NCBI GenBank assembly: GCA_963733035.1
Contig: CAVTBU010000005.1
Coordinates: 1,280,001-1,344,000, forward strand
Source: Pirellulales bacterium
GTDB lineage: Bacteria > Planctomycetota > Planctomycetia > Pirellulales > PALSA-1355
Reading direction: 5' to 3'
DNA: 64,000 bases
The notes beneath the pieces are model-generated. The model did not search any database and was not told where the DNA came from. It saw only the letters and a program-made list of their open reading frames with translations. Shown piece after piece: positions 1 through 64,000 of this stretch. Made by a program: the position numbers and the translations under genes. How positions within the stretch are numbered: the stretch's first letter is position 1; every line of letters starts with the position of its first letter.

Positions 1-305
1 TCGCACGTTTCGCGCACCAGCTCCACGCGGAGGTCCGACCGCACGGTCTTACGGTCTTCCGGCCCGGTCATCACCGTGCCATCAAAGCGAAATTGGATCA
101 TGCCCAATTCGGGCGAGTTTGTGAGGTGGAATGTGCACTGGGCATTGTAGAGAAAATAAGTATTGTGCGAGCCGTGCGATTCCAACGCGTTCTTGATGCG
201 TTCACACCGCTCGTGAAACGCGGGAGAAGCGTCCATCGGGATGTCGAGCCGTCCCACCGATCGCAACGGCAGGCAATCGAATTCGATATCGACGTAGTTG
301 CTCAT
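1..305 (-). CDS. Hypothetical protein, 3' end runs off the window
   Basis: Not in the ORF track. Manual translation from ATG at 305 gives MSNYVDIEFDCLPLRSVGRLDIPMDASPAFHERCERIKNALESHGSHNTYFLYNAQCTFHLTN..., open to the window edge. AAGGA RBS upstream; starts 36 bp after the stop of the preceding minus-strand gene. Confidence 0.8.
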   Translation of the reverse strand, partial: MSNYVDIEFDCLPLRSVGRLDIPMDASPAFHERCERIKNALESHGSHNTYFLYNAQCTFHLTNSPELGMIQFRFDGTVMTGPEDRKTVRSDLRVELVRETC

Positions 306-341
306 CGCACAAATCCTTGCTCTCGGTTCGTCCCGACCCGA

Positions 342-2501
342 TCATTTTGCAACTCGAGTCACGCGATCGCTCGGAGGATTCGCATCGCCTGGCTTTTCGT
401 CTTCCTCGGGTGGAGCGGGCACGCCGCTTTCGAGCCAGGCCAGCACCAACCAGCCACCACTGACCTCAAGCTGTTTTGTATCGAGAATGCCCGCCTGTCG
501 CCAGCGGCCCGGTAAAATCAATCCGTCATATTTCACCTCGGGCTCAAAGAGCTTGCCAAATCGCTTTTCCAACAGCGTCCGCAAGGTAATCTCGCGGCCC
601 GAGAGTCGACGCGGCTTGCCGGGTGGCACGATCGTTAGATCGCCTTGACGCGTGAGCTGGATTCCGTGAATTCCTTGCTGGTCGGGTTCACTCACCTTGA
701 TTTTATAGTCCGCTGTGACGTTCATGGCGCGGAAGTCCTGATCGCCGGATGTGTACCGTTGGCCGCGGATCGTGATCTGGATTCCGTCGTCGGCAAACTT
801 GACGCTGACCGGTTGGCTGCGAGCGAAGGTAATCGACCAGGGGTCGCGGTCTTCATCGCTTTCCAGCGACTCGGGCAGCGAGCCGCGCAGCTCGATGATT
901 CGCTCTTGCAGAGCTTCTTCTTCAAGCGTCACGCCGCCCAGGAGCGCCGCTGCCAGATTGTTGATCATGGACTCGTGAATTTGCACCGCGACGTCGTTGT
1001 CGACGCTAATTGCCGGCGGACTTGTGGGGGCCGCAATCTGACTGCGATCGGCCGCTAGCACGTCGAGCAGCAAGTTCTGCTCCGTCGTGCGCAATTTCAA
1101 CTCAGGGAATTCGCGCCGGCGGATCAGGGGATTGCGAATCTTGCGGTGATAGTTCGCGTGCGCTTCGGCCATCTGCTCGTTGATTTGCTTGTCCATTCGC
1201 AAGCGTACTCGATCCGCCGCATGATCCGCCGCGATTCGTTCGGCTTGCGACTTCTGTTCACCCACTCGCCGCGAGGCGACGCGTTGCACCAGGCCCGAGC
1301 CACCAATTCCAGTGACGAGCGTATTGGTGTTCGCCGCGGCCGTGGCCGGATAGCTGGCGAAGCCCTTGTCGTCGATTACGATCCGCTTTCGCCCGGCGAT
1401 GGCGGTAGCGCCGTTGGAGTAAATAGTCGCCGGTCCGTTCAGTCCGACCGTGCGACTCGTCACGACGCCGGAAAGCAGCGTATCGAGCTTTGCATTGTTC
1501 TCGCTGGGCACTAGCTTGACGGTAACCGTGCCGACCATGTGCCCGTTGCCGTTGATGTTGGTACCGAGGATGTAGTCGTGCACCGGGGTCAGCTCGTCGA
1601 GCGGCTGTTCGATGCCGGCGGCAACCAGTCGCTCCGATGCGACTACTTGCAAGTTTGGTCGCGACAGCTGCTCGCGAATGACGCGAATCAGCACCGGCAC
1701 CTGATTTCGGGCCTGCAACCAACCGAGCCGCGTACCAATCGCGGTGGCTGTTTCTTCCGTGGGCTCCTGGGCATATTGCTCAAGCGCGGCGGAAAGGCTT
1801 TTGATTTGCTCGACGAACTGGTCGTGAAAGTCGCTACTGTGCGACGCCAGTTCGCTGACATACCGTTCAACGGCATCGGCGGTATTGGTGAAGATCGGCA
1901 TCTCGAGTCCGACCTGATCGGCCGTCAACTTGTGATAGACCGCGGCCAGCACGTCGACGTCGGGTTTCTCGGCCTTGAGTTGCGCTTGAAGATCTTGCCA
2001 CTGAAGATACTTCTTCCAGGCGGCGCCATTTGCACCAGTCAGGTAGTCGCCCAACTTGCCGGCCGTGGTTTCAAGCGCTGCCTTGGAGGCCTTCAGATCG
2101 GCTTCGGTAATGGGACGAAAGTTTGCTTCCGCTTGCAATGTGGCTTGCGCCAAACTCGGCGCTTGCAGCACGCGCAGTTCGTCGATCCAATCGGCCAACG
2201 CCCTGCGAAGGGTTACAAATCGCGGCAATTCGAGCCCCGCCGCATCGCTCTGGAGCTTCGCCGCGACCCCTTCCAACGTTTCCAGATCGGCCTCTTTGCC
2301 CTTTGCGAGCTGCTCCCGCAGTGCTGGCAGATTCAGATACTGCGACCAACCATCGGCCGTCGCGCCCGTGCCCAGCCAATCGTCGAGGTTGGTCAAAGCA
2401 TGCTGAACATCTTCGGGAGTTTCAGCGATTGCCGCTTGTGCGAAAGATACGCAGCTTATGAGAATCGTCGCGACTGCGAGGAACCGAGCTTGGGTTCGCA
2501 T
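342..2501 (-). CDS. Large secreted hypothetical protein (~719 aa) with an internal helical duplication and a beta-rich C-terminal half
   Basis: Long ORF. Start moved to ATG 2501 (MRTQARF...), which follows a GGAGG RBS and begins a signal peptide ending AQAAIA. Confidence 0.85.
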   Translation of the reverse strand: MRTQARFLAVATILISCVSFAQAAIAETPEDVQHALTNLDDWLGTGATADGWSQYLNLPALREQLAKGKEADLETLEGVAAKLQSDAAGLELPRFVTLRRALADWIDELRVLQAPSLAQATLQAEANFRPITEADLKASKAALETTAGKLGDYLTGANGAAWKKYLQWQDLQAQLKAEKPDVDVLAAVYHKLTADQVGLEMPIFTNTADAVERYVSELASHSSDFHDQFVEQIKSLSAALEQYAQEPTEETATAIGTRLGWLQARNQVPVLIRVIREQLSRPNLQVVASERLVAAGIEQPLDELTPVHDYILGTNINGNGHMVGTVTVKLVPSENNAKLDTLLSGVVTSRTVGLNGPATIYSNGATAIAGRKRIVIDDKGFASYPATAAANTNTLVTGIGGSGLVQRVASRRVGEQKSQAERIAADHAADRVRLRMDKQINEQMAEAHANYHRKIRNPLIRRREFPELKLRTTEQNLLLDVLAADRSQIAAPTSPPAISVDNDVAVQIHESMINNLAAALLGGVTLEEEALQERIIELRGSLPESLESDEDRDPWSITFARSQPVSVKFADDGIQITIRGQRYTSGDQDFRAMNVTADYKIKVSEPDQQGIHGIQLTRQGDLTIVPPGKPRRLSGREITLRTLLEKRFGKLFEPEVKYDGLILPGRWRQAGILDTKQLEVSGGWLVLAWLESGVPAPPEEDEKPGDANPPSDRVTRVAK

Positions 2502-2905
2502 GGCAAACCTCCTTGATTGGTGGGGCTCCGTGGTCTCCCGGGGCCTCTTTGATAACACAAAAGGCCTTAAATGACCACATCTTAAGTGCGTCAGACGATC
2601 CTCCCATCCAAGCTCGCCGATACCTTGTGATCGACTAAGTAATCGCAAGTTCACATGTTTTTTCATTTGATTTGATCGATAACTTTTGCGTAATCCACAA
2701 AAAGCCCCCAATCAGCCCATTGCTTGGACCGGAACGATTTGCCCACAATACCGGTCCAAATTTGTTCCCACAAGCAACCCACCCCCGAACCTGCAAAGTT
2801 GTCGGACTGGCGCAAGGGAAACCCAGTCCAGCGTGTCTCCGCACATAGAGCGAAACACGTTCCGTTTTTCACCTTGGAAGTGCTACCTGGAGGAGGACCT
2901 GGAAA

Positions 2906-4015
2906 ATGGTTCGAGGATTGTTCCTGCTGTTACTAGGGTTCGTTACCAGTGCAAATGTCGCCGTTGGCCGACTTGCCGATCGGCCGATGCCGGGCATCGA
3001 CGAACCAATCGCGCGCGTGCCGCAATCGATTTTGTTCCCGGATCTGGCGGTCCGCGACCTGCTAGCTGACAGCAAGCCGGCACCGCCGGTAGCAGCGCCA
3101 GCCGTGGAAGAGGTCAAGACGGGAGCCTCGGCGGAAGAGAGCCGCGACGGCCAGATCGCGACAACCTCGCACGAACAAAACGAACCGGCGAATTCCAATC
3201 CGGTCAAGGCCGCCACGCTCGACACGCGACGCATTCACACCGACTATCAGCAGGCGATGGAGGAAGCGAGCGAAAGCCGCAAGATGCTGTTCATCTACTT
3301 TCACGACTCGGGGATGACCGCCGCACGGCGTGCCTTCGAAACCCAAACCCTGCCGACGCTCGAAATCCAGGAGAAGCTGAACCGGTACGTGTATTTGGAG
3401 TTGCCAGTCAACGCCGAAGTCCAAATGGATGGCCAGCCGGTTACCCTCCTGAAGCACGCGGCGTTTGCCGAAATGCTTGGCCGATCGGGCATCGCAATTG
3501 TTGACCTGGCGCACGAACGGGCCGACTACTACGGACACGTCGTCAGCACCTTTCCATTCACACCCGGCAAGTATTACCGAAGCGAAGCGCTGTCGATCAT
3601 CTTGGATCTACCCCCCGGCACGCTCACTCAGCGCACGATGATTTATGCGGTACGTATTCATCCGGAGGCCCCGCGGAGTACCCAGGGACAATTCCACATG
3701 GTACTTGCCGACGAGGCGAAATCGCACGCCGACTACCAGGCATCCATCCAGGTGCAAGGCCACCACAGTTGGGAATCGAGGTTCCATCGGATCAACGCGA
3801 AGCTGCCCAACAATGCGCTGGCCCAGGAGGTTGTCGCCGAAAGTTGGCCCAACGAAAACCTGGTCGAAGCTTGCGTCGATTGCGTTGACAGCTGGCGGCA
3901 CAGCCCAGGCCACTGGAGCGCGGTCCGCTCGCGGCATCCGCTGTTCGGCTACGACATCAAGCGCGGACGCAACGGCATCTGGTATGCCACGGGAATCTTT
4001 GGTCGCTTTCATTAG
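2906..4015 (+). CDS. Secreted protein with a thioredoxin-like domain (no CxxC) and a C-terminal CAP/SCP-like domain
   Basis: GGAGGAGG RBS; signal peptide; DYQQAMEEASESRKMLFIYF resembles a thioredoxin-like fold start; EVVAESW...CVDSWRHSPGHW resembles CAP motifs. Confidence 0.75.
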   Translation: MVRGLFLLLLGFVTSANVAVGRLADRPMPGIDEPIARVPQSILFPDLAVRDLLADSKPAPPVAAPAVEEVKTGASAEESRDGQIATTSHEQNEPANSNPVKAATLDTRRIHTDYQQAMEEASESRKMLFIYFHDSGMTAARRAFETQTLPTLEIQEKLNRYVYLELPVNAEVQMDGQPVTLLKHAAFAEMLGRSGIAIVDLAHERADYYGHVVSTFPFTPGKYYRSEALSIILDLPPGTLTQRTMIYAVRIHPEAPRSTQGQFHMVLADEAKSHADYQASIQVQGHHSWESRFHRINAKLPNNALAQEVVAESWPNENLVEACVDCVDSWRHSPGHWSAVRSRHPLFGYDIKRGRNGIWYATGIFGRFH

Positions 4016-4049
4016 CCGCCCGTCGTTGCCCTCGGCTGCTTGACACCAC

Positions 4050-4095
4050 AACCCCCTCGGCCCAGCGAGTTCTCCGGGCCGAGGGGGTTCTTTTT
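4050..4095 (+). terminator. Intrinsic (rho-independent) terminator
   Basis: 14-bp stem AACCCCCTCGGCCC / GGGCCGAGGGGGTT followed by CTTTTT, about 35 bp after the stop at 4015. Confidence 0.85.
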
Positions 4096-4169
4096 GCGCT
4101 CGTGGCAGGTCGCCCACGCTCGCGCGGCTGTAACGGTCGTAACGCGCATGCCTGCGACGAAGACTCGCG

Positions 4170-4206
4170 CGTGTGGCGAAAAGGCATCGTGTGGCGAAAA
4201 GTGCAT
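4170..4206. repeat. Tandem direct repeat, two copies of about 18 bp
   Basis: CGTGTGGCGAAAAGGCAT directly followed by CGTGTGGCGAAAAGTGCAT, upstream of the DUF11 gene. Confidence 0.8.
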
Positions 4207-4264
4207 GGTACGTTTTCTATGAAGCGGAATTGTTTTCCCACCGCCCGAGCGGTGAACGGAGTCC

Positions 4265-6684
4265 ATGCGCACGCCTGCTCACAGTCTTGTCGAACTCGCG
4301 CTTGCCAGAAATCTAATCTGGATCATGCTTGGCTGCGCGCTGGTGGCGGTGGGCTGCGCCAATTGTCGAATTCCGAGGATCGATCCAACCGGCGAACGCC
4401 TCTTTGTCTGGGGCCAGCCGGCGGCATCCCCGGCCCTCTCGACGGCGCCGCCGTTTAATCCGACGCTCGCGCCAACCGCACCGGTGATGACAGCGCTCCG
4501 CCCGCGGCAGCCATTGGCGGCGCGCAGGTTCCGTCGCTGACACCCCTTGGTGCGCCGGGCTTAACCGTCAGTCCAAGCCAGGTGATCGCACCCATTGGCA
4601 GCGAGGTCGTGATGATCGCTACCGTCATCGCTGACGAAGGTTACCCGCTGACGCGAGAAAAAATCGAATGGATGCTCGACGCCGAAGGGCCCGGGCAGTT
4701 CGTCAGCCCTGGGGTGCGCCGACCCTGGGACCTGCTCAATTGTCTGCATCGCTATCCGAAGAAGATCTCGCCAATCTACGCGATCAATCGCACGCTAACG
4801 GCGCCCATGACGATCGACCGGGGAACGCCGACGGCGGCCGACGACATCAACGTGCAAGACGGGCAAGCCTGGGTGACCGTCACCGCTGCCAGCGAAGGAA
4901 CCAGTCACGTCACCGTCTTTGCACCCGAAGTCGACGGCTGGGACCGTCGTCAACAGTCGGCCACGATCTACTGGGTTGACGCCCAGTGGCGGTTTCCTGC
5001 CCCTGGCATCACGCCCGTGGGCGGCCGCAACACGCTTTCGACCGTCGTCACGCGACAGTCCGACGGGGCGCCACTGCCTGGTTGGGTCGTGCGATACGAC
5101 ATTACTGGGGGGCCGCCCGCCGTCTTTGCTCCCAATGGCACCACCAGCGTGGAAATTATCACCAACGCGTCGGGGGAAGCGCCTGCGGAAATTTATCAGG
5201 TGCAGTCGACCCCTGGTACAAATCAAATCCAGATGCAGGTGATTCGACCGCCCGGTGCCAACGGCCAGGGGCGACAATTGCCGGTCGGCACCGGAACGAC
5301 GCTACAAACATGGTCGTCGGGCGAAGCCGGCGCACCGTACAATCCGCCACCAGTGCAAACGCAGCCACCGGTCTTCACGCCAGTCCCCTCCGCGCCGACA
5401 CCGGCGCCCAGTCTGCAAGGCTCGCCGCCGGCAGGCCAGCCGAGCACGCCGCAACCTCAGCCAGCCGAACCCCAGGCACAAACGCCCACCCCCGCGCCCA
5501 AGGCGCTGCCGAAGCTGGAGGTAACGGTCAACGCGCCACCGCAGGCCGTGGTCGGCAGTGACGTGGACTTTGAGATCCAGGTGGCCAATCGTGGCAATGC
5601 CACGGCCACGGGGCTGCTCGTCACCGACCGGTTTGACGAAGGGCTGCAGCACTCGAGTGCCGGAGCCAATCAAGCCATCAAGCGCAGCCTAACCGACCTG
5701 CGGCCAGGTGAAACCAGTCGACTGGCGGTCACGTTCCATATCGGCAAGGCCGGCGAGTTGTGTCAAGAAGTGACGGTCACGGCCAACAGCATCGAGCCAA
5801 TTTCAACGCGCCGTTGCATCGCCGCCAACGAGTCGCCGCTGGCCGAACCACAGGTGACCGAACCGGCACCGGTCTCTCCAATCGCGCCCCAGCAACCCAC
5901 CCCGGCCGAATCGCCCGAGCCCACGCCGGCCGCCTCTCCCCTGACGGTTGTGAAGCAAGGTCCCCAGCGTCGAAACGTCGGCGAAACGGCCCTGTTCAGC
6001 ATCGAAGTCTCCAATCGCAGCGACCATGCGGTCAACAACATCGAGATTGCCGACAACTATGAAATCAGCCTGGAGCCGGTGCGTGCCACGGGTGGCTCTA
6101 CTTGGCTGCAAGGAAATGCCTTGGGATGGAAGATCGCGTCGCTTGAACCAGGACGCACGATCCGCCGCGAGATCGAGCTGAAGTGTCTGCGCGAAACGCC
6201 GCGGGCCTGCAATCGCGTCACCGTGACGGCCGACGAAATGGAAGCGATCGCCGACGAAGCCTGCCTCGAAATCGTGGGCGGCGACGCCGGAGCCCCCATG
6301 CCCACCCTGCCGGCCACCGGCACCGACCTCTCGGTAACCGCCGTTGAAACGGCCGACCCCATCCGGCTCAATGGGCAAACGACGTATCAGGTAATCCTCA
6401 CGAACAAGGGAGAATCCTCGGCCTTCGACGTCAAACTCGATGTGAAGTTCGGCGATGAGTTGCAATTGCTGCAGCACAGCGGCGGGTCGGTGCAGGGGTC
6501 GACCGTGGAGGGCGGTGTTCGATTTCCGGCCATTCGTGAACTGCGAGCGGGCGAAACACAAACCTTTGAATTGCGCTTCAAGGGCGTGCAAGCGGGGACG
6601 GGCAAAGTGCACGTCGAAGTCACCAGTCGCGGAATGAATATGCCCATTACGGCCGACCAGACAACCGAAGTTTTGGGGCCCTAA
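4265..6684 (+). CDS. DUF11 (Ig-like repeat) lipoprotein, frameshifted near 4495
   Basis: ORF 4265-4540 holds a lipoprotein signal (AVGC). The frame of ORF 4582-6684 is open back to 4459 and the two join with one extra base near 4495. Three DUF11-like repeats (e.g. VGSDVDFEIQVANRG, VGETALFSIEVSNRS, QTTYQVILTNKG) separated by Pro-rich linkers. Confidence 0.8.
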
Positions 6685-6814
6685 GGCTCGCCCCCACGAT
6701 CTCTCCGGCTGACCGCGAGCGATCGCGGCAAACGTGCTAAGATAACCCGACCGGTTTTCTTCGTCGCCTTTAGGCAACTGCCTGCACGTTTCCGCCAGCA
6801 CAAGATTGCCACCC

Positions 6815-7561
6815 ATGTCGAGCGAGAAGGCGACGGCCATCGTGCTGCGAGTGGTCGAGTTCAGCGAAAGCAGCAGCGTGGTCACGCTGTTCACACGCGA
6901 ATTCGGCAAGGTGCGGGCCTTGGCTAAGGGGGCCCGGCGCCCCAAGGGCCCCTTCGAGTCTGCCCTTGACCTCCTGGCCATGTGTCGCGTAGTGTTCCTC
7001 CGCAAATCGTCCGATTCCCTGGACCTGTTGACCGAAGCCAAGCTCGAGCGGCGGTTTCGGCCGCCGGGTGGCAACCTACCGAGTTTGTATGCAGCCTACT
7101 ACGTGGCGGAACTGTTGAATGAGCTGACCGACGACTATGATCCCCATGCCGGCCTGTTCGATGCGGCCAACGAGACGCTGGAATTGTTGGCTGCTGGCCA
7201 GGGAGCGGCAGATTCGTTGGTGCGATTCGAGCTAGCGGCGCTACGGGAAATTGGACATTTGCCGACACTCGATGCGTGCGCCAATTGCGGCCGCCCACTC
7301 GAGACGACCGGCCGCGTGCCGTTCAGCCAGCTGGCTGGCGGAGCGCTATGCAAAACATGTCGCGTGGGTCAAAAACAAGTCATTTCCATTAGCCCTCAAA
7401 CCTTTGAGGCCCTGAAGCAATTTGCCACCGAGGGCGCCCAACCGTCCGCGTTGGATGCCCGCGTATACGGAGAGTTGCGGGGCGTATTGAATCACTACTG
7501 GACACATCTCCTCGGACGTCCACCGAGGATGCAGCGCTGGCTCTCGCCGGCGGGTCATTAA
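6815..7561 (+). CDS. recO: DNA repair protein RecO
   Basis: AIVLRVVEFSESS-VVTLFTREFGKVRALAKGARR OB-fold start; CANC...CKTC zinc finger. Confidence 0.95.
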   Translation: MSSEKATAIVLRVVEFSESSSVVTLFTREFGKVRALAKGARRPKGPFESALDLLAMCRVVFLRKSSDSLDLLTEAKLERRFRPPGGNLPSLYAAYYVAELLNELTDDYDPHAGLFDAANETLELLAAGQGAADSLVRFELAALREIGHLPTLDACANCGRPLETTGRVPFSQLAGGALCKTCRVGQKQVISISPQTFEALKQFATEGAQPSALDARVYGELRGVLNHYWTHLLGRPPRMQRWLSPAGH

Positions 7562-7585
7562 TCCATTGATAGTAACGCAGGCGCA

Positions 7586-8926
7586 ATGCATGCTGGCCGA
7601 AGGCGCAAATTGACGATCCTTGCCGTGTGCCTGTTGTTGGCCGTCGGCTGCGCGCTGACGAACGACAAGCCCAAGGTCGCTAAGTCGCCGCTGACCGCCG
7701 AACAGGCAAAATGGTGGGCCGACAACCGGCACCGCGCATCCTACGTTAAGGGAAAAGGTTATTACGTCGAGGGAACGAGCGGGTTCTTCGACCACGACGG
7801 TCACCGCGTTTCAAATGATTTGGGCAGCTTGGTCGAGAAGGACGACCGTGGGGTTTTGGCCAGACTGGCTCCCAAGAGTCTGATGGCCGACGCGAAGAAG
7901 GCCGTTGGAAAAGGTCCCAATGAACAAGTCGCTCGCCAGGCGCTCGCCGAAGGCGACTCGCTGTTTCGACAGAAGAAGTACAAACAGGCGGCCGACGCCT
8001 ATCGCACGGCGTACAAACGATGGCCCGACTCTCCGTTGGAGGAGGAAGCCATCTTCAAGGCGGGTGAAAGCGAATTTTTTGCCGATCGCTACGTCAAGGC
8101 CGAAGACGAATACGCGCTGCTGGTCAAGAAATTCCAGTCAACTCAGTACCTCAGCCAGATTACCGAACGTCGCTTTGCCATCGGCCGCTACTGGGAAGCC
8201 AAGGATCGGGCCAACCCCAAGTTCGTTCTGGTTCCAAACCTTACCGACAAGACCTTGCCGCGTTTTGACACCGGCGGTCATGCATTGCGGGAATACGAAA
8301 AAGTCCGGCTCGACGATCCGATCGGTCCTCGCGCCGACGACGCCGTCATGGCCACCGCCAACGCCTACTTCCTGAAAGGTCGCTGGGACGACGCCGACTA
8401 CCACTACGGGTTGTTGCGTTCCGAATTCCCCAAGAGCGAGCACCAGTATCAGGCTCACCTGCTGGGATTACGCTGCGCGCTGTTACGCTATCAGGGACCG
8501 CAATACGACGGCACGCAGCTGGATGAGGCCGAGGATTTGGCCACCCAATTGCTGACTCAGTTTCCGCAAGATCTGGGCGAAGACCGCGAACGCGTGGTCC
8601 GGGTCCGGGCCGATGTCCGCACGCAGCGCGCTCTGCGTGAATGGGAAATGGCCGAGTTCTACGCCAAGAACGAATACTACGGCGCCGCCCGGCATTACTA
8701 TGCCAAAGTGATCGACGAGTTCCCCGAGACCAAGCTCGCCGAATTGTCGCATGAGCGAGTCAACGACTTCAAAGCCGAGCCCGCGAACCCCACGCCTCCC
8801 TTCGAGTGGTTGGTGAAATGGCTGCCCGAGTCCAAGAAAGGCGGCCCCAATGTCACGCCCACGATTCCCTCGTCGGTGGGAACATCCGCCGTGGCACAAG
8901 GCGGCGATGGTTCGATCAACAGGTAG
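7586..8926 (+). CDS. bamD: TPR lipoprotein, outer membrane assembly factor BamD-like
   Basis: Lipobox LAVGC; multiple TPR helices; C-terminal AEFYAKNEYYGAARHYYAKVIDEFPET typical of BamD. Confidence 0.75.
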   Translation: MHAGRRRKLTILAVCLLLAVGCALTNDKPKVAKSPLTAEQAKWWADNRHRASYVKGKGYYVEGTSGFFDHDGHRVSNDLGSLVEKDDRGVLARLAPKSLMADAKKAVGKGPNEQVARQALAEGDSLFRQKKYKQAADAYRTAYKRWPDSPLEEEAIFKAGESEFFADRYVKAEDEYALLVKKFQSTQYLSQITERRFAIGRYWEAKDRANPKFVLVPNLTDKTLPRFDTGGHALREYEKVRLDDPIGPRADDAVMATANAYFLKGRWDDADYHYGLLRSEFPKSEHQYQAHLLGLRCALLRYQGPQYDGTQLDEAEDLATQLLTQFPQDLGEDRERVVRVRADVRTQRALREWEMAEFYAKNEYYGAARHYYAKVIDEFPETKLAELSHERVNDFKAEPANPTPPFEWLVKWLPESKKGGPNVTPTIPSSVGTSAVAQGGDGSINR

Positions 8927-8941
8927 CCGGGACGCAACATC

Positions 8942-9538
8942 GTGAACAACGTCGCTCCAATTCGCGTGCCTGCAAACGCACCTTGCGGAGAGTTTCTCGC
9001 TACGCGCCGCCGGGCTTTGCAATCGCTGGGCGGCACGCTGGCGGTCGCCATGCTCTCGCTAACCGGCTGCGCCGCCTACCGCTTTGGATCCGCGTCGCTC
9101 TATCCGCCAGACATTCAAACGGTATACGTGCCGGTATTTGAGTCGGACAGTTTCCGCCGCAACCTGGCAGAGTTCTTGACCGAGGCCGTGGCGAAAGAAA
9201 TTGAATTGAAAACACCGTACAAGGTCGTCGGCACTCCCCAGGCCGATAGCGTCCTATCGGGCAAAATCACCACCGATACCAAACGGGTGATCATCGAAGA
9301 TAAATATGACTATCCTCGTGAAACGCAAGTGAACATGTCGGTTGAGGTCCGCTGGGTGAATCGCAAGGGAGACCAGATCAATCAGGCAGGTACCATTCCC
9401 CTTCCCCAAAACCTGGTCACGATCAGCGGCGACGGAGTTTTGATACCTGAATACGGTCAGTCGGTGGCAACCGCCCAGTTGATGGCCATTCAACGGCTCT
9501 CGGCGCAGATCGTGTCGCTGATGGAAATGCCGTGGTAA
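8942..9538 (+). CDS. lptE: LptE-family LPS assembly lipoprotein
   Basis: Lipobox LTGC then YRFG; IQTVYVPVFESDSFRRNL...LTEAV...ADSVLSGKI pattern; adjacent to the bamD-like gene. Confidence 0.75.
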   Translation: MNNVAPIRVPANAPCGEFLATRRRALQSLGGTLAVAMLSLTGCAAYRFGSASLYPPDIQTVYVPVFESDSFRRNLAEFLTEAVAKEIELKTPYKVVGTPQADSVLSGKITTDTKRVIIEDKYDYPRETQVNMSVEVRWVNRKGDQINQAGTIPLPQNLVTISGDGVLIPEYGQSVATAQLMAIQRLSAQIVSLMEMPW

Positions 9539-9547
9539 GCTGGCGAG

Positions 9548-10462
9548 ATGCCGTCTTCTTATCCAATGTCGCTCGCCGACCGCTTTCCTGGTCGGGCTAC
9601 CGCCTGGCAGTTGCGCTCGCACCGGTTGCATTTACCGCGGCGGCCACTGGTGATGGGCATCGTCAACGTCACGCCAGATAGCTTTTCTGACGGCGGACAA
9701 TTCCTGGAGCACTCGGCGGCCGCGGACCACGCGCTCGAGTTGGTGACGGCCGGAGCGGACTTGCTCGACATCGGCGGCGAAAGCACGCGCCCCTATTCCG
9801 AATCTGTCGACGCAGGCACCGAACTTGCTCGCGTGCTGCCCGTGATCCAGGCCATTTCGCCTCATGTGCTGGTGCCAATCTCGATTGATACTTCCAAGGC
9901 CGAAGTTGCCAGGGAAGCGCTGGCCGCCGGGGCGGAGCTGATCAACGACATCACGGGTTTGACCGGCGACGATCAGATGCTCGGTGTGGCGATCGAGTCG
10001 CAGGCCGGCGTTTGTGCCATGCATATGCGGGGCAATCCGCAGACAATGCAAGACAACCCGACGTATGACGACGTCGTGGGCGAGGTTCTCGCCTTTCTCA
10101 AGCAGCGTCGCGACCAATTGGTGGCCGCCGGCATTCCGGCCGAGCGCATTGCCCTCGATCCGGGGATCGGTTTCGGCAAAACGCATCAACACAACCTGAC
10201 GCTTGCCGCCCATGCCCACCGGCTGCACGAGTTGGGTTGTCCGGTGCTGGTCGGCCCCTCGCGCAAGGCTTTCATCGGCAAGGTCATCGGAGACAAGCAG
10301 GCCAACCGCACGGCCGGCACGGCGGGCGTGGCACTGGCATTGGCTGTTCAGGGCGTGCAGGTTGTTCGCGTGCACGATGTCGCCGCCGTACGGCAGGCGC
10401 TGCTGCTGTTCGAGGCCTGCGGCGGCATCGATGGCGAAGCCGGAATCCTCGCCCAGGACTAG
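9548..10462 (+). CDS. folP: Dihydropteroate synthase
   Basis: VMGIVNVTPDSFSDGG, DIGGESTRP, DPGIGFGK, SRK and RVHDV motifs. Confidence 0.97.
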   Translation: MPSSYPMSLADRFPGRATAWQLRSHRLHLPRRPLVMGIVNVTPDSFSDGGQFLEHSAAADHALELVTAGADLLDIGGESTRPYSESVDAGTELARVLPVIQAISPHVLVPISIDTSKAEVAREALAAGAELINDITGLTGDDQMLGVAIESQAGVCAMHMRGNPQTMQDNPTYDDVVGEVLAFLKQRRDQLVAAGIPAERIALDPGIGFGKTHQHNLTLAAHAHRLHELGCPVLVGPSRKAFIGKVIGDKQANRTAGTAGVALALAVQGVQVVRVHDVAAVRQALLLFEACGGIDGEAGILAQD

Positions 10463-10503
10463 AATCTACGTGTAACTGCCGTTCGCGTCGGCAGATAGCG
10501 ACG

Positions 10504-10532
10504 TTGACCCTCGGCAATCGATGGGGGATACT
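10504..10532 (+). promoter_or_regulatory. Putative sigma70 promoter for proA
   Basis: TTGACC-17 bp-GATACT in the folP-proA intergenic region. Confidence 0.55.
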
Positions 10533-10644
10533 TGATAGGTCAACCGGCGAACGTTCGCTGCGACAAAAGCGTCTTGAATCGCAGGACGATGGCGACGATC
10601 CTACCGGTCGACGCTTCCGAAATCTTCGCTGAAAGTTAGCCCTC

Positions 10645-11919
10645 ATGGCCGTTGCCGAGACGTTTGACCTGCGCCGTTATTGCCTGGAAACCGCCGAACG
10701 CGCTAAGCGCGCGTCGCACGCCTTGGCATGCTTGGGAAGCGGCCAGAAAATTGCCTGGCTTAGGCGCGCTGCCGATTTGCTACGCAGCGAGCAGGAACCG
10801 CTTCTTCAGGCCAATGCGCAGGATGTCGCGGCGGCTCCTCAATTTGGTCTTTCACCGGCCCAGGTCGATCGACTGCGTCTGACCCCCGCGGTGATTGAGT
10901 CCATGGCTGTCGGCCTCGAGGAGGTCGCGGCACTGCCGGAGCCGATCGGCGAAATCATCGAATCCTCAATTCGGCCCAACGGCCTGTCCGTTCAAAAGGT
11001 GCGCGTGCCGCTGGGGGTCGTGTTCTTCATCTACGAATCGCGGCCAAACGTGACCGCCGACGCCGCGGCGATCTGCATCAAGAGTGGCAATGCCGTGATC
11101 CTGCGCGGCGGCAAGGAAGCCAGTCACTCGAACCGCGCCATCGTTTCACTGCTTGAGCGAGCCGCCGAGGAAATCGGGCTCCCCGAGGGAGCCGTGCAAT
11201 TGGTGTCAACAATCGACCGTGACGCCGTCGGGCATTTTCTCGGCCTTTCCGACTACATCGATCTGGCCATTCCACGCGGTGGCGAAAGCCTGATTCGTCG
11301 CGTCGCCGACGAAGCGCGGATGCCCGTGATCAAGCACTTCACCGGCAACTGCCACGTTTACGTGGACAGCGCCGCCGACTTGGAGATGGCCGAAAAGATC
11401 ACGGTGAATTCGAAATGCCAACGGTTCGGCACCTGCAATACGGCTGAGTCGCTGGTCGTGCATCGTGACGTGGCGGCGCAGTTCTTACCGCGTGTCGCCG
11501 CGGCGCTTGGGGAGTTTTCGATCGAATTGCGTGGCGACGCGCGCGCCAGGTCGTTGGTGCCGCAAGCCAAAGCCGCCAGCGAAGAGGATTTTGCCGCCGA
11601 ATACCTGGGCCCCATTATCTCGGTGAAGGTCGTCGACTCGCTCGATGAAGCGATTGCCCACATCAACCGGTACGGTTCAAAACATACCGATGCCATCGTA
11701 ACGGCGGACCTCGCGGCCGCTCGCAAATTCACCACCGCCGTCGATAGCGCGGCCGTGATGGTCAATGCCAGCACGCGGTTTAACGATGGCGGACAATTTG
11801 GCCTGGGTGCCGAAATCGGCATCAGCACCGACAAGTTTCATGCCCGCGGACCGTGCGGGATCAAGGAACTGACCAGCTACAAGTACGTCGTCTATGGCGA
11901 GGGACAGATTCGCGCATAG
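10645..11919 (+). CDS. proA: Gamma-glutamyl phosphate reductase
   Basis: [47 protein letters not shown] and GAEIGIST motifs. Confidence 0.97.
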
Positions 11920-11959
11920 CGATCGAGTCGCGTTGCACACCCGGTAAGCGAGGCCAGGG

Positions 11960-12955
11960 ATGGCTGATGAATTGCTAAGCCCTGCGGAAATCGAAGTTCT
12001 GCTGGGCAGGCGGGCTGCTGCCGACGCCCAGCGCGTCGCTCCTCCACAGCCGAGCGACATCGAACTTCAGAATCGTCTGGCTGCCAGGCTGGCGCCGATT
12101 CATGAACACGCCGCCAGCCAGTTTGCCGCGGACCTGACATCGCTCGTACGCCGCGCGGCGCGCGTGAGTCCCTCGGCGTTCGAATGGATTGCGGCGTCGG
12201 GCTTTCTGGACATAGGCTCCGACGGCGCTACGTATTGCCGGCGAATCGACGTTGCGCCAATTGACGACCTCGTGCCCATCGATGGCCCTTGGTGGCTCAG
12301 TATTTCGCCGCCTGTGCACTACGCGATCGTCGATTGCATGCTCGGGGGCGGTCGTGAGGTGCGTGCTGATTTATGTCGCCCGCCCACCGAAATTGAACGA
12401 CGGCTAGTTGATCGTGCCGCAAAGCTTTTACTGAGCGCGCTTCGCGTGGCTTGGCACGATACGGCAACGTTGTCGCTTGAGCTATCCGACCTGACGAGTC
12501 CGTCAAACCGTCCCGGACCAAAAGCTATCGCCGCCAAGTACCTGCGGAGCCATTTTGCCCTGGATTTGGCGGGTGTGCGGGGAGACCTGTGCCTGGTAAT
12601 TCCGGCGACCACAATCGCGACGCTCTTTCCCCGCGATTGCGCCGGCGATGCGTCACAGGCATGTTGCTCGTCCGCCGCGAGCGGCATTCGGCCATCCGCG
12701 AGTTCGGGTGAGGTCATCGAACTCATGGCCTGTCTGGCTGAAACGGATATCTCACCCGACGAGCTTGCCGCATTGGAGTTGGGCGACATCATTGCCACGG
12801 ATCAGCAGGCGAACGATCCGATTCTGGTGTCGCAAGACGGAGAACTAAGATTTCGCGCGCATCTTGGGTCTTGGCAGGGACGCAAGGCATTGGAGATCGA
12901 GCAAGTGTTGCCTCCCTCCGGCGAAAGTGATGCACCTACGTCGAACGGCGCCTAG
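11960..12955 (+). CDS. FliM-like flagellar motor switch protein (divergent, orphan)
   Basis: N-terminal LSPAEIEVLL resembles the CheY-binding LSQxEIDALL peptide; IVDCMLGGG...RPPTEIE middle domain; SpoA-like C-terminus (LELGDII...FRAHLG). Confidence 0.75.
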   Translation: MADELLSPAEIEVLLGRRAAADAQRVAPPQPSDIELQNRLAARLAPIHEHAASQFAADLTSLVRRAARVSPSAFEWIAASGFLDIGSDGATYCRRIDVAPIDDLVPIDGPWWLSISPPVHYAIVDCMLGGGREVRADLCRPPTEIERRLVDRAAKLLLSALRVAWHDTATLSLELSDLTSPSNRPGPKAIAAKYLRSHFALDLAGVRGDLCLVIPATTIATLFPRDCAGDASQACCSSAASGIRPSASSGEVIELMACLAETDISPDELAALELGDIIATDQQANDPILVSQDGELRFRAHLGSWQGRKALEIEQVLPPSGESDAPTSNGA

Positions 12956-12982
12956 CAAACGGCGCGAGGCCCCGAGATGGCA

Positions 12983-13010
12983 TGGACGCGGTCTGCCAGC
13001 GCGCTATAAT
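12983..13010 (+). promoter_or_regulatory. Putative sigma70 promoter for trxB-asnS
   Basis: TGGACG-16 bp-TATAAT, about 80 bp upstream of trxB. Confidence 0.55.
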
Positions 13011-13090
13011 TCTCCTCCATCTCGCGGACCGAATGAAGTCGGGCGCGGCGGCCGCCCCACCTCTCTCCCTCGAACGTGGAAGGACATCCC

Positions 13091-14137
13091 TTGGCAGTGG
13101 AAAAAGTGGTCATCATTGGCAGTGGTCCCGCCGGCTGGTCGGCGGCCATTTATGCGGCCCGCGCCGAACTCCAACCGCTGGTGTTCGAAGGTGCAATCAC
13201 GGAAGAGAATCGCATTGCTGGCACCCTGCCGCTAGGACAGCTCAACCTCACGACCGAAGTCGAAAACTACGCCGGTTTTCCGGCCGGAGACCTGTCGGCT
13301 TTCTTGGACAACGCCATCGACGCGGAAACCCGGTCGATGATGGCTCCCCACTCCAAGCACTGCATCAGCGGCCCAGAGCTCATGGAACTGATGCGCCAAC
13401 AGGCCAAGAATTTTGGCACCCGGGTCGTGACGGATGACGTGGTCAAAGTCGACTTTCAAAATCACCCTTTCAAACTGGTAACGCTCGGCGGCGAGACCGT
13501 CGAGACCGAGTCGGTCATTGTGGCCACGGGCGCCCGGGCAAACTATTTGGGACTCCCATCGGAAGACGCGTTTAAGAATCGCGGCGTAAGCGCGTGCGCC
13601 GTGTGCGACGGGGCACTGCCCCGATTTCGCAACAAGCCGCTGGTGGTGGTGGGGGGCGGTGATTCGGCCGTCGAGGAAGCGAGTTACCTGACCAAGTTCG
13701 CCAGCACGGTCCACCTGGTTCATCGCCGCGATCAACTGCGGGCGTCGAAGATCATGGCCCAACGCGCCGAGTCGAACAAGAAGATCGACATTGTTTGGAA
13801 CCACGAACTTGGAGAAGTCGTCGGCACTGACAACGAGGGTGTCACCGGCGTGGTGCTCAACAGCACGAAAGGAGGCGACCACACGCGATTGGACGCCGCG
13901 GGGGTTTTCCTGGCGATCGGACATACGCCAAACACCGCTTTCCTCGACGGACAACTGACGTTGACCGAAAAGAAGTACATCGCCCTTACAACGCCGTTCC
14001 GGACCCACACCAGCGTGCCCGGCGTGTTTGCAGCTGGCGACGTGGCCGATGACTACTATCGACAGGCGATCACTTCGGCCGGTGCCGGCTGCATGGCCGC
14101 GCTCGACGCCGAGCGCTGGCTTGCCTCGCGGGAGTAA
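13091..14137 (+). CDS. trxB: Thioredoxin reductase
   Basis: [33 protein letters not shown] and GVFAAGDV motifs. Start (TTG 13091 or GTG 13097) uncertain. Confidence 0.95.
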
Positions 14138-14143
14138 ACCGCC

Positions 14144-15535
14144 ATGCAAAGAATATCGGTGGCCCAGGCGCGGCAGGCGAAAGCGGCGGGCCAGTCCGCG
14201 CGGTTGCAGGGCTGGATTCGTACTCGTCGCGATTCCAAAGGTGGTTTCAGCTTCCTGGAGCTCAACGACGGCTCCTGTCTAAGTAACATCCAAATCGTCG
14301 CCGACGGCAGCTTGCCTAACTACGAGTCGGAAATCAAACATCTCTCGGCCGGCTGCAGCGTGACCGTGGAGGGCGAAATCAAGGCCTCGCCCGCAAAAGG
14401 CCAGGCGACCGAAATGCAGGCCCAGGCCGTAATCGTTCACGGCGGAGCCGACCCCGAGACGTATCCTCTGCAAAAAAAACGGCATTCGTTCGAATTCCTG
14501 CGAACACTAGCGCACTTGCGCCTGCGCACCAACACGTTTGGGGCCGTCGCCCGGGTGCGAAACTGCGTTTGCCGCTCGATTCACGGATTCTTTCAGGAAG
14601 AAGGATTTCTGTACGTTCATCCGCCGATCATTACGGCCAGCGACTGCGAAGGCGCAGGCGAGATGTTCAAGGTCACAACGCTCGATTTGGTCAACGTGCC
14701 CAAGGTGGCCGGCGCCGTCGACTACACGCAAGACTTTTTCGACCGACCCTCGTATCTGACCGTGAGCGGGCAGCTCGAAGCCGAAATCTTTGCCTGCGCG
14801 CTGGGCAAGGTTTACACCTTTGGCCCCACGTTCCGGGCCGAAAACTCCAACACCTCGCGCCACCTGGCGGAGTTCTGGATGGTCGAGCCGGAGATGGCGT
14901 TCTTCGAGCTGACCGATAACATGGACCTGGCCGAGCGATTCCTGAAGCGTATCTTCGGCGACGTGCTCACGCAGTGCGCCGAGGACATGGAATTCTTCGA
15001 CGAGCGAATCGAAAAAGGTATTCGCGCCACACTCGAAGGCGTGGTCAGCAGCCAATTCGTTCGGCTCCCCTACACCGAGGCCGTCGACATCCTCACCCGC
15101 TCCAAGCAAACGTTTGAGTTCCCGGTCTCCTGGGGTCACGACCTGCAGGCCGAACACGAGCGATATCTGACCGAACAGCATTTCCAGAAGCCGGTCATCT
15201 TGTTCGACTATCCCCGGTCGATCAAACCGTTCTACATGCGCGTCAACGACGATGGTCGCACGGTGCGCGCAATGGACATTCTGGTGCCCAAGGTCGGCGA
15301 AATCATCGGCGGCAGCCAGCGTGAGGAACGGCTCGACGTGATCACCGAGCGGATGAAGGAGCAAAAGCTCGATCCCGAGAGCTACTGGTGGTATCTCGAT
15401 CTGCGCCGCTACGGCAGCGTCCCCCATTCCGGCTTTGGCTTGGGCCTGGAACGCGTCGTGCAGTTCGCCACCGGCATGGCCAATATCCGCGATGTCATCC
15501 CGTTTCCACGGGTGCCGGGCAACGCGGATTTCTAG
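14144..15535 (+). CDS. asnS: Asparagine-tRNA ligase
   Basis: [45 protein letters not shown] and [11 protein letters not shown] motifs. Confidence 0.97.
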
Positions 15536-15593
15536 CTGTCAAAACGTGGGATCCGGAGCGGACTAAGTGCCGGTCGCCTACGTGAGGGTGCGC

Positions 15594-15689
15594 CTATGAG
15601 GTTCGGCCCAGCGTCATGATGAACATGAGGCCCGCGACGAGGGTGCCGCAGAGCAAGAGCCACTCGTCGTAGCTAAAGGGGGTGGTCAT
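15594..15689 (-). CDS. Putative 31-aa single-pass membrane microprotein
   Basis: Manual translation MTTPFSYDEWLLLCGTLVAGLMFIMTLGRTS*; fills an intergenic gap; one hydrophobic helix; no clear SD. Confidence 0.5.
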   Translation of the reverse strand: MTTPFSYDEWLLLCGTLVAGLMFIMTLGRTS

Positions 15690-15985
15690 GGCATGTCGGT
15701 TTGGGGTGGGCGAAATTGGGAAGGTTCTCTTTGCCAACTTAGGTTTCAATTGCGGGCAGTGGCTGGCGGAATAGATTTGCCGAGTTCCGGCGAACTATCG
15801 GAATCAGTCGTATCGATTTTGCCGGGCGGCCGGCGGGCTCGAAACGGCTGAGTTGCTTGATTTTCCCGGCAAGGGGAAATAGGCTGAAGGTTCAGCCCGC
15901 CGTCATCTCCCGGCGGAACGGGGAGCTCTAACAAGCCCTCAGGCGGATCCCATCTCGACGCTGCACCCTTGAACACGGAAAGAAG

Positions 15986-17014
15986 ATGCGCGAAGTCTCA
16001 CTCACTCGGACGACCATTCGTGGCGCACAGATTGGACTGCTTGTTGCACTCATGGCGGCAACCGCTTTTACTGCCGCTGCCCGTGCCAGCACGCTCGTCA
16101 CGATTGACACGAACTTTGGCAACATCGAACTGGATTTGTTTAATGATGTGGCACCCACGACGGTCACCAATTTCGTGAATCTCGTGACCGCCGGGGACTA
16201 TTCGAACTCGATCATTCACCGCTCCATACCAAACTTTGTCATTCAAGGTGGCGGATTTAATACAAGCTCAACCTCGATCCCAAACAACGGCACGATTCCG
16301 TTGGAATACAAAATCGCCAACACGCGCGGGACGATATCAATGGCGCGCCTGTCGAGCCCCAACACGGCGAACAGCCAGTTTTTTATCAACACTGTCGACA
16401 ACACGACGACTCTGGGACCCGGCGGCTCCAGCACGGACGGCTATGCCGCATTTGGCTGGGTACTCAGTGGAATGGATGTCGTCGATGCGATTGCCGCCTT
16501 ACCTACTTACAACCTCTCAAATATTAATGGCGCCTTTACCAACTTACCGCTGCAAAACTACACGCAGGGCAATCCCCTCTCCAGCGCAAACGAGGCCGTA
16601 ATCAACAGTATCTCTATCGCCGAGCAACACCCCTCGTATCAAAATCCCATCTGGAACGTCGACGTCAACAACGATGGCAAACTGTCGACTGCGGACGTGA
16701 TGGTGATCGTCAATAGTATCCTGGCCAACGGCCCGAAGTTTTCCGCCGACAGCTCGAAGATCAGCAACACGTACAAATACTTCGACACCAACGGCGACAA
16801 TTTCGTTTCGCTCAGCGATCTGATGACGGTCGTCAACGCCATCCTCCGCGGCGACACGGCGCCCGCCTCACTGACCGCCACGCCGCTGGCCATGCCGTTG
16901 GTCGTGCCGGAACCCTCGTCGGCCGTGCTTTCCATGGCAGCCTGTCTCGCGCTGGGCACGATCGCCCTTCGCAGGCGCAAGCGGCGTCGTGGCGCGGCAA
17001 AAATGGCGGCTTAG
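15986..17014 (+). CDS. Secreted cyclophilin-type peptidyl-prolyl isomerase with dockerin-like domain and PEP-CTERM anchor
   Basis: Signal peptide; HRSIPNFVIQGGG, NTRGTISMAR, SQFFIN, GYAAFG; paired DVNNDGKLSTAD / DTNGDNFVSLSD loops; VPEPSS + TM helix + RRRKRRR. Confidence 0.9.
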   Translation: MREVSLTRTTIRGAQIGLLVALMAATAFTAAARASTLVTIDTNFGNIELDLFNDVAPTTVTNFVNLVTAGDYSNSIIHRSIPNFVIQGGGFNTSSTSIPNNGTIPLEYKIANTRGTISMARLSSPNTANSQFFINTVDNTTTLGPGGSSTDGYAAFGWVLSGMDVVDAIAALPTYNLSNINGAFTNLPLQNYTQGNPLSSANEAVINSISIAEQHPSYQNPIWNVDVNNDGKLSTADVMVIVNSILANGPKFSADSSKISNTYKYFDTNGDNFVSLSDLMTVVNAILRGDTAPASLTATPLAMPLVVPEPSSAVLSMAACLALGTIALRRRKRRRGAAKMAA

Positions 17015-17189
17015 AGGGGTGGATGCCGGCGCCGGGGCATTTCCAGCCGACGCGCGACTGGCCCTCGGCTGCCTCGCGCTGCATAATGGCGACACGCGGC
17101 GGGCCTTCCTGGCCCATCGTTCGCGCTCCGAGATCATCGGGGCATCCCACCGGCAAACCCGCTTCGTCACACCCAGAGCACACACCACG

Positions 17190-17891
17190 ATGAAACTTCC
17201 ACGCTTTGCCTCGCGCCGTTTCACCACGTTCCTTACCTGCTGCATGCTGGTCGTCGCCGCGACTGCCCAGGCGGCCGACAATACACCGCCCGAAGGTTTT
17301 GTCGCCCTCTTCAACGGCAAGGACCTGACCGGCTGGAAGGGTCTGGTTGCCAGTCCGCCGAAGCGTGCCAAGATGTCGGACGACGAATTGGCCGCGGCCC
17401 AGAAAGTTGCCGACCAGAAGATGCGCGACCACTGGAACGTCGAGGACGGCACGCTCGTCTTTGACGGCAAGGGGGACAGCCTGTGCACGGCCGACGACTA
17501 CGGCGATTTCGAAATGTACGTCGATTGGAAAATCCTCCCCAAGGGCGATAGCGGCATTTATTTGCGCGGCACCCCGCAGGTGCAGATTTGGGACCCGGAA
17601 GTTTCGGTGCCGGAGAAGGGCCTTGGCTCGGGCGGCCTGTTCAACAACCAGAAGCATCCCTCCAAGCCGCTGGTCAAGGCCGACAACCCGGTGGGCGAGT
17701 GGAACACGTTCCGCATCAAGATGGTCGGCGACAAGGTGACCATCTGGTTGAACGACACGCTGGTGGTCGACGACGTCGTGCTGGAGAACTATTGGGAGCG
17801 CGACAAGCCGATTTACCCCACCGGTCAGATCGAGCTGCAAAACCACGGCAACACGCTGTACTTCAAGAACATCTACTTGAAGAAACTGTAG
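17190..17891 (+). CDS. DUF1080 (3-keto-disaccharide hydrolase family) secreted protein
   Basis: Signal peptide; LFNGKDLTGW, YGDFEMYVDWK, DSGIYLRG, GEWNTFRI and IELQNHG...FKNI motifs. Confidence 0.92.
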   Translation: MKLPRFASRRFTTFLTCCMLVVAATAQAADNTPPEGFVALFNGKDLTGWKGLVASPPKRAKMSDDELAAAQKVADQKMRDHWNVEDGTLVFDGKGDSLCTADDYGDFEMYVDWKILPKGDSGIYLRGTPQVQIWDPEVSVPEKGLGSGGLFNNQKHPSKPLVKADNPVGEWNTFRIKMVGDKVTIWLNDTLVVDDVVLENYWERDKPIYPTGQIELQNHGNTLYFKNIYLKKL

Positions 17892-18081
17892 GCCGCTGTC
17901 GGGGTGCAAGTTTTGGCGGACGGGCGCCCCGGCGAGGCCGGGACCCGATGGGCTCGTAGGCGAACTCGCGGCCAGAGTCCACCGCGGAGCCCGCGTCCCG
18001 CATAGCGAGCGGGCGAAAGCAGAAACACGCGGTAACTCATTTCCGCGAGTCTATCTCGATTGGCCTTGGGCGTCGCCGCCT

Positions 18082-20721
18082 TTAGCCCGCGCCGAGTTTC
18101 TTAAGCAGCGATTTTGGCAGCGTTTGGCGGACCGAATCGAGGAATTGCCATGGATCGCGTTTGAGCTTGTCCAGCCGAGCGGGCAAATTGGCGATTGTGA
18201 ATTGATCGGACGATTTGATGTTGGGCAGTTCTTCCCAGCTTATCGGCGTGGCGACCGGACAACCGGCGTGAGCGCGAGTCGAGTACGGTACGACAGCCGT
18301 TGCACCGCGGGAATTCCGCAGGTAGTCGATATAGATTTTGCCGCCGCGGGCGGACTTCGACATGTTCGTGGTGTAGCGATTGGGATCAGCGACGGCGGCG
18401 GCCTCGGCAATTGCGCGACTGATTTCCTTGGCATCCTCCCAGGTCGTGCGCCGTTCAATCGGTAACACCAAATGCAGCCCCTTGCCGCCGGTCGTCTTCG
18501 CGCCGCAAATCAGGTCCAAGTCCGCCAGAAAGTCGCGCAGTTGCAAGGCGCTTTCGACGGTTCGTTGCCACGGAACATCCACGTCGGGATCGAGATCGAA
18601 CACCAAGCGGTCCGGTTTTTCGATGTTGTCGGTACGCGCTCCCCAGGCGTGAATCTCGAGCGTGTTCATCTGCACCAGTGACAGCAACCCCTCAAGATCC
18701 TTGACCACCGCATACTCAATTGTCTTTCGCTTGTCGTCGATGGCCACCCGGCCAATCGATTCGGGCATTCCCTTGCCAACGTGCTTCTGGAAAAAACAGT
18801 TGCCACGGTAGCCCTGGGGACAACGGACGAGCGTAAGCGGCCGGTCGACGACGTGCGGTAAGATCCAATCGGCAGCGCTCGCATAGTAGCCCGCGAGTTG
18901 CGCTTTGGTGATCCCATCGCCGGGGTACAGAACCTTGTCTGGATGCGTCAGACGGACGGAATCAGGAAATTCTGCGGACAGGCTTTCCTGATGCCTGGAG
19001 TTTCGTGCGACGGAGTTTCTGGTCGTGGGCTTCGACACGGCAGGTTGCTCCAATGACTTGAGCGGCACGGGACGTTCGCGAATGACTTGCGAAGCCGGCT
19101 TGTCCTCGCGTAGGCCTTGAAACGCCGGGTGCCGCAAATGGCCGTCGCGCGTCCATTCACTAAACGTGACTTGCGCCACCAGTATGGGCTTTACCCAGTG
19201 CACGCCGCGGGCCTGCCCGGTGCGTCCTTGGAGGTCGACAAACGGCGACTTGCTCTGCTCCAGCGTACGAAGTTGCCGCGACAAGTCCTCGAGCAGTTCA
19301 TCGCTGAATCCGGTGCCGACTCGACCCGCATAGCGGAGTTGACCATCGTCGTAATATCCCAATGCTAGCGCCCCAAATCCGACGCGCGATCCAGCAGGCG
19401 AAGTATACCCGCCGATCACAAACTCCTCGCGGTGCGCACACTTCACTTTGAGCCACTCGCCGCTGCGTCCTGGACGATACGGCCGATCACGGCGTTTGCA
19501 GATGATGCCTTCGAGCTTTCTCTGGCAGGCCTCGGCGAAAAACTCGGGAGCCCGACCCACGATATAGCCGGCATCGCGAACCGCACCTGGCCCGGAAGGA
19601 ACGAGCTGCGTCAATAAACGCTTGCGCTGCTCCAGGGGCACCTTCGTCAAGTTCACGCCATCGAGATAAAGCACGTCGAACACATAGTAGACGAGCCGGT
19701 TGGCTTGCTTGCCTGCGAAGGCGTTCTGCAGGGCCTGAAAGCTGGTGCTGCCGTCGGGTTCGACCGCGACGACTTCGCCATCGAAGACGGCCGAACCAAC
19801 TCCCAGGCCGCGAACCGCCCGCACCAGATGCGGCACGCGCGCCGTCCAATCCAGTCCGTTGCGGCTCAAAAAGGTGACCTCGCGGCGTTCGACCTGGCAG
19901 ATCATCCGATAGCCGTCGAACTTGATCTCGTTGAACCACTGGTCTCCATCTGGGGCTCGTTTTACAAGGGTTGCCAGCTGCGGCTTGATTCGCATGGGGA
20001 GCGGTCCGCGCCGGGCACCTGGCAGTTCGGCAAGAAGTCGTTTCCGCGAGCGAGCGTTGAGGTGTTGCGGCCGTGAATGAGTCGTCGCGTCGCCCGGCGG
20101 GTCGCCTCCCTTGGCCGCGCCATGTTTGGCATTCCAGACCCGTCGTCCGGCGGCAATCTGGTCCATCGTACGTCCGGTCGCCGCACTTTCTGGCTCGCGC
20201 TGGAGAATTCCGTCTTCGTCTCCTTCGATGGCCTCGTCGTCACGAATCTTGAAGAGGAACCAAGGTTCTTTCTGGCCGCCTCCAAATCGACCGTTGCCGC
20301 CGCTTCGTCGGACCAACACCCAATCGCCCCGCAGCTTCTTCCCATGCAGACGGAAATGCAGTTTACCCTCGCGATAGGCCTCGTCCGGATCACCGTCGAT
20401 CGACCACGTTCCTTGGTCCCAGAGCATCACGGTACCGCCGCCGTATTGTCCTCTGGGGATCGTACCCTCGAAGGAGCCGTATTCAACCGGATGGTCCTCG
20501 ACATGCATCGCCAACCGCTTCACGTGGGGATCGAGACTCGGTCCCTTTGGCACGGCCCAACTCTTCAGCACACCACCGATCTGCAGCCGAAAATCATAGT
20601 GCAGGTGACTTGCGGCGTGCTTTTGCACCACGAACAGCCAGCCGGATTTCTTCCGCCGCCGGCCTCGTGGCTCCGCCGTACGTTGGAAATCGCGTTTGTC
20701 TTGGTAACGTTTCAGGGACAT
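18082..20721 (-). CDS. ligD: NHEJ DNA ligase D (phosphoesterase-ligase-polymerase)
   Basis: FVVQKHAASHLHYDFRL (PE domain); EIKFDGYR, EGIICKR, WLKVK (ligase); LTHPDKVLYP, FFQKH, PDRLVFDLDP, KTTGGKGLH (polymerase). Confidence 0.95.
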   Translation of the reverse strand: MSLKRYQDKRDFQRTAEPRGRRRKKSGWLFVVQKHAASHLHYDFRLQIGGVLKSWAVPKGPSLDPHVKRLAMHVEDHPVEYGSFEGTIPRGQYGGGTVMLWDQGTWSIDGDPDEAYREGKLHFRLHGKKLRGDWVLVRRSGGNGRFGGGQKEPWFLFKIRDDEAIEGDEDGILQREPESAATGRTMDQIAAGRRVWNAKHGAAKGGDPPGDATTHSRPQHLNARSRKRLLAELPGARRGPLPMRIKPQLATLVKRAPDGDQWFNEIKFDGYRMICQVERREVTFLSRNGLDWTARVPHLVRAVRGLGVGSAVFDGEVVAVEPDGSTSFQALQNAFAGKQANRLVYYVFDVLYLDGVNLTKVPLEQRKRLLTQLVPSGPGAVRDAGYIVGRAPEFFAEACQRKLEGIICKRRDRPYRPGRSGEWLKVKCAHREEFVIGGYTSPAGSRVGFGALALGYYDDGQLRYAGRVGTGFSDELLEDLSRQLRTLEQSKSPFVDLQGRTGQARGVHWVKPILVAQVTFSEWTRDGHLRHPAFQGLREDKPASQVIRERPVPLKSLEQPAVSKPTTRNSVARNSRHQESLSAEFPDSVRLTHPDKVLYPGDGITKAQLAGYYASAADWILPHVVDRPLTLVRCPQGYRGNCFFQKHVGKGMPESIGRVAIDDKRKTIEYAVVKDLEGLLSLVQMNTLEIHAWGARTDNIEKPDRLVFDLDPDVDVPWQRTVESALQLRDFLADLDLICGAKTTGGKGLHLVLPIERRTTWEDAKEISRAIAEAAAVADPNRYTTNMSKSARGGKIYIDYLRNSRGATAVVPYSTRAHAGCPVATPISWEELPNIKSSDQFTIANLPARLDKLKRDPWQFLDSVRQTLPKSLLKKLGAG

Positions 20722-20810
20722 ACAATATCCCGCGAAGCGGGTGGCCGGAAGTATCGGAAGCGAGGCACGCCACCAACCGATTGCGAATACCGCGGCACGC
20801 TCTTGCAATT

Positions 20811-22826
20811 CTATGCCGTCAATGTGCGGTTGTCTTCGCCCGCGCGCTGCTTCAGTTGCGCGATCAACCGCAATATCGAGTTGTCGATCGGCTTGCTAAT
20901 GCAGGCGTTGCAACCCGACCGTCGAGACTGTTGCAACTCCTCGGGCCGAGCGTGCGCGGTCAGGGCGACAATCAAGCCCGGGTATTCCTGCTCGCGCAAC
21001 CGCTCCGTCGCGGTGAAGCCGTCCAGCATCGGCATTTGCACGTCCATCAGGATGACGTCGAAGGGGCTTCCGTTTCGCTGGGCCGCCAGAGCGACGCGGA
21101 CGGCCTCTGCGCCGTTGTCGACCGCCGTCACTTGCGCGCCCGACCGTTCCAACACGAAGGTCACAAGCTCCTGGTTGTCGGGACTGTCCTCGGCAACCAA
21201 GATCCGGCAGTTTTCCAGATCGCTGACTCCGGCGGCTTGAGTCTCGTCTGCTACGGCGGACGCCGTCCATGCCGGCGCGACGTCGGTTTGCGGTTGATTG
21301 ATGCCGACCGTGACAACAAAGTTGCTCCCTTTGCCCGGCTCGCTTTGCACGGCAATGTCACCCCCCAGCAAATTCGCCAGCTGTTTGCTGATCCAGAGTC
21401 CAAGGCCGCTACCGCCAAAGAGTCGACTGGTGGTTTCGTCGCCTTGCGCAAAAGGATGGAACAGGTTTTCAATTTGGCGAGGAGTCAGGCCGATTCCTTG
21501 ATCCCGAATTTCAAAACGCATGCACGGGTCGCCTGCCGGGCCGTTCGACAACATCCGGATTCGCACCTCGCCGCGAGAACTGAACTTGATCGCGTTGCTC
21601 ACGAGGTTGAGCAGAATTTGTCGCAGCCGCAGGGGGTCGGAATGGATGGTCTCGGGAACGTCATCGCCGCATTCCACGACCAGAGGCAATCCCTTCGCGT
21701 CGGCACGCACCTGCAAGAGCTGCACCACTTCGCCGACAATTTGCCGCGGCGAACAGCGCAGCATTTCGACGGCCAGCTTGCCGGACTCAATACGCGACAG
21801 GTCGAGAATATCGTCGACCAGTTGCAACAGGAATTCGCTGTTGCGCTTGATCGTGCGAGCCGCCTTGATCGACTCGCCATCGATCAGGTTGGAAACCAGG
21901 ACGTCAGCGTAGCCGAGTATGGCGGTCAGCGGCGTGCGAATTTCGTGGCTGACCGTGGCCACCAGATGGCTCTTGGCGGCATTGGCCTCCTCGGCGGCCG
22001 CGCGGGCCTGTTGCAACTCGGAAGCCTGCCGATGCAACTCGTCGCGCACACGCTCGAGCCGTTCGGTATAGTCCCGGTAATTGGCAGTCCGCTCGCGATA
22101 CTGCAATTCGAGCCGGCGATTGCTCTCTTCGATCCGCGCTTGTCCGATTGAAAAAAGCCAGGTCTCTCGATCACTCAGGCGAATTGCCAGCACGAGTGCG
22201 CAAACCTCGAACAGGATAAATCCCAGCCGCTCCCATTCGTAGATTGCCGCCTGACTGTCGAACGGCCAAAGATCCGCGCGCAGGATGTCGCGCCCAATGT
22301 AGGTCGCCGTCGCTGTGAGCAAGATCCGCCAGTCGCGGTAGCAGGCTAGGATCGCCAAGGCGCCAAACACCGGGAAATGCGAGCCTAGTCGTCCGCCGGT
22401 ATGCTCCATCAGCAACGTCGACCAAATAATCAGCGCAACAGCAACGGCATGACGCGTGAGCGGCCTGCCTGGAATGCACCACATCAGCCCGAGCGGAATG
22501 CCGCTGACAAATGCGCCTCCGACGATGACCCAGGTTATGACCGGCGGGCTTTGAAGGCCCGTGGAAGGCGAGACCAGGGCGATGCCGGCGATTGCCGCCA
22601 GCCACTCAAGAATCAACACCCAGGCGAACAGGCGATCGACACGCCACCCCACGGCGCGCAATTGCTCGGCCACGAGCTCAGCGGCTCGCGCTTCGGCGCG
22701 GTTGGACTGTTCGGCGTCTGCGGCGTGTTGTATCACGACCAGATCTCCCCGACCTCGCTTGCGATGCGCGCTGGCCACGCCAGGGGAGTCAACGATCGCA
22801 TTGCCCCGCGTAGAACGTGCGCGCAA
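20811..22826 (-). CDS. Membrane-bound hybrid sensor histidine kinase / response regulator
   Basis: Multi-TM N-terminus; SHEIRTPL H-box; NLVSNAIKF, DQGIG and GSGLGL boxes; C-terminal REC domain (ILMDVQMP). Start uncertain. Confidence 0.92.
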   Translation of the reverse strand: MRARSTRGNAIVDSPGVASAHRKRGRGDLVVIQHAADAEQSNRAEARAAELVAEQLRAVGWRVDRLFAWVLILEWLAAIAGIALVSPSTGLQSPPVITWVIVGGAFVSGIPLGLMWCIPGRPLTRHAVAVALIIWSTLLMEHTGGRLGSHFPVFGALAILACYRDWRILLTATATYIGRDILRADLWPFDSQAAIYEWERLGFILFEVCALVLAIRLSDRETWLFSIGQARIEESNRRLELQYRERTANYRDYTERLERVRDELHRQASELQQARAAAEEANAAKSHLVATVSHEIRTPLTAILGYADVLVSNLIDGESIKAARTIKRNSEFLLQLVDDILDLSRIESGKLAVEMLRCSPRQIVGEVVQLLQVRADAKGLPLVVECGDDVPETIHSDPLRLRQILLNLVSNAIKFSSRGEVRIRMLSNGPAGDPCMRFEIRDQGIGLTPRQIENLFHPFAQGDETTSRLFGGSGLGLWISKQLANLLGGDIAVQSEPGKGSNFVVTVGINQPQTDVAPAWTASAVADETQAAGVSDLENCRILVAEDSPDNQELVTFVLERSGAQVTAVDNGAEAVRVALAAQRNGSPFDVILMDVQMPMLDGFTATERLREQEYPGLIVALTAHARPEELQQSRRSGCNACISKPIDNSILRLIAQLKQRAGEDNRTLTA

Positions 22827-22947
22827 GCTGTCAGATGCTTGAACGAGCGCCGGGGCAAATCAGATGCCCGCGCCCCCAACTCTACTCTTGGAATTGGCAA
22901 ACCGCGGGCGGGCGCACGGGTTGGCCGAGTCGTGTCGATTGTTCCGA

Positions 22948-22967
22948 CAAATAGAGCCAAATAGAGC
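22948..22967. repeat. Perfect 10-bp tandem repeat in a divergent promoter region
   Basis: CAAATAGAGC CAAATAGAGC between the kinase and HD-GYP genes. Confidence 0.75.
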
Positions 22968-23146
22968 GAGCGTTCCCTGACGGACATGGCGGCACGCCGC
23001 CCAGCGCGGCCAAATCCCGATCACACAAGTCCAAACCACGTCATGGCTTACTCGTTTGACACGGGACTGGCTGCGGTCTACGGTTCCAAGGCCCCGAATG
23101 AGTCGAATTAGTTGCCTCCGCCCTAGCGGCACTGTGTGGAGCCCAG

Positions 23147-24178
23147 GTGATGCAGGTTCTTGTCGTCGACGACAATCCGATTGCCGTGGACATGTTGGAA
23201 AAAACTCTCCAACGTGCAGGGTACAAGGTGCTGACCGCGAGCAACGGCCGAGCGGCTCTTCAAATTCTCGAACGAGGCACTTGTCAGTTCGTGATTACCG
23301 ACTGGGAGATGCCGCAGATGTCGGGGCTCGAACTTTGCCGGCGAATCCGGCAATTGACGACGCTCAACTACATCTACGTGATTCTACTCACCGCGCGCCG
23401 CGACGCATCGGACTCGATTGAAGGCATGACCGCCGGTGCCGACGATTTCATCGTTAAGCCGTTCCAACCCAGCGAGCTCGTGCTGCGGCTGCGGGCCGGC
23501 GAACGGCTGTTGGCCCTGGAAACGCGTGAATTGCTCATCTTTACGCTGGCGAAACTGGCCGAATCGCGAGACAGCGACACGGGCGCCCACCTGGAGCGGG
23601 TGCGTAACTATTCACGAATCATCGCCGAGCACCTTTCGCACCTGCCGAAGTATCGAAGCGTGATCAACGCGGAGTTCGTGCGGCTGATCTTCCTCACGAG
23701 TCCACTGCACGACATTGGCAAAGTCGCCATTCCCGACCACGTGTTGTTAAAGCCCGGCCCTCTCACCGAGGAAGAGTTCACGGTCATGAAGACCCATACC
23801 ACTCGGGGCGCCGAGACGCTGGACGCCGCGTTGCAACATTACCCCGCGGCCCGCTTTCTGAGGATGGCACGAGACATTGCCGCGAGCCATCACGAATGGT
23901 ACGACGGCTCCGGCTATCCGCGCGGATTGGCGGGCGACGAAATCCCGCTGCCCGGCCGCATCGTGGCGCTAGCCGATACATACGATGCCTTGACCAGCAA
24001 GCGGGTCTACAAGGATGCCTTCACGCACGAAAAGGCAAAGGCCACGGTCGTCAAAGGTCGCGGCAAGCATTTCGACCCCGACATCGTCGACGCCTTCCTG
24101 GCGAATGAAGCAAAGTTCGTTCAGGTGCAACAATCCCTCGCCGACAAAGCTTCCAGCCCGGAACTGGCGACTGTTTAG
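23147..24178 (+). CDS. Response regulator with HD-GYP cyclic di-GMP phosphodiesterase domain (RpfG-like)
   Basis: REC domain (VVDD, TDWEMP, KPF); LHDIGK, HHEWYDGSGYP and ADTYDALTSKRVYK motifs. Confidence 0.93.
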   Translation: MMQVLVVDDNPIAVDMLEKTLQRAGYKVLTASNGRAALQILERGTCQFVITDWEMPQMSGLELCRRIRQLTTLNYIYVILLTARRDASDSIEGMTAGADDFIVKPFQPSELVLRLRAGERLLALETRELLIFTLAKLAESRDSDTGAHLERVRNYSRIIAEHLSHLPKYRSVINAEFVRLIFLTSPLHDIGKVAIPDHVLLKPGPLTEEEFTVMKTHTTRGAETLDAALQHYPAARFLRMARDIAASHHEWYDGSGYPRGLAGDEIPLPGRIVALADTYDALTSKRVYKDAFTHEKAKATVVKGRGKHFDPDIVDAFLANEAKFVQVQQSLADKASSPELATV

Positions 24179-24384
24179 CGCCGAACTTTCTGAATTCGAC
24201 AAACGGAGCCGCAGTCTTTAGGCCGTTCGATCGAATTCCCGTTCTGCGGGCGGCGACGTCTGCCGTGAGGGCTTCGTTTCATAGGAATCGCCGGTGGCCA
24301 GCGGTCTTGGGTGCCAAATAGGTGGTAAACTAAACTTGGCCCGCCTTCTTCTCCCTCACTCACCCGCCCACCGGAGGAACTGTC

Positions 24385-24741
24385 GTGCGAAAGCTTTTTT
24401 TGGCTGGTGCCGTCGCCTTTGCGACCTGCAGCGCCACCGCGGCCATGGCCGAGGATATCGTGGTCGAAGCCCTGCGCGTCGAGACGGCCGGCCCCCCCTG
24501 CCAGTTGCCGACGACCAAGGTGTATCGAATCAAACCCGAGTATTGCCCGCAGGCGCTCGTTTATATGATTCCCCAAGTTGTCGGCCCGGCCTGTAGCGGT
24601 TGCAATTGCGGCCCCTACGGGATTCCGCCGATCTACGCCTCGGGACAGAACGTTCTCGTGCGGCAAACGCCGGAGGTTCAGGAACGGATCACCGAGTTCT
24701 TGACGGAAATGGGCGCGCTGGTGCCGTCGAAGAAGCTCTAG
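24385..24741 (+). CDS. Small secreted protein with a secretin-N/NolW-like C-terminal motif
   Basis: GGAGGA RBS; signal peptide ending AMA; VLVRQTPEVQERITEFL resembles ring-building domains of secretins. Confidence 0.65.
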   Translation: MRKLFLAGAVAFATCSATAAMAEDIVVEALRVETAGPPCQLPTTKVYRIKPEYCPQALVYMIPQVVGPACSGCNCGPYGIPPIYASGQNVLVRQTPEVQERITEFLTEMGALVPSKKL

Positions 24742-24819
24742 GCCGATCGCCTGCGCAAAACGTCGGCCGCGACTTGCGCGCGATCGACATCGTGCCGAGT
24801 GAATGCGCCGGCACCGTGC

Positions 24820-24848
24820 TTGCGCCGCGGGCCGGCATGCCCTATAAT
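24820..24848 (+). promoter_or_regulatory. Putative sigma70 promoter for glcDEF
   Basis: TTGCGC-17 bp-TATAAT, about 48 bp upstream of glcD. Confidence 0.65.
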
Positions 24849-24895
24849 GTGGGTTTGCAGCCATCGGTGTTCCGGCCTTAGCAGGTTCTTGATCC

Positions 24896-26335
24896 GTGAT
24901 TTCGTCCGCACTGTTGCCGGTCGCCAATGCACTTCGCCGCGCGGTGGGCGACGAAAACGTCTTGGCCGCCCACTCGGACCTCGTCGTCTTTGAGTGCGAC
25001 GGGTTTGTCATCGAAAAGAATTGTCCCGACGTGGTCGTCTTTCCGCGCACGACGGACGACGTGGCGGCCATTGTGCGCGTGTGCAATGAGCACCATGTAT
25101 CCTTCCTGCCACGCGGCGCAGGCACGAGCCTGGCCGGCGGTTGCCTGCCGGTCGGAGGTGGCGTGATGATCGTGCTCACGCGGATGAAACAGATTCTGGA
25201 AATCAACCTCCGCGACCGCTACGCGGTCGTGCAGCCGGGCGTGGTCAACCTGTGGCTCACCAATGCCCTCAAGGGAACGGGATATCATTACGCCCCCGAT
25301 CCGTCGAGTCAGGGTGCTTGTACAATTGGCGGCAACGTGGCCACGAACTCCGGCGGACCGCATACGCTCAAGTACGGCGTGACGGTAAACCACACGCTGG
25401 GTATCGAAGCCGTGATGGCCGATGGTTCGATCGCGCAGTTTGGAGGGCCGGCCGAAGATCAAACCGGTCTCGATCTGCCCGGGACGCTGGTGGGCAGCGA
25501 AGGCACGCTGGCGATTGTGACCAAGGTTTGGGTGCGGCTAACCAAGAATCCCGAGGGAGTGCGCACGTTGTTGGGCGTCTTCGATTCCGTCGACGACGCA
25601 ACCAATTCGATCAGCGAGATTATCGGCGCGGGAATCATTCCCGCCGCGCTCGAAATGATGGACCAGGGCATCCTCGCTGCGGTCGAAGCCGCGTTTCGTT
25701 TCGGCTTCCCGCTTGACGCACAGGCGATTCTTTTGATCGAGGTCGACGGTCTCGAAGTCGGGCTCGACGCGCAGCGCGATCGAATCATCGAATTGTGCGA
25801 GAAGTGCGGTGCCCGCGAAGTGCGCCAGGCGCGCGATGCCCAGGAGCGGTTGTTGCTCTGGAAGTCGCGCAAGCAGGCCTTCGGCGCCGTCGGCCGCCTT
25901 AGCCCCAGCTACTGCACGCAGGACGGAGTCGTTCCGCGCACAAAACTTCCGCACATCTTGCGGCGGATCATGGAAATCGGACAGAAATTCAACATCCGAA
26001 TCGTGAATGTATTTCATGCGGGTGATGGAAACATTCATCCAATCTTGCTGTTTGATGAGCGCGATGCGGAACAAGTCGAACGCGTGCTCGCGGCCAGCGG
26101 CGAGATACTCGATGAATGCATCGCGAGTGGTGGCAGCGTGACCGGAGAGCACGGCATCGGCGTCGAAAAGATCAGCTTCATGCGAAAGCTCTTCAACGAT
26201 GACGATCTCGCGGCGATGGCCCGGCTTCACGACGCATTTAACCCCGAAAATTGCCTGAGTCCGGCCAAGATGCTGCCCACGTCCGGCGCCTGCGGGCTCG
26301 AGCAAGTTCATCCCGGCCGACGCGCTGCCATGTGA
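24896..26335 (+). CDS. glcD: Glycolate oxidase FAD-linked subunit
   Basis: PRGAGTSLAGG, APDPSS...CTIGGNVATNSGG, GSEGTL, HAGDGNIHP and TGEHGIG motifs. Confidence 0.9.
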   Translation: MISSALLPVANALRRAVGDENVLAAHSDLVVFECDGFVIEKNCPDVVVFPRTTDDVAAIVRVCNEHHVSFLPRGAGTSLAGGCLPVGGGVMIVLTRMKQILEINLRDRYAVVQPGVVNLWLTNALKGTGYHYAPDPSSQGACTIGGNVATNSGGPHTLKYGVTVNHTLGIEAVMADGSIAQFGGPAEDQTGLDLPGTLVGSEGTLAIVTKVWVRLTKNPEGVRTLLGVFDSVDDATNSISEIIGAGIIPAALEMMDQGILAAVEAAFRFGFPLDAQAILLIEVDGLEVGLDAQRDRIIELCEKCGAREVRQARDAQERLLLWKSRKQAFGAVGRLSPSYCTQDGVVPRTKLPHILRRIMEIGQKFNIRIVNVFHAGDGNIHPILLFDERDAEQVERVLAASGEILDECIASGGSVTGEHGIGVEKISFMRKLFNDDDLAAMARLHDAFNPENCLSPAKMLPTSGACGLEQVHPGRRAAM

Positions 26336-26367
26336 CCGCGCTCCGTGCCCTGGTAAGAACGACGACC

Positions 26368-27618
26368 ATGACCGCCTTAGCCGACCAACTGCCGCTCTCC
26401 GAAACACAAACGCCTAACGACCAGCCGGCGTTGGCGGCGGCGTTGGCCAGCGCCAATGCAGGGTCGACGGCCGTGTATCCGATTGGCGGCGGCACGAGCC
26501 TTGACTACGGCCTGCCGGCCACGACGCCCGGCCTCGGGCTTGTACTCACGGGTTTGAACCGTGTCGTCGACTATCCGGCGCGCGACATGACCGTCACCGT
26601 CGAGGCCGGCATTACGCTGGCCGAGCTTGCCAACACGTTGGCCACCGAACGGCAATGGCTGCCGGTCGAAGGGGCGCAGCCGCAACAGGCGACAATCGGC
26701 GGCCTGATGGCGACAGCCTTCAGCGGACCGCGCCGTTATGGTTACGGAACAATGCGCGACTATGTGATCGGCATGACAGCCATCGACGTGAGGGGGGTAC
26801 CCTTCAAGGCCGGCGGTCGCGTCGTAAAAAACGTGGCCGGCTATGACTTTTGCAAGCTGCTCACCGGCTCGCTCGGCACGCTGGGTGTGATCTCGCAGGT
26901 AACTCTCAAAGTTCGGCCCATTCCCGAGTGCTCGGCTTTGCTGTCGTGCGAACTACGCGATCTCGAGGTGGCCGAAAAACTGCTGGCCGCCATCGTACAG
27001 TCGCGCACCACGCCGGCGGCGGTCGAACTGCTCTGCGGACCGATGTGGCGGCAGCACGCGAGCCTCGGCTCGCTTACGGCGGGTACGATTGGCCGTTTGG
27101 TCGTCGGACTGGAAGGGGCCGAAAGTGAAGTCAACTGGATGCTCGGCCAATTGTCCGCTGAATGGCGAGAATTGGGCATCGCGACGGCGCACGCGGTCAC
27201 GGGCGAGGCGACAGCGAAGCTGTGGGAAAGCCTTCAGGAGTTTGCCGCACTTCCCGATGCGCCCTTGGTGCTCAAGGCCAGCGTCGTACCCAGCCGCACA
27301 ACCGCCTTCGTGCAACTCGTGCGGCAGCTCGATCCGGATGCTTCCATCCAAGCCCACGCAGGTAGTGGGATTGTCCTTGTCCGCTTTGAGAAGTTTGACG
27401 CCGGCGACATCTCGCGCGGTTTAGTCGCCAAGCTGCACCCGGCGGCCCAACGTGCCGGCGGGGGGGCGGTCGTGCTGTCGAGCACGCTCGATGGCTGGAC
27501 GCGCGAGGCACGGTGGGGAAACGTGACTTCGGCCGCACCGTGGATGGCAAAAATCAAGCGGCAGTTCGACCCTCAGAACCTGCTCAATCCGGGCCGGTTT
27601 GCGTACGATATCAATTGA
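26368..27618 (+). CDS. glcE: Glycolate oxidase FAD-binding subunit
   Basis: GGRVVKNVAGYD, GSLGTLGVI and FDPQNLLNPGR motifs; lies between glcD and glcF. Confidence 0.88.
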   Translation: MTALADQLPLSETQTPNDQPALAAALASANAGSTAVYPIGGGTSLDYGLPATTPGLGLVLTGLNRVVDYPARDMTVTVEAGITLAELANTLATERQWLPVEGAQPQQATIGGLMATAFSGPRRYGYGTMRDYVIGMTAIDVRGVPFKAGGRVVKNVAGYDFCKLLTGSLGTLGVISQVTLKVRPIPECSALLSCELRDLEVAEKLLAAIVQSRTTPAAVELLCGPMWRQHASLGSLTAGTIGRLVVGLEGAESEVNWMLGQLSAEWRELGIATAHAVTGEATAKLWESLQEFAALPDAPLVLKASVVPSRTTAFVQLVRQLDPDASIQAHAGSGIVLVRFEKFDAGDISRGLVAKLHPAAQRAGGGAVVLSSTLDGWTREARWGNVTSAAPWMAKIKRQFDPQNLLNPGRFAYDIN

Positions 27619-27646
27619 GCCTCCGCCAAATTGCCGACTCCATCGC

Positions 27647-28975
27647 ATGAAACAGTCGTCCACCGAGAACGCCGCCACGCCTGCCGAACCTGCTCCCAAT
27701 CCGGGTGCCGGCATCGACTACGGACTGTTTCTCGATTGCGTGCACTGTGGACTCTGTACCTCGGCCTGTCCGACCTATGTCGAGACAGGTAACGAAAACG
27801 ACAGTCCGCGCGGCCGCATCTACTTGATGCGCAGCGTCACGGATGGCCGCTTGGAATTGACACATGAAGTGCGGAGGCATTTGGAACTCTGCCTCGATTG
27901 TCGGGCTTGCGAAACGGCCTGCCCCTCAGGCGTGCAGTACGGCAAGCTGATTGAGCCCTTTCGAGTGGCCATGGAGGCCGGTGGTGAACAAACCAAGTCG
28001 CAAGATTGGTTCCATCGCTGGATTCTGTTCCGGCTGTTCCCTTATCCCAATCGACTACGCGCCGCGTTGGCCCCAGCGCGAGTGGCGCAAATGCTCCGGC
28101 TCGACCGGGCCGTACGAGCCAGCGGTTTGTTGCGATTGCTGCCCCCCAGGCTGCGACAGTTGGCCGACATGCTGCCGCCGCTAGGCAAACGGCAGCCGGC
28201 ATTGCCCTCGCATTTGCCTCCAATCGGCAAGCGGCGGGCACGCGTGGCGCTGTTCACGGGGTGCGTCGGCGACGCGATCTTCCGCTCGACCAATTGGGCC
28301 ACGGCTCGCGTGTTGCAACACAACGGCTGCGAGGTACTGGTTCCCAAACATCAAGCCTGTTGTGGTGCGATTCATTTTCATGCCGGCAGCAGCGAACCTG
28401 CTCAAGAATTCGCCGACGCAAACGTGGCCGCCTTCAACGAGGACGACGTTGACGCCGTGATCGTGAACGTCGCCGGCTGTGGGGCGATGCTCAAGGACTA
28501 CGGACATCACTGGCACGACGTGCGTCAACCGATGCGAGAAGCCTTTGCCGCAAAGGTTCAAGATGTAAACCAGTTCCTCGACGCGCTCGGCCTCGTTCCG
28601 CCTCCCGGCAAGATCCCGCTGGTCGCCACCTATCACGACGCCTGCCACCTGGGTCATGCGCAAAAGGTGCGCGAAGCTCCACGACGAATTTTGGCCAAGA
28701 TCCCCGGCCTGCAGCTGCGCGAATTGCCCGAGAGCGAACTCTGCTGCGGAGCAGCAGGCACTTACAACCTGACCGAGCCCGAGATGGCAGCCCGACTCAG
28801 TCGGCGAAAGCTCGACAACATCCTGAGCACGGGCGCAGAATGCCTGATCACCGCAAATGCCGGCTGCCAACTGCAAATTGCCCGCGAGGCCCGCGCCCGC
28901 GGCCAGAAACTGTGGGTCGTACACCCCCTGGATTTATTGGACATGAGCTATCGACGCGAGCAACCGAATCGTTAG
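27647..28975 (+). CDS. glcF: Glycolate oxidase iron-sulfur subunit
   Basis: CVHCGLCTSACP and CLDCRACETACP 4Fe-4S motifs; two CCG domains; YHDACHL. Confidence 0.92.
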   Translation: MKQSSTENAATPAEPAPNPGAGIDYGLFLDCVHCGLCTSACPTYVETGNENDSPRGRIYLMRSVTDGRLELTHEVRRHLELCLDCRACETACPSGVQYGKLIEPFRVAMEAGGEQTKSQDWFHRWILFRLFPYPNRLRAALAPARVAQMLRLDRAVRASGLLRLLPPRLRQLADMLPPLGKRQPALPSHLPPIGKRRARVALFTGCVGDAIFRSTNWATARVLQHNGCEVLVPKHQACCGAIHFHAGSSEPAQEFADANVAAFNEDDVDAVIVNVAGCGAMLKDYGHHWHDVRQPMREAFAAKVQDVNQFLDALGLVPPPGKIPLVATYHDACHLGHAQKVREAPRRILAKIPGLQLRELPESELCCGAAGTYNLTEPEMAARLSRRKLDNILSTGAECLITANAGCQLQIAREARARGQKLWVVHPLDLLDMSYRREQPNR

Positions 28976-29022
28976 AGTGCGATCGCTGTTTGATCCGGGC
29001 TGGTCCCTTGCGCGCCGGTGTC

Positions 29023-30015
29023 TCAAGCCGCCTCGCAGGCGAAGCGCTCGGCGAAGGTTTCAATTTCGAGTGCCATGAGCCGCTGCACGAGCTCGGTCGG
29101 CGCCGGTCGACGTAGCGGTTCTTTGGCAAGCATCTGCTGAACGAGCCGCGCGGCACGCAACGGAATTTGCGGTGCCAAGCAGCGGACATCGCTGGGCAAC
29201 TGCTGCCGATGCTGGAGTGCCAACTCGGATACGTCTTCCGCGTCGAACGGCAAACGGCCGGTCAGCATCTCGAACAACATGACGCCCAGACTATAAACGT
29301 CGCTCTGCACGTCACCACCGACGGAGGAATAGAGCAACTCGGGGGCCATGTAGCTGATCGTTCCCAGCAGTGGTCGCTCGGCAATTGTGCCTCGCGACGA
29401 AGCTTCACTGGCAAAGCCTAAATCGATGAGTGTCGCATGGCCAGATGGCGAGAGCATTAAATTGCTCGGCTTCACGTCGCCATGCGCCCAACCGGCACAT
29501 TCCAACGCGGCGATGCCCTGGGCAGCCTGTCGTGCAATCCAGCACAACACCGGCAAGTCAAGCGCCGGCCCAAGCTCCAACTGCACGGCCAACGTGCAAC
29601 CTTCCAAGAGCGGCATCGCCAGGTAGTATGGCCGCGTCTCCAACTCGGCCGCCAGAATTGGCACGACGTGCGGATCGCAGACTCGGCGCGCAACCTGGAC
29701 TTCGCGCTTGAGAAGTGCCAGTCCGGCCGGGTCAGATTGCCACTCCGCACGAAGTATTTTCAACGCATACGCGGCCGGCTGATTCAGCGAGCTTCCCGCG
29801 GCTCGAGCCGAGTACACTTCGCAAAGAGTTCCACTGCCGATTCGTTCGACAGGCTCCCAGGTTCCAAGTCGGAAGGGAAGCGTTGTATCAGTTTCCGGCG
29901 GCACACTGCGCGAACGAAGCGACCGATTTTGACGGGATGTCAAAGCCATGGGCGGGAGACGACAGGTGGGTGGGGCGAACGCGAGGGGGGAAGAAGGGAT
30001 GCTAACGGTGGTCAT
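29023..30015 (-). CDS. Hanks-type Ser/Thr protein kinase (soluble, kinase domain only)
   Basis: IGSG, ALK, HGDVKPSN, DLG, GTISYMAPE and DVYSLG subdomains. Start (30015 or 29949) uncertain. Confidence 0.88.
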   Translation of the reverse strand: MTTVSIPSSPLAFAPPTCRLPPMALTSRQNRSLRSRSVPPETDTTLPFRLGTWEPVERIGSGTLCEVYSARAAGSSLNQPAAYALKILRAEWQSDPAGLALLKREVQVARRVCDPHVVPILAAELETRPYYLAMPLLEGCTLAVQLELGPALDLPVLCWIARQAAQGIAALECAGWAHGDVKPSNLMLSPSGHATLIDLGFASEASSRGTIAERPLLGTISYMAPELLYSSVGGDVQSDVYSLGVMLFEMLTGRLPFDAEDVSELALQHRQQLPSDVRCLAPQIPLRAARLVQQMLAKEPLRRPAPTELVQRLMALEIETFAERFACEAA

Positions 30016-30196
30016 CGGCAACTTCTGCTGGCAAAGTTGAGCGATCGTGCCACGTTGGCCGAATGTAGGTGCTGTGCCAGCAGGGCAAATCATCTCCTGC
30101 GCGTGGTCCCAACGCAACCCTTGCGACCGGCTCCAAGTCGTTTTAGAATCGCTGTTTTCGTTCGCGTGAACCCGGTACTTGTGAAGGGAGTTCCAG

Positions 30197-30310
30197 ATGA
30201 ATTGGAAGCTGAGTGTGGTCGCCGTGTTGTTGGGCATTTTCTCGATCGGCTTGCTGGTTGGTTGTGAGGCAAAGAAGCCCGAAGCTCCAGCACCCAACAC
30301 GACGTCCTAA
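30197..30310 (+). CDS. 37-aa micro-lipoprotein precursor
   Basis: Not in the ORF track. AAGGGAG RBS then MNWKLSVVAVLLGIFSIGLLVG-CEAKKPEAPAPNTTS*; basic residue, hydrophobic core and LVGC lipobox. Confidence 0.75.
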   Translation: MNWKLSVVAVLLGIFSIGLLVGCEAKKPEAPAPNTTS

Positions 30311-30324
30311 CCCGGCCCGGGCAA

Positions 30325-30374
30325 GACGCCGGAGTTGCGGACGCCAGTTACACCGCGACCGCAACTGCGGCGTC
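30325..30374 (+). other. 16-bp inverted repeat (stem-loop) after the micro-lipoprotein
   Basis: GACGCCGGAGTTGCGG ... CCGCAACTGCGGCGTC, one mismatch; no U-tract. Confidence 0.7.
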
Positions 30375-30467
30375 GGCAACTCCTGTCCACCGGCCCCAAG
30401 TGGGCGACGATTTTCCAGTTCGCGCGGGCTTGAAAAACCTCTCACCTCAGGCAAGAGGACTCACGGC

Positions 30468-31598
30468 ATGCTTCAGCGGCGGGAAGCCATTCTTGCGTTC
30501 GCGCTGGGTCTGATGGCGCTGATTTTCACCGGCTGTAGCGCCAGCAGCTCGACCGGCGCCAACAGTGCGGCCGACGTCGGAACAAAACGCGTGATCTTGC
30601 TGACCAACGGCGCCGATCCCTTCTGGGACGCCATGCGCGTGGGCATGCAGGACGCCGAGCGCGATTTTAAGCTTCGCGATGCGGGGCTGCGTACGACGAT
30701 GGAAGTCAACGATGGCACGCCCAAGGGCCAGATCGACCGGCTGCGGCAGTTCGCCAATCAGACCGATATCGCCGCGGTCGCGGTTTCGGTGACCGACTCC
30801 AACAACCCCGCCATTGCCCGGGCGATGGAGGAGTGCCAGCGAGCCGGCATCAAGGTGATCGCCATCGATTCGGACGTCGACCGCAAGACGGCGCGAGGGG
30901 CTCGCTTCGCCTACCTGGGCACCGACAACGTCGTCGGTGGTCAGGAACTCGGCAAAGCCGCGGCCGGCATTCGTCCCGCGGGCGGCAAATACGCCACGTT
31001 CGTCGGCCTTAAAGGCGCGGCCAACGCCATCGAGCGCATTGACGGCTTCGCACAAGGCGCCGGCGACAAGTTTCAGCAGGTTGAAAACCTGGGAGACGAC
31101 ATGGACTTGAGCACGGCGCTCAAGAACGTCAAGGATGCGCTCGACCGGCACGCCGATCTGGATGTGTTAGTCGGCATTTGGGCCTACAACGCCCACGCGA
31201 TCGTCGATGTCGTGTCGCAGCGCGGAATTCGCGACAAGGCGACCGTCGTCGTTTTCGACGCCGCGCCGAAGGCCATCGCCGACATGAGCAACGGAAATAT
31301 CGACGCCATGGTCGTCCAAAACCCCTATGACATGGGCTACCGTGGCACGCGGCTGATGAAAGCCCTCGTCGAGGGAGACAACGAAACGATCCACGAAATG
31401 CTGCCGGCATTCGATCCCCAGACGCAGAAGTTCAGCGAAAGCGAGCCCAACGGTGATATCCTGACCACCGGTTTGCGCGTCGTGCATCCCGACGAAGGTT
31501 CGCCGCTCAAGCGAGAGATGTTCCAGGAGTCGACCGAGTTTCTCTCGCTTAGCGACTTCAAAAAGTGGTTGTCTGATCACAATCTGACTGGATCATGA
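30468..31598 (+). CDS. Sugar ABC transporter substrate-binding lipoprotein (RbsB-like)
   Basis: Lipobox FTGC; PFW, IAIDSD, YLGTDN, ERIDGF, VFD and VQNPYDMGY motifs. Confidence 0.9.
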
Positions 31599-32854
31599 TG
31601 ACAACCGCCGGCGAACCGATTCATCCACTGCGGCGTTTGGCTCGCCTGCACTCCAACGAACTGGGTCTGCTGGTGGCCATCGTGGCGGTCATTGCCGCTA
31701 CCACGATCTTCAGCGATGCTTATCGCGAGAAGCCGCTACAAAATGCCCAGGAGATTCTGCGGCAAACGTCGCTGCTAGGCGTGTTCGCCCTCGGCGCGGC
31801 GATCGTGATCATCTCCGGCGGTATCGATTTGTCGAGCGGCTCGGTGATCGCCTTCAGCGGCGCGGTATGCGCGTCAATCATGCTGGCGCTCGCCCCGCTC
31901 GATGAGGCGGGCGCGCCCGACACGGGCAATCTTGGGCTGGGAATTCTCGCGGTCGCAATCGCTGGCGCATTGGTGGCCGGCTTTCTCGTCGGCACACTGC
32001 ACGCCTGGCTGATTACGGTCGTCGGCTTGCCACCCTTTGTCGCCACCCTGGCATCGTTGGTCGGGCTGCGCAGTCTCGCGCGCGTAATGGTGCAAGAGGT
32101 GACCACGGCCCTCACCCCCACGGGCCGCACGACACAGATCTACATTTATGACAGCACGTTCAACGCGTTGGGAACTCGATGGTGGATCCCGCTGGCCATC
32201 TTTCTGATTCTGAGTTTCGTGTGCTGGATCCTGCTCAGCCGCACCGTCGTCGGGCGCCATCTCTATGCCATGGGCGGCAACGAAGCCGCGGCACGATTGA
32301 GCGGCATCCGCACCGATCACCTCAAGTGGTTGGCCTACAGCCTGGGAGCGATCACCTCATCCATCGCCGGAATTCTTTACATGGCCGAGGTTGGCACGGC
32401 ATACCCGGCCGTCCAGGGACTGGGCTATGAACTGAACGCCATTGCCGCGGCCGTCGTCGGTGGTTGCAGCCTGCAAGGGGGCGTGGGAACGATCTGGGGA
32501 ACCATGCTGGGCGTCGTCTTCCTGCGGGTGGTGATCGACGCCGTTGCCAAGTTGGTCAAAGTCGGTGCCGATGAATACCAGGGAATCATCGTCGGCGTCT
32601 TGGTGGTGCTCGCCGTGGCGTTTAACGAACTGCGTCGGGCCGGCGGCGGCCTGAGCAAACAGTTCTTTCCAGGACTGTTGGGCATCTTGGCGATTGGCAT
32701 TTTGACGGCGCTGGCCGGCACGCTGACCACGATGATGTTCGGCAAATCCGCCGGCCTGTCGGTATTCGTGATCGCCCTTGTTTCACTCTCCGTTCGCCGA
32801 CTGGCCGAGGGCCGCGCGATTCGGAGGCGGCACTCCGACGCGGTGCCGTCATGA
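31595..32854 (+). CDS. Sugar ABC transporter permease (RbsC-like)
   Basis: [29 protein letters not shown] and [13 protein letters not shown] motifs. Confidence 0.93.
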
Positions 32855-34383
32855 CGTCGGTGCCGCTGGTTTCGATTCGCCATGTCTCGAAGCGTTATCC
32901 CGGCGTGCAGGCCCTCGCCGACGTGTCGTTTGACGTGCGTCCAGGAGAACTATTGGCGATCGTCGGCGAAAATGGGGCCGGCAAGAGCACGCTGATGAAG
33001 ATCCTGTCAGGCGTGATCGTCGACTACGACGGTCAGCTAGCGCTGCGTGGACAGGCCGTTCGATTCAGTGGCACGCGCGACGCCGAGGCAGCCGGAGTGA
33101 GCATCATTCACCAGGAGCTGAACCTCGTCGAGCAGCTTTCGGCCGCCGCCAACGTGTTTCTCGGCCGCGAGCGGCGAACCGCCTGGGGTTGGCTCGATCA
33201 GGCCACAATGGACCGCCAGGCCTCCCATTTGCTTGAGCAGCTCGAATGCCGTATCGACGCCCGGCGACCCGTGGGCGAACTGCGCGTCGGTGATCAACAG
33301 CTCATCGAAATCGCCAAAGCGCTATCGCTTGAGTCCGAGATTCTGATCATGGACGAGCCGACCAGCGCACTAACCGAAGCGGAAGTGGCGCGGTTGTTTC
33401 GCGTCATCGAGCGACTCAGGGAGCGCGGGGTCACGATCCTTTATATCTCGCACAAGATGGACGAGGTGTTTCACCTGGCCGAGCGGATTGCCGTCTTGCG
33501 CGATGGAAAACTAGTCGACGTGGTCGATCGCACGGATGCCACGCCGCGCGGCGTCACGCATCTGATGGTCGGACGCGAGATCGAGGAAACCAACGTTTCG
33601 AGTCCGCGAGAGCCGGGCGAAGTGGTGCTGGAGGTCGAACACCTGTCGCTCCCCTGGCCGGGACACGCACGGCAGTGGCGCCTGGCAGACGTTTCCTTTT
33701 CGCTGCGCAAGGGCGAGATCGTCGGCATCGCCGGCTTGATGGGTGCCGGCCGCACGGAACTGCTCGAATGCCTCTTCGGCGCCAGCCAGGACCGTCCCCG
33801 CGGCACCATGGTTCTGGACGGCCGGGCGGTCGCCTTCTCGCATCCGGCCGAGGCCAAGCGTGCCGGCGTGGCACTAGTCACGGAAGACCGCAAACGATTT
33901 GGGCTTTTCGCCGAAATGTCGGTGGGGCAGAACATCACGCTCTGCACGCTCGGACAGTCCACGCAGGCCGGACTGCTGAGTCGTCGCCGCGAAGGAACCC
34001 GGGCCAAGCAGATGGTCGATCAGCTCGGCGTGAAGACGGCCGGCGTCGAAGCCTCGATCACGAGCCTCAGCGGCGGCAATCAGCAGAAAGCGATCATCGG
34101 CCGCTGGTTGCTCACCCAGCCCAAGGTACTGCTGCTCGACGATCCGACGCGCGGGGTCGACGTGGGAGCCAAGGCCGAACTTTACCGGCTGATGGACCAG
34201 CTCTGCCGGCAAGGACTGGGGATCTTGGTTACTTCCAGCGAATTGCCCGAACTACTTACGCTCTGCGACCGCATTCTCGTGCTCTGCGAAGGTCGCTTGA
34301 CCGGGGAATTCTCGCGCGAGGAAGCCACCGAACAACGAATTATGGAAGCGGCGACCATGCGACGCTCCAGCGTCCAGGCCTGA
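32851..34383 (+). CDS. Sugar ABC transporter ATP-binding protein (RbsA-like)
   Basis: [24 protein letters not shown] and [10 protein letters not shown]; tandem ABC domains. Confidence 0.95.
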
Positions 34384-34385
34384 CG

Positions 34386-35438
34386 TCAGGTACCGACATA
34401 TTTCGCATACACAGACCGGGCCGTGGCGATGTCATCCGTTCCGCCAATGATTGCCCTTCCATCGGCAAACAGCGTGAGCGTGTAGTCGTCGATCGCGGCA
34501 CGCACCAGATAGCGGTTTTGTGTCACGCGTCCCACCGAGGAAAGCTTTTCGGCGAGTTTTTCCAGCGACACCGTAGCCCGATCCGGAGGGCTCAGCTGCA
34601 CGGCATTGCGACCGCAAAGGATAGCCGATCGGCTCGCGCGGCTGCCGTCGAGCCACGGGAACTCGCTGCCGCGGCACGCCGCGCATTGGCCATTGGCACG
34701 CAACGATTCGAGGCTCACCTGTCGGATGCGATTGTCCCACACGTCGATGATCGTCAGCTGCCGGTTGATGGCGTCGCGATTTCCGCTCGCGATCTTGAGT
34801 GCCTCGTTCGCTTGCAGCGACGCGATCACATTGACGATCGGTGCCAAGATGCCTGCCGTGTCGCACGTGGGCGTGGTGCCAGGCGGCGGCGTGTCGTTCA
34901 TCAGGCACCGCAGGCAGGCGGTTTCTCCCGGAATGATCGTCATCGTCTGCCCCTCGGAACCAAGGCAGCCGCCGTAGACCCAGGGGATGCGGCGCTTCAT
35001 TGCCAGGTCGTTGAGTAGCATCCGAGTTTCGAAGTTGTCGGTGCCGTCCAGAATCACGTCGATGCCGTCGGTCAACTCCTCGACATTGGTGAAATCCACG
35101 TCGGCAACGATCGGTTCGACGGTCACCTGCGAATTGATCACGCGAAGCTTGTTTGTCGCGGCAATCGCCTTTGGCAACCCTGCCGCCACGTCCGCCTCGT
35201 CAAATAGCACCTGCCGCTGCAGGTTGTTGAGTTCGAGAAAATCGCGGTCGACCAATCGCACGTAGCCGAGTCCGCTGCGGACGAGCGTACCCGCGATCAC
35301 CGAACCAAGCGCCCCGCAGCCACAGACCAGCGCCCGGGCCGCCGACAACTTTCGCTGCCCCTCCTCCCCAAAGGGCGCAAAACGAATTTGTCGCGCGTAG
35401 CGCGTCAGGTCGAGAGCATTCGTAACGTCATCCGTCAT
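34386..35438 (-). CDS. ThiF/MoeB-family adenylyltransferase
   Basis: RYARQ, GCGALGS, DRD...NNLQRQ, DGTDN, CLRC...CDTAG and CAAC motifs; no rhodanese domain. Confidence 0.92.
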   Translation of the reverse strand: MTDDVTNALDLTRYARQIRFAPFGEEGQRKLSAARALVCGCGALGSVIAGTLVRSGLGYVRLVDRDFLELNNLQRQVLFDEADVAAGLPKAIAATNKLRVINSQVTVEPIVADVDFTNVEELTDGIDVILDGTDNFETRMLLNDLAMKRRIPWVYGGCLGSEGQTMTIIPGETACLRCLMNDTPPPGTTPTCDTAGILAPIVNVIASLQANEALKIASGNRDAINRQLTIIDVWDNRIRQVSLESLRANGQCAACRGSEFPWLDGSRASRSAILCGRNAVQLSPPDRATVSLEKLAEKLSSVGRVTQNRYLVRAAIDDYTLTLFADGRAIIGGTDDIATARSVYAKYVGT

Positions 35439-35476
35439 GGCACTTGAAATTAAATGCGTGAAACAAACACCGCCAG

Positions 35477-36355
35477 TTACACAATATAGCCGGCAAACTG
35501 CCCTTGCGGCGCCAGACTGCGTTGCAACTTGTCGCAGCCCGCCCTGGCTTGGTCCACGCTTGTGCAGTTCGGCAATTTCCGTCTTACGATCACCGGCAGC
35601 CCGCCTGCAACGAGGCCAGCGATTTCCTGATCTGAAACCTGGAGGATCACCAGGTCAGCCCAGGGCGACGGGGTGATTGGCATGTCGCCGGAGAATCGTT
35701 CCGCCAGCAATAGGTTGAGTCCTACGCCCTCGAGTTGCGGATTTGCACCGCGCGGCAAGGAGACGATACCGACCGCCGGCCAGCGGCTCAGTCGGCGGAT
35801 TTCATCGGCGTCGGATTGGTCCAATTCCGCCACGACAAAGACGCCTACCCTGCTCGCCGTTTCGCAAATTGAATCATCCGGCGCTGCGACAACCAAAGCC
35901 GTGTCGAGTGTGTGCCACTGAGCAGGGTCGACTGGCCGATCGCCGGCGGCTGCCACGCCGCGCAAGACCCAGGCCTTGCCATCGAGTCGCAGCCGTCCGC
36001 CGGCAGCTCCGAACCGCCGAATCCCAAAACACCGCTCCGCCTCCCCCAGCACTCGGCCCTCTTGCTGAAGTTGCCAACGGGCCTGGTACAAATGCGGCAT
36101 TTCCGGAGTCCAAAAGCTGGGCTCCGGCACAATCGCCTCGGCCAGCGGAGCTGCTCCCGGACCGCGGTCGATAAATCGCGAAGTGGCCGGCAATGTCTCC
36201 GCATAGATGCACGTCGGACCCGTGAGTGTGCCTGTCACTTGTAGTCCCTGACCGGGTTGCGGACCGTAGTAGCGGGCGTAGACGCGACAGACGGCTTGCG
36301 AAACGGCGCCGAAAAACAGGTCCACGCAATCGGCGTGCGAATCGGATGTGGACAT
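35477..36355 (-). CDS. Hypothetical protein resembling a truncated, degenerate GH2 glycoside hydrolase
   Basis: FWTPEMPHLY and FGIRRF...LRLDGKAWVLRGV echo the GH2 Ig-domain/TIM-barrel junction; only 292 aa; no NE acid/base motif visible. Confidence 0.6.
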   Translation of the reverse strand: MSTSDSHADCVDLFFGAVSQAVCRVYARYYGPQPGQGLQVTGTLTGPTCIYAETLPATSRFIDRGPGAAPLAEAIVPEPSFWTPEMPHLYQARWQLQQEGRVLGEAERCFGIRRFGAAGGRLRLDGKAWVLRGVAAAGDRPVDPAQWHTLDTALVVAAPDDSICETASRVGVFVVAELDQSDADEIRRLSRWPAVGIVSLPRGANPQLEGVGLNLLLAERFSGDMPITPSPWADLVILQVSDQEIAGLVAGGLPVIVRRKLPNCTSVDQARAGCDKLQRSLAPQGQFAGYIV

Positions 36356-36357
36356 GG

Positions 36358-39226
36358 CTATTCCTCGTCGCCAATTGCCAACAGCTTTGCCTGCCGGTTT
36401 TTCTCGGCAAACGCCTTGGCCAGAAAGCGCCCTGTGACCGACTCCTTCGACTTGGCGATTTGTTCCGGCGTCCCTTGTGCCACCACACGCCCCCCCTCGT
36501 CTGCGGCGCCGGGCCCCAAGTCAATGATATAGTCCGCGGCTTGCATTAGCTGCAAGTTGTGCTCGACGACGATCAGCGAGTGCCCTACGTTGATTAACGC
36601 CTCGAAGCAATCGAGCAATTGCAGCACGTCGTGAAAATGCAATCCCGTTGTGGGCTCGTCGAGCAGAAACAAGGATCGCCCACGACGTGTGGCCGACATG
36701 TAAGTTGCCAGCTTCAGCCGCTGGGCTTCACCGCCCGAGAGAGTATTTGCGGGCTGGCCGAGCCGCAGGTAGTCGAGCCCCACGTCGATCAACCGCTTGA
36801 GGCGGGCTTGCACCTTGACCTGACCACGAAAGAACGTAAACGCCTCGCGGACGGTCATCTCCAGAACTTCCGAGATGTCGCGGCCGCGGTATTTTACGTC
36901 CAGGATCTCCTTGCGATACCGTCGCCCGCCACACTGGCTGCAGCGCATGTAGACATCGGCCAGAAACTGCATATCGATTGCAATTTGACCGTCTCCCTGG
37001 CAAGCGGTGCAACGCCCGCCGTCGACGTTGAAACTAAAATGGGCGGCGTCGTAGTTGCGCGTGCGAGCTTCGACCGTGTCGGCAAACACGGCCCTGATCT
37101 CATCGAAGGCCTTGATGTAGGTCACGGGATTCGAACGTGGCGAGCGTCCGATCGGACTCTGATCGACGAGGATCACATCCTCCAGCTGGCCGTCGCCAAA
37201 CACATCGTCGAATTCGCACGGCTTGGGGGCCTCTTTGCGCATTCGGCGGCGCAGCGCGGGATACAGCGTGTCTTGAATGAGCGTGCTCTTGCCCGATCCG
37301 CTGACGCCGGTAACCAGGCACATTAAACCGAGGGGAAATTCGACGGTCACGTTTTGGAGATTATTTCCCCGCGCCGGCCAGGCGGATCCAACCGTGATTT
37401 GGTGGCCGTCGATCGTTTGCCACACTGGCGCCACGTCGACCGGAGAGAAAGTCACCGGTCAGGCTGCGGGGATTGTCCAGCATTTCGTCGAGCGTACCCT
37501 GAAACACGACTTCCCCGCCCCGTTCGCCTGCTCCGGGCCCGATCTCAATGAGCCGGTCGGCCGCGCGAATCATCGACTCCTCGTGTTCCACCACGACGAC
37601 TGAGTTGCCTCGATCCCGAAGTGAGGCGATCGCCTCGGTCAATCGATCAACGTCGCGCGGGTGAAGCCCAATGCTCGGCTCGTCGAGCACATAAAGCATG
37701 TTCACCAGGCTCGAGCCAAGCGCGCCAGTCAACGTCACTCGTTGGGCCTCGCCGCCGCTGAGAGTTCGTAGCGTGCGGTCGAGCGTGAGGTACCCCAAGC
37801 CGACATCGACGAGGTATTTGAGCCGCGACTGAGTCTGTTCGAGCATGACCCGGCCGACCTGGCGCTGCCATTCGGGCAGTTGGAGATCGCGAAAGAACCG
37901 CAGCGCATCCTGAACTTTCAGATTCGATACGTCCGCGATATTGAACCCGCCGATTCGCGTGTCGAGCGCCTCGGGGCGGAGCCGAGACCCGTGGCACTCC
38001 GGACAGACGCGATAACTTCGCCACCGACTCAAAAACACTCGCAGGTGCATTTTGTATTTCCGCCGTTCGAGCCAGGCGAAAAAACCTCGCAAACCGCCGA
38101 AGTTCCGCTCTCGCACGCCCTCAAAAACGAGCGCCCGTTCCTCGTCGCTCAGCTCGCGATAGGGAACATCGACGCGTAGCTTGCAGTCGTCTGCAAGCGC
38201 GAGTAGTTCCTCCAGCTCATGGGCATAGGCCGGCGTGTTCCAAGGGGCGATCGCGCCTTCCCTGAGCGACTTGTTCGGATCGGGAACGACCAAGTCCATA
38301 TCGACGTCGATAACGTTGCCAAACCCTTCACAAACCGGACAAGCGCCCAGGGGACTGTTGAAACTGTAGAGCCGCGGCTCCTGCGGCGGGTAATCGAGGC
38401 CGCAGGCGTCGCACCGCAGATTCGACGAAAAGACGAATTGGTGCCAGGTCGAGCCGTTTAGTTCACGCGGCTTGCCGCCGGCCAGCGGCAAGGCGTCGCC
38501 GTGCGCGTCGGCGAGGACCACAACCTTTCCCTTCCCCTTGGCAAAGGCGGTCTCCACTGAATCGCGCAGCCGACTCATCTCCGTCGCGCCGGCCGAGAGC
38601 CGATCGACGACCGCCAGCACTCCGTCGGCCGCATGGTCCGGATCCACCTCCGACCAGGGCTCTTCCGACAAATTGACGAGGCGGTTCCCCACCACCGCCC
38701 GGACAAAACCCTCTTCTTGAAACGCGGGCCACAGTTTCTGATCGGCACCAGTGGACTCGACACTAAACGCCACCAGAAAGCGAGTCCCCGCGGGCAGGCG
38801 CTGGAGCACTTGGGCGGTTGATTGGGGAGAGTACTTGCGAATCTCCGCTCCGCATTGCCGGCAATTCACCTGCCCAATTTTCGCATAGAGTAATCTTAAG
38901 TAGTCGCTGGTTTCGGTCGCCGTGCCCACGGTTGAACGGCTCGACCGACTGGCGTTCTTGTGCGTTACGGCAATCGCCGGCGGAATCCCCTCAATACGCT
39001 CGGCGGCCGGCTTTTCCAGCCGTTCGAGGAACTGCCGGGTGTACGCGGAAAAGCTGTCGATGTACCGCCGCTGGCCTTCGGCATAGAGCGTGTCGAGGGC
39101 CAGGCTCGTCTTGCCACTGCCGCTTAGCCCGCAGAGCACGACTAGCTTGCGCCGGGGGATGTCGAGATCGATGTCCTTCAGGTTGTGAACCGCGACTCCG
39201 CGCAGCGAGATCGATTGGTGCGGCAC
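36358..39226 (-). CDS. uvrA: Excinuclease ABC subunit A homologue, frameshifted near 37370
   Basis: HNLKDIDL, GLSGSGKTSLA..TLYAEGQRRY, FNSPLGACP and LSGGEAQR in ORF 37361-39412. RGNNL, GVSGSGKSTL, second zinc finger and LSGGEAQRLKLA in ORF 36358-37455. GTG start at 39226 with GAGG RBS. Confidence 0.92.
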
Positions 39227-39899
39227 AAGGACCTCGTTTCGGTGCTGTCCAAATCCTTTATCATAGAACCGGGCGGAGCCTCGGGCCAGCGCCGGTTGGC
39301 CGTGATGACGCCCAGGAGGGGTGCCTCCGTGGGATTCGGCAATAAGCGACTTGACCGCTTCCGAATGATTGGTGGACGGAGTCGAAGCTGCCGTTGGGTT
39401 CTTGCGCGTCAAGCTTTGGGCTGGCGCCGGCCGGCCTGATGCAAAAAAGGGACGCTCCAGTTCGATTTCGCCACTGCCAGGGATGCAAGTTTGCCGGGTC
39501 TCAACGATGGCATCGGCTACGCAGTCGGCACGCCCCTTACGACCGCTTCAATCCGCCCCCGTCGGGCGGTCAACCGGAGCGGGCATTCAATTTGCAAACT
39601 GGATCGGATTCCCTGAGAATGCCCGGCTTAATGACAATTTCACATGCCAGCGGGCAGACCCGCGGCAGGTGGTTTGTTAAGCTGAAGAAATGGCCGCTAT
39701 GTGGTAGCTACCCTGATTGTTTGGGGTCCCGTCTAACCAGAGCGTGCCATCTGTCGGACTTCTCCGGTGGCGCTTTACAAGTGAATTGAAACGGGGACAA
39801 ATGTCACCCAAGGGAACGGAGTGCGCGCACCTATCCCATTGCCAGACAGCGCATACGGACGCCTACCCGCGGGTGACTTGAATTTCGCATTCGTGAGCC

Positions 39900-40460
39900 A
39901 TGCCAATTTTACCAAGCCAGCCCGATCTCTATCCTCCGGCCATACTCGAAGCCCCGGAGCTTGGTCAGACGGCCGATGTGCCGTGGTGGGCGATGTACAC
40001 CATGGCACGCCGCGAGAAGGAACTGATGCGACGGTTGCGGGCGATGGAGATCGGCTTCTACGCACCCCTGGTCGCCAAGCGAACGCGTTCACCCGGTGGC
40101 CGAACGCGAGTCAGCCACGTCCCGCTGTTCACCAGCTATGTGTTCGTACGCGGCACCGAGGAGCAGCGGCACCGAGCCCTGACCACCAACTGTATTTCAC
40201 GCTGTCTCGAAGTGCCCGATGTTGGCCAGCTATTGCACGACCTGCGACAGATCCGGCACTTGATCGAGTTGGACACTCCCCTGACGATCGAAGCCCGCAT
40301 CGAGTCCGGTCGACGCATTCGCGTTCGATCGGGCCCCATGGCCGGTTTGGAGGGAACGGTCGTCAAGCGACGCGGCCGAGACTGGCTGGTGGTGGCCGTC
40401 GAATTCTTGGGGCAGGGTGCCAGCGTGCTATTAGAAGATTTCCAAGTCGAGCCACTGTAG
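39900..40460 (+). CDS. NusG-paralogue transcription antiterminator (RfaH/UpxY/LoaP type)
   Basis: WWAMYTMARREK and PLFTSYVFV NGN motifs; KOW RVRSGPMAGLEG; first gene of the polysaccharide cluster. Confidence 0.88.
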   Translation: MPILPSQPDLYPPAILEAPELGQTADVPWWAMYTMARREKELMRRLRAMEIGFYAPLVAKRTRSPGGRTRVSHVPLFTSYVFVRGTEEQRHRALTTNCISRCLEVPDVGQLLHDLRQIRHLIELDTPLTIEARIESGRRIRVRSGPMAGLEGTVVKRRGRDWLVVAVEFLGQGASVLLEDFQVEPL

Positions 40461-40632
40461 GCCAGCAAGCCACCAGCATGTATATACACGACAGCATAAC
40501 GATTAACCCGATCGGGTGGCCACGATTTGCTCGTGTCGTGGCGGACGGTTATGCTGCCGCGGAAGCAATTCTGGCGCCTTCGCGCACTTCGCAGGCGATC
40601 TCTGCATTCAAATCGACACCTTGGCAGTACCC

Positions 40633-42573
40633 ATGAGATCCGGATTACTCCCCCAACGTTTGACGAAGCGCGCGTTTGCCGTGCTTCTGCTGCATGCCGC
40701 CGTCTTTGCCCTGCTCTATCTTCTCTCGTGGGGTCTGCGGACCGAGTTCACGTTTACAGAAGATGACTGGGTCACGATCCTGGTCACCTTGCCGGGCGTC
40801 GTATTGATTCAAACCGGTGTCTTTTACTACGCGGGGCATTGCCACCGCTCGTGGTACAGCGTCTCGTTTTCGGACCTGGTGATGCTGTTCCATTCGGCCA
40901 CGCTCTCGTTATTGATCATTGCCACGCTCGATCGCCTGTTCGTGCGCGTTTTACATCTCTCGGCCGGCGTACTATTGATCGATTGGGCGATGGTGATCCT
41001 TGTGCTGGGTGGCATGCGAGCGGTTGGCCGGCTGTCGCGCGAGGAGCTCAGCCCCCGCCTCTGGCGAAGCGACTATCGCAAGGCGTTGATCGTTGGGGCA
41101 AATCAGTCGGGCGAAACCCTGGCCCGCCATCTGCTTTCCGACCGCCGACTGAAGTACCAACCCATTGGCTACCTCGATCACGACGCCAGCCGTATCGGTT
41201 CCACTTTTGGCGGGATTCCGGTCTGGGGTTTGCCTTCCAATGCGATTGAGATCGCCACCCGACTGGGCGTCGAGGACGTGCTCGTCATATCAGGCGTTTT
41301 AACCGGCCCTCAGCTCCGCGAGTTGATGGAGCGCGCGGCTGCGGCGGAGATCAAAATCAAGGTCATCCCCGCCTACGACGATCTGCTCTCCACCAACTAC
41401 GCACCGCAGATACGCGACGTCGACATCAACGACCTGCTGCGCCGCGAGCCCGTTGAACTCAACAGCGACGCAATCAGCTCCTTGGTCTCGGGCCGCACGG
41501 TAATGGTCAGTGGGGCCGGGGGCAGCATCGGCTCGGAAATCTGCCGCCAGGTGCTGAAGTTCCGCCCCAAAACCCTGCTGCTCGTCGAACGGGCCGAAAA
41601 CAGCCTGTTCCTCGTTGAGCAGGAGTTTCGGGCCCTTCGTACCGAAACGCAGATCGTGCCCTGCATTGCGGATATTACAGATCGCGACCGTATGTCGCAG
41701 ATCTTCAAGTCGCACCGCCCGGCCGTGGTCTTTCATGCGGCCGCTCACAAGCACGTTCCGATGATGGAATTCAACCCCGGCGAAGCCATCAAGAACAATG
41801 TGCTCGGCACGCGACAACTTGCCGAACTTTCAGACGAATTCGGCGTCCAGGAGTTCGTCATGATCTCGACCGATAAGGCTGTGAATCCGACGAGCATCAT
41901 GGGCGTCTCGAAGCAGCTGGCGGAACGGTTCATCCATGCGTTCTCCGAGAAGGCCGGCACGAAGTTCGTGGTTGTGCGGTTCGGCAACGTACTGGCGTCC
42001 AACGGCAGCGTGGTGCCAATCTTCCAGGAGCAAATCCGCCGCGGCGGTCCGATCACGGTTACGCATCCGGAGATTGAACGCTTTTTTATGACCATTCCCG
42101 AGGCCTCGCAGCTGGTATTGCAAGCGGCCGCGATGGGCAAGGGTGGCGAGATCTTCGTGCTCGACATGGGCGAACCGGTGCGAATTGTGGATTTGGCTCG
42201 CGATCTGGTGCGACTCTCGGGACTCACGGAAGCCGATATCGAAATCGTATTTACCGGCCTGCGACCTGGTGAAAAACTCTACGAGGAACTGTACTTCGAA
42301 GACGAAAAGATGCTGGCCACGCCACACCCCAAACTGTTCGTGGCCTATCACCGTCCTTATGCCTTGCCCGAGGTAGAGCAATCCATTTCCGAGGTCTCGG
42401 GCCTCATGCACGCCTCGCCCGACGTCTTGCGATTGAAAATCAAGGAGCTGGTCGCCGAATACGCGGAATCGGATTCGGCGCCATCCGTGCCCCCCGCGTC
42501 CGCCGAACAGCCCGCTGCGGACTCGCCAACCCGGCGTACCGGGGGGACCGCCAACGAGGCCCGCGTACAGTAG
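40633..42573 (+). CDS. Membrane-anchored UDP-HexNAc 4,6-dehydratase (WbpM/CapD/PglF family)
   Basis: Four TM helices; GAGGSIGSE, HAAAHKHVP, ISTDKAVNPT..MG.SK, VRFGNV, RFFMTIPEA and GLRPGEKLYEEL. Confidence 0.93.
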   Translation: MRSGLLPQRLTKRAFAVLLLHAAVFALLYLLSWGLRTEFTFTEDDWVTILVTLPGVVLIQTGVFYYAGHCHRSWYSVSFSDLVMLFHSATLSLLIIATLDRLFVRVLHLSAGVLLIDWAMVILVLGGMRAVGRLSREELSPRLWRSDYRKALIVGANQSGETLARHLLSDRRLKYQPIGYLDHDASRIGSTFGGIPVWGLPSNAIEIATRLGVEDVLVISGVLTGPQLRELMERAAAAEIKIKVIPAYDDLLSTNYAPQIRDVDINDLLRREPVELNSDAISSLVSGRTVMVSGAGGSIGSEICRQVLKFRPKTLLLVERAENSLFLVEQEFRALRTETQIVPCIADITDRDRMSQIFKSHRPAVVFHAAAHKHVPMMEFNPGEAIKNNVLGTRQLAELSDEFGVQEFVMISTDKAVNPTSIMGVSKQLAERFIHAFSEKAGTKFVVVRFGNVLASNGSVVPIFQEQIRRGGPITVTHPEIERFFMTIPEASQLVLQAAAMGKGGEIFVLDMGEPVRIVDLARDLVRLSGLTEADIEIVFTGLRPGEKLYEELYFEDEKMLATPHPKLFVAYHRPYALPEVEQSISEVSGLMHASPDVLRLKIKELVAEYAESDSAPSVPPASAEQPAADSPTRRTGGTANEARVQ

Positions 42574-42644
42574 TTGTCGCACTTGCGCGGTACGCATTCG
42601 CTTACTACGTTTCGTCGCAATCGCAGCAGGTTCGTTTCTTAGTC

Positions 42645-43658
42645 ATGCCGGATTCGATGGACGAAAGTACTTGCGGGAGTGCATTCATCGCCGGCTTCGG
42701 CTCGATTGGCCGGCGACATTTCAATAATCTCCGCGCGCTCGGTTGCCACGACTTCGTCTTTTACCGCACATTTCAAGCAACCATTTCCGATCCGGCCACC
42801 GAGCAGTGGTACTCGACCAATCGCTTGTCCGAGGCCCTCGAGCGCCGACCGCGGATCGCCATCATCTCCAATCCCACGGCCAAGCATCTGGAAGTTGCCA
42901 CCGCGGCAGCGCGGGCGGGCTGCCACCTGTTGATCGAGAAGCCGCTTTCCCATTCGCTCGATGGCTGCCAGCAGTTGGCGGACATTGCCCGCGAGAAGCA
43001 CCTGACCGTGATGATCGGTTGCCAGTTTCGCTTTCACCCGTTGCTGATCAGCCTCCGCCGCCAGATGGCGGCGGGCCGGTTGGGGGAAGTGCTGGGAGCG
43101 CGAGCCGAGTGGGGTGAGTACTTGCCGGACTGGCACCCCTGGGAAGACTACCGCAAAAGTTACAGCGCGCGGGCCGATTTGGGTGGTGGCGTGGTCCTGA
43201 CGCTGATTCACCCGCTCGACTACTTGTACTGGATGTTTGGCCCCGTGCGGCACGTTTCGGCGTCGATTCGCAGCGTACCCAGCCTGCAAACCGTGGCCGG
43301 CGACGACTGGGCCGAGATCACGCTGCAATTCGACACGGGCGTCATTGGTCAGGTACATTTGGATTACGTGCAAAAACCCCCCGTGCATCGGCTGTGTGTG
43401 TGGGGCGATCGGGGCCGCGCAAACTGGGACTTCCACGCGGGAACTCTCGCTTGGCAACCGATCGAGGGTGACGTCGAAGTCGAACGCGTGCCGGAGGGCT
43501 TCGAAAGGAACACCCTTTTCGTCGACGAAATGCGAAGTTTCTTAGCGGCCGTCAGCGCCGGCCGGCCCAGCGAGATTCCGCTGGAAGATGGAATCGCCGT
43601 GCTGGATATTGCGGTTCGAGCCAAACAAGCGGCCCAGCGAGATTCGTGCAGTGCCTGA
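42645..43658 (+). CDS. Gfo/Idh/MocA-family oxidoreductase
   Basis: GFGSIGRRH, IEKP, YLPDWHPWEDYR.SYSA...GGGV...HPLDY. Confidence 0.9.
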   Translation: MPDSMDESTCGSAFIAGFGSIGRRHFNNLRALGCHDFVFYRTFQATISDPATEQWYSTNRLSEALERRPRIAIISNPTAKHLEVATAAARAGCHLLIEKPLSHSLDGCQQLADIAREKHLTVMIGCQFRFHPLLISLRRQMAAGRLGEVLGARAEWGEYLPDWHPWEDYRKSYSARADLGGGVVLTLIHPLDYLYWMFGPVRHVSASIRSVPSLQTVAGDDWAEITLQFDTGVIGQVHLDYVQKPPVHRLCVWGDRGRANWDFHAGTLAWQPIEGDVEVERVPEGFERNTLFVDEMRSFLAAVSAGRPSEIPLEDGIAVLDIAVRAKQAAQRDSCSA

Positions 43659-44485
43659 TTCGGTTCCGAAAATGTTCGATCTGACCGACCGTGTTGCCAT
43701 CTTGACGGGCGGCGCCGGCATGCTTGGTCGACAATACACGCGCCACCCTGCTCGAGGCCGGGGCCACTGTGATCGTGGCCGATCTGAACGGCGACCAGGC
43801 CAACGATGCCGCCGCGTCGGCGATCGACGCCGTCGGCGGACAAGCGGTGGGCTGGGGACTTGACGTCCGCCGCAAGGACGACGTTGAGCGGATGGCTCAG
43901 GCCGTCTGCGAACGTTTTGGACGTATTGATATCCTGATCAACAATGCCGCAATCGACCCCAAGCTCGACACCAATCTCGCCGACAAACTGGCCAGTACGT
44001 TCGAGGAGTATCCGCTCGAGTTGTGGCAGCAATCGCTCGACGTGAATCTCACCGGCGCGCTACTGTGCTGCCAGTCCGTGGGCAAGGTGATGCTGGCGGC
44101 CAAACGTGGCGTGGTCGTCAACGTCTGTTCCACGTACGGAGTCGTTGCTCCAGACCAGCGACTTTACAAGCGAGAAGGGGAACAGGAGCAAACGCTGTTC
44201 AAACCGGTGTCGTACGCGGTTACCAAGGCCGGCATTGCGCATCTGACTCGCTACCTGGCCGCGTATTGGGGCGGGAAAGGGATTCGCGTCAACACGCTGA
44301 CGCCCGGCGGTGTCCAGAACACGCAGGATGCCGAGTTCGTCGAACGCTATTCGGCGCGCACTCCGCTGGGGCGCATGGCCGCCGTCAATGAGATGAACGG
44401 CGCAATGCTGTTCCTGGTCTCTGACGCCTCGACGTACATGAACGGCGCGAACCTGGTGGTCGACGGGGGCTGGACCGCATGGTAA
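43651..44485 (+). CDS. SDR-family oxidoreductase (PtmA-like), frameshifted near 43743
   Basis: TGGAGMLG is in the frame of ORF 43588-43863. NNA, YAVTK, IRVNTLTPGG and VVDGG are in ORF 43724-44485. Removing one C in CGCCACC joins them. Confidence 0.88.
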
Positions 44486-45711
44486 AGCCTCCGGAAGTGC
44501 TCGCCATCGTGCAAGCCCGCGGCGGATCGAAAGGGTTGCCTCGCAAGAATCTTCGGCTGCTGGCCGGACATCCGCTGGTGGCCTATAGCGTCGCCAGCGC
44601 GCGGGCGGCCAAGGGGGTAACGCGAACGCTGATCTCCACCGATGATGCGGAAATTGCCGAAGTGGCCCAGGCCTATGGAGCGGAAGCGCCTTTCCAACGG
44701 CCTGCCGAACTGGCCGCCGACGACACTCCAGACTTTCCGCTGTTTGAGCACGCGTTGAACTGGCTGGCCGAACACGAAGACTATCGCCCACAAATTGTGA
44801 TTCAGTTGCGTCCGACGACACCGCTGAGACCGCGGGGAATGGTCGACGAGGCGATTGGAATCCTGCACTCCGACCCGGCGGCCGATTGTGTCCGCGGCGT
44901 TACGATCCCCAAACAAACGCCGTACAAAATGTGGCGCGACGGACCCGATGGGACGCTGCTGCCGCTGATGGATACCGAGTTTGCCGAGCCTTACAACATG
45001 CCCCGCCAACACCTGCCGGCCAGTTACTGGCAGACAGGGCACGTGGATGTGATTCGTGCGACCACGATTCTCGAGCAGCATTCCTTGACGGGCCAACGGG
45101 TGCGGCCGATCATGATCGACGTCAATTTTTGCGTCGACATCGATACGCTGGTCGATTTTGACCTGGCCGAGGAGGCAATCCGCAAGAAGCACCTCGACAT
45201 CGACATCCCGCGGCCGGTTGCCGGCGGGATGCTGCGGGGCTGGCCGCAGCCCATCGAACTGTTGGTATTCGACTTCGACGGTGTCTTCACCGACAATCGA
45301 GTCTACGTGTTTGAGGACGGACGCGAGGCGGTCGCATGCAATCGCGGCGACGGCATGGGGCTCGCCATGCTTCGCGATGCCGGTGTGCCGATGGCGGTGC
45401 TGTCGACCGAAACGAATCGCGTGGTCGATTCCCGCTGCCGCAAATTGAAGTTGGAATGCCGGCACGGATTGAGTGACAAGCGGGCGACGCTGGTCGAACT
45501 GGTGCGCGACAAGAACGTGAATATGAGCGGCGTGGTGTATGTGGGCAATGATGTAAACGACGTTGGTTGCATGGAGGCGGCCGGCTTTGCGATCGCCGTG
45601 GCGGACGCTCATCCCGCGGCGCGCGAAAAAGCGGACTTCGTACTTTCCGAGAGGGGAGGAGCCGGGGCCGTGCGAGAATTGTGTGACTTACTCCTGCAAC
45701 GAATGAGGTAA
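44479..45711 (+). CDS. Acylneuraminate cytidylyltransferase fused to a KdsC/YrbI-type HAD phosphatase
   Basis: ARGGSKGLPRKN, STDD, RPTTPLR and DID in the N-terminal domain; FDFDGVFTD, YVGNDVND and GGAGAVRE in the C-terminal domain. Confidence 0.93.
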   Translation: MVKPPEVLAIVQARGGSKGLPRKNLRLLAGHPLVAYSVASARAAKGVTRTLISTDDAEIAEVAQAYGAEAPFQRPAELAADDTPDFPLFEHALNWLAEHEDYRPQIVIQLRPTTPLRPRGMVDEAIGILHSDPAADCVRGVTIPKQTPYKMWRDGPDGTLLPLMDTEFAEPYNMPRQHLPASYWQTGHVDVIRATTILEQHSLTGQRVRPIMIDVNFCVDIDTLVDFDLAEEAIRKKHLDIDIPRPVAGGMLRGWPQPIELLVFDFDGVFTDNRVYVFEDGREAVACNRGDGMGLAMLRDAGVPMAVLSTETNRVVDSRCRKLKLECRHGLSDKRATLVELVRDKNVNMSGVVYVGNDVNDVGCMEAAGFAIAVADAHPAAREKADFVLSERGGAGAVRELCDLLLQRMR

Positions 45712-45719
45712 CCAGGATC

Positions 45720-46610
45720 ATGGCGCGTGTCGTTGAACTGAATGGGCGTCCCGTTGGCGACGGCCACCCGAACTACATCATCGCCGAGATCGGCATCAAC
45801 CATAACGGCAGCCTCGAAATCGCCAAAAAACTGATCGACGTGGCAAAGGCGGCCGGCTGCGATGCCGTTAAGTTTCAAAAGCGAACGCCCGAAAAATGCG
45901 TTCCCGCCGAGATGCGCGACAAGATGCGCGAGACTCCCTGGGGTTACATCTCGTACCTGGAGTATCGCTACAAGGTTGAATTCGGCGTCGAGGAGTTCAC
46001 CCAGATCGACAACTACTGCCGCGCCCAGAAGATTCAGTGGTTCGTCTCGTGTTGGGATCCCGATTCGGTCGACTTCATGAAGCCGTTTAACACTCCCTGC
46101 ATCAAGATTCCCTCGGCTTCGCTGACCGACAAGGAACTGCTGGAGGCCGTGCGTGATTCGGGCCACCCCGTCATGCTTTCGACCGGCATGTCCGATACCG
46201 GTCAGATCGACGCCGCCGTGAAGCTGCTGGGCACCGACAACCTGTTGCTGGCTCACGCCACCAGCACGTACCCCTGTCCCAAGGACGAACTCAACCTGCG
46301 CATGATCACGACCCTGCGGGCACAATACCCCTGCCCAATCGGCTATTCGGGTCACGAAGTTGGCCTGGCCACGACGCTGGCCGCCGTGGCGCTGGGGGCT
46401 TCGTTCCTGGAACGCCACGTCACGCTCGACCGTGCCATGTGGGGCAGCGACCAGGCGGCATCGATCGAGCCGGGTGGTCTGAAACGACTGGTCAAGGATG
46501 TGCGCAACGTCGAGATTGCGTTGGGCGACGGCAAAAAACGCGTCTACGAAAGCGAAGTCATCGCCGCCAGCCGGCTGCGACTGAAAGACACGCTCAACGT
46601 TTCCAAATAG
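45720..46610 (+). CDS. NeuB-family nonulosonate synthase, short form without SAF domain
   Basis: IAEIGINHNG, DAVKFQ, KIPS, LSTGM, STYP, GYSGH and ERHVTLD motifs; ends at 296 aa. Confidence 0.93.
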   Translation: MARVVELNGRPVGDGHPNYIIAEIGINHNGSLEIAKKLIDVAKAAGCDAVKFQKRTPEKCVPAEMRDKMRETPWGYISYLEYRYKVEFGVEEFTQIDNYCRAQKIQWFVSCWDPDSVDFMKPFNTPCIKIPSASLTDKELLEAVRDSGHPVMLSTGMSDTGQIDAAVKLLGTDNLLLAHATSTYPCPKDELNLRMITTLRAQYPCPIGYSGHEVGLATTLAAVALGASFLERHVTLDRAMWGSDQAASIEPGGLKRLVKDVRNVEIALGDGKKRVYESEVIAASRLRLKDTLNVSK

Positions 46611-46690
46611 CACCTTGACGCAAGGCTCGGCCGGCGACGTGTGGAGTGCGCCGTGCTTTCCGAAACCTCTTACGCGAAGCGAGGGTTCTG

Positions 46691-47644
46691 GTGAATCGCG
46701 ATTTTTGGCATGGTAAACGGATCCTGGTGACGGGTGGTTGCGGATTTGTCGGTCGCTGGGTGTGCCGAGCGCTCAAGCCCGCGGAGGTCGAGTTGCATAT
46801 CCTCGACCTGGCGCCGTCGGCTCATCTGGAAGAAAAACACACCTTTCATAAGACCGACTTGCGAGATCTGCAGGCCACGACCGCGCTCATCGACCAGATG
46901 AAGCCCGCCGCGATCATTCACCTGGCGGGCCAACCGGGAGTCGGCTCGTCGCACAACAACCCCGTGGGCGCCTACGAGGCAAACGTGCTGGCAACGTTTA
47001 ATCTCTTGGAAGCCTGCCGCGTCAAGCCGGGCGTGGAAGCCATCGTGGCCGTCTCCAGCAATCACGTTTATGGACAGCAACACAAACTTCCCACGCCCGA
47101 GGACGCGCCCCTCAATGGCGACGGCATGTACGCCGCATCGAAGCTGGCCGGCGACGTGCTGGCCCGGGCCTACGGCAAGACCTACCAGGTTCCCGTGGGC
47201 ATCGCGCGGATGACCAACTCCTACGGAGGCGACGATCACCACGTGGCTCACATCACCACGGCTACCTTACTTTCAGCGCTCAAGAACCAGCGCCCGGTCA
47301 TCAAACAGAGCGGCCGCGACTTGAAGGGCTATCTCTACATTGAGGACACGGCCGAGGGATTGCTGGCCGTGGCCGAAGGCGTGGCCGGGAAGCCAAACCT
47401 GCGCGGCGAGGCGTTCAACCTCGTGCCCAATGAAGCCGTGACGGTAATCGACCTGGTGCGCACGGTGCTCGACGTGGCGGGTTCCAAGCTGGAGCCCGAG
47501 ATTCTCAATCCGGGGGCCCACTACGAGGAAGAACATCTAGACAACACCAAAGCGCGAGAATTGCTGGGGTGGACGCCGGCCCACAATCTGCGGGCCGGTC
47601 TTCAGAAAACCCTCGCGTGGTATCGCGCGCACGGGCAAGCTTAG
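46691..47644 (+). CDS. NAD-dependent sugar epimerase/dehydratase (extended SDR, RfbG-like N-terminus)
   Basis: FWHGKRILVTGGCGFVG, HLAGQ and YAASK motifs. Confidence 0.88.
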   Translation: MNRDFWHGKRILVTGGCGFVGRWVCRALKPAEVELHILDLAPSAHLEEKHTFHKTDLRDLQATTALIDQMKPAAIIHLAGQPGVGSSHNNPVGAYEANVLATFNLLEACRVKPGVEAIVAVSSNHVYGQQHKLPTPEDAPLNGDGMYAASKLAGDVLARAYGKTYQVPVGIARMTNSYGGDDHHVAHITTATLLSALKNQRPVIKQSGRDLKGYLYIEDTAEGLLAVAEGVAGKPNLRGEAFNLVPNEAVTVIDLVRTVLDVAGSKLEPEILNPGAHYEEEHLDNTKARELLGWTPAHNLRAGLQKTLAWYRAHGQA

Positions 47645-47704
47645 GATCTCTTACACGCTCAATTCTGATCCGCGCCCGATTGCTAAAGGCGTTGTGATCA
47701 AAGC

Positions 47705-49219
47705 ATGCTGAAGAAACTACTCAACCTGCTCTCCGACGCCTCGGTATACGGCCTCAGCTCGATGCTGGCCCGCATCGTGCAGTTCGTGCTGTTGCCGATC
47801 CTGACGAGATACCTCACGACCGCGGATTACGGCACGGTCTTCATGCTGTCGATTTTGTCGACGCTGTTCGGGCCGCTGTCGAACCTGGGCATGACCAATG
47901 CCTTATTCCGGCGTTACAACCTCGACAAGGATCCGGCGAGCCGATCGGAGCTTTTCGCCACCGCGCTAGCCAGCGTCACCATTGGCTCGGTGGTCTTAAT
48001 GCTAATCTGCATGGTTTTCGCCGGACCACTGTCGACCATGCTGCTCGGAAACGCGACGGGGGCCGGCTACGTACGTGTCAGCTTGCTAACCGCCGCCATT
48101 GCCTCGGTCGGGCAGGTACCCTTCGTCACGCTGCGAGCCGCGCGACGAGTCAAAACGGCGGCCGCCATCAATCTTGCCAAGCTGCTGATTTCCGTATCGG
48201 TGACGTTGTGGCTGGTGGTCGTGCTCGAAGCAGGCGTTTGGGGTGTGCTGTTCGGTACGCTCGTTGGCGAAACAAGCGTGCTGCTGGCTCAACTGGCGCT
48301 GACTTTTCGCTCGTTCCTTGCCAAGGCAACCTGGTCTGCTTGGAAGCGAATGTCGTCCTACGGGTTGCCGTTTGTTCCGCATCGAATTCAGGCGGCGGGC
48401 ATCGAGTTGTTTGGGATCTATATGGTTGGCGAAATGCTCGGATTGCAGGCGACCGGCATCTACGGCACCGCCGTGAAACTCGCAGCTCCGGTGACGTTTG
48501 TCGTCGGTGCGATCCAAGCCTCTTGGGTACCCTACAAGTTTCAGATCCATGCCGAAGATCCCAATCCGGCCTCCTTTTTCCAATCCAGCTTTCTCTACTA
48601 CATCGCCGGACTTTCCTACCTGTGGGTGGGCGTTTCGCTGTGGGGCCCCGACGTGGTGCGACTGATGACCGCACCCGAGTACCACGCCGCCACGCACTTG
48701 GTTTGGGCCGTGGCACTCATTCCCGTCTCACAGGGAATTTATTTCATGTGCAGCACGGGAATCGAGCTGAGCGAAGATACGCGGACCTTCCCGCTGGTCA
48801 GCTTGGCTGGCTTGATCGTTGTGGTGACTGGCGCGTTTGCCCTCGTACCGCTGCTGGGCGCCCTGGGTGCGGCATTGGCTACCGTGTCTGGCTGGATCAC
48901 GATGTCGAGCGTGGTTTTCGTGCTTTCGCAGCGACGCTTCCGCATTCATTACGACTGGCCCACGGTGTTCATGTTTATCGCCTTGGCCGCGGCCTTCGTC
49001 GTCGCAGGCATGAACATTCAGGAGCAGTCGCTCGTTCTGCGGTTGGGGTCGCTAACACTGCTCTCGCTATTCTATCCGGTGGTTGGATATTTGTTCCTGC
49101 TACGTTCGCGGCATGAACGCGAACGCATGTCGCTGCTGGCGGCTCGATTGAGAACCGTGCCTGCGCTTGTCAGAGGAATACCAAAACGTCTACGTGGGTC
49201 CGGAGACACCGCTCCATGA
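47705..49219 (+). CDS. wzx: Wzx oligosaccharide flippase
   Basis: About 14 hydrophobic segments; LLPILTRYLTTADYG N-terminal pattern. Confidence 0.88.
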   Translation: MLKKLLNLLSDASVYGLSSMLARIVQFVLLPILTRYLTTADYGTVFMLSILSTLFGPLSNLGMTNALFRRYNLDKDPASRSELFATALASVTIGSVVLMLICMVFAGPLSTMLLGNATGAGYVRVSLLTAAIASVGQVPFVTLRAARRVKTAAAINLAKLLISVSVTLWLVVVLEAGVWGVLFGTLVGETSVLLAQLALTFRSFLAKATWSAWKRMSSYGLPFVPHRIQAAGIELFGIYMVGEMLGLQATGIYGTAVKLAAPVTFVVGAIQASWVPYKFQIHAEDPNPASFFQSSFLYYIAGLSYLWVGVSLWGPDVVRLMTAPEYHAATHLVWAVALIPVSQGIYFMCSTGIELSEDTRTFPLVSLAGLIVVVTGAFALVPLLGALGAALATVSGWITMSSVVFVLSQRRFRIHYDWPTVFMFIALAAAFVVAGMNIQEQSLVLRLGSLTLLSLFYPVVGYLFLLRSRHERERMSLLAARLRTVPALVRGIPKRLRGSGDTAP

Positions 49220-49851
49220 GGCTTGTATTTCGCGCCCTCCGCGGGCTGCTGGTGCGGCCGATTCGCGAAAAATATCTGTTCTGGGAGGTCGTCACGGAAC
49301 TCGAAAGTCTGGCCAAGATCGGTCTGGGAGTAAATGTCAACGGCCCCGTACATTTCGGTAACCCACAGGGTACGACCCTGAGCGAGGACGTATCGATCAA
49401 CCCCGGCTTCGTATGCAAAGGAGGTGGCCGACTTCACATTGGCGCGCACGCGCATTTTGGCAACCAGGTGACTATTCTCACGCAAAACCATCGATACGAG
49501 GCCGCTGACTCACTTCCCTACGACAAGACAAGAATCAATAAGGGTGTTGTTATTGACGACTGCGTGTGGGTTGGCGAACGAGTGATGATTATTCCAGGCG
49601 TCCATGTGGGCGAAGGGGCGATTCTGGCGGGCGGTTCGGTCGTCACCCGCGACGTGCCGCCGTTGGCCATCGTCGGAGGGGCTCCGGCCCGGGTCATCCG
49701 CTACCGTGATCCCGAAGCCTATGAGTCGCTCAAAGCCGCCGGCCGCTTTGTCAATTGGCCTCGCGACTTCGACCTGGTTAATCGACGGCGAATCCAATTG
49801 CGTAGAACGCACGTGGACGAAAGCGCTACGCCACAGCATGGCTCCATCTGA
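49216..49851 (+). CDS. Left-handed beta-helix O-acyltransferase
   Basis: Hexapeptide repeats; IDDCVWVG...GVHVGEGAILAGGSVVTRDVP...GGAPAR. Confidence 0.9.
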   Translation: MRLVFRALRGLLVRPIREKYLFWEVVTELESLAKIGLGVNVNGPVHFGNPQGTTLSEDVSINPGFVCKGGGRLHIGAHAHFGNQVTILTQNHRYEAADSLPYDKTRINKGVVIDDCVWVGERVMIIPGVHVGEGAILAGGSVVTRDVPPLAIVGGAPARVIRYRDPEAYESLKAAGRFVNWPRDFDLVNRRRIQLRRTHVDESATPQHGSI

Positions 49852-51400
49852 TTCCCCAACAGCACCGGCGGGCTCGGCGGCAGTCAGCCACGAGGCCGTT
49901 CTCCGCTGGCTGGACAAGGCCCGAGTGTCCATGGCCGAGCAGCCGTTTGCGGAGCTCTTTGAATGTGCCAACGTCGATGCCATCGACGTCATGTTCGGGG
50001 AGCTCTATCTGGCGGTACTGGCCGCGGTGCGGCACGGCCCCGCACGTCCCCCGTCGCTGCCACGCCAGGCGATCGCTTCGGCACGCAACTGGGCCTATCA
50101 GGCCAAAATGACGTTGCGCGAAAGGGCCGCTTGCCGGCTGGCGACGCCTCCCACCGCGGCCGACTTTTTGCTCTGGTCGCGAGACTTTACCCATGCAAAT
50201 GTCCTCGTACCCGTGGCTCGGGCGCTGGCTTCGCAGGGCGCGAAATGCCAATGGCTGGCTTGTCAGCCGAGAGCGGTTGAGGAACTACTTAGTTGCGGCG
50301 TCCAGACAGCTTACACCGTGGCTGCGTGGCCGGAAGTCGCTCGTGCCGCGCGGCGCGCGGGAGCTCAACGGGCGCGGGAGTTGTCTCGCACCCAACACTG
50401 GAATCTGCCCGACTTCGACGAAGTGCCCGGCTCGAACCTCGAACATCCTCTCCGCGACGCGATCTGCACGATGCTGCCGATCGTCGCGGAAGCGGTGGCG
50501 AACTCGCAGGAAGCGCTTCGCCGCGTGCAACCCAAGGCCTTGATCGTGGGCAACGACCTAACCATCGAGGGACGCGCCGGCTGCCGCGTGGCCGAGACCC
50601 AAGGCGTGCGCACGGCCGTGTTCATGCACGGCTCGATCAGCGGCATACCAACCCAATCTCACCACTGCACCGACCGGATCTTCGTGTTTGGAGAATTTCA
50701 CCGCCACGAACTCCTCGAACGAGGAATCCCAGATCAACGAATCGTCGTGTGCGGCGACCCCAAGCTGGACGACCGCCAGCGGCAGACCGGCAAGATTCAC
50801 CCGCAGCTCAAGACCCGCTTCGGCCTGAGCGACGGCGCGCCTTGGATCCTCGTTGCCACCAGCGGGCCAGGGCATCGCGTGTCGCACCGACATCATGCGC
50901 AGATTGTGGCCGGCCTGTTCGATTTGGCCCGAGCAGTACCCGAGGTGCCGATTGTGGTGAAGCTGCATCGCAAGGATCGTCTCGAATACTATCAATCGCG
51001 CCTCGATTCCGCCGCTGATTCGCGTGTTCAGGTGGTACCGTTCGGAACGCCCGGCCTGCCATCCGACATTTTTGACTGGCTGCAGGGCTGCAGCCTGGTG
51101 CTGACCGGTGCGTCAACGACCGCGACCGAGGCAATGGTGATGGACGTTCCGGTGGTTACAATGGATTATTGTGGCGAGCTTTATCACATCGACTTCATCG
51201 ACGCCGGCGCGACGGTCCACGTGACGACTCCCGCCGAACTCGTGGCGGCCGTCCCGGACGTTCTTGCCAGCGGCCGGCTGCCCGACGCCACGGCGGCCCG
51301 CATGCAAGAATTCCTCAAAGGCACTTTCGGCGCTTTGGACGGCAAGTCGTCCGAGCGTGCCGCCAGCTCGCTCCGCGAGTTGGCTGGCATCGCACCATGA
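49838..51400 (+). CDS. GT-B-fold protein, candidate nonulosonic-acid transferase
   Basis: MHG, GDPKLD, VKLHR and STTATEAMVMDVPV match the pattern seen in CMP/CDP-donor GT-B enzymes; located in the NulO module. Confidence 0.55.
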   Translation: MAPSDSPTAPAGSAAVSHEAVLRWLDKARVSMAEQPFAELFECANVDAIDVMFGELYLAVLAAVRHGPARPPSLPRQAIASARNWAYQAKMTLRERAACRLATPPTAADFLLWSRDFTHANVLVPVARALASQGAKCQWLACQPRAVEELLSCGVQTAYTVAAWPEVARAARRAGAQRARELSRTQHWNLPDFDEVPGSNLEHPLRDAICTMLPIVAEAVANSQEALRRVQPKALIVGNDLTIEGRAGCRVAETQGVRTAVFMHGSISGIPTQSHHCTDRIFVFGEFHRHELLERGIPDQRIVVCGDPKLDDRQRQTGKIHPQLKTRFGLSDGAPWILVATSGPGHRVSHRHHAQIVAGLFDLARAVPEVPIVVKLHRKDRLEYYQSRLDSAADSRVQVVPFGTPGLPSDIFDWLQGCSLVLTGASTTATEAMVMDVPVVTMDYCGELYHIDFIDAGATVHVTTPAELVAAVPDVLASGRLPDATAARMQEFLKGTFGALDGKSSERAASSLRELAGIAP

Positions 51401-51449
51401 AACAATCAAATCCCTATCGACGGCGAGCACGGCTCGACTCGGCTGAACC

Positions 51450-53411
51450 ATGTGTGGCATTGTAGGACTTTGGAACATCGCAACGCCGCATCCGCTCGCC
51501 AACGTGAGCGCGATGTTGGATGCCATGCGGCACCGAGGGCCTGACGGTCGCGGTACCCTCGAATATGCCGGGGGCGCGGCCGGCATGGTGCGATTGGCGC
51601 TCGTCGATCTATCCGACCGTGGACAACAGCCCCTCTGGTCGGACGATCGCCGCGTGGCGATTCTGTACAACGGCGAAGTCTACAACTTCCGCACTGAGCG
51701 CAAGCGGCTGGAAGCCGCCGGCCATCGGTTCCGCACCGGCACCGATACCGAAGTCGTACTGCATCTTTATCTGGAGCACGGCCCCGACTTTCACAAGTAC
51801 CTGCGGGGAATGTACGCCCTGGCCTTGTTCGATTGGCGCAACACGACGCCCGAGGCCCTGCCAGAACTGCTCTTGGCTCGCGGCCCGCTAGGCGTCAAAC
51901 ACCTCTATGTCGCCAACCCTGGCGGCGACCGTCGGAGCGTGATTTTTTCCTCCGAGATTCGCGCTTTGCTGGCCTCGGGTTTGGTGCCGCGCGAAGTCGA
52001 TCAGCCGGCGGTGGCGGATTTCCTTTCGGTCGGGTTCGTGCCGCAACCGCAAACGCTAATCACCGGCGTGCGAATGCTCGAGCCCGGTGCGTTCGAGCAT
52101 TACATTCCGGGTCGAACGGAGGTATTCCGAAGATTTTGGCACATGCCTCCCTACGAGCCGCGGCAGGAGTCGTTCGACGATGCGGCGCAGCGCTTGCGCG
52201 CACTGCTCGACGAAAGCGTCAGGCTGCACTCCATGGCCGACGCGCCGGTCGGTGCATTTCTCTCGGGCGGCATCGACTCGACGGGCATCGTGGGCCTGAT
52301 GCGAAAGCACGTTCCCGACCTGAGAACCTACACGCTGAGATTTCCCGACGTCGCCGGCAGCGACGAGTCGGCCGAGGCCGAGGCCGCTGCCCGGAAGTTC
52401 GGCTGCCAGCAGACCACGGTCGACGTCACCGGACGCGACGTTGCCGAGATCTTGCCCCGCTTCGCCGGCGACATGGATCAACCCACCAAGGACGGCTTGA
52501 ACACGTATTTGGTTTCGCAGGCAGCGGCGCACGATGTGAAGGCCGTGCTTTCCGGTGTTGGCGGCGACGAATGGTTCGCCGGCTACCCGGTGGTGCGGCG
52601 CATGACGCGCTATGCCACGACACCCGGCGGTCGGCTGCAAGCCTTGGCCGGGTCGGCCGCCAATGTCGCCTTGCACGGCGTGCCGCAAGGCCGACTCCGT
52701 GAACGGCTGGAAACCTTGGCAACGCGGCGCAGCGCGCTTTCAACCTGGCTACAACCTCACACGGTGTTTCGTCCTTCGCTCGCTCGCCGGCTGGCCGGAA
52801 TCTCCCAGCAGGGGCGCTCGCTCGAAAGCAAGTTCGCCGAATTGCTTACCGAGGATTTCGGCGATTGGTCGAAAGAAACGCCGATCGGCCTGTCTTGTCT
52901 GCTCGATAGTCAGGTCTTCATGACGCATCAGCTGTTGCGCGACTCGGACGCGGCCAGCATGGCCCACTCACTCGAATTGCGCGTGCCGCTGGTCGACCTG
53001 GAGCTGGCCGCGTTTGCCCGCAGCTGCCGCGATGACTATCGACTGCGGCCCGACGGCGGCTCGAACGACCGCTATCACGGCAGTGGCGCCAAGCGCGTGC
53101 TGATTGCCGCCTTGCAAGATGTGTTGCCAGATTCGATCGCGGAGCGGCGTAAAAAGGGTTTTGCCTTGCCCTTCGAGAAATGGATGACGACGGACCTGGC
53201 GCCGTTGGTGGAGGATACTTGCGGGCAAGACAGCGTGCGGCGGCGCGGCCTGCTGGATCCCGCGGTCGTTTCACAGTTGCATGCGGCCGACCGGACGCGA
53301 ATGCCGGCCTATCCTTGCTTATGGACCGTGATGATGCTGGAATTGTGGTGTCGGGCCGTGATCGACACGGGCCGCAGCGAAATGCTTCCTCGCTCGGCAA
53401 TACGAGCCTAG
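51450..53411 (+). CDS. AsnB-like glutamine-dependent amidotransferase (polysaccharide amidation, WbpS-like)
   Basis: MCGI N-terminal Cys, HRGPD, NGEVYN, FLSGGIDS, SGVGGDE, SMAHSLELRVP and KKGF. Confidence 0.9.
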   Translation: MCGIVGLWNIATPHPLANVSAMLDAMRHRGPDGRGTLEYAGGAAGMVRLALVDLSDRGQQPLWSDDRRVAILYNGEVYNFRTERKRLEAAGHRFRTGTDTEVVLHLYLEHGPDFHKYLRGMYALALFDWRNTTPEALPELLLARGPLGVKHLYVANPGGDRRSVIFSSEIRALLASGLVPREVDQPAVADFLSVGFVPQPQTLITGVRMLEPGAFEHYIPGRTEVFRRFWHMPPYEPRQESFDDAAQRLRALLDESVRLHSMADAPVGAFLSGGIDSTGIVGLMRKHVPDLRTYTLRFPDVAGSDESAEAEAAARKFGCQQTTVDVTGRDVAEILPRFAGDMDQPTKDGLNTYLVSQAAAHDVKAVLSGVGGDEWFAGYPVVRRMTRYATTPGGRLQALAGSAANVALHGVPQGRLRERLETLATRRSALSTWLQPHTVFRPSLARRLAGISQQGRSLESKFAELLTEDFGDWSKETPIGLSCLLDSQVFMTHQLLRDSDAASMAHSLELRVPLVDLELAAFARSCRDDYRLRPDGGSNDRYHGSGAKRVLIAALQDVLPDSIAERRKKGFALPFEKWMTTDLAPLVEDTCGQDSVRRRGLLDPAVVSQLHAADRTRMPAYPCLWTVMMLELWCRAVIDTGRSEMLPRSAIRA

Positions 53412-53482
53412 ACGAAAGAGGACCAAGCCCTTTGGAGCGCAAGAACAACTCCTCGAATGGTGCGACACCCGTTAGCCCGCGG

Positions 53483-55168
53483 ATGTCGAAATCGCTAGCC
53501 GATACCGTGGTGCTGGTGCCCGCGGCCGGTCGGGTGGCTGAGGGCGTGATGGCGCTTTCGAACATTGGCTGCCCGGCGATGGTCCCCGTGGCCGGCCGAC
53601 CGGTCATTCACTGGACGCTCAGCTATCTCCGCTCGCTGGGTTTGCGGCGGTTCATGATTGCCGTGTCGCGACGGGGCATGTTCGTCGAGGATTTCGTCGA
53701 GTGCTCATTCGGCCAGGATTGCGAGATCACGTTCCTATTGCCTTCGGCCGATGGCGGCGTGGGTCGTACCGTGCTTGATCTGGCCCAGCAGGCAAGCGGC
53801 AATTCGGCACTTGTGGTCCTCGGCGACACGCACTTTCAGTTTGCCGACCCGGCGATTCTCGAGCGTGACGAGGCCGCGGTACTCGTCGACAATGTCGAGG
53901 ATTCCTATCGCTGGTGCACCGCCGAGACCGACGAGCAAGGCATGATCACCGCCTTGCACGACAAGGAGCCCGAACTGCCGGGCGTGCTCAAGGCCTTGAT
54001 TGGCGTTTACTACTTTCCATCCCTGCAAGAATTGGAAGCGGCAGCCAGCCAGGCCGTGGCGCAACACGAGCCGGCGGGCGAGCGCACGGAATTCGCCGAC
54101 ATTCTCAAGCTCGTCAACCAACAGCGGCCCATTCGCGCAGTGCAGGCCGGTGACTGGCTCGACTGCGGCAATCCCGACCGCCAAGCCAGCTCGCACCGTA
54201 CGCTCCTGCAAAAACGCGAATTCAATGAGCTATCGATCGACAGCGTCCTCGGCACGGTCACCAAACGCAGTCGCTACGTTGAAAAATTTCTGGACGAGAT
54301 CAACTACCTGCGGCTGCTGCCGCCCGAGTTGGCCGTGCTCTTCCCGCGCGTGCTCGGCTATTCGACCGATTGGCAAGACCCCTGGGTCACGCTCGAATAC
54401 TACGGCTATCCCACGCTGGCCGAGGCGTTCGTGTTCGAAAACGTCGATCCGGGGATCTGGGAACGCGTATTCGTGCATCTGCGCGATATCATCGTGCAGG
54501 GCTTCATGCGCCACCGCCGCCCCCTCTCGCCCGAGGTGCTCGAGGAAATGTATCTCGGCAAAACCCGCACCCGATTGGCGCGACTCGACGCACCGCCGGA
54601 ACTGCTTTCGCTAGTACGGCATGCGGGCCAGGTGACGATTAACGGCCGCGAGGTCGATAACCTGCCGCTGCTCTGGAACCGTTTGGAAGTCGACGTCGAG
54701 CGGCTGGCTGAAAACGTTCAGGGATGCGTTGTGCACGGTGACCTGTGCCTGTCGAACATTCTCTACGATCTTCGCTCTCGCGTCTGCAAGTTCATCGACC
54801 CTCGCGGCAGCTTCGGCACCGCCGGCATCTACGGGGATCCGCGATACGACGTGGCAAAGCTCTACCACTCGATCTACGGCTTGTACGACTTCATCACCAA
54901 CGATCTGTTTCACGTGGAGATCGCGGGCAACCGCGTCGAGTTGGATATTCGCTCCCGCCCACAACATCAGCAGATTCAAGAACGATTCGAAAAGGTATTC
55001 TTTGCCGACTTCGATCGACGGGAGATTCTCTTGATCACCGGCTTGCTGTTTGCCAGCATGCCGGCCTTGCACTACGACGCTCCGCGGCGGCAAATGGCGA
55101 TGTACGCCCGGGCGTTGCAATTGTTCGGCGAAGCCTACTCTCCATCCCCCACAGCCGAAACCGTTTGA
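53483..55168 (+). CDS. Nucleotidyltransferase-like domain fused to an APH/choline-kinase-like phosphotransferase
   Basis: VLVPAAG...PVAGRP, LGDT and WLDCG in the N-terminal half; REFN linker; HGDLCLSNIL, IDPRG and GDPRYDVAKL in the C-terminal half. Confidence 0.85.
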   Translation: MSKSLADTVVLVPAAGRVAEGVMALSNIGCPAMVPVAGRPVIHWTLSYLRSLGLRRFMIAVSRRGMFVEDFVECSFGQDCEITFLLPSADGGVGRTVLDLAQQASGNSALVVLGDTHFQFADPAILERDEAAVLVDNVEDSYRWCTAETDEQGMITALHDKEPELPGVLKALIGVYYFPSLQELEAAASQAVAQHEPAGERTEFADILKLVNQQRPIRAVQAGDWLDCGNPDRQASSHRTLLQKREFNELSIDSVLGTVTKRSRYVEKFLDEINYLRLLPPELAVLFPRVLGYSTDWQDPWVTLEYYGYPTLAEAFVFENVDPGIWERVFVHLRDIIVQGFMRHRRPLSPEVLEEMYLGKTRTRLARLDAPPELLSLVRHAGQVTINGREVDNLPLLWNRLEVDVERLAENVQGCVVHGDLCLSNILYDLRSRVCKFIDPRGSFGTAGIYGDPRYDVAKLYHSIYGLYDFITNDLFHVEIAGNRVELDIRSRPQHQQIQERFEKVFFADFDRREILLITGLLFASMPALHYDAPRRQMAMYARALQLFGEAYSPSPTAETV

Positions 55169-55178
55169 CAGGAGAACC

Positions 55179-55586
55179 ATGCGGATTTGCATCGACCTCG
55201 ATGGCGTGATTTGCCGACTGCGTGAACCGGGCCAAAACTATGCCGATCTGGAGCCCGTGCCGGGCGCCGTGGAGAAACTGCGACAACTGAAAGCGGCCGG
55301 GCATTATCTGATCATCAACACGGCCCGGCACATGAAGACTTGCGACGGCAATGTGGGGCGTGTGATTGCCAGGCAGGGCGCGGTCACGCTCGAATGGCTC
55401 TCGCGTCACGGCATCGAGTACGACGAAATTCACTTCGGCAAACCGCACGCTCAAATCTATCTCGACGACAACGCCATCCGCTTTTCCTCGTGGGATGCGA
55501 TCGCGGGCGATGGTTCCAGCTTTCCCCTCAGCACCGAACAGCAACAAGCCACACAGCACGATCGCGTCGATGCGGCCAAGCAATAA
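55179..55586 (+). CDS. Small HAD phosphatase, capsule-biosynthesis EcbF/BcbF type
   Basis: GGAG RBS; IDLDGVI, TARHM, YDEIHFGKP and YLDD. Confidence 0.85.
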   Translation: MRICIDLDGVICRLREPGQNYADLEPVPGAVEKLRQLKAAGHYLIINTARHMKTCDGNVGRVIARQGAVTLEWLSRHGIEYDEIHFGKPHAQIYLDDNAIRFSSWDAIAGDGSSFPLSTEQQQATQHDRVDAAKQ

Positions 55587-55637
55587 CCGAAACACGCTTG
55601 AGCTCGTGGCCAAGTACGTCGCTCCACGGAACGCGAA

Positions 55638-56682
55638 ATGAAGATCATCGTACCATGCTGTGGTCGCTCGAGCCGCTTTCCCGGCCAACCGCCCAAGTGG
55701 ACGCTGCCGGCGCACGACGGGCGTCCCATGCTGTGCCTGGCACTGTCCGGAATTCCGCTTTCGCTCGACGACCTGATTGTCACAATCCTCCGCGAGCACG
55801 AGGAAAAGTACGGCATCAGCGAGGGATTGACCGCGGCGTTTGGCCGGCCAATCCGGTTGGCAATTCTCGACCGGCCGACGCGTAGCCAATCGGAAACCGT
55901 GGCGTGCACAATCAAGCAGGTGGATTTGCAAGAACCGTTTTTCGTCAAGGACTCCGACGGCTATTTTGAATTTGACACGGTGGCCTACGAGCACAACTAC
56001 GTATGCGTGGATACGCTCAACAACTACGACCTGATCAATCCCCGCAACAAGAGCTACGTGCAAGTTGACGAAACGGACCGAATTACGACCATGCGAGAGA
56101 AGGTCGTCATTTCCGACTTGTTCAACGTCGGCGGCTACCACTTTACCTCGCCGAGCGAGTTCATGCGGTTCTATGATGCCCTTGCAAGCAAGGCCAGCGG
56201 CAGCGAATTGTATCTGTCGAATGTGATTTCCGCGATGCTCGCCGAGGGAGTTCCGTTCTTTGCGCCGGACCGCTGGCTACCAGGACTGGGGTACGGCGCA
56301 CGACTGGCGCCGTGCGCTGCTGGGTCGAAAAGCGTATTTTGTGTCCCTCGACGGATTTCTCTTCGAGCGCGGCTCGCGTTATTTTCATCCCCGTTTCGAG
56401 CAGGTGCGACCATGCGAACGCGCCGTGGCGGCGGTGCGGGAACTTGCCGACGCAGGTCATGACATCGTTTACTTGTCGATCCGCCCCCAATCGCTCGCAG
56501 CCGTGACACGCGACCAGATCAAAAATGCCGGCCTGCCCGTCGGCGAGATCGTCTGGGATTGCCCCGGGGCGCAATGGGTGATGATAACCGCGCCGCACGC
56601 CACGTTGCCATTCGCCACGGGCCGGGCGGTGGAGGTCTCCCCCGACGCATCCGACCTGCCGGCGAAATTCAAAGGCGAATAG
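55638..56682 (+). CDS. Nucleotidyltransferase-like protein with C-terminal degenerate HAD domain, frameshifted near 56263
   Basis: IIVPCCGRSSRF..PKW, TRSQSETV, KDSD, EK..IS and ELYLS in ORF 55638-56462. YQDWGT and FVSLDG continue in ORF 56260-56682. Confidence 0.75.
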
Positions 56683-56734
56683 TCACTCGCTGGAAAGCCC
56701 GACTCCACGGATCATCTTCGCACTGCGAGACACG

Positions 56735-57982
56735 TTGAATTCCAGGCCGCGAAAAGTCCTGCACGTTCTCAATAGTGCGACCGGCGGCGCCGCGCTGAGC
56801 ACGCTCGGGCTGATGCAGCGCTTTCGCCGTGAGGGAATCTTGGCGTGCGCCGTTTGCCACGACGCCGGCAGCCGGCAAGAGCGCGACGCCTTGCGCGAGA
56901 TGTGCGATGGGGAAGTCTGTTTCACGACTCTGTACTGGTGGAACAAGAAGATTCGCGTGCCGCGCTGGAAACGCCCTCTCAGTGAGATCAAGCAAATACT
57001 GCGCACCGGCTGGACCAAGAAATCAACTCGCACCGTCGCGGATTTCGCTCGCTCGCACCATGTCGATCTCATCCACACCAACACAATTCTCACGCCCGAG
57101 GGAGGCAACGCGGCCATGCAACTCGGCCTGCCACACGTCTGGCATGTGCGCGAATTGATCGGCGCGGGAACGCCCTTTCCGCTGGGGCTGTCCGAGGCGG
57201 CCCTAGGGCGCTACCTTGCGGCACACTGTTCCAAACTGGTCGCCAATTCCGAATCGACGGCCAGCCGCCTGCGTCCCTGGGTCCCGGCCGGCCTGCTCGA
57301 AGTCGTCTACAACGGTATCGACTTGGACCGATTTCAACCCCGCGAAGGCCCGGCCCAGCCCGACCGCCTGGTCGTCGGCATGGTGGGCAACCTGACGAGC
57401 CATTGGAAGAAACATCATCTGGTCGTCGAAGCAGCCACGCACGTCGACCGATCACTCCCGATCGAGTGGCGTTTTTATGGACACGATCCGTCGCACGGTG
57501 GAACGAAAACCGGCGATGCCTACGTCGACGCCATGCACGCCCGCCTGGCAACGACCGGCTTGAAGGACCGCTTTCACTTCCCCGGTTTTGTCGAGGATCC
57601 GGCGCAGGTCATGTCGCAGCTCGATATCCTGGTCCACCCGGCCGACCAGGAATCGTTTGGCCGAATAATCGTGGAAGCAATGGCCGCGGGCATCCCGGTT
57701 GTGGGAGTTCGCGGCGGTGCGGTCGTCGAGACCATCCGGCACGGCGTCACCGGCTATCTGGCAGAGCCGGACAATCCCGTGGAAATCGCCGCGTACATCG
57801 AGCGGCTGGCGCGCGACTGCCAACTGAGGACCGCGCTCGGCCAAGCCGGAAGGCAGCGAGCCTTGGCCGAGTACTCGCTCGACGCCAGCGCGGCCGGTAT
57901 GCTACGAGTTTACGAGCAGGCTATGGAACGTCCGCTGGGCCACCCGTCCGCCAAAGGAACTCAAATCACCGCCCACGGCTGA
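56735..57982 (+). CDS. GT4-family glycosyltransferase
   Basis: VYNGID and ESFGRIIVEAMAAGIPVV (EX7E). Confidence 0.9.
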   Translation: MNSRPRKVLHVLNSATGGAALSTLGLMQRFRREGILACAVCHDAGSRQERDALREMCDGEVCFTTLYWWNKKIRVPRWKRPLSEIKQILRTGWTKKSTRTVADFARSHHVDLIHTNTILTPEGGNAAMQLGLPHVWHVRELIGAGTPFPLGLSEAALGRYLAAHCSKLVANSESTASRLRPWVPAGLLEVVYNGIDLDRFQPREGPAQPDRLVVGMVGNLTSHWKKHHLVVEAATHVDRSLPIEWRFYGHDPSHGGTKTGDAYVDAMHARLATTGLKDRFHFPGFVEDPAQVMSQLDILVHPADQESFGRIIVEAMAAGIPVVGVRGGAVVETIRHGVTGYLAEPDNPVEIAAYIERLARDCQLRTALGQAGRQRALAEYSLDASAAGMLRVYEQAMERPLGHPSAKGTQITAHG

Positions 57983-58104
57983 CGCGGCGGCTCGAAATCC
58001 GAGCGCCACGAGATTAACGTCAACGTCGCGTAGACCAACCATCAACCTGCCGCCTCGGCTAACTGGGCTCGGCCTGTGTTTGCGGTGGAGGACATAACTT
58101 ACCC

Positions 58105-59163
58105 ATGAAGTTTTCGATTTGCATCCCGAACTACAATTACGAGAAGTACCTGGGCAAGACGGTCCAAAGCGTGCTCCATCAAGATGGCATCGACCTGGAA
58201 ATCCTGGTTTCGGACAATGCCAGTACCGACAAGTCCTTGGAGATCCTGCGAAACTTCAACGACCCGCGGATTAAGATCCACGTCAACGCGGTAAACGTCG
58301 GTTTCGCCGGCAACCTCGACCGCTCGGCCCGCATGGCCACGGGCGATGTGATGATCATGCTGTCGTCGGACGACTTGATCTGGCCTGGCGCCCTTTCCAC
58401 CTATCAAGCGCTGCTGGAGGTTGTTGCCAAGGACCAACCCACGATCGTAAGTTGCACGTTCGACGTTATCTCCGGCACCGACGAGAAGATCGACAAGTAC
58501 CCGCCCGATGGTGAACTTTGGACCGAGGCAGACCGAGTGCCCGATCTCGATAGCCTGGCAGGAGGCCCCGTATACCGAGTGGCCGGAGAGGAACTACTGA
58601 TGCGCTGCGTGCGGCGCATGCGAAATCCGTTCAACTTCGCGGCAACCTGCTACAGTCGAGCGCTGTACGACGCCGTGGAAGGCTACGGTGGCGGCCGCCT
58701 TTTCAATCCCGACAAATGGTTTCATTGGCGTGTGTTGGCAAAGACCCCGTACGCGTATTTCATCGACCGGCCGTTGTTCGCGTATCGCTGGCACTCGAGC
58801 AATCAATCGGCTCAGCAAAGCGCCGCCGGCGCCCTGAAGTTCCTGGTCGACGAATATGCCTCGACGCTCGAATTGGAGCCGGGAGTACTAAGTCGATTGG
58901 GGTTATCGCGCGACGACGTCCAGGAAGCGTTTGTCGAGTACGACATCGCCCGGCACGGTTTGGCCACCTTGGCGGGCGGTGGGCGATTGCGGGCGCGGCG
59001 CATTCTCGACTTTGGTCGCGCCGTCTATCCGCGGCAATGGCGGAAAAGTCGGCGGGTCAAAATGCTGCGGGCCCTGGTGGCAATGGGTCCGGTGGGAGAG
59101 AAGCTAGCGGCCCGGGCATATCGGGCCTATCGGTCGAAAAATGACCGGGGAAATCCTTTGTGA
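58105..59163 (+). CDS. GT2-family glycosyltransferase
   Basis: SICIPNYN, VSDNASTD, SDD and YRWH. Confidence 0.9.
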   Translation: MKFSICIPNYNYEKYLGKTVQSVLHQDGIDLEILVSDNASTDKSLEILRNFNDPRIKIHVNAVNVGFAGNLDRSARMATGDVMIMLSSDDLIWPGALSTYQALLEVVAKDQPTIVSCTFDVISGTDEKIDKYPPDGELWTEADRVPDLDSLAGGPVYRVAGEELLMRCVRRMRNPFNFAATCYSRALYDAVEGYGGGRLFNPDKWFHWRVLAKTPYAYFIDRPLFAYRWHSSNQSAQQSAAGALKFLVDEYASTLELEPGVLSRLGLSRDDVQEAFVEYDIARHGLATLAGGGRLRARRILDFGRAVYPRQWRKSRRVKMLRALVAMGPVGEKLAARAYRAYRSKNDRGNPL

Positions 59164-59247
59164 ATGCTACAATAGAAGAAATCGGAACGCCCTTGGCAAA
59201 TTGCCCCCCACACTGCCGGTTCCGCGCGGTGTTACCAGTCTGACGCA

Positions 59248-60560
59248 ATGAACGCTCCAACGTACTCCTCGCCTCCCGGGCATGTCATGCCTGGCCGCCA
59301 GCATTTGCTGGCGGCCAAGTCCGGCGTTTTGGGCTTATCGCTTAATGGGGTTATGCTGTTTTCGATCGGCGTGCTGGTCGTGGCCTCGGGCTACATGGCC
59401 TTGCGGCCCGAGATTATGGGCCTGGCGCTGCATCCGTCCCTGGTACCGATCGCCTTGTCGTTTCCGCTCGTTTTCTTATCTCGCATATCGCTCGTGCCCA
59501 CGCGAATTGTCGCATCGCTAACCGTCTTCGTGGGAATCTATTGTTTCTCGATCTTGAATGGCGGCGGCGTTGCGCTATCCGAGATGTTCAAGATTCTTGC
59601 GGCGGCGATCACGATTCTTACTTGCGCCTCTTGATACGCAAACGCGGAGACTTTGTCGCCGGCGTCTTGGGCCTGGGTATCGGAGTGGCCGCCTTGGCGC
59701 TGCCGGGTCTTTCAGAAGATGCGGCCGCTGGCGTCAACGTCATGGAGGGGGCGAACAAGAATACCTATTCGCTCTACGCGCTGCCGGCAATTCTGATGGC
59801 TGGCTTTGTGTGCATCCGCTGGAAGGGCGTTCCGCTGCTCATTAAGGGCGTCATGGTTGCCTGTGTGCTCGTCGAACTTTCCGCCATTTTCATGAGCGGA
59901 AACCGCTCCGGTTATTTGGGAGCGGTAATTGTCGGAATCATGCTCTTCTGGGATCAACGAGGCAAAGGTCTGCTGCTTGTGGGAGCCGTCGCCGTGACGA
60001 TTATAGCGGTGGTCGTCGGCACTGGGCGGACCGAGGTTTTCGATCGCCGCCTAGACCAGACGGTGAAGGGGAATGAAGCCGATGACTTGCGCGTGGAAAT
60101 CGCTCGAGCCTGTCTGAAGATGACCATGGAGAATCCCGTGATCGGTGTCTCCCCCCAGCGGCTGCCGATCGAGATCGCCCGCAATGTGGAGCATAGCCAC
60201 ATGCCCAAGCTTCTAGCACACAACGTCTTCGCCCACCTTGCCGCCGGTAGCGGTGTGTTTTGCATTGCTGCCCTCTTCGTATGTGGAGGGGCGATGTGGA
60301 CGTACGCACCAGGACTTGGCAAACTGGCGAAAGACGATCCCCTGTATGCCCCCAGACGCCTGCTACGGATGATGGTGATTCTGTGGGCGATACGCGGACT
60401 GTTTACCAGCGAAGTACTATACAACCCTTCGTTTTGCATCGCCATCGGGATGACGATCGGTATCTGCATCATCGCCCAACAAGAGCGAGAGCGATCGGGC
60501 GCTTTGGCGAAACGGCCATCGTACGACCCCAGGCTGGCCGCGCCCGGTATCGCACCATGA
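59248..60560 (+). CDS. O-antigen polymerase/ligase-family membrane protein (Wzy-like), frameshifted near 59628
   Basis: Hydrophobic ORFs 59248-59634 and 59541-60560 join with one added base at TGCGCCTCTTG; SGNRSG, R...NPVIGV and AHN motifs of the Wzy_C family. Confidence 0.75.
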
Positions 60561-61266
60561 CCAAGAGCTCCATCGGCGAGTCCCAGCGAATTCTTGCCGA
60601 ATACGAACGGCGAGATCGCGTTCTGCCGCGCGATTACTACGGCCTGCACCACCTTCCCAACTTGTTCCGACACCAGGAGCACGAAAGGACCCTGGTGCGA
60701 TGTTTGCAACACAGCCGACAGATTCCGTTCACGGACAAGCACATCCTCGATGTCGGTTGCGGCGAAGGCGATTGGCTGCGCGTGTTTGAAAGCCTGGCGC
60801 AAGTCAGCAGCTTCTTGCGGGAATCGAACTCGGACCGGACCGTGCCGCGACGGCACGCGAGCGGTTGCCCCAAGCCGATATTCGCGCTGGCGATGCCACG
60901 GCTCTGCCCTGGCCCGACGAAAGCTTCGATGTGGTGTTCCAGCGAATGATGTTCAGTTCCATCCTTGACGCCGATACTCGGCGGGCCGCCGCCAGCGAGA
61001 TGATGCGTGTCGCCCGCCCCAGTGGCGCCATCGTGTGGGTCGATTTTTTTGTCAATCCCACGAACCCCAACGTCCGACCGATCGGTCGCAAGCAGATCCG
61101 TGCGTTGCTCCCGGGTTGGCGGGGAACCTTCTATCGCACGACGCTTGCCCCGCCGCTGGCACGTCGCCTGGTGCCGATCTCCTGGACGTTCGCCCGACTG
61201 TTGGAATCCCTGCGAATTCTCAACACCTTTCATTTCGCCGTGTTCGTGCGGGAAGCCCACGCGTAG
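60557..61266 (+). CDS. Class I SAM-dependent methyltransferase, frameshifted near 60796
   Basis: ILDVGCGEG motif I. Adding one G restores LGASQQLLAGIEL...GDATALPWPDESFDVV...RVARPSG. Confidence 0.85.
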
Positions 61267-61307
61267 TCTCCACTCCAAACGATTGCCAATCGTGAGCTTG
61301 CCTGCTG

Positions 61308-62525
61308 ATGACTGAACGTGCCGCTCCCTTCCGCCTGGGCATCATCTGTTCCGTGCCCGCCGTGCGCGACGAGCAAGGACGTCTCACTTGCAATCACGCC
61401 ATTGGCCGACTTCTCGATGAATTACGACGTCAAGTGCCGGGCTGCGGGCTCTGCATTCCGGTATTGCCAAGCGGACAGAAGTCGATGCGACACGTCCTCG
61501 AATTCGAGCCGCACGAGATCACGGCAATGCCTCCGCTCAAGACCGTCATCGGCTCGCAACGGTACTTCTTTCGGACTCGCAAGATTGTGCGGCAATTTGC
61601 CAGTCGGTTCGACGTGCTCTTTGTGCGCGTCCCGTTTCAGGTTCCCATGGCCTTGCGCCATCTGAACAAGCCAAAGTTGCTGCACGTCATCAGCAATCCG
61701 TTCGAGGTGATTAACGCTTCAAGCGACTACCCTGGACTGATGGGAGTCTTGGCGCGGCGTTTTGCCGCTCACTCGAACGCCACGATGCGACGTCTCGCCG
61801 GCGAGCCGATGACCCGGGTTGCCAGTAACGGTCGCGAAATGTGGGAGCTGCTGCGAGCGAGCGCCGGCCGCATCGTCGTTTCCTCGTGTCTGCACGAGCG
61901 AGAAATGCGTCCCCGGGAGGATCTCACCCTAAACGAACCGCCCAAGTTGTTGTTCGTCGCGTATCTGCGTCCCGAGAAGGGAATCGAGGATCTGCTGAAC
62001 GCATTTGAATCGTTGCGCAAGCAGCGTCCACTCAAACTCACGTTGGTTGGCGGCACCGATCGCGCGACCAACACCGAGGCTCAAATCCTGGAGCGGATTC
62101 AACAAAGTCCCTACCGAGACGACATTTCGCTACCCGGAATGTTCGAATTCGGCGACCCGCTTTTCGATCAGTACCGGCAACATGATATCTTGATCGTTCC
62201 CAGCCTCTCGGAAGGCACGCCCCGCACAATCGTCGAGGCCCGCGCATTCGGCTGCGCCGTCGTAGCGACGCGCGTGGGAGGCATTCCCTCGTCGGTCACC
62301 GACGGTGAAAACGGACTACTGGTGCCCCCACGCGATCCCATGGCACTCGCGGCAGCCATCGAACGCCTGCTGACCGACGATGCCCTGCGCCGACGGCTGA
62401 TCGCACGCGGGTTGGAGGAATCAAAACAGCAAAGCCTGGAATATTTCACAGGTCAGTTGGTGGACGAGCTCAAGATCCTGGCGGACGAGAACCTACCCCA
62501 GAAACAGGCGTCCGTCGCCACCTAG
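61308..62525 (+). CDS. GT4-family glycosyltransferase
   Basis: EKG, PSLSEGTPRTIVEA (EX7E), TRVGGIP and GENGLLV. Confidence 0.9.
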   Translation: MTERAAPFRLGIICSVPAVRDEQGRLTCNHAIGRLLDELRRQVPGCGLCIPVLPSGQKSMRHVLEFEPHEITAMPPLKTVIGSQRYFFRTRKIVRQFASRFDVLFVRVPFQVPMALRHLNKPKLLHVISNPFEVINASSDYPGLMGVLARRFAAHSNATMRRLAGEPMTRVASNGREMWELLRASAGRIVVSSCLHEREMRPREDLTLNEPPKLLFVAYLRPEKGIEDLLNAFESLRKQRPLKLTLVGGTDRATNTEAQILERIQQSPYRDDISLPGMFEFGDPLFDQYRQHDILIVPSLSEGTPRTIVEARAFGCAVVATRVGGIPSSVTDGENGLLVPPRDPMALAAAIERLLTDDALRRRLIARGLEESKQQSLEYFTGQLVDELKILADENLPQKQASVAT

Positions 62526-62682
62526 CACTTACTCGTTTCGCCGCGAACCACAAACTACAATTGCCTGTCGTGGGGCCGCCCTGGACGGAAGCCCGTGGCT
62601 GCAACGATCAATTCGAACTGCCGGCGAAGCGGCCACTTGCTCGTATCTTCCTGTTCCGCGACTTTTGATTCGAGACTGCAAC

Positions 62683-63771
62683 ATGGCAGAAAACAGCGTT
62701 CGTCATCAGCCGACTGCCGAAGCCGATCCGACCGGCGACCCAGGCTCCCTGCCAATGGTCACGGTCGCCATGCCGGTGCTGAACGAAGAGAAGTTCATTG
62801 CCCGCAGCTTGGACCAGGTTTTGTCGCAGGATTATCCGTCAGACCGGATCGAGGTCATCGTGGCCGACGGCATGTCCAGCGACCGCACGCGGGAGATCGT
62901 CAGGGAATACGGAAAGGAGCATCCGCAAGTCCGGCTCGTGGACAACCCGGCTCGCTTTCGCGCGTCGGGCTTGAATATCGTCATCCAGGATTGCCAGGGC
63001 GACGTCGTGGTGTGTGTCGATGGGCATTGCGAGGTGGATCCCGATTTTGTTCGCCAGGGCGTGGAATTATTCCAGGAACATCCCGAAGCCTGGTGCGTGG
63101 GGGGGCCTACGAACCACGTCGGCCGAAATACGTTTGCCAAAGCCGTTGCGATTGCCATGTCGCACCGCTTGGGCGTCGGCACCGCCACGCACCGCTTTCC
63201 CGACTTCGAAGGCTACGCCGACGGCGTGCAGTTCCCTGCCTATCGCAAGTGGCTATTTGACAAGGTGGGGCTGTTTGACGAAGTCATGGTGCGCACCGAG
63301 GATGACGAACTGTCGTTCCGTATCGCCAAGGCTGGCGGCAAGACGTACGTCTCGCCGCGTGTGCGCTACAAATACTACGTCCGCGATTCAATCGGCAAGC
63401 TCTATCAGCAATACATGCAATACGCCTTTTGGCGGATTCCGGTCTTCAAAAAACATGGCCGCCCCACCACCGTTCGCCAAATTGTACCCATGCTGTTCTT
63501 CGCGACGATGCTGCTTCTACTTGTCGTGGGCTTGTTCCTCCAGCAGCCTGTGGTGGCATTCGCGCTGCCGGCCATTTATGTGACGGCATTGCTGCTGGTG
63601 GGAGTTTCGGTGATTCCTCGTGCCGGCCTGAAAGTCGCCTGCCTCGTGCCAGTCGCCATCGCCACGATGCACGTCGCCTATGCCTGGGGCATGGCCTACG
63701 GACTCTTCTCGGGCGTGTTTTTCCCGAAGGCATTCGACCCCAGCGGCGGAATGTCCCAGCAGAAGCGCTAG
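62683..63771 (+). CDS. GT2-family glycosyltransferase (ExoA-like)
   Basis: VAMPVLNEE, DGMSSD, VDGH, TEDDEL and QYMQY; C-terminal TM helices. Confidence 0.9.
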   Translation: MAENSVRHQPTAEADPTGDPGSLPMVTVAMPVLNEEKFIARSLDQVLSQDYPSDRIEVIVADGMSSDRTREIVREYGKEHPQVRLVDNPARFRASGLNIVIQDCQGDVVVCVDGHCEVDPDFVRQGVELFQEHPEAWCVGGPTNHVGRNTFAKAVAIAMSHRLGVGTATHRFPDFEGYADGVQFPAYRKWLFDKVGLFDEVMVRTEDDELSFRIAKAGGKTYVSPRVRYKYYVRDSIGKLYQQYMQYAFWRIPVFKKHGRPTTVRQIVPMLFFATMLLLLVVGLFLQQPVVAFALPAIYVTALLLVGVSVIPRAGLKVACLVPVAIATMHVAYAWGMAYGLFSGVFFPKAFDPSGGMSQQKR

Positions 63772-63789
63772 CCCATTGGCGAGACAACC

Positions 63790-64000
63790 ATGAAAGTGCC
63801 ATTCTTCCGTCCGGCCATCGGCGATGCAGAAATCAACGAAGTCGTCAATTGCCTGCGCTCAGGCTGGCTGACCACCGGCCCCACAACCAAACGCTTTGAG
63901 ACCGAATTCGCCGCGGCCGTTGGTGCCAGGCACGCGGTCGCCGTCAATTCGGCAACCGCCGCGCTTCATTTGTCGGCCGATGCACTTGGGCTCAAAGCCG
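63790..64000 (+). CDS. DegT/DnrJ/EryC1/StrS sugar aminotransferase, 5' part only
   Basis: Manual translation [61 protein letters not shown]..., open to the window edge. Confidence 0.92.

Follow-up and report, generated by a model that had tools for sequence, protein, structure and literature searches.

A predicted Kdn-type nonulosonic acid cassette with an oxidoreductase pair in a polysaccharide locus of a Pirellulales bacterium

Described pathways closest to the locus

According to published accounts, Bacteroides thetaiotaomicron and Prymnesium parvum condense mannose 6-phosphate (Man-6-P) with PEP to Kdn-9-phosphate (Kdn-9-P), which is then dephosphorylated. The locus analysed here resembles the CMP-Kdn pathway outlined there in combining a NeuB-family synthase, a KdsC/YrbI-type HAD phosphatase and a CMP-synthetase, and in that a 2-epimerase is unneeded with Man-6-P, the proposed substrate. 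It differs in that the phosphatase, which is BT1713 in B. thetaiotaomicron, forms one protein with the CMP-synthetase and reaches 88 bits against the B. thetaiotaomicron model (cut-off 180), and in the addition of a short-chain dehydrogenase/reductase (SDR) and a Gfo/Idh/MocA oxidoreductase (Gfo).

The S. coelicolor operon SCO4879-4881 has been described as encoding NeuE-like, NeuA and NeuB proteins, and a second paper describes a Kdn-galactose teichulosonic acid for Streptomyces walls. The Streptomyces locus in our collection (L081) has the order polysialyltransferase-like gene, GT2, DUF6716, NeuA-HAD and short NeuB, the latter being the sole NeuB of that genome. Knock-out work reportedly links the NeuA-NeuB operon of Streptomyces to Kdn. 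The window shares with this operon a NeuB without a SAF domain (60-62% identity, same NeuB clade), a NeuA-HAD fusion directly upstream of NeuB and a GT-B protein alongside; unlike the window, Streptomyces has a polysialyltransferase-like gene and neither SDR nor Gfo. The products also differ, being a wall polymer in Streptomyces and a Wzx/Wzy polysaccharide here.

The original prediction had pointed to oxidoreductase pairs flanking CMP-synthetases in Leg loci, and a published gene table indeed lists a PtmA/LegF(PtmB)/PtmF triad in those of Campylobacter, Plesiomonas, Vibrio fischeri and E. coli (elg). As in the window, an SDR (~254 aa), a CMP-synthetase and an oxidoreductase (~326 aa) are adjacent. 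Unlike the window, those loci encode a SAF-bearing LegI and a NeuC-type LegG but no HAD domain, and the window's SDR reaches 110 bits with the NCBIfam PtmA model, which misses the cut-off of 350. The further claim that such pairs are implicated in making epimers agrees with the 8-epimerisation of Pse by two oxidoreductases, shown genetically, in which EpaA (a CMP-transferase-aldo-keto reductase fusion) and EpaB (an SDR) convert Pse to 8-epi-Pse. In the published accounts, EpaA/EpaB of an Acinetobacter prophage and the Aci/Ela enzymes change one stereocentre of the finished nonulosonate, taking Pse or Leg to the 8-epimers; they resemble the window in having two oxidoreductases, one an adh_short_C2 SDR, with a physical or genetic tie to a CMP-transferase domain. 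The partner of the SDR there is an aldo-keto reductase rather than a Gfo, and the substrates are given as 5,7-diacetamido-9-deoxy sugars.

Gene content and conservation of the cassette

The window, a stretch of 64,000 nucleotides from contig CAVTBU010000005.1, contains the five contiguous genes that had been predicted, as ORFs within 42645-47644 that are all on the + strand and belong to the expected families by Pfam and NCBIfam (Table 1). Their spacing is operon-like, with 13 nt from Gfo to the true SDR start, a 7 nt overlap between SDR and NeuA and a gap of 8 nt between NeuA and NeuB. The SDR gene is of the predicted family, but its ORF boundary had to be revised. Three-frame translation and alignment revealed a reading split over two frames, with the Gly-rich NAD motif of the N-terminus encoded from ~43672 and the rest at 43724-44485, the frameshift being one extra base near 43743 in the assembly. 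A read-derived contig (depth 2.7) has one letter fewer at 43743 and the gene is unbroken in the relatives L142 and L145; on the strength of this one contig and the intact relatives, the frameshift is probably an assembly error, although the gene as assembled speaks against the pathway proposed below.

Table 1. Features of the polysaccharide locus in the window.
Feature	Position	Strand	Matches and remarks
PglF/CapD-type membrane-anchored NDP-HexNAc 4,6-dehydratase	40516..42573	+	PF02719, 397 bits
Gfo/Idh/MocA NAD(P) oxidoreductase, PtmF-like position	42645..43658	+	PF01408, PF22725, PF02894
Classical SDR, PtmA-like	43672..44485	+	adh_short_C2, 166 bits; remainder ORF 43724-44485
CMP-ulosonate synthetase-KdsC/YrbI-type HAD phosphatase fusion	44479..45711	+	PF02348 (CTP_transf_3), TIGR01670
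SAF-less NeuB-family synthase, 296 aa	45720..46610	+	PF03102 only, 261 bits
Extended SDR, NDP-sugar epimerase/dehydratase type	46646..47644	+	PF01370, 162 bits
Wzx-type flippase	47705..49219	+	PF01943, PF13440
Hexapeptide-repeat acetyltransferase	49216..49851	+	PF00132; sub-cut-off matches to several O/N-acetyltransferase models
GT-B protein, 489 aa in the source record's call; distant Epimerase_2 relative	49931..51400	+	Epimerase_2, 55 bits
Asparagine-synthase-type amidotransferase	51450..53411	+	TIGR01536, 370 bits, above cut-off
NTP_transferase-APH-type kinase fusion	53297..55168	+	PF00483, PF01636; start uncertain
GT1, GT2, Wzy-like polymerase, GT1, GT2	56735..63771	+	Pfam; remainder of Wzx/Wzy locus in window
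DegT/DnrJ/EryC1 sugar aminotransferase, first part	63790..64000	+	PF01041, 365 bits; continues past window end (full gene G000:C5:1343817-1344974)

The synthase is predicted, from its sequence and relatives, to be an ulosonate-9-phosphate synthase. It scores below the NeuB and PseI equivalog cut-offs, its best NCBIfam model being NeuB_NnaB (254 bits, equivalog cut-off 399.65); the top PDB match is 6ncs (290 aa), and the catalytic motifs line up with those of solved NeuB and PseI structures. It is the one true NeuB gene of the genome. The SAF tail (~45-58 aa) is absent from all 80 homologues in the genome collection (59-67% identity) and from planctomycete homologues of at least 47% identity. 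Planctomycete NeuBs at 35-43% identity have a SAF tail or are larger fusions, except for two short rows, of which L115 is a frame cut at the locus end and L121 a long branch. In a NeuB tree built without BT1714, the Prymnesium synthase, human NANS, LegI and PseI, the SAF-less proteins form a single clade of 84 rows (SH-aLRT 97) that includes the window's NeuB, which groups there with sequences of Streptomyces, Bacteroidota and Chlorobiota (sub-clade support 92). Furthermore, a HAD domain is found at most 6 kb from NeuB in 72 of the 80 loci of this clade, and in 67 of the 71 whose upstream sequence extends for 1.5 kb or more; its start mostly lies 0.4-0.7 kb upstream of NeuB.

Within the fusion protein the synthetase covers residues ~6-240 and the HAD domain residues ~257-408. 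TIGR01670 is matched at 107.0 bits (cut-off 106.95), the PseF model at 127 bits, below its cut-off, and PDB matches include 6ifd and 3mmz. The HAD domain scores higher with the KdsC model (127 bits) than with the Kdn-9-P phosphatase model, neither reaching the equivalog cut-off. For stand-alone HADs beside SAF-less NeuBs the B. thetaiotaomicron Kdn-9-P phosphatase is the best model (144-159 bits, below 180). Vertebrate CMAS has the same two-domain order with a C-terminal KdsC-like domain, and that domain of the mouse protein, 3ewi, is among the PDB matches. The C-terminal domain of vertebrate CMAS is not known to be catalytically active. In the window's fusion, by comparison, all HAD motif residues are kept, and D265, D267, K334, D358 and D361 are invariant in the sequence alignment.

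Turning to the redox pair, the Gfo proteins of modules from three phyla are reciprocal best hits of the window's Gfo (256-288 bits, paralogues at most 119 bits), as is the case for the SDR (261 against 103 bits). By these sequence comparisons, both are true orthologues of the pair that travels with the NeuA-HAD/NeuB core. Gfo is present in 36 of 80 loci. Among the 48 that are fully flanked, 27 have SDR and Gfo, four the SDR alone and none Gfo alone; in Hymenobacter loci without Gfo, the SDR adjoins a class-III aminotransferase, likewise a ketone-acting enzyme. The Streptomyces and Chlorobiota loci have neither SDR nor Gfo, and the pair is therefore dispensable for running the core. Close homologues of the SDR (E <= 1e-45) occur in four of 200 other planctomycete genomes, adjoining a NeuB gene in three of them.

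The prediction of a five-gene module holds for four genes, which are conserved across phyla, but not for the extended SDR. The latter adjoins NeuB in L142 (82% identity) and L145 (65%) and was not found beside NeuB in the 80 genome loci; it is a lineage-specific neighbour of NeuB, kept in near relatives. Its matches to the dTDP-glucose 4,6-dehydratase (148 bits) and LegB (101 bits) models are both below cut-off.

Supply genes and the surrounding polysaccharide locus

The expected lack of a NeuC, ManNAc kinase or PseG is borne out. In the 92.28% complete genome neither the NeuC model TIGR03568 (E <= 0.001) nor NanE (PF04131) has a match, WecB was not seen, and Epimerase_2 matches nothing other than 49931-51400, while a type-I PMI is present. 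This one distant Epimerase_2-like gene in the window nevertheless qualifies the claim that a NeuC-type 2-epimerase is missing. The encoded protein matches TIGR04396 at 63 bits (below cut-off) and DUF6716 and GT1 at 17-19 bits. Searched against the PDB, its family profile picks up only 2-epimerases, one of them a hydrolysing diNAcBac 2-epimerase, at a weak 22.6-26.7 bits, and hhalign aligns it with the module-flanking GT-B proteins of Chloroflexota and Streptomyces with a probability of 61-63%. For five of its homologues, the listed length of the longest contig is the same as that listed for a close homologue of NeuB. We consider the protein a candidate CMP-ulosonate transferase.

The PglF-like dehydratase gene opens the polysaccharide locus. 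It matches the PseB model at 186 bits (cut-off 407), is kept in the same position in L142 (81% identity), and probably serves the initiating sugar rather than the ulosonate. The NTP_transferase-APH-type kinase fusion, a presumed sugar-1-kinase/nucleotidylyltransferase, has weak RmlA-like matches in the PDB and is 74% identical to its L142 counterpart from query residue 40 on. Beyond the window, Pfam (locus L137) identifies two genes after DegT, one for a carbamoyltransferase and one for a Bac_transf protein of PglC type. PglF and DegT together with an acetyltransferase and a transferase of the PglC type are the usual set for an initiating sugar of the diNAcBac type, and we read the four corresponding genes as its makers. 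With the dehydratase and acetyltransferase in the locus, and DegT and the PglC-type gene at or past the window's edge, the description of the pathway as non-aminated is weakened.

Alternative readings and the proposed pathway

In ordinary Leg loci the SDR/CMP-synthetase/oxidoreductase triad is assigned to precursor supply. It is possible but doubtful that the locus makes plain CMP-Kdn, with the core as proposed and the SDR and Gfo (plus the extended SDR) supplying or recycling the precursor or serving another sugar of the repeat unit. The pair need not epimerise, since the published table places such a triad in ordinary non-epimerised Leg loci; the match of the SDR to the PtmA model and the several other sugars made by the same locus point the same way. 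However, in Streptomyces and Chlorobiota the NeuA-HAD/NeuB core does without the pair, the genome encodes a PMI that could supply Man-6-P, and the SDR and CMP-synthetase genes overlap by 7 nt both here and in Chloroflexota. A Leg-like diamino nonulosonate is quite unlikely, although the locus offers a nameable candidate for every role of that pathway: the PglF-like or extended-SDR dehydratase, DegT, the acetyltransferase and the Epimerase_2-like protein would feed NeuB, the last as a hydrolysing 2-epimerase, in keeping with its 2-epimerase-only PDB profile matches, and the SDR, Gfo and NTP-transferase would take the PtmA, PtmF and PtmE roles. Those epimerase matches are very weak, the NeuC model has none, and the same protein also matches GT1 and DUF6716 and aligns with GT-B proteins flanking the module in other phyla. 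NeuB lacks the SAF domain of the 359-aa LegI and is placed in the HAD-linked clade, and a 9-deoxy route would leave the intact HAD domain without a task. Moreover, among the recurrent gene clusters scanned with Pfam in 80 related loci, DegT is in none and Epimerase_2 has just two weak sub-cut-off matches, and the aminosugar genes are accounted for by the initiating sugar.

The animal-type Neu5Ac route, in which ManNAc-6-P and PEP give Neu5Ac-9-P that is dephosphorylated and CMP-activated, would use the same arrangement of a phosphate-route synthase with a HAD and a CMP-synthetase, and NeuB_NnaB is the top NCBIfam model. It is very improbable given that this model's equivalog cut-off is missed, that the 92% complete genome shows no NanE, NeuC or other Epimerase_2 gene, and that Kdn is reported from Streptomyces carrying the orthologous operon. 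KdsC models as top scorers for the HAD domain would fit an ulosonate with a C8 or C10 chain, which a NeuB-type enzyme would make from a pentose or heptose phosphate. There is little to expect from this reading either, as a complete canonical set of separate KdsA, KdsB-like and KdsC genes is located elsewhere in the genome, no gene for a heptose-phosphate isomerase or kinase turned up in the scans of the locus, and the Streptomyces orthologues point to C9.

A phosphorylated, NeuC-independent Kdn-type route, as originally predicted, is well supported by the sequence data: NeuB belongs to a SAF-less clade in which a HAD domain is almost always adjacent, the HAD motifs are intact here, its operon has a Streptomyces orthologue linked to Kdn, NeuC, NanE and WecB have no match, and a PMI is present. 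Most likely, the conserved cassette makes a CMP-activated nine-carbon Kdn-type acid via a phosphorylated intermediate, a substrate and chain length that we infer from these comparisons. From PEP and a hexose 6-phosphate, of which Man-6-P is the likeliest, the SAF-less NeuB would form a Kdn-type nonulosonate 9-phosphate by condensation, the HAD domain would remove the phosphate from it, and the N-terminal domain of the fusion would activate the free acid with CTP. The core design being already known, the suggestion of a possibly undescribed acid loses weight. The two extra oxidoreductases may, however, alter the Kdn-type sugar. They would act as a unit on one carbon, either of the hexose phosphate or, later, of the free acid or its CMP-activated form; one enzyme would oxidise a hydroxyl group and its partner would reduce the resulting ketone with opposite stereochemistry, and the sugar reaching the polymer, possibly by way of the GT-B candidate, would be a Kdn epimer or other redox variant rather than plain Kdn. 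On balance, we lean towards the view that the cassette is a second ulosonic acid pathway apart from Kdo, located in a Wzx/Wzy locus and delivering such an epimer or redox variant of Kdn.

Layout of the locus and precursor supply

The original prediction had described five contiguous genes, and all five are present on the + strand where it had placed them, with Pfam and NCBIfam families assigned to each. They are packed like an operon and belong to a larger co-directional cluster, which also holds a PglF/CapD-type dehydratase, a Wzx flippase, a hexapeptide acetyltransferase, a GT-B protein, an asparagine-synthase-type amidotransferase, an NTP-transferase/APH-kinase fusion, two GT1 genes, two GT2 genes and one Wzy-like gene. 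The cluster extends beyond the end of the window with a DegT aminotransferase from ~63790 (365 bits), and a UDP-sugar dehydrogenase and another epimerase are found a few kb past the PglC-type gene. The NTP-transferase/APH-kinase fusion, which is 74% identical in the metagenome near relative L142, may unite a sugar-1-kinase and a nucleotidylyltransferase in one protein, serving salvage-type activation.

Features of the window and of other loci discussed in the text (window coordinates unless a locus or genome is named; G000, genome of the window; G116, another planctomycete genome)
Feature	Coordinates	Strand	Basis or remark
DUF11/CARDB repeat protein	4582-6684		no relation to the cassette
Cyclophilin fused to dockerin/EF-hand-like repeats	15986-17014		no relation to the cassette
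uvrA, split	36358-39412	-	ORF 37361-39412 = UvrA model 4-620; ORF 36358-37455 = 619-941
PglF/CapD-type dehydratase	40516-42573	co-directional cluster	profile search
Gfo/Idh/MocA oxidoreductase	42645-43658	+	Pfam, NCBIfam
Classical SDR	43724-44485	+	adh_short_C2 166 bits; PtmA model 110 bits
CTP_transf_3 cytidylyltransferase fused to KdsC/YrbI HAD domain	44479-45711	+	Pfam, NCBIfam
NeuB, 296 aa	45720-46610	+	PF03102 as sole domain, 261 bits
Extended SDR, epimerase/dehydratase type	46646-47644	+	Pfam, NCBIfam
NTP_transferase/APH-fold kinase fusion	53180-55168		
DegT, NodU/CmcH-type carbamoyltransferase, small PglC-type Bac_transf phosphoglycosyl transferase	L137 790-4935 = G000:C5:1343790-1347935		
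Operon of Hymenobacter setariae	L055 4642-12155		
Module-SDR homologue and SAF-type NeuB	G116:C5:14799-16656		

The genome of the window, which is 92.28% complete, encodes one true NeuB, and two weak matches to PF03102 coincide with sub-cut-off matches of the KDO8P-synthase family. A whole-genome search with the NeuC model TIGR03568 gave no match at E <= 0.001, so that the absence of NeuC, originally claimed for the window, holds for the genome. Neither NanE nor Epimerase_2 genes beyond the GT-B ORF of the window were found in the genome. A type-I PMI, a supplier of Man-6-P, is encoded (catalytic domain 53 bits, above cut-off), and PF01050 (type-II PMI) gave a sub-threshold match only; Man-6-P is available without the need for a supply of ManNAc or diacetamido sugars. 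The cassette as the Kdo machinery of the genome is ruled out by a canonical KdsA (375 bits, above cut-off, contig C7), a second CTP_transf_3 protein (173 bits) and a KdsC (152 bits), all encoded elsewhere. Given these separate genes, the single NeuB, the lack of NeuC and NanE and the presence of PMI, the cassette is a second ulosonate pathway with Man-6-P at hand and no visible ManNAc supply.

A SAF-less NeuB linked to a HAD domain

Among solved structures the NeuB matches 6ncs best, a short NeuB of 290 aa (144 bits), with SpsE, PseI and the Neu5Ac synthase of meningococcus scoring lower (103-120 bits). The blocks conserved in the alignments to 6ncs, SpsE and PseI we take to be the catalytic motifs. 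The C-terminal SAF domain is absent, and the match to the N-acetylneuraminate synthase model TIGR03569 (254 bits, cut-off 399.65) covers profile positions 2-271 of 329 only, while the score against the PseI equivalog TIGR03586 is 200.6 bits, below its cut-off of 340.25.

Relatives of 258-314 aa form a very large and tightly conserved family in the protein database, in which at least 120 members show 70-94% identity and contain no domain besides PF03102. In the species-representative genomes, 595 of 602 candidate stretches encode relatives, the best 80 of which are 59-67% identical and belong to Chloroflexota, Chlorobiota, Bacteroidota, Actinomycetota (Streptomyces, Acidimicrobiia), Acidobacteriota, Pseudomonadota and others. 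No SAF tail is found in any of these 80, nor in planctomycete homologues at least 47% identical. At 35-43% identity, by contrast with these, the planctomycete NeuBs end in a tail of 45-58 aa or are part of larger fusions, with the exception of two short rows, one being a frame cut at the locus end (L115) and the other a long branch (L121). In a rapid maximum-likelihood tree with 110 rows, where equivalog HMM and PDB scores substitute for biochemically characterised tips, the SAF-less NeuBs, including that of the window, form one clade (84 rows, SH-aLRT 97) and the SAF-bearing planctomycete NeuBs a separate group (23 rows, SH-aLRT 97). Within its clade, the NeuB of the window groups with those of Streptomyces, Bacteroidota and Chlorobiota (sub-clade support 92). 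In a published large phylogeny, SAF-less NeuBs cluster in environmental bacteria including Streptomyces, and their function is left unassigned there.

In 72 of the 80 best loci a homologue of the HAD domain is located no more than 6 kb from NeuB, and the same holds for 67 of the 71 loci in which 1.5 kb or more is available upstream. It mostly starts 0.4-0.7 kb upstream of NeuB, and by the thresholds set in this analysis 54 of the 80 loci have it fused to the cytidylyltransferase. In a sample of 200 other planctomycete genomes, a HAD is found beside NeuB only for three homologues at least 49% identical and one at 41%. Residues D265, D267, K334, D358 and D361 are invariant in our HAD alignment of fused, stand-alone and KdsC sequences. 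The fused HAD reaches the cut-off of TIGR01670 (107.0 versus 106.95 bits), scores 127 bits on the KdsC model and falls below the Kdn-9-P phosphatase equivalog NF058599 (87.9 bits versus a cut-off of 180). The synthase is accompanied by a KdsC/YrbI-type HAD with intact motifs. Stand-alone HADs adjoining NeuBs of the clade in Hymenobacter, Saprospirales and Chlorobaculum have the model of the Bacteroides thetaiotaomicron Kdn-9-P phosphatase as their best match, at 144-159 bits, which is below the model cut-off.

In Streptomyces sp. NBC_01384 the locus order is polysialyltransferase-like, GT2, DUF6716, NeuA-HAD and short NeuB, the last being the sole NeuB-family gene of that genome. One paper describes the Streptomyces coelicolor operon SCO4879-4881 as encoding NeuE-like, NeuA and NeuB proteins, in a cluster activated by PhoP and directing a wall polymer free of phosphate, and another gives a Kdn-galactose teichulosonic acid as the main decoration of Streptomyces walls. 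For B. thetaiotaomicron and Prymnesium, the paper on Prymnesium describes a route from Man-6-P and PEP to Kdn-9-P, Kdn and CMP-Kdn. The NeuB of the window, a PF03102 member placed by clade context, is a predicted synthase that would use Man-6-P and PEP. The phosphorylated, Kdn-like core route proposed earlier is supported by the SAF-less, HAD-linked NeuB clade, the intact HAD motifs and a PMI without NeuC or NanE, and, considered alone, a phosphate-route core of the Kdn type can be proposed with good confidence. Our literature search, judged from titles, abstracts and passages, turned up no work on how Planctomycetes make Kdn, and none usable on the residues that set the specificity of such HAD enzymes for Kdn or Kdo substrates.

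The oxidoreductase pair and the flanking genes

The Gfo proteins of the modules in Chloroflexota, Bacteroidota and Acidobacteriota match that of the window at 256-288 bits, compared with at most 119 bits for paralogues, and the corresponding values for the SDR are 236-261 and at most 103 bits. Of the 80 best loci, 46 have the SDR and 36 have Gfo, with 34 having the two together. When only the 48 fully flanked loci are considered, 27 have both genes, four have SDR alone and none has Gfo alone. The stop of the SDR overlaps the start of the cytidylyltransferase by 7 nt in the window and in Chloroflexota. Both SDR and Gfo are absent from the Streptomyces and Chlorobiota loci, which indicates that the pair is not required by the core pathway.

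The operon of Hymenobacter setariae begins with a split transketolase, a class-III aminotransferase and an SDR with no Gfo, followed by a stand-alone HAD, a SAF-less NeuB and a fatty-acid-hydroxylase-family protein. An SDR beside an aminotransferase fits a role in making a ketone, which a second enzyme would then reduce or aminate. Close SDR homologues (E <= 1e-45) are rare, being found in four of 200 other planctomycete genomes, and in three of the four a NeuB gene, in one case of the SAF type, is no more than ~7 kb away. In the planctomycete genome G116 a close module-SDR homologue (44% identity) directly follows a NeuB of the SAF type whose frame is 367 aa long, and this SDR subfamily is therefore not confined to the SAF-less clade.

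The SDR of the window is split over two frames, the start codon and Gly-rich NAD motif from ~43672 being separated from the remainder by one extra base near 43743 relative to homologues. One contig from a public sequencing run, at a depth of 2.7 and possibly from the source sample, is identical to the window over 43696-43873 except that it lacks exactly one letter at 43743; three further runs contain small shares of the stretch only, with position 43743 not informatively covered. The SDR is one intact frame in L142, where NeuB is 91% identical, and in L145, a second metagenome near relative. Together with the similarly split uvrA, this makes it probable that both frameshifts are assembly indels, real and recent inactivation of the SDR being the less probable explanation.

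The fifth gene has a narrower distribution. The five-gene module of the original prediction stands as a contiguous unit in the window, and the extended SDR follows NeuB in two of three metagenome near relatives (L142, 82% identity; L145, 65%), but it is not found adjoining NeuB in any of the 80 best genome loci. L142 keeps the gene order of the window from PglF through the NTP-transferase/kinase fusion. Judged by models and solved structures, the extended SDR belongs only broadly with NDP-sugar 4,6-dehydratases and epimerases.

The GT-B protein (489 aa as annotated in the source record) is likely to be the ulosonate transferase. It scores 55 bits on Epimerase_2, 63 bits on TIGR04396 (sub-cut-off) and 17-19 bits on GT1 and DUF6716, and its family profile matches only 2-epimerases among solved structures, at no more than 27 bits. 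By hhalign it is linked to the module-flanking GT-B proteins of Chloroflexota and Streptomyces at 61-63% probability; the link to the Streptomyces DUF6716 protein is weak and by profile-profile comparison only, BLASTP with the 489-aa protein being not significant (E = 0.12). For five GT-B homologues the listed length of the longest contig is the same as for a close NeuB homologue, and the two probably share a contig, although equal length is no proof of this. In Anaerolineales (L010, L015, L004, L025 and other Chloroflexota loci) the cassette is found among sulfotransferases and an ATP-sulfurylase/APS-kinase fusion, and neighbouring genes encode an MptE-like protein, a D-2-hydroxyacid dehydrogenase and, directly after NeuB, a conserved GT-B protein of ~539 aa. 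This setting suggests a sulfated glycan.

The product and its meaning

The earlier statement that oxidoreductases accompany CMP-synthetases in Leg loci agrees with a published table covering Plesiomonas, Vibrio and Escherichia coli, in which SDR, CMP-synthetase and oxidoreductase adjoin each other. Published work further describes prophage EpaA, a CMP-transferase/aldo-keto reductase fusion, and EpaB, an SDR, as converting Pse to 8-epi-Pse in vivo, and related SDRs have been proposed for Aci and 8-epi-Aci. Taken together with the orthology, the co-occurrence and the Hymenobacter variant, the best single reading of SDR and Gfo is that they would catalyse a two-step oxidation then reduction at one carbon of a Kdn-type sugar. 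Our literature search found no paper in which a pair of this kind is assigned to the modification of Kdn. That the pair makes the product differ from plain Kdn is close to an even call. The same triad is also found where plain Leg is made, so that roles at the precursor level are conceivable, and plain Kdn as the product is unlikely but should be kept in mind.

A Leg-like diamino sugar is less probable still. Its main support is the epimerase ancestry of the GT-B protein, and a sugar aminotransferase of the DegT family, suited to the role of LegC, is encoded at ~63790, but this gene is explained equally well as part of a PglF/DegT/PglC set. Furthermore, the genome-wide TIGR03568 search detected no LegG-type hydrolysing 2-epimerase at E <= 0.001, the only Epimerase_2 relative is the GT-B protein with its low scores on Pfam and against solved epimerases, and the cut-offs of the PtmA model NF050062 (110 versus 350 bits for the SDR) and the LegB model TIGR04180 (100.8 versus 475 bits for the extended SDR) are both missed. 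Neu5Ac made by way of ManNAc-6-P and an ulosonate of another chain length are each very improbable. A Kdn-type core with a redox-altered product is the combined explanation that we favour, by slightly better than even odds.

The original prediction of a possibly undescribed ulosonate has to be narrowed, as the core design is already known from B. thetaiotaomicron, an alga and, by inference, Streptomyces, and a redox-altered product is kept as a reading. We propose only tentatively that the pair and the lineage-specific extended SDR generate a chemically undescribed Kdn stereoisomer or keto/deoxy derivative, the starting compound being Kdn, its phosphate or CMP-Kdn. New are the planctomycete carrier inside a Wzx/Wzy locus, the lineage-specific extended SDR and the quantified absence of Gfo without SDR in fully flanked loci. 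The window by itself is a modest gain, adding one further carrier in a planctomycete Wzx/Wzy locus.

Nonulosonic acids cap bacterial surface glycans and affect recognition by phages, lectins and sialidases. To our knowledge, nearly all that is known of their biosynthesis comes from pathogens using NeuC/PseG-type routes. The cassette points to a phosphate-route, Kdn-type pathway common across environmental phyla, often with a fixed oxidoreductase pair. The full cassette is carried by the cultured Bellilinea caldifistulae GOMI-1 (L048), and Streptomyces offers a natural comparison without the pair, which makes the effect of the pair on Kdn directly testable. At least six phyla, among them Chloroflexota, Acidobacteriota, Bacteroidota, Pseudomonadota and Planctomycetota, have the four-gene cassette, and if the product is indeed an undescribed nonulosonate, this sugar would therefore be widespread on the surfaces of environmental bacteria.
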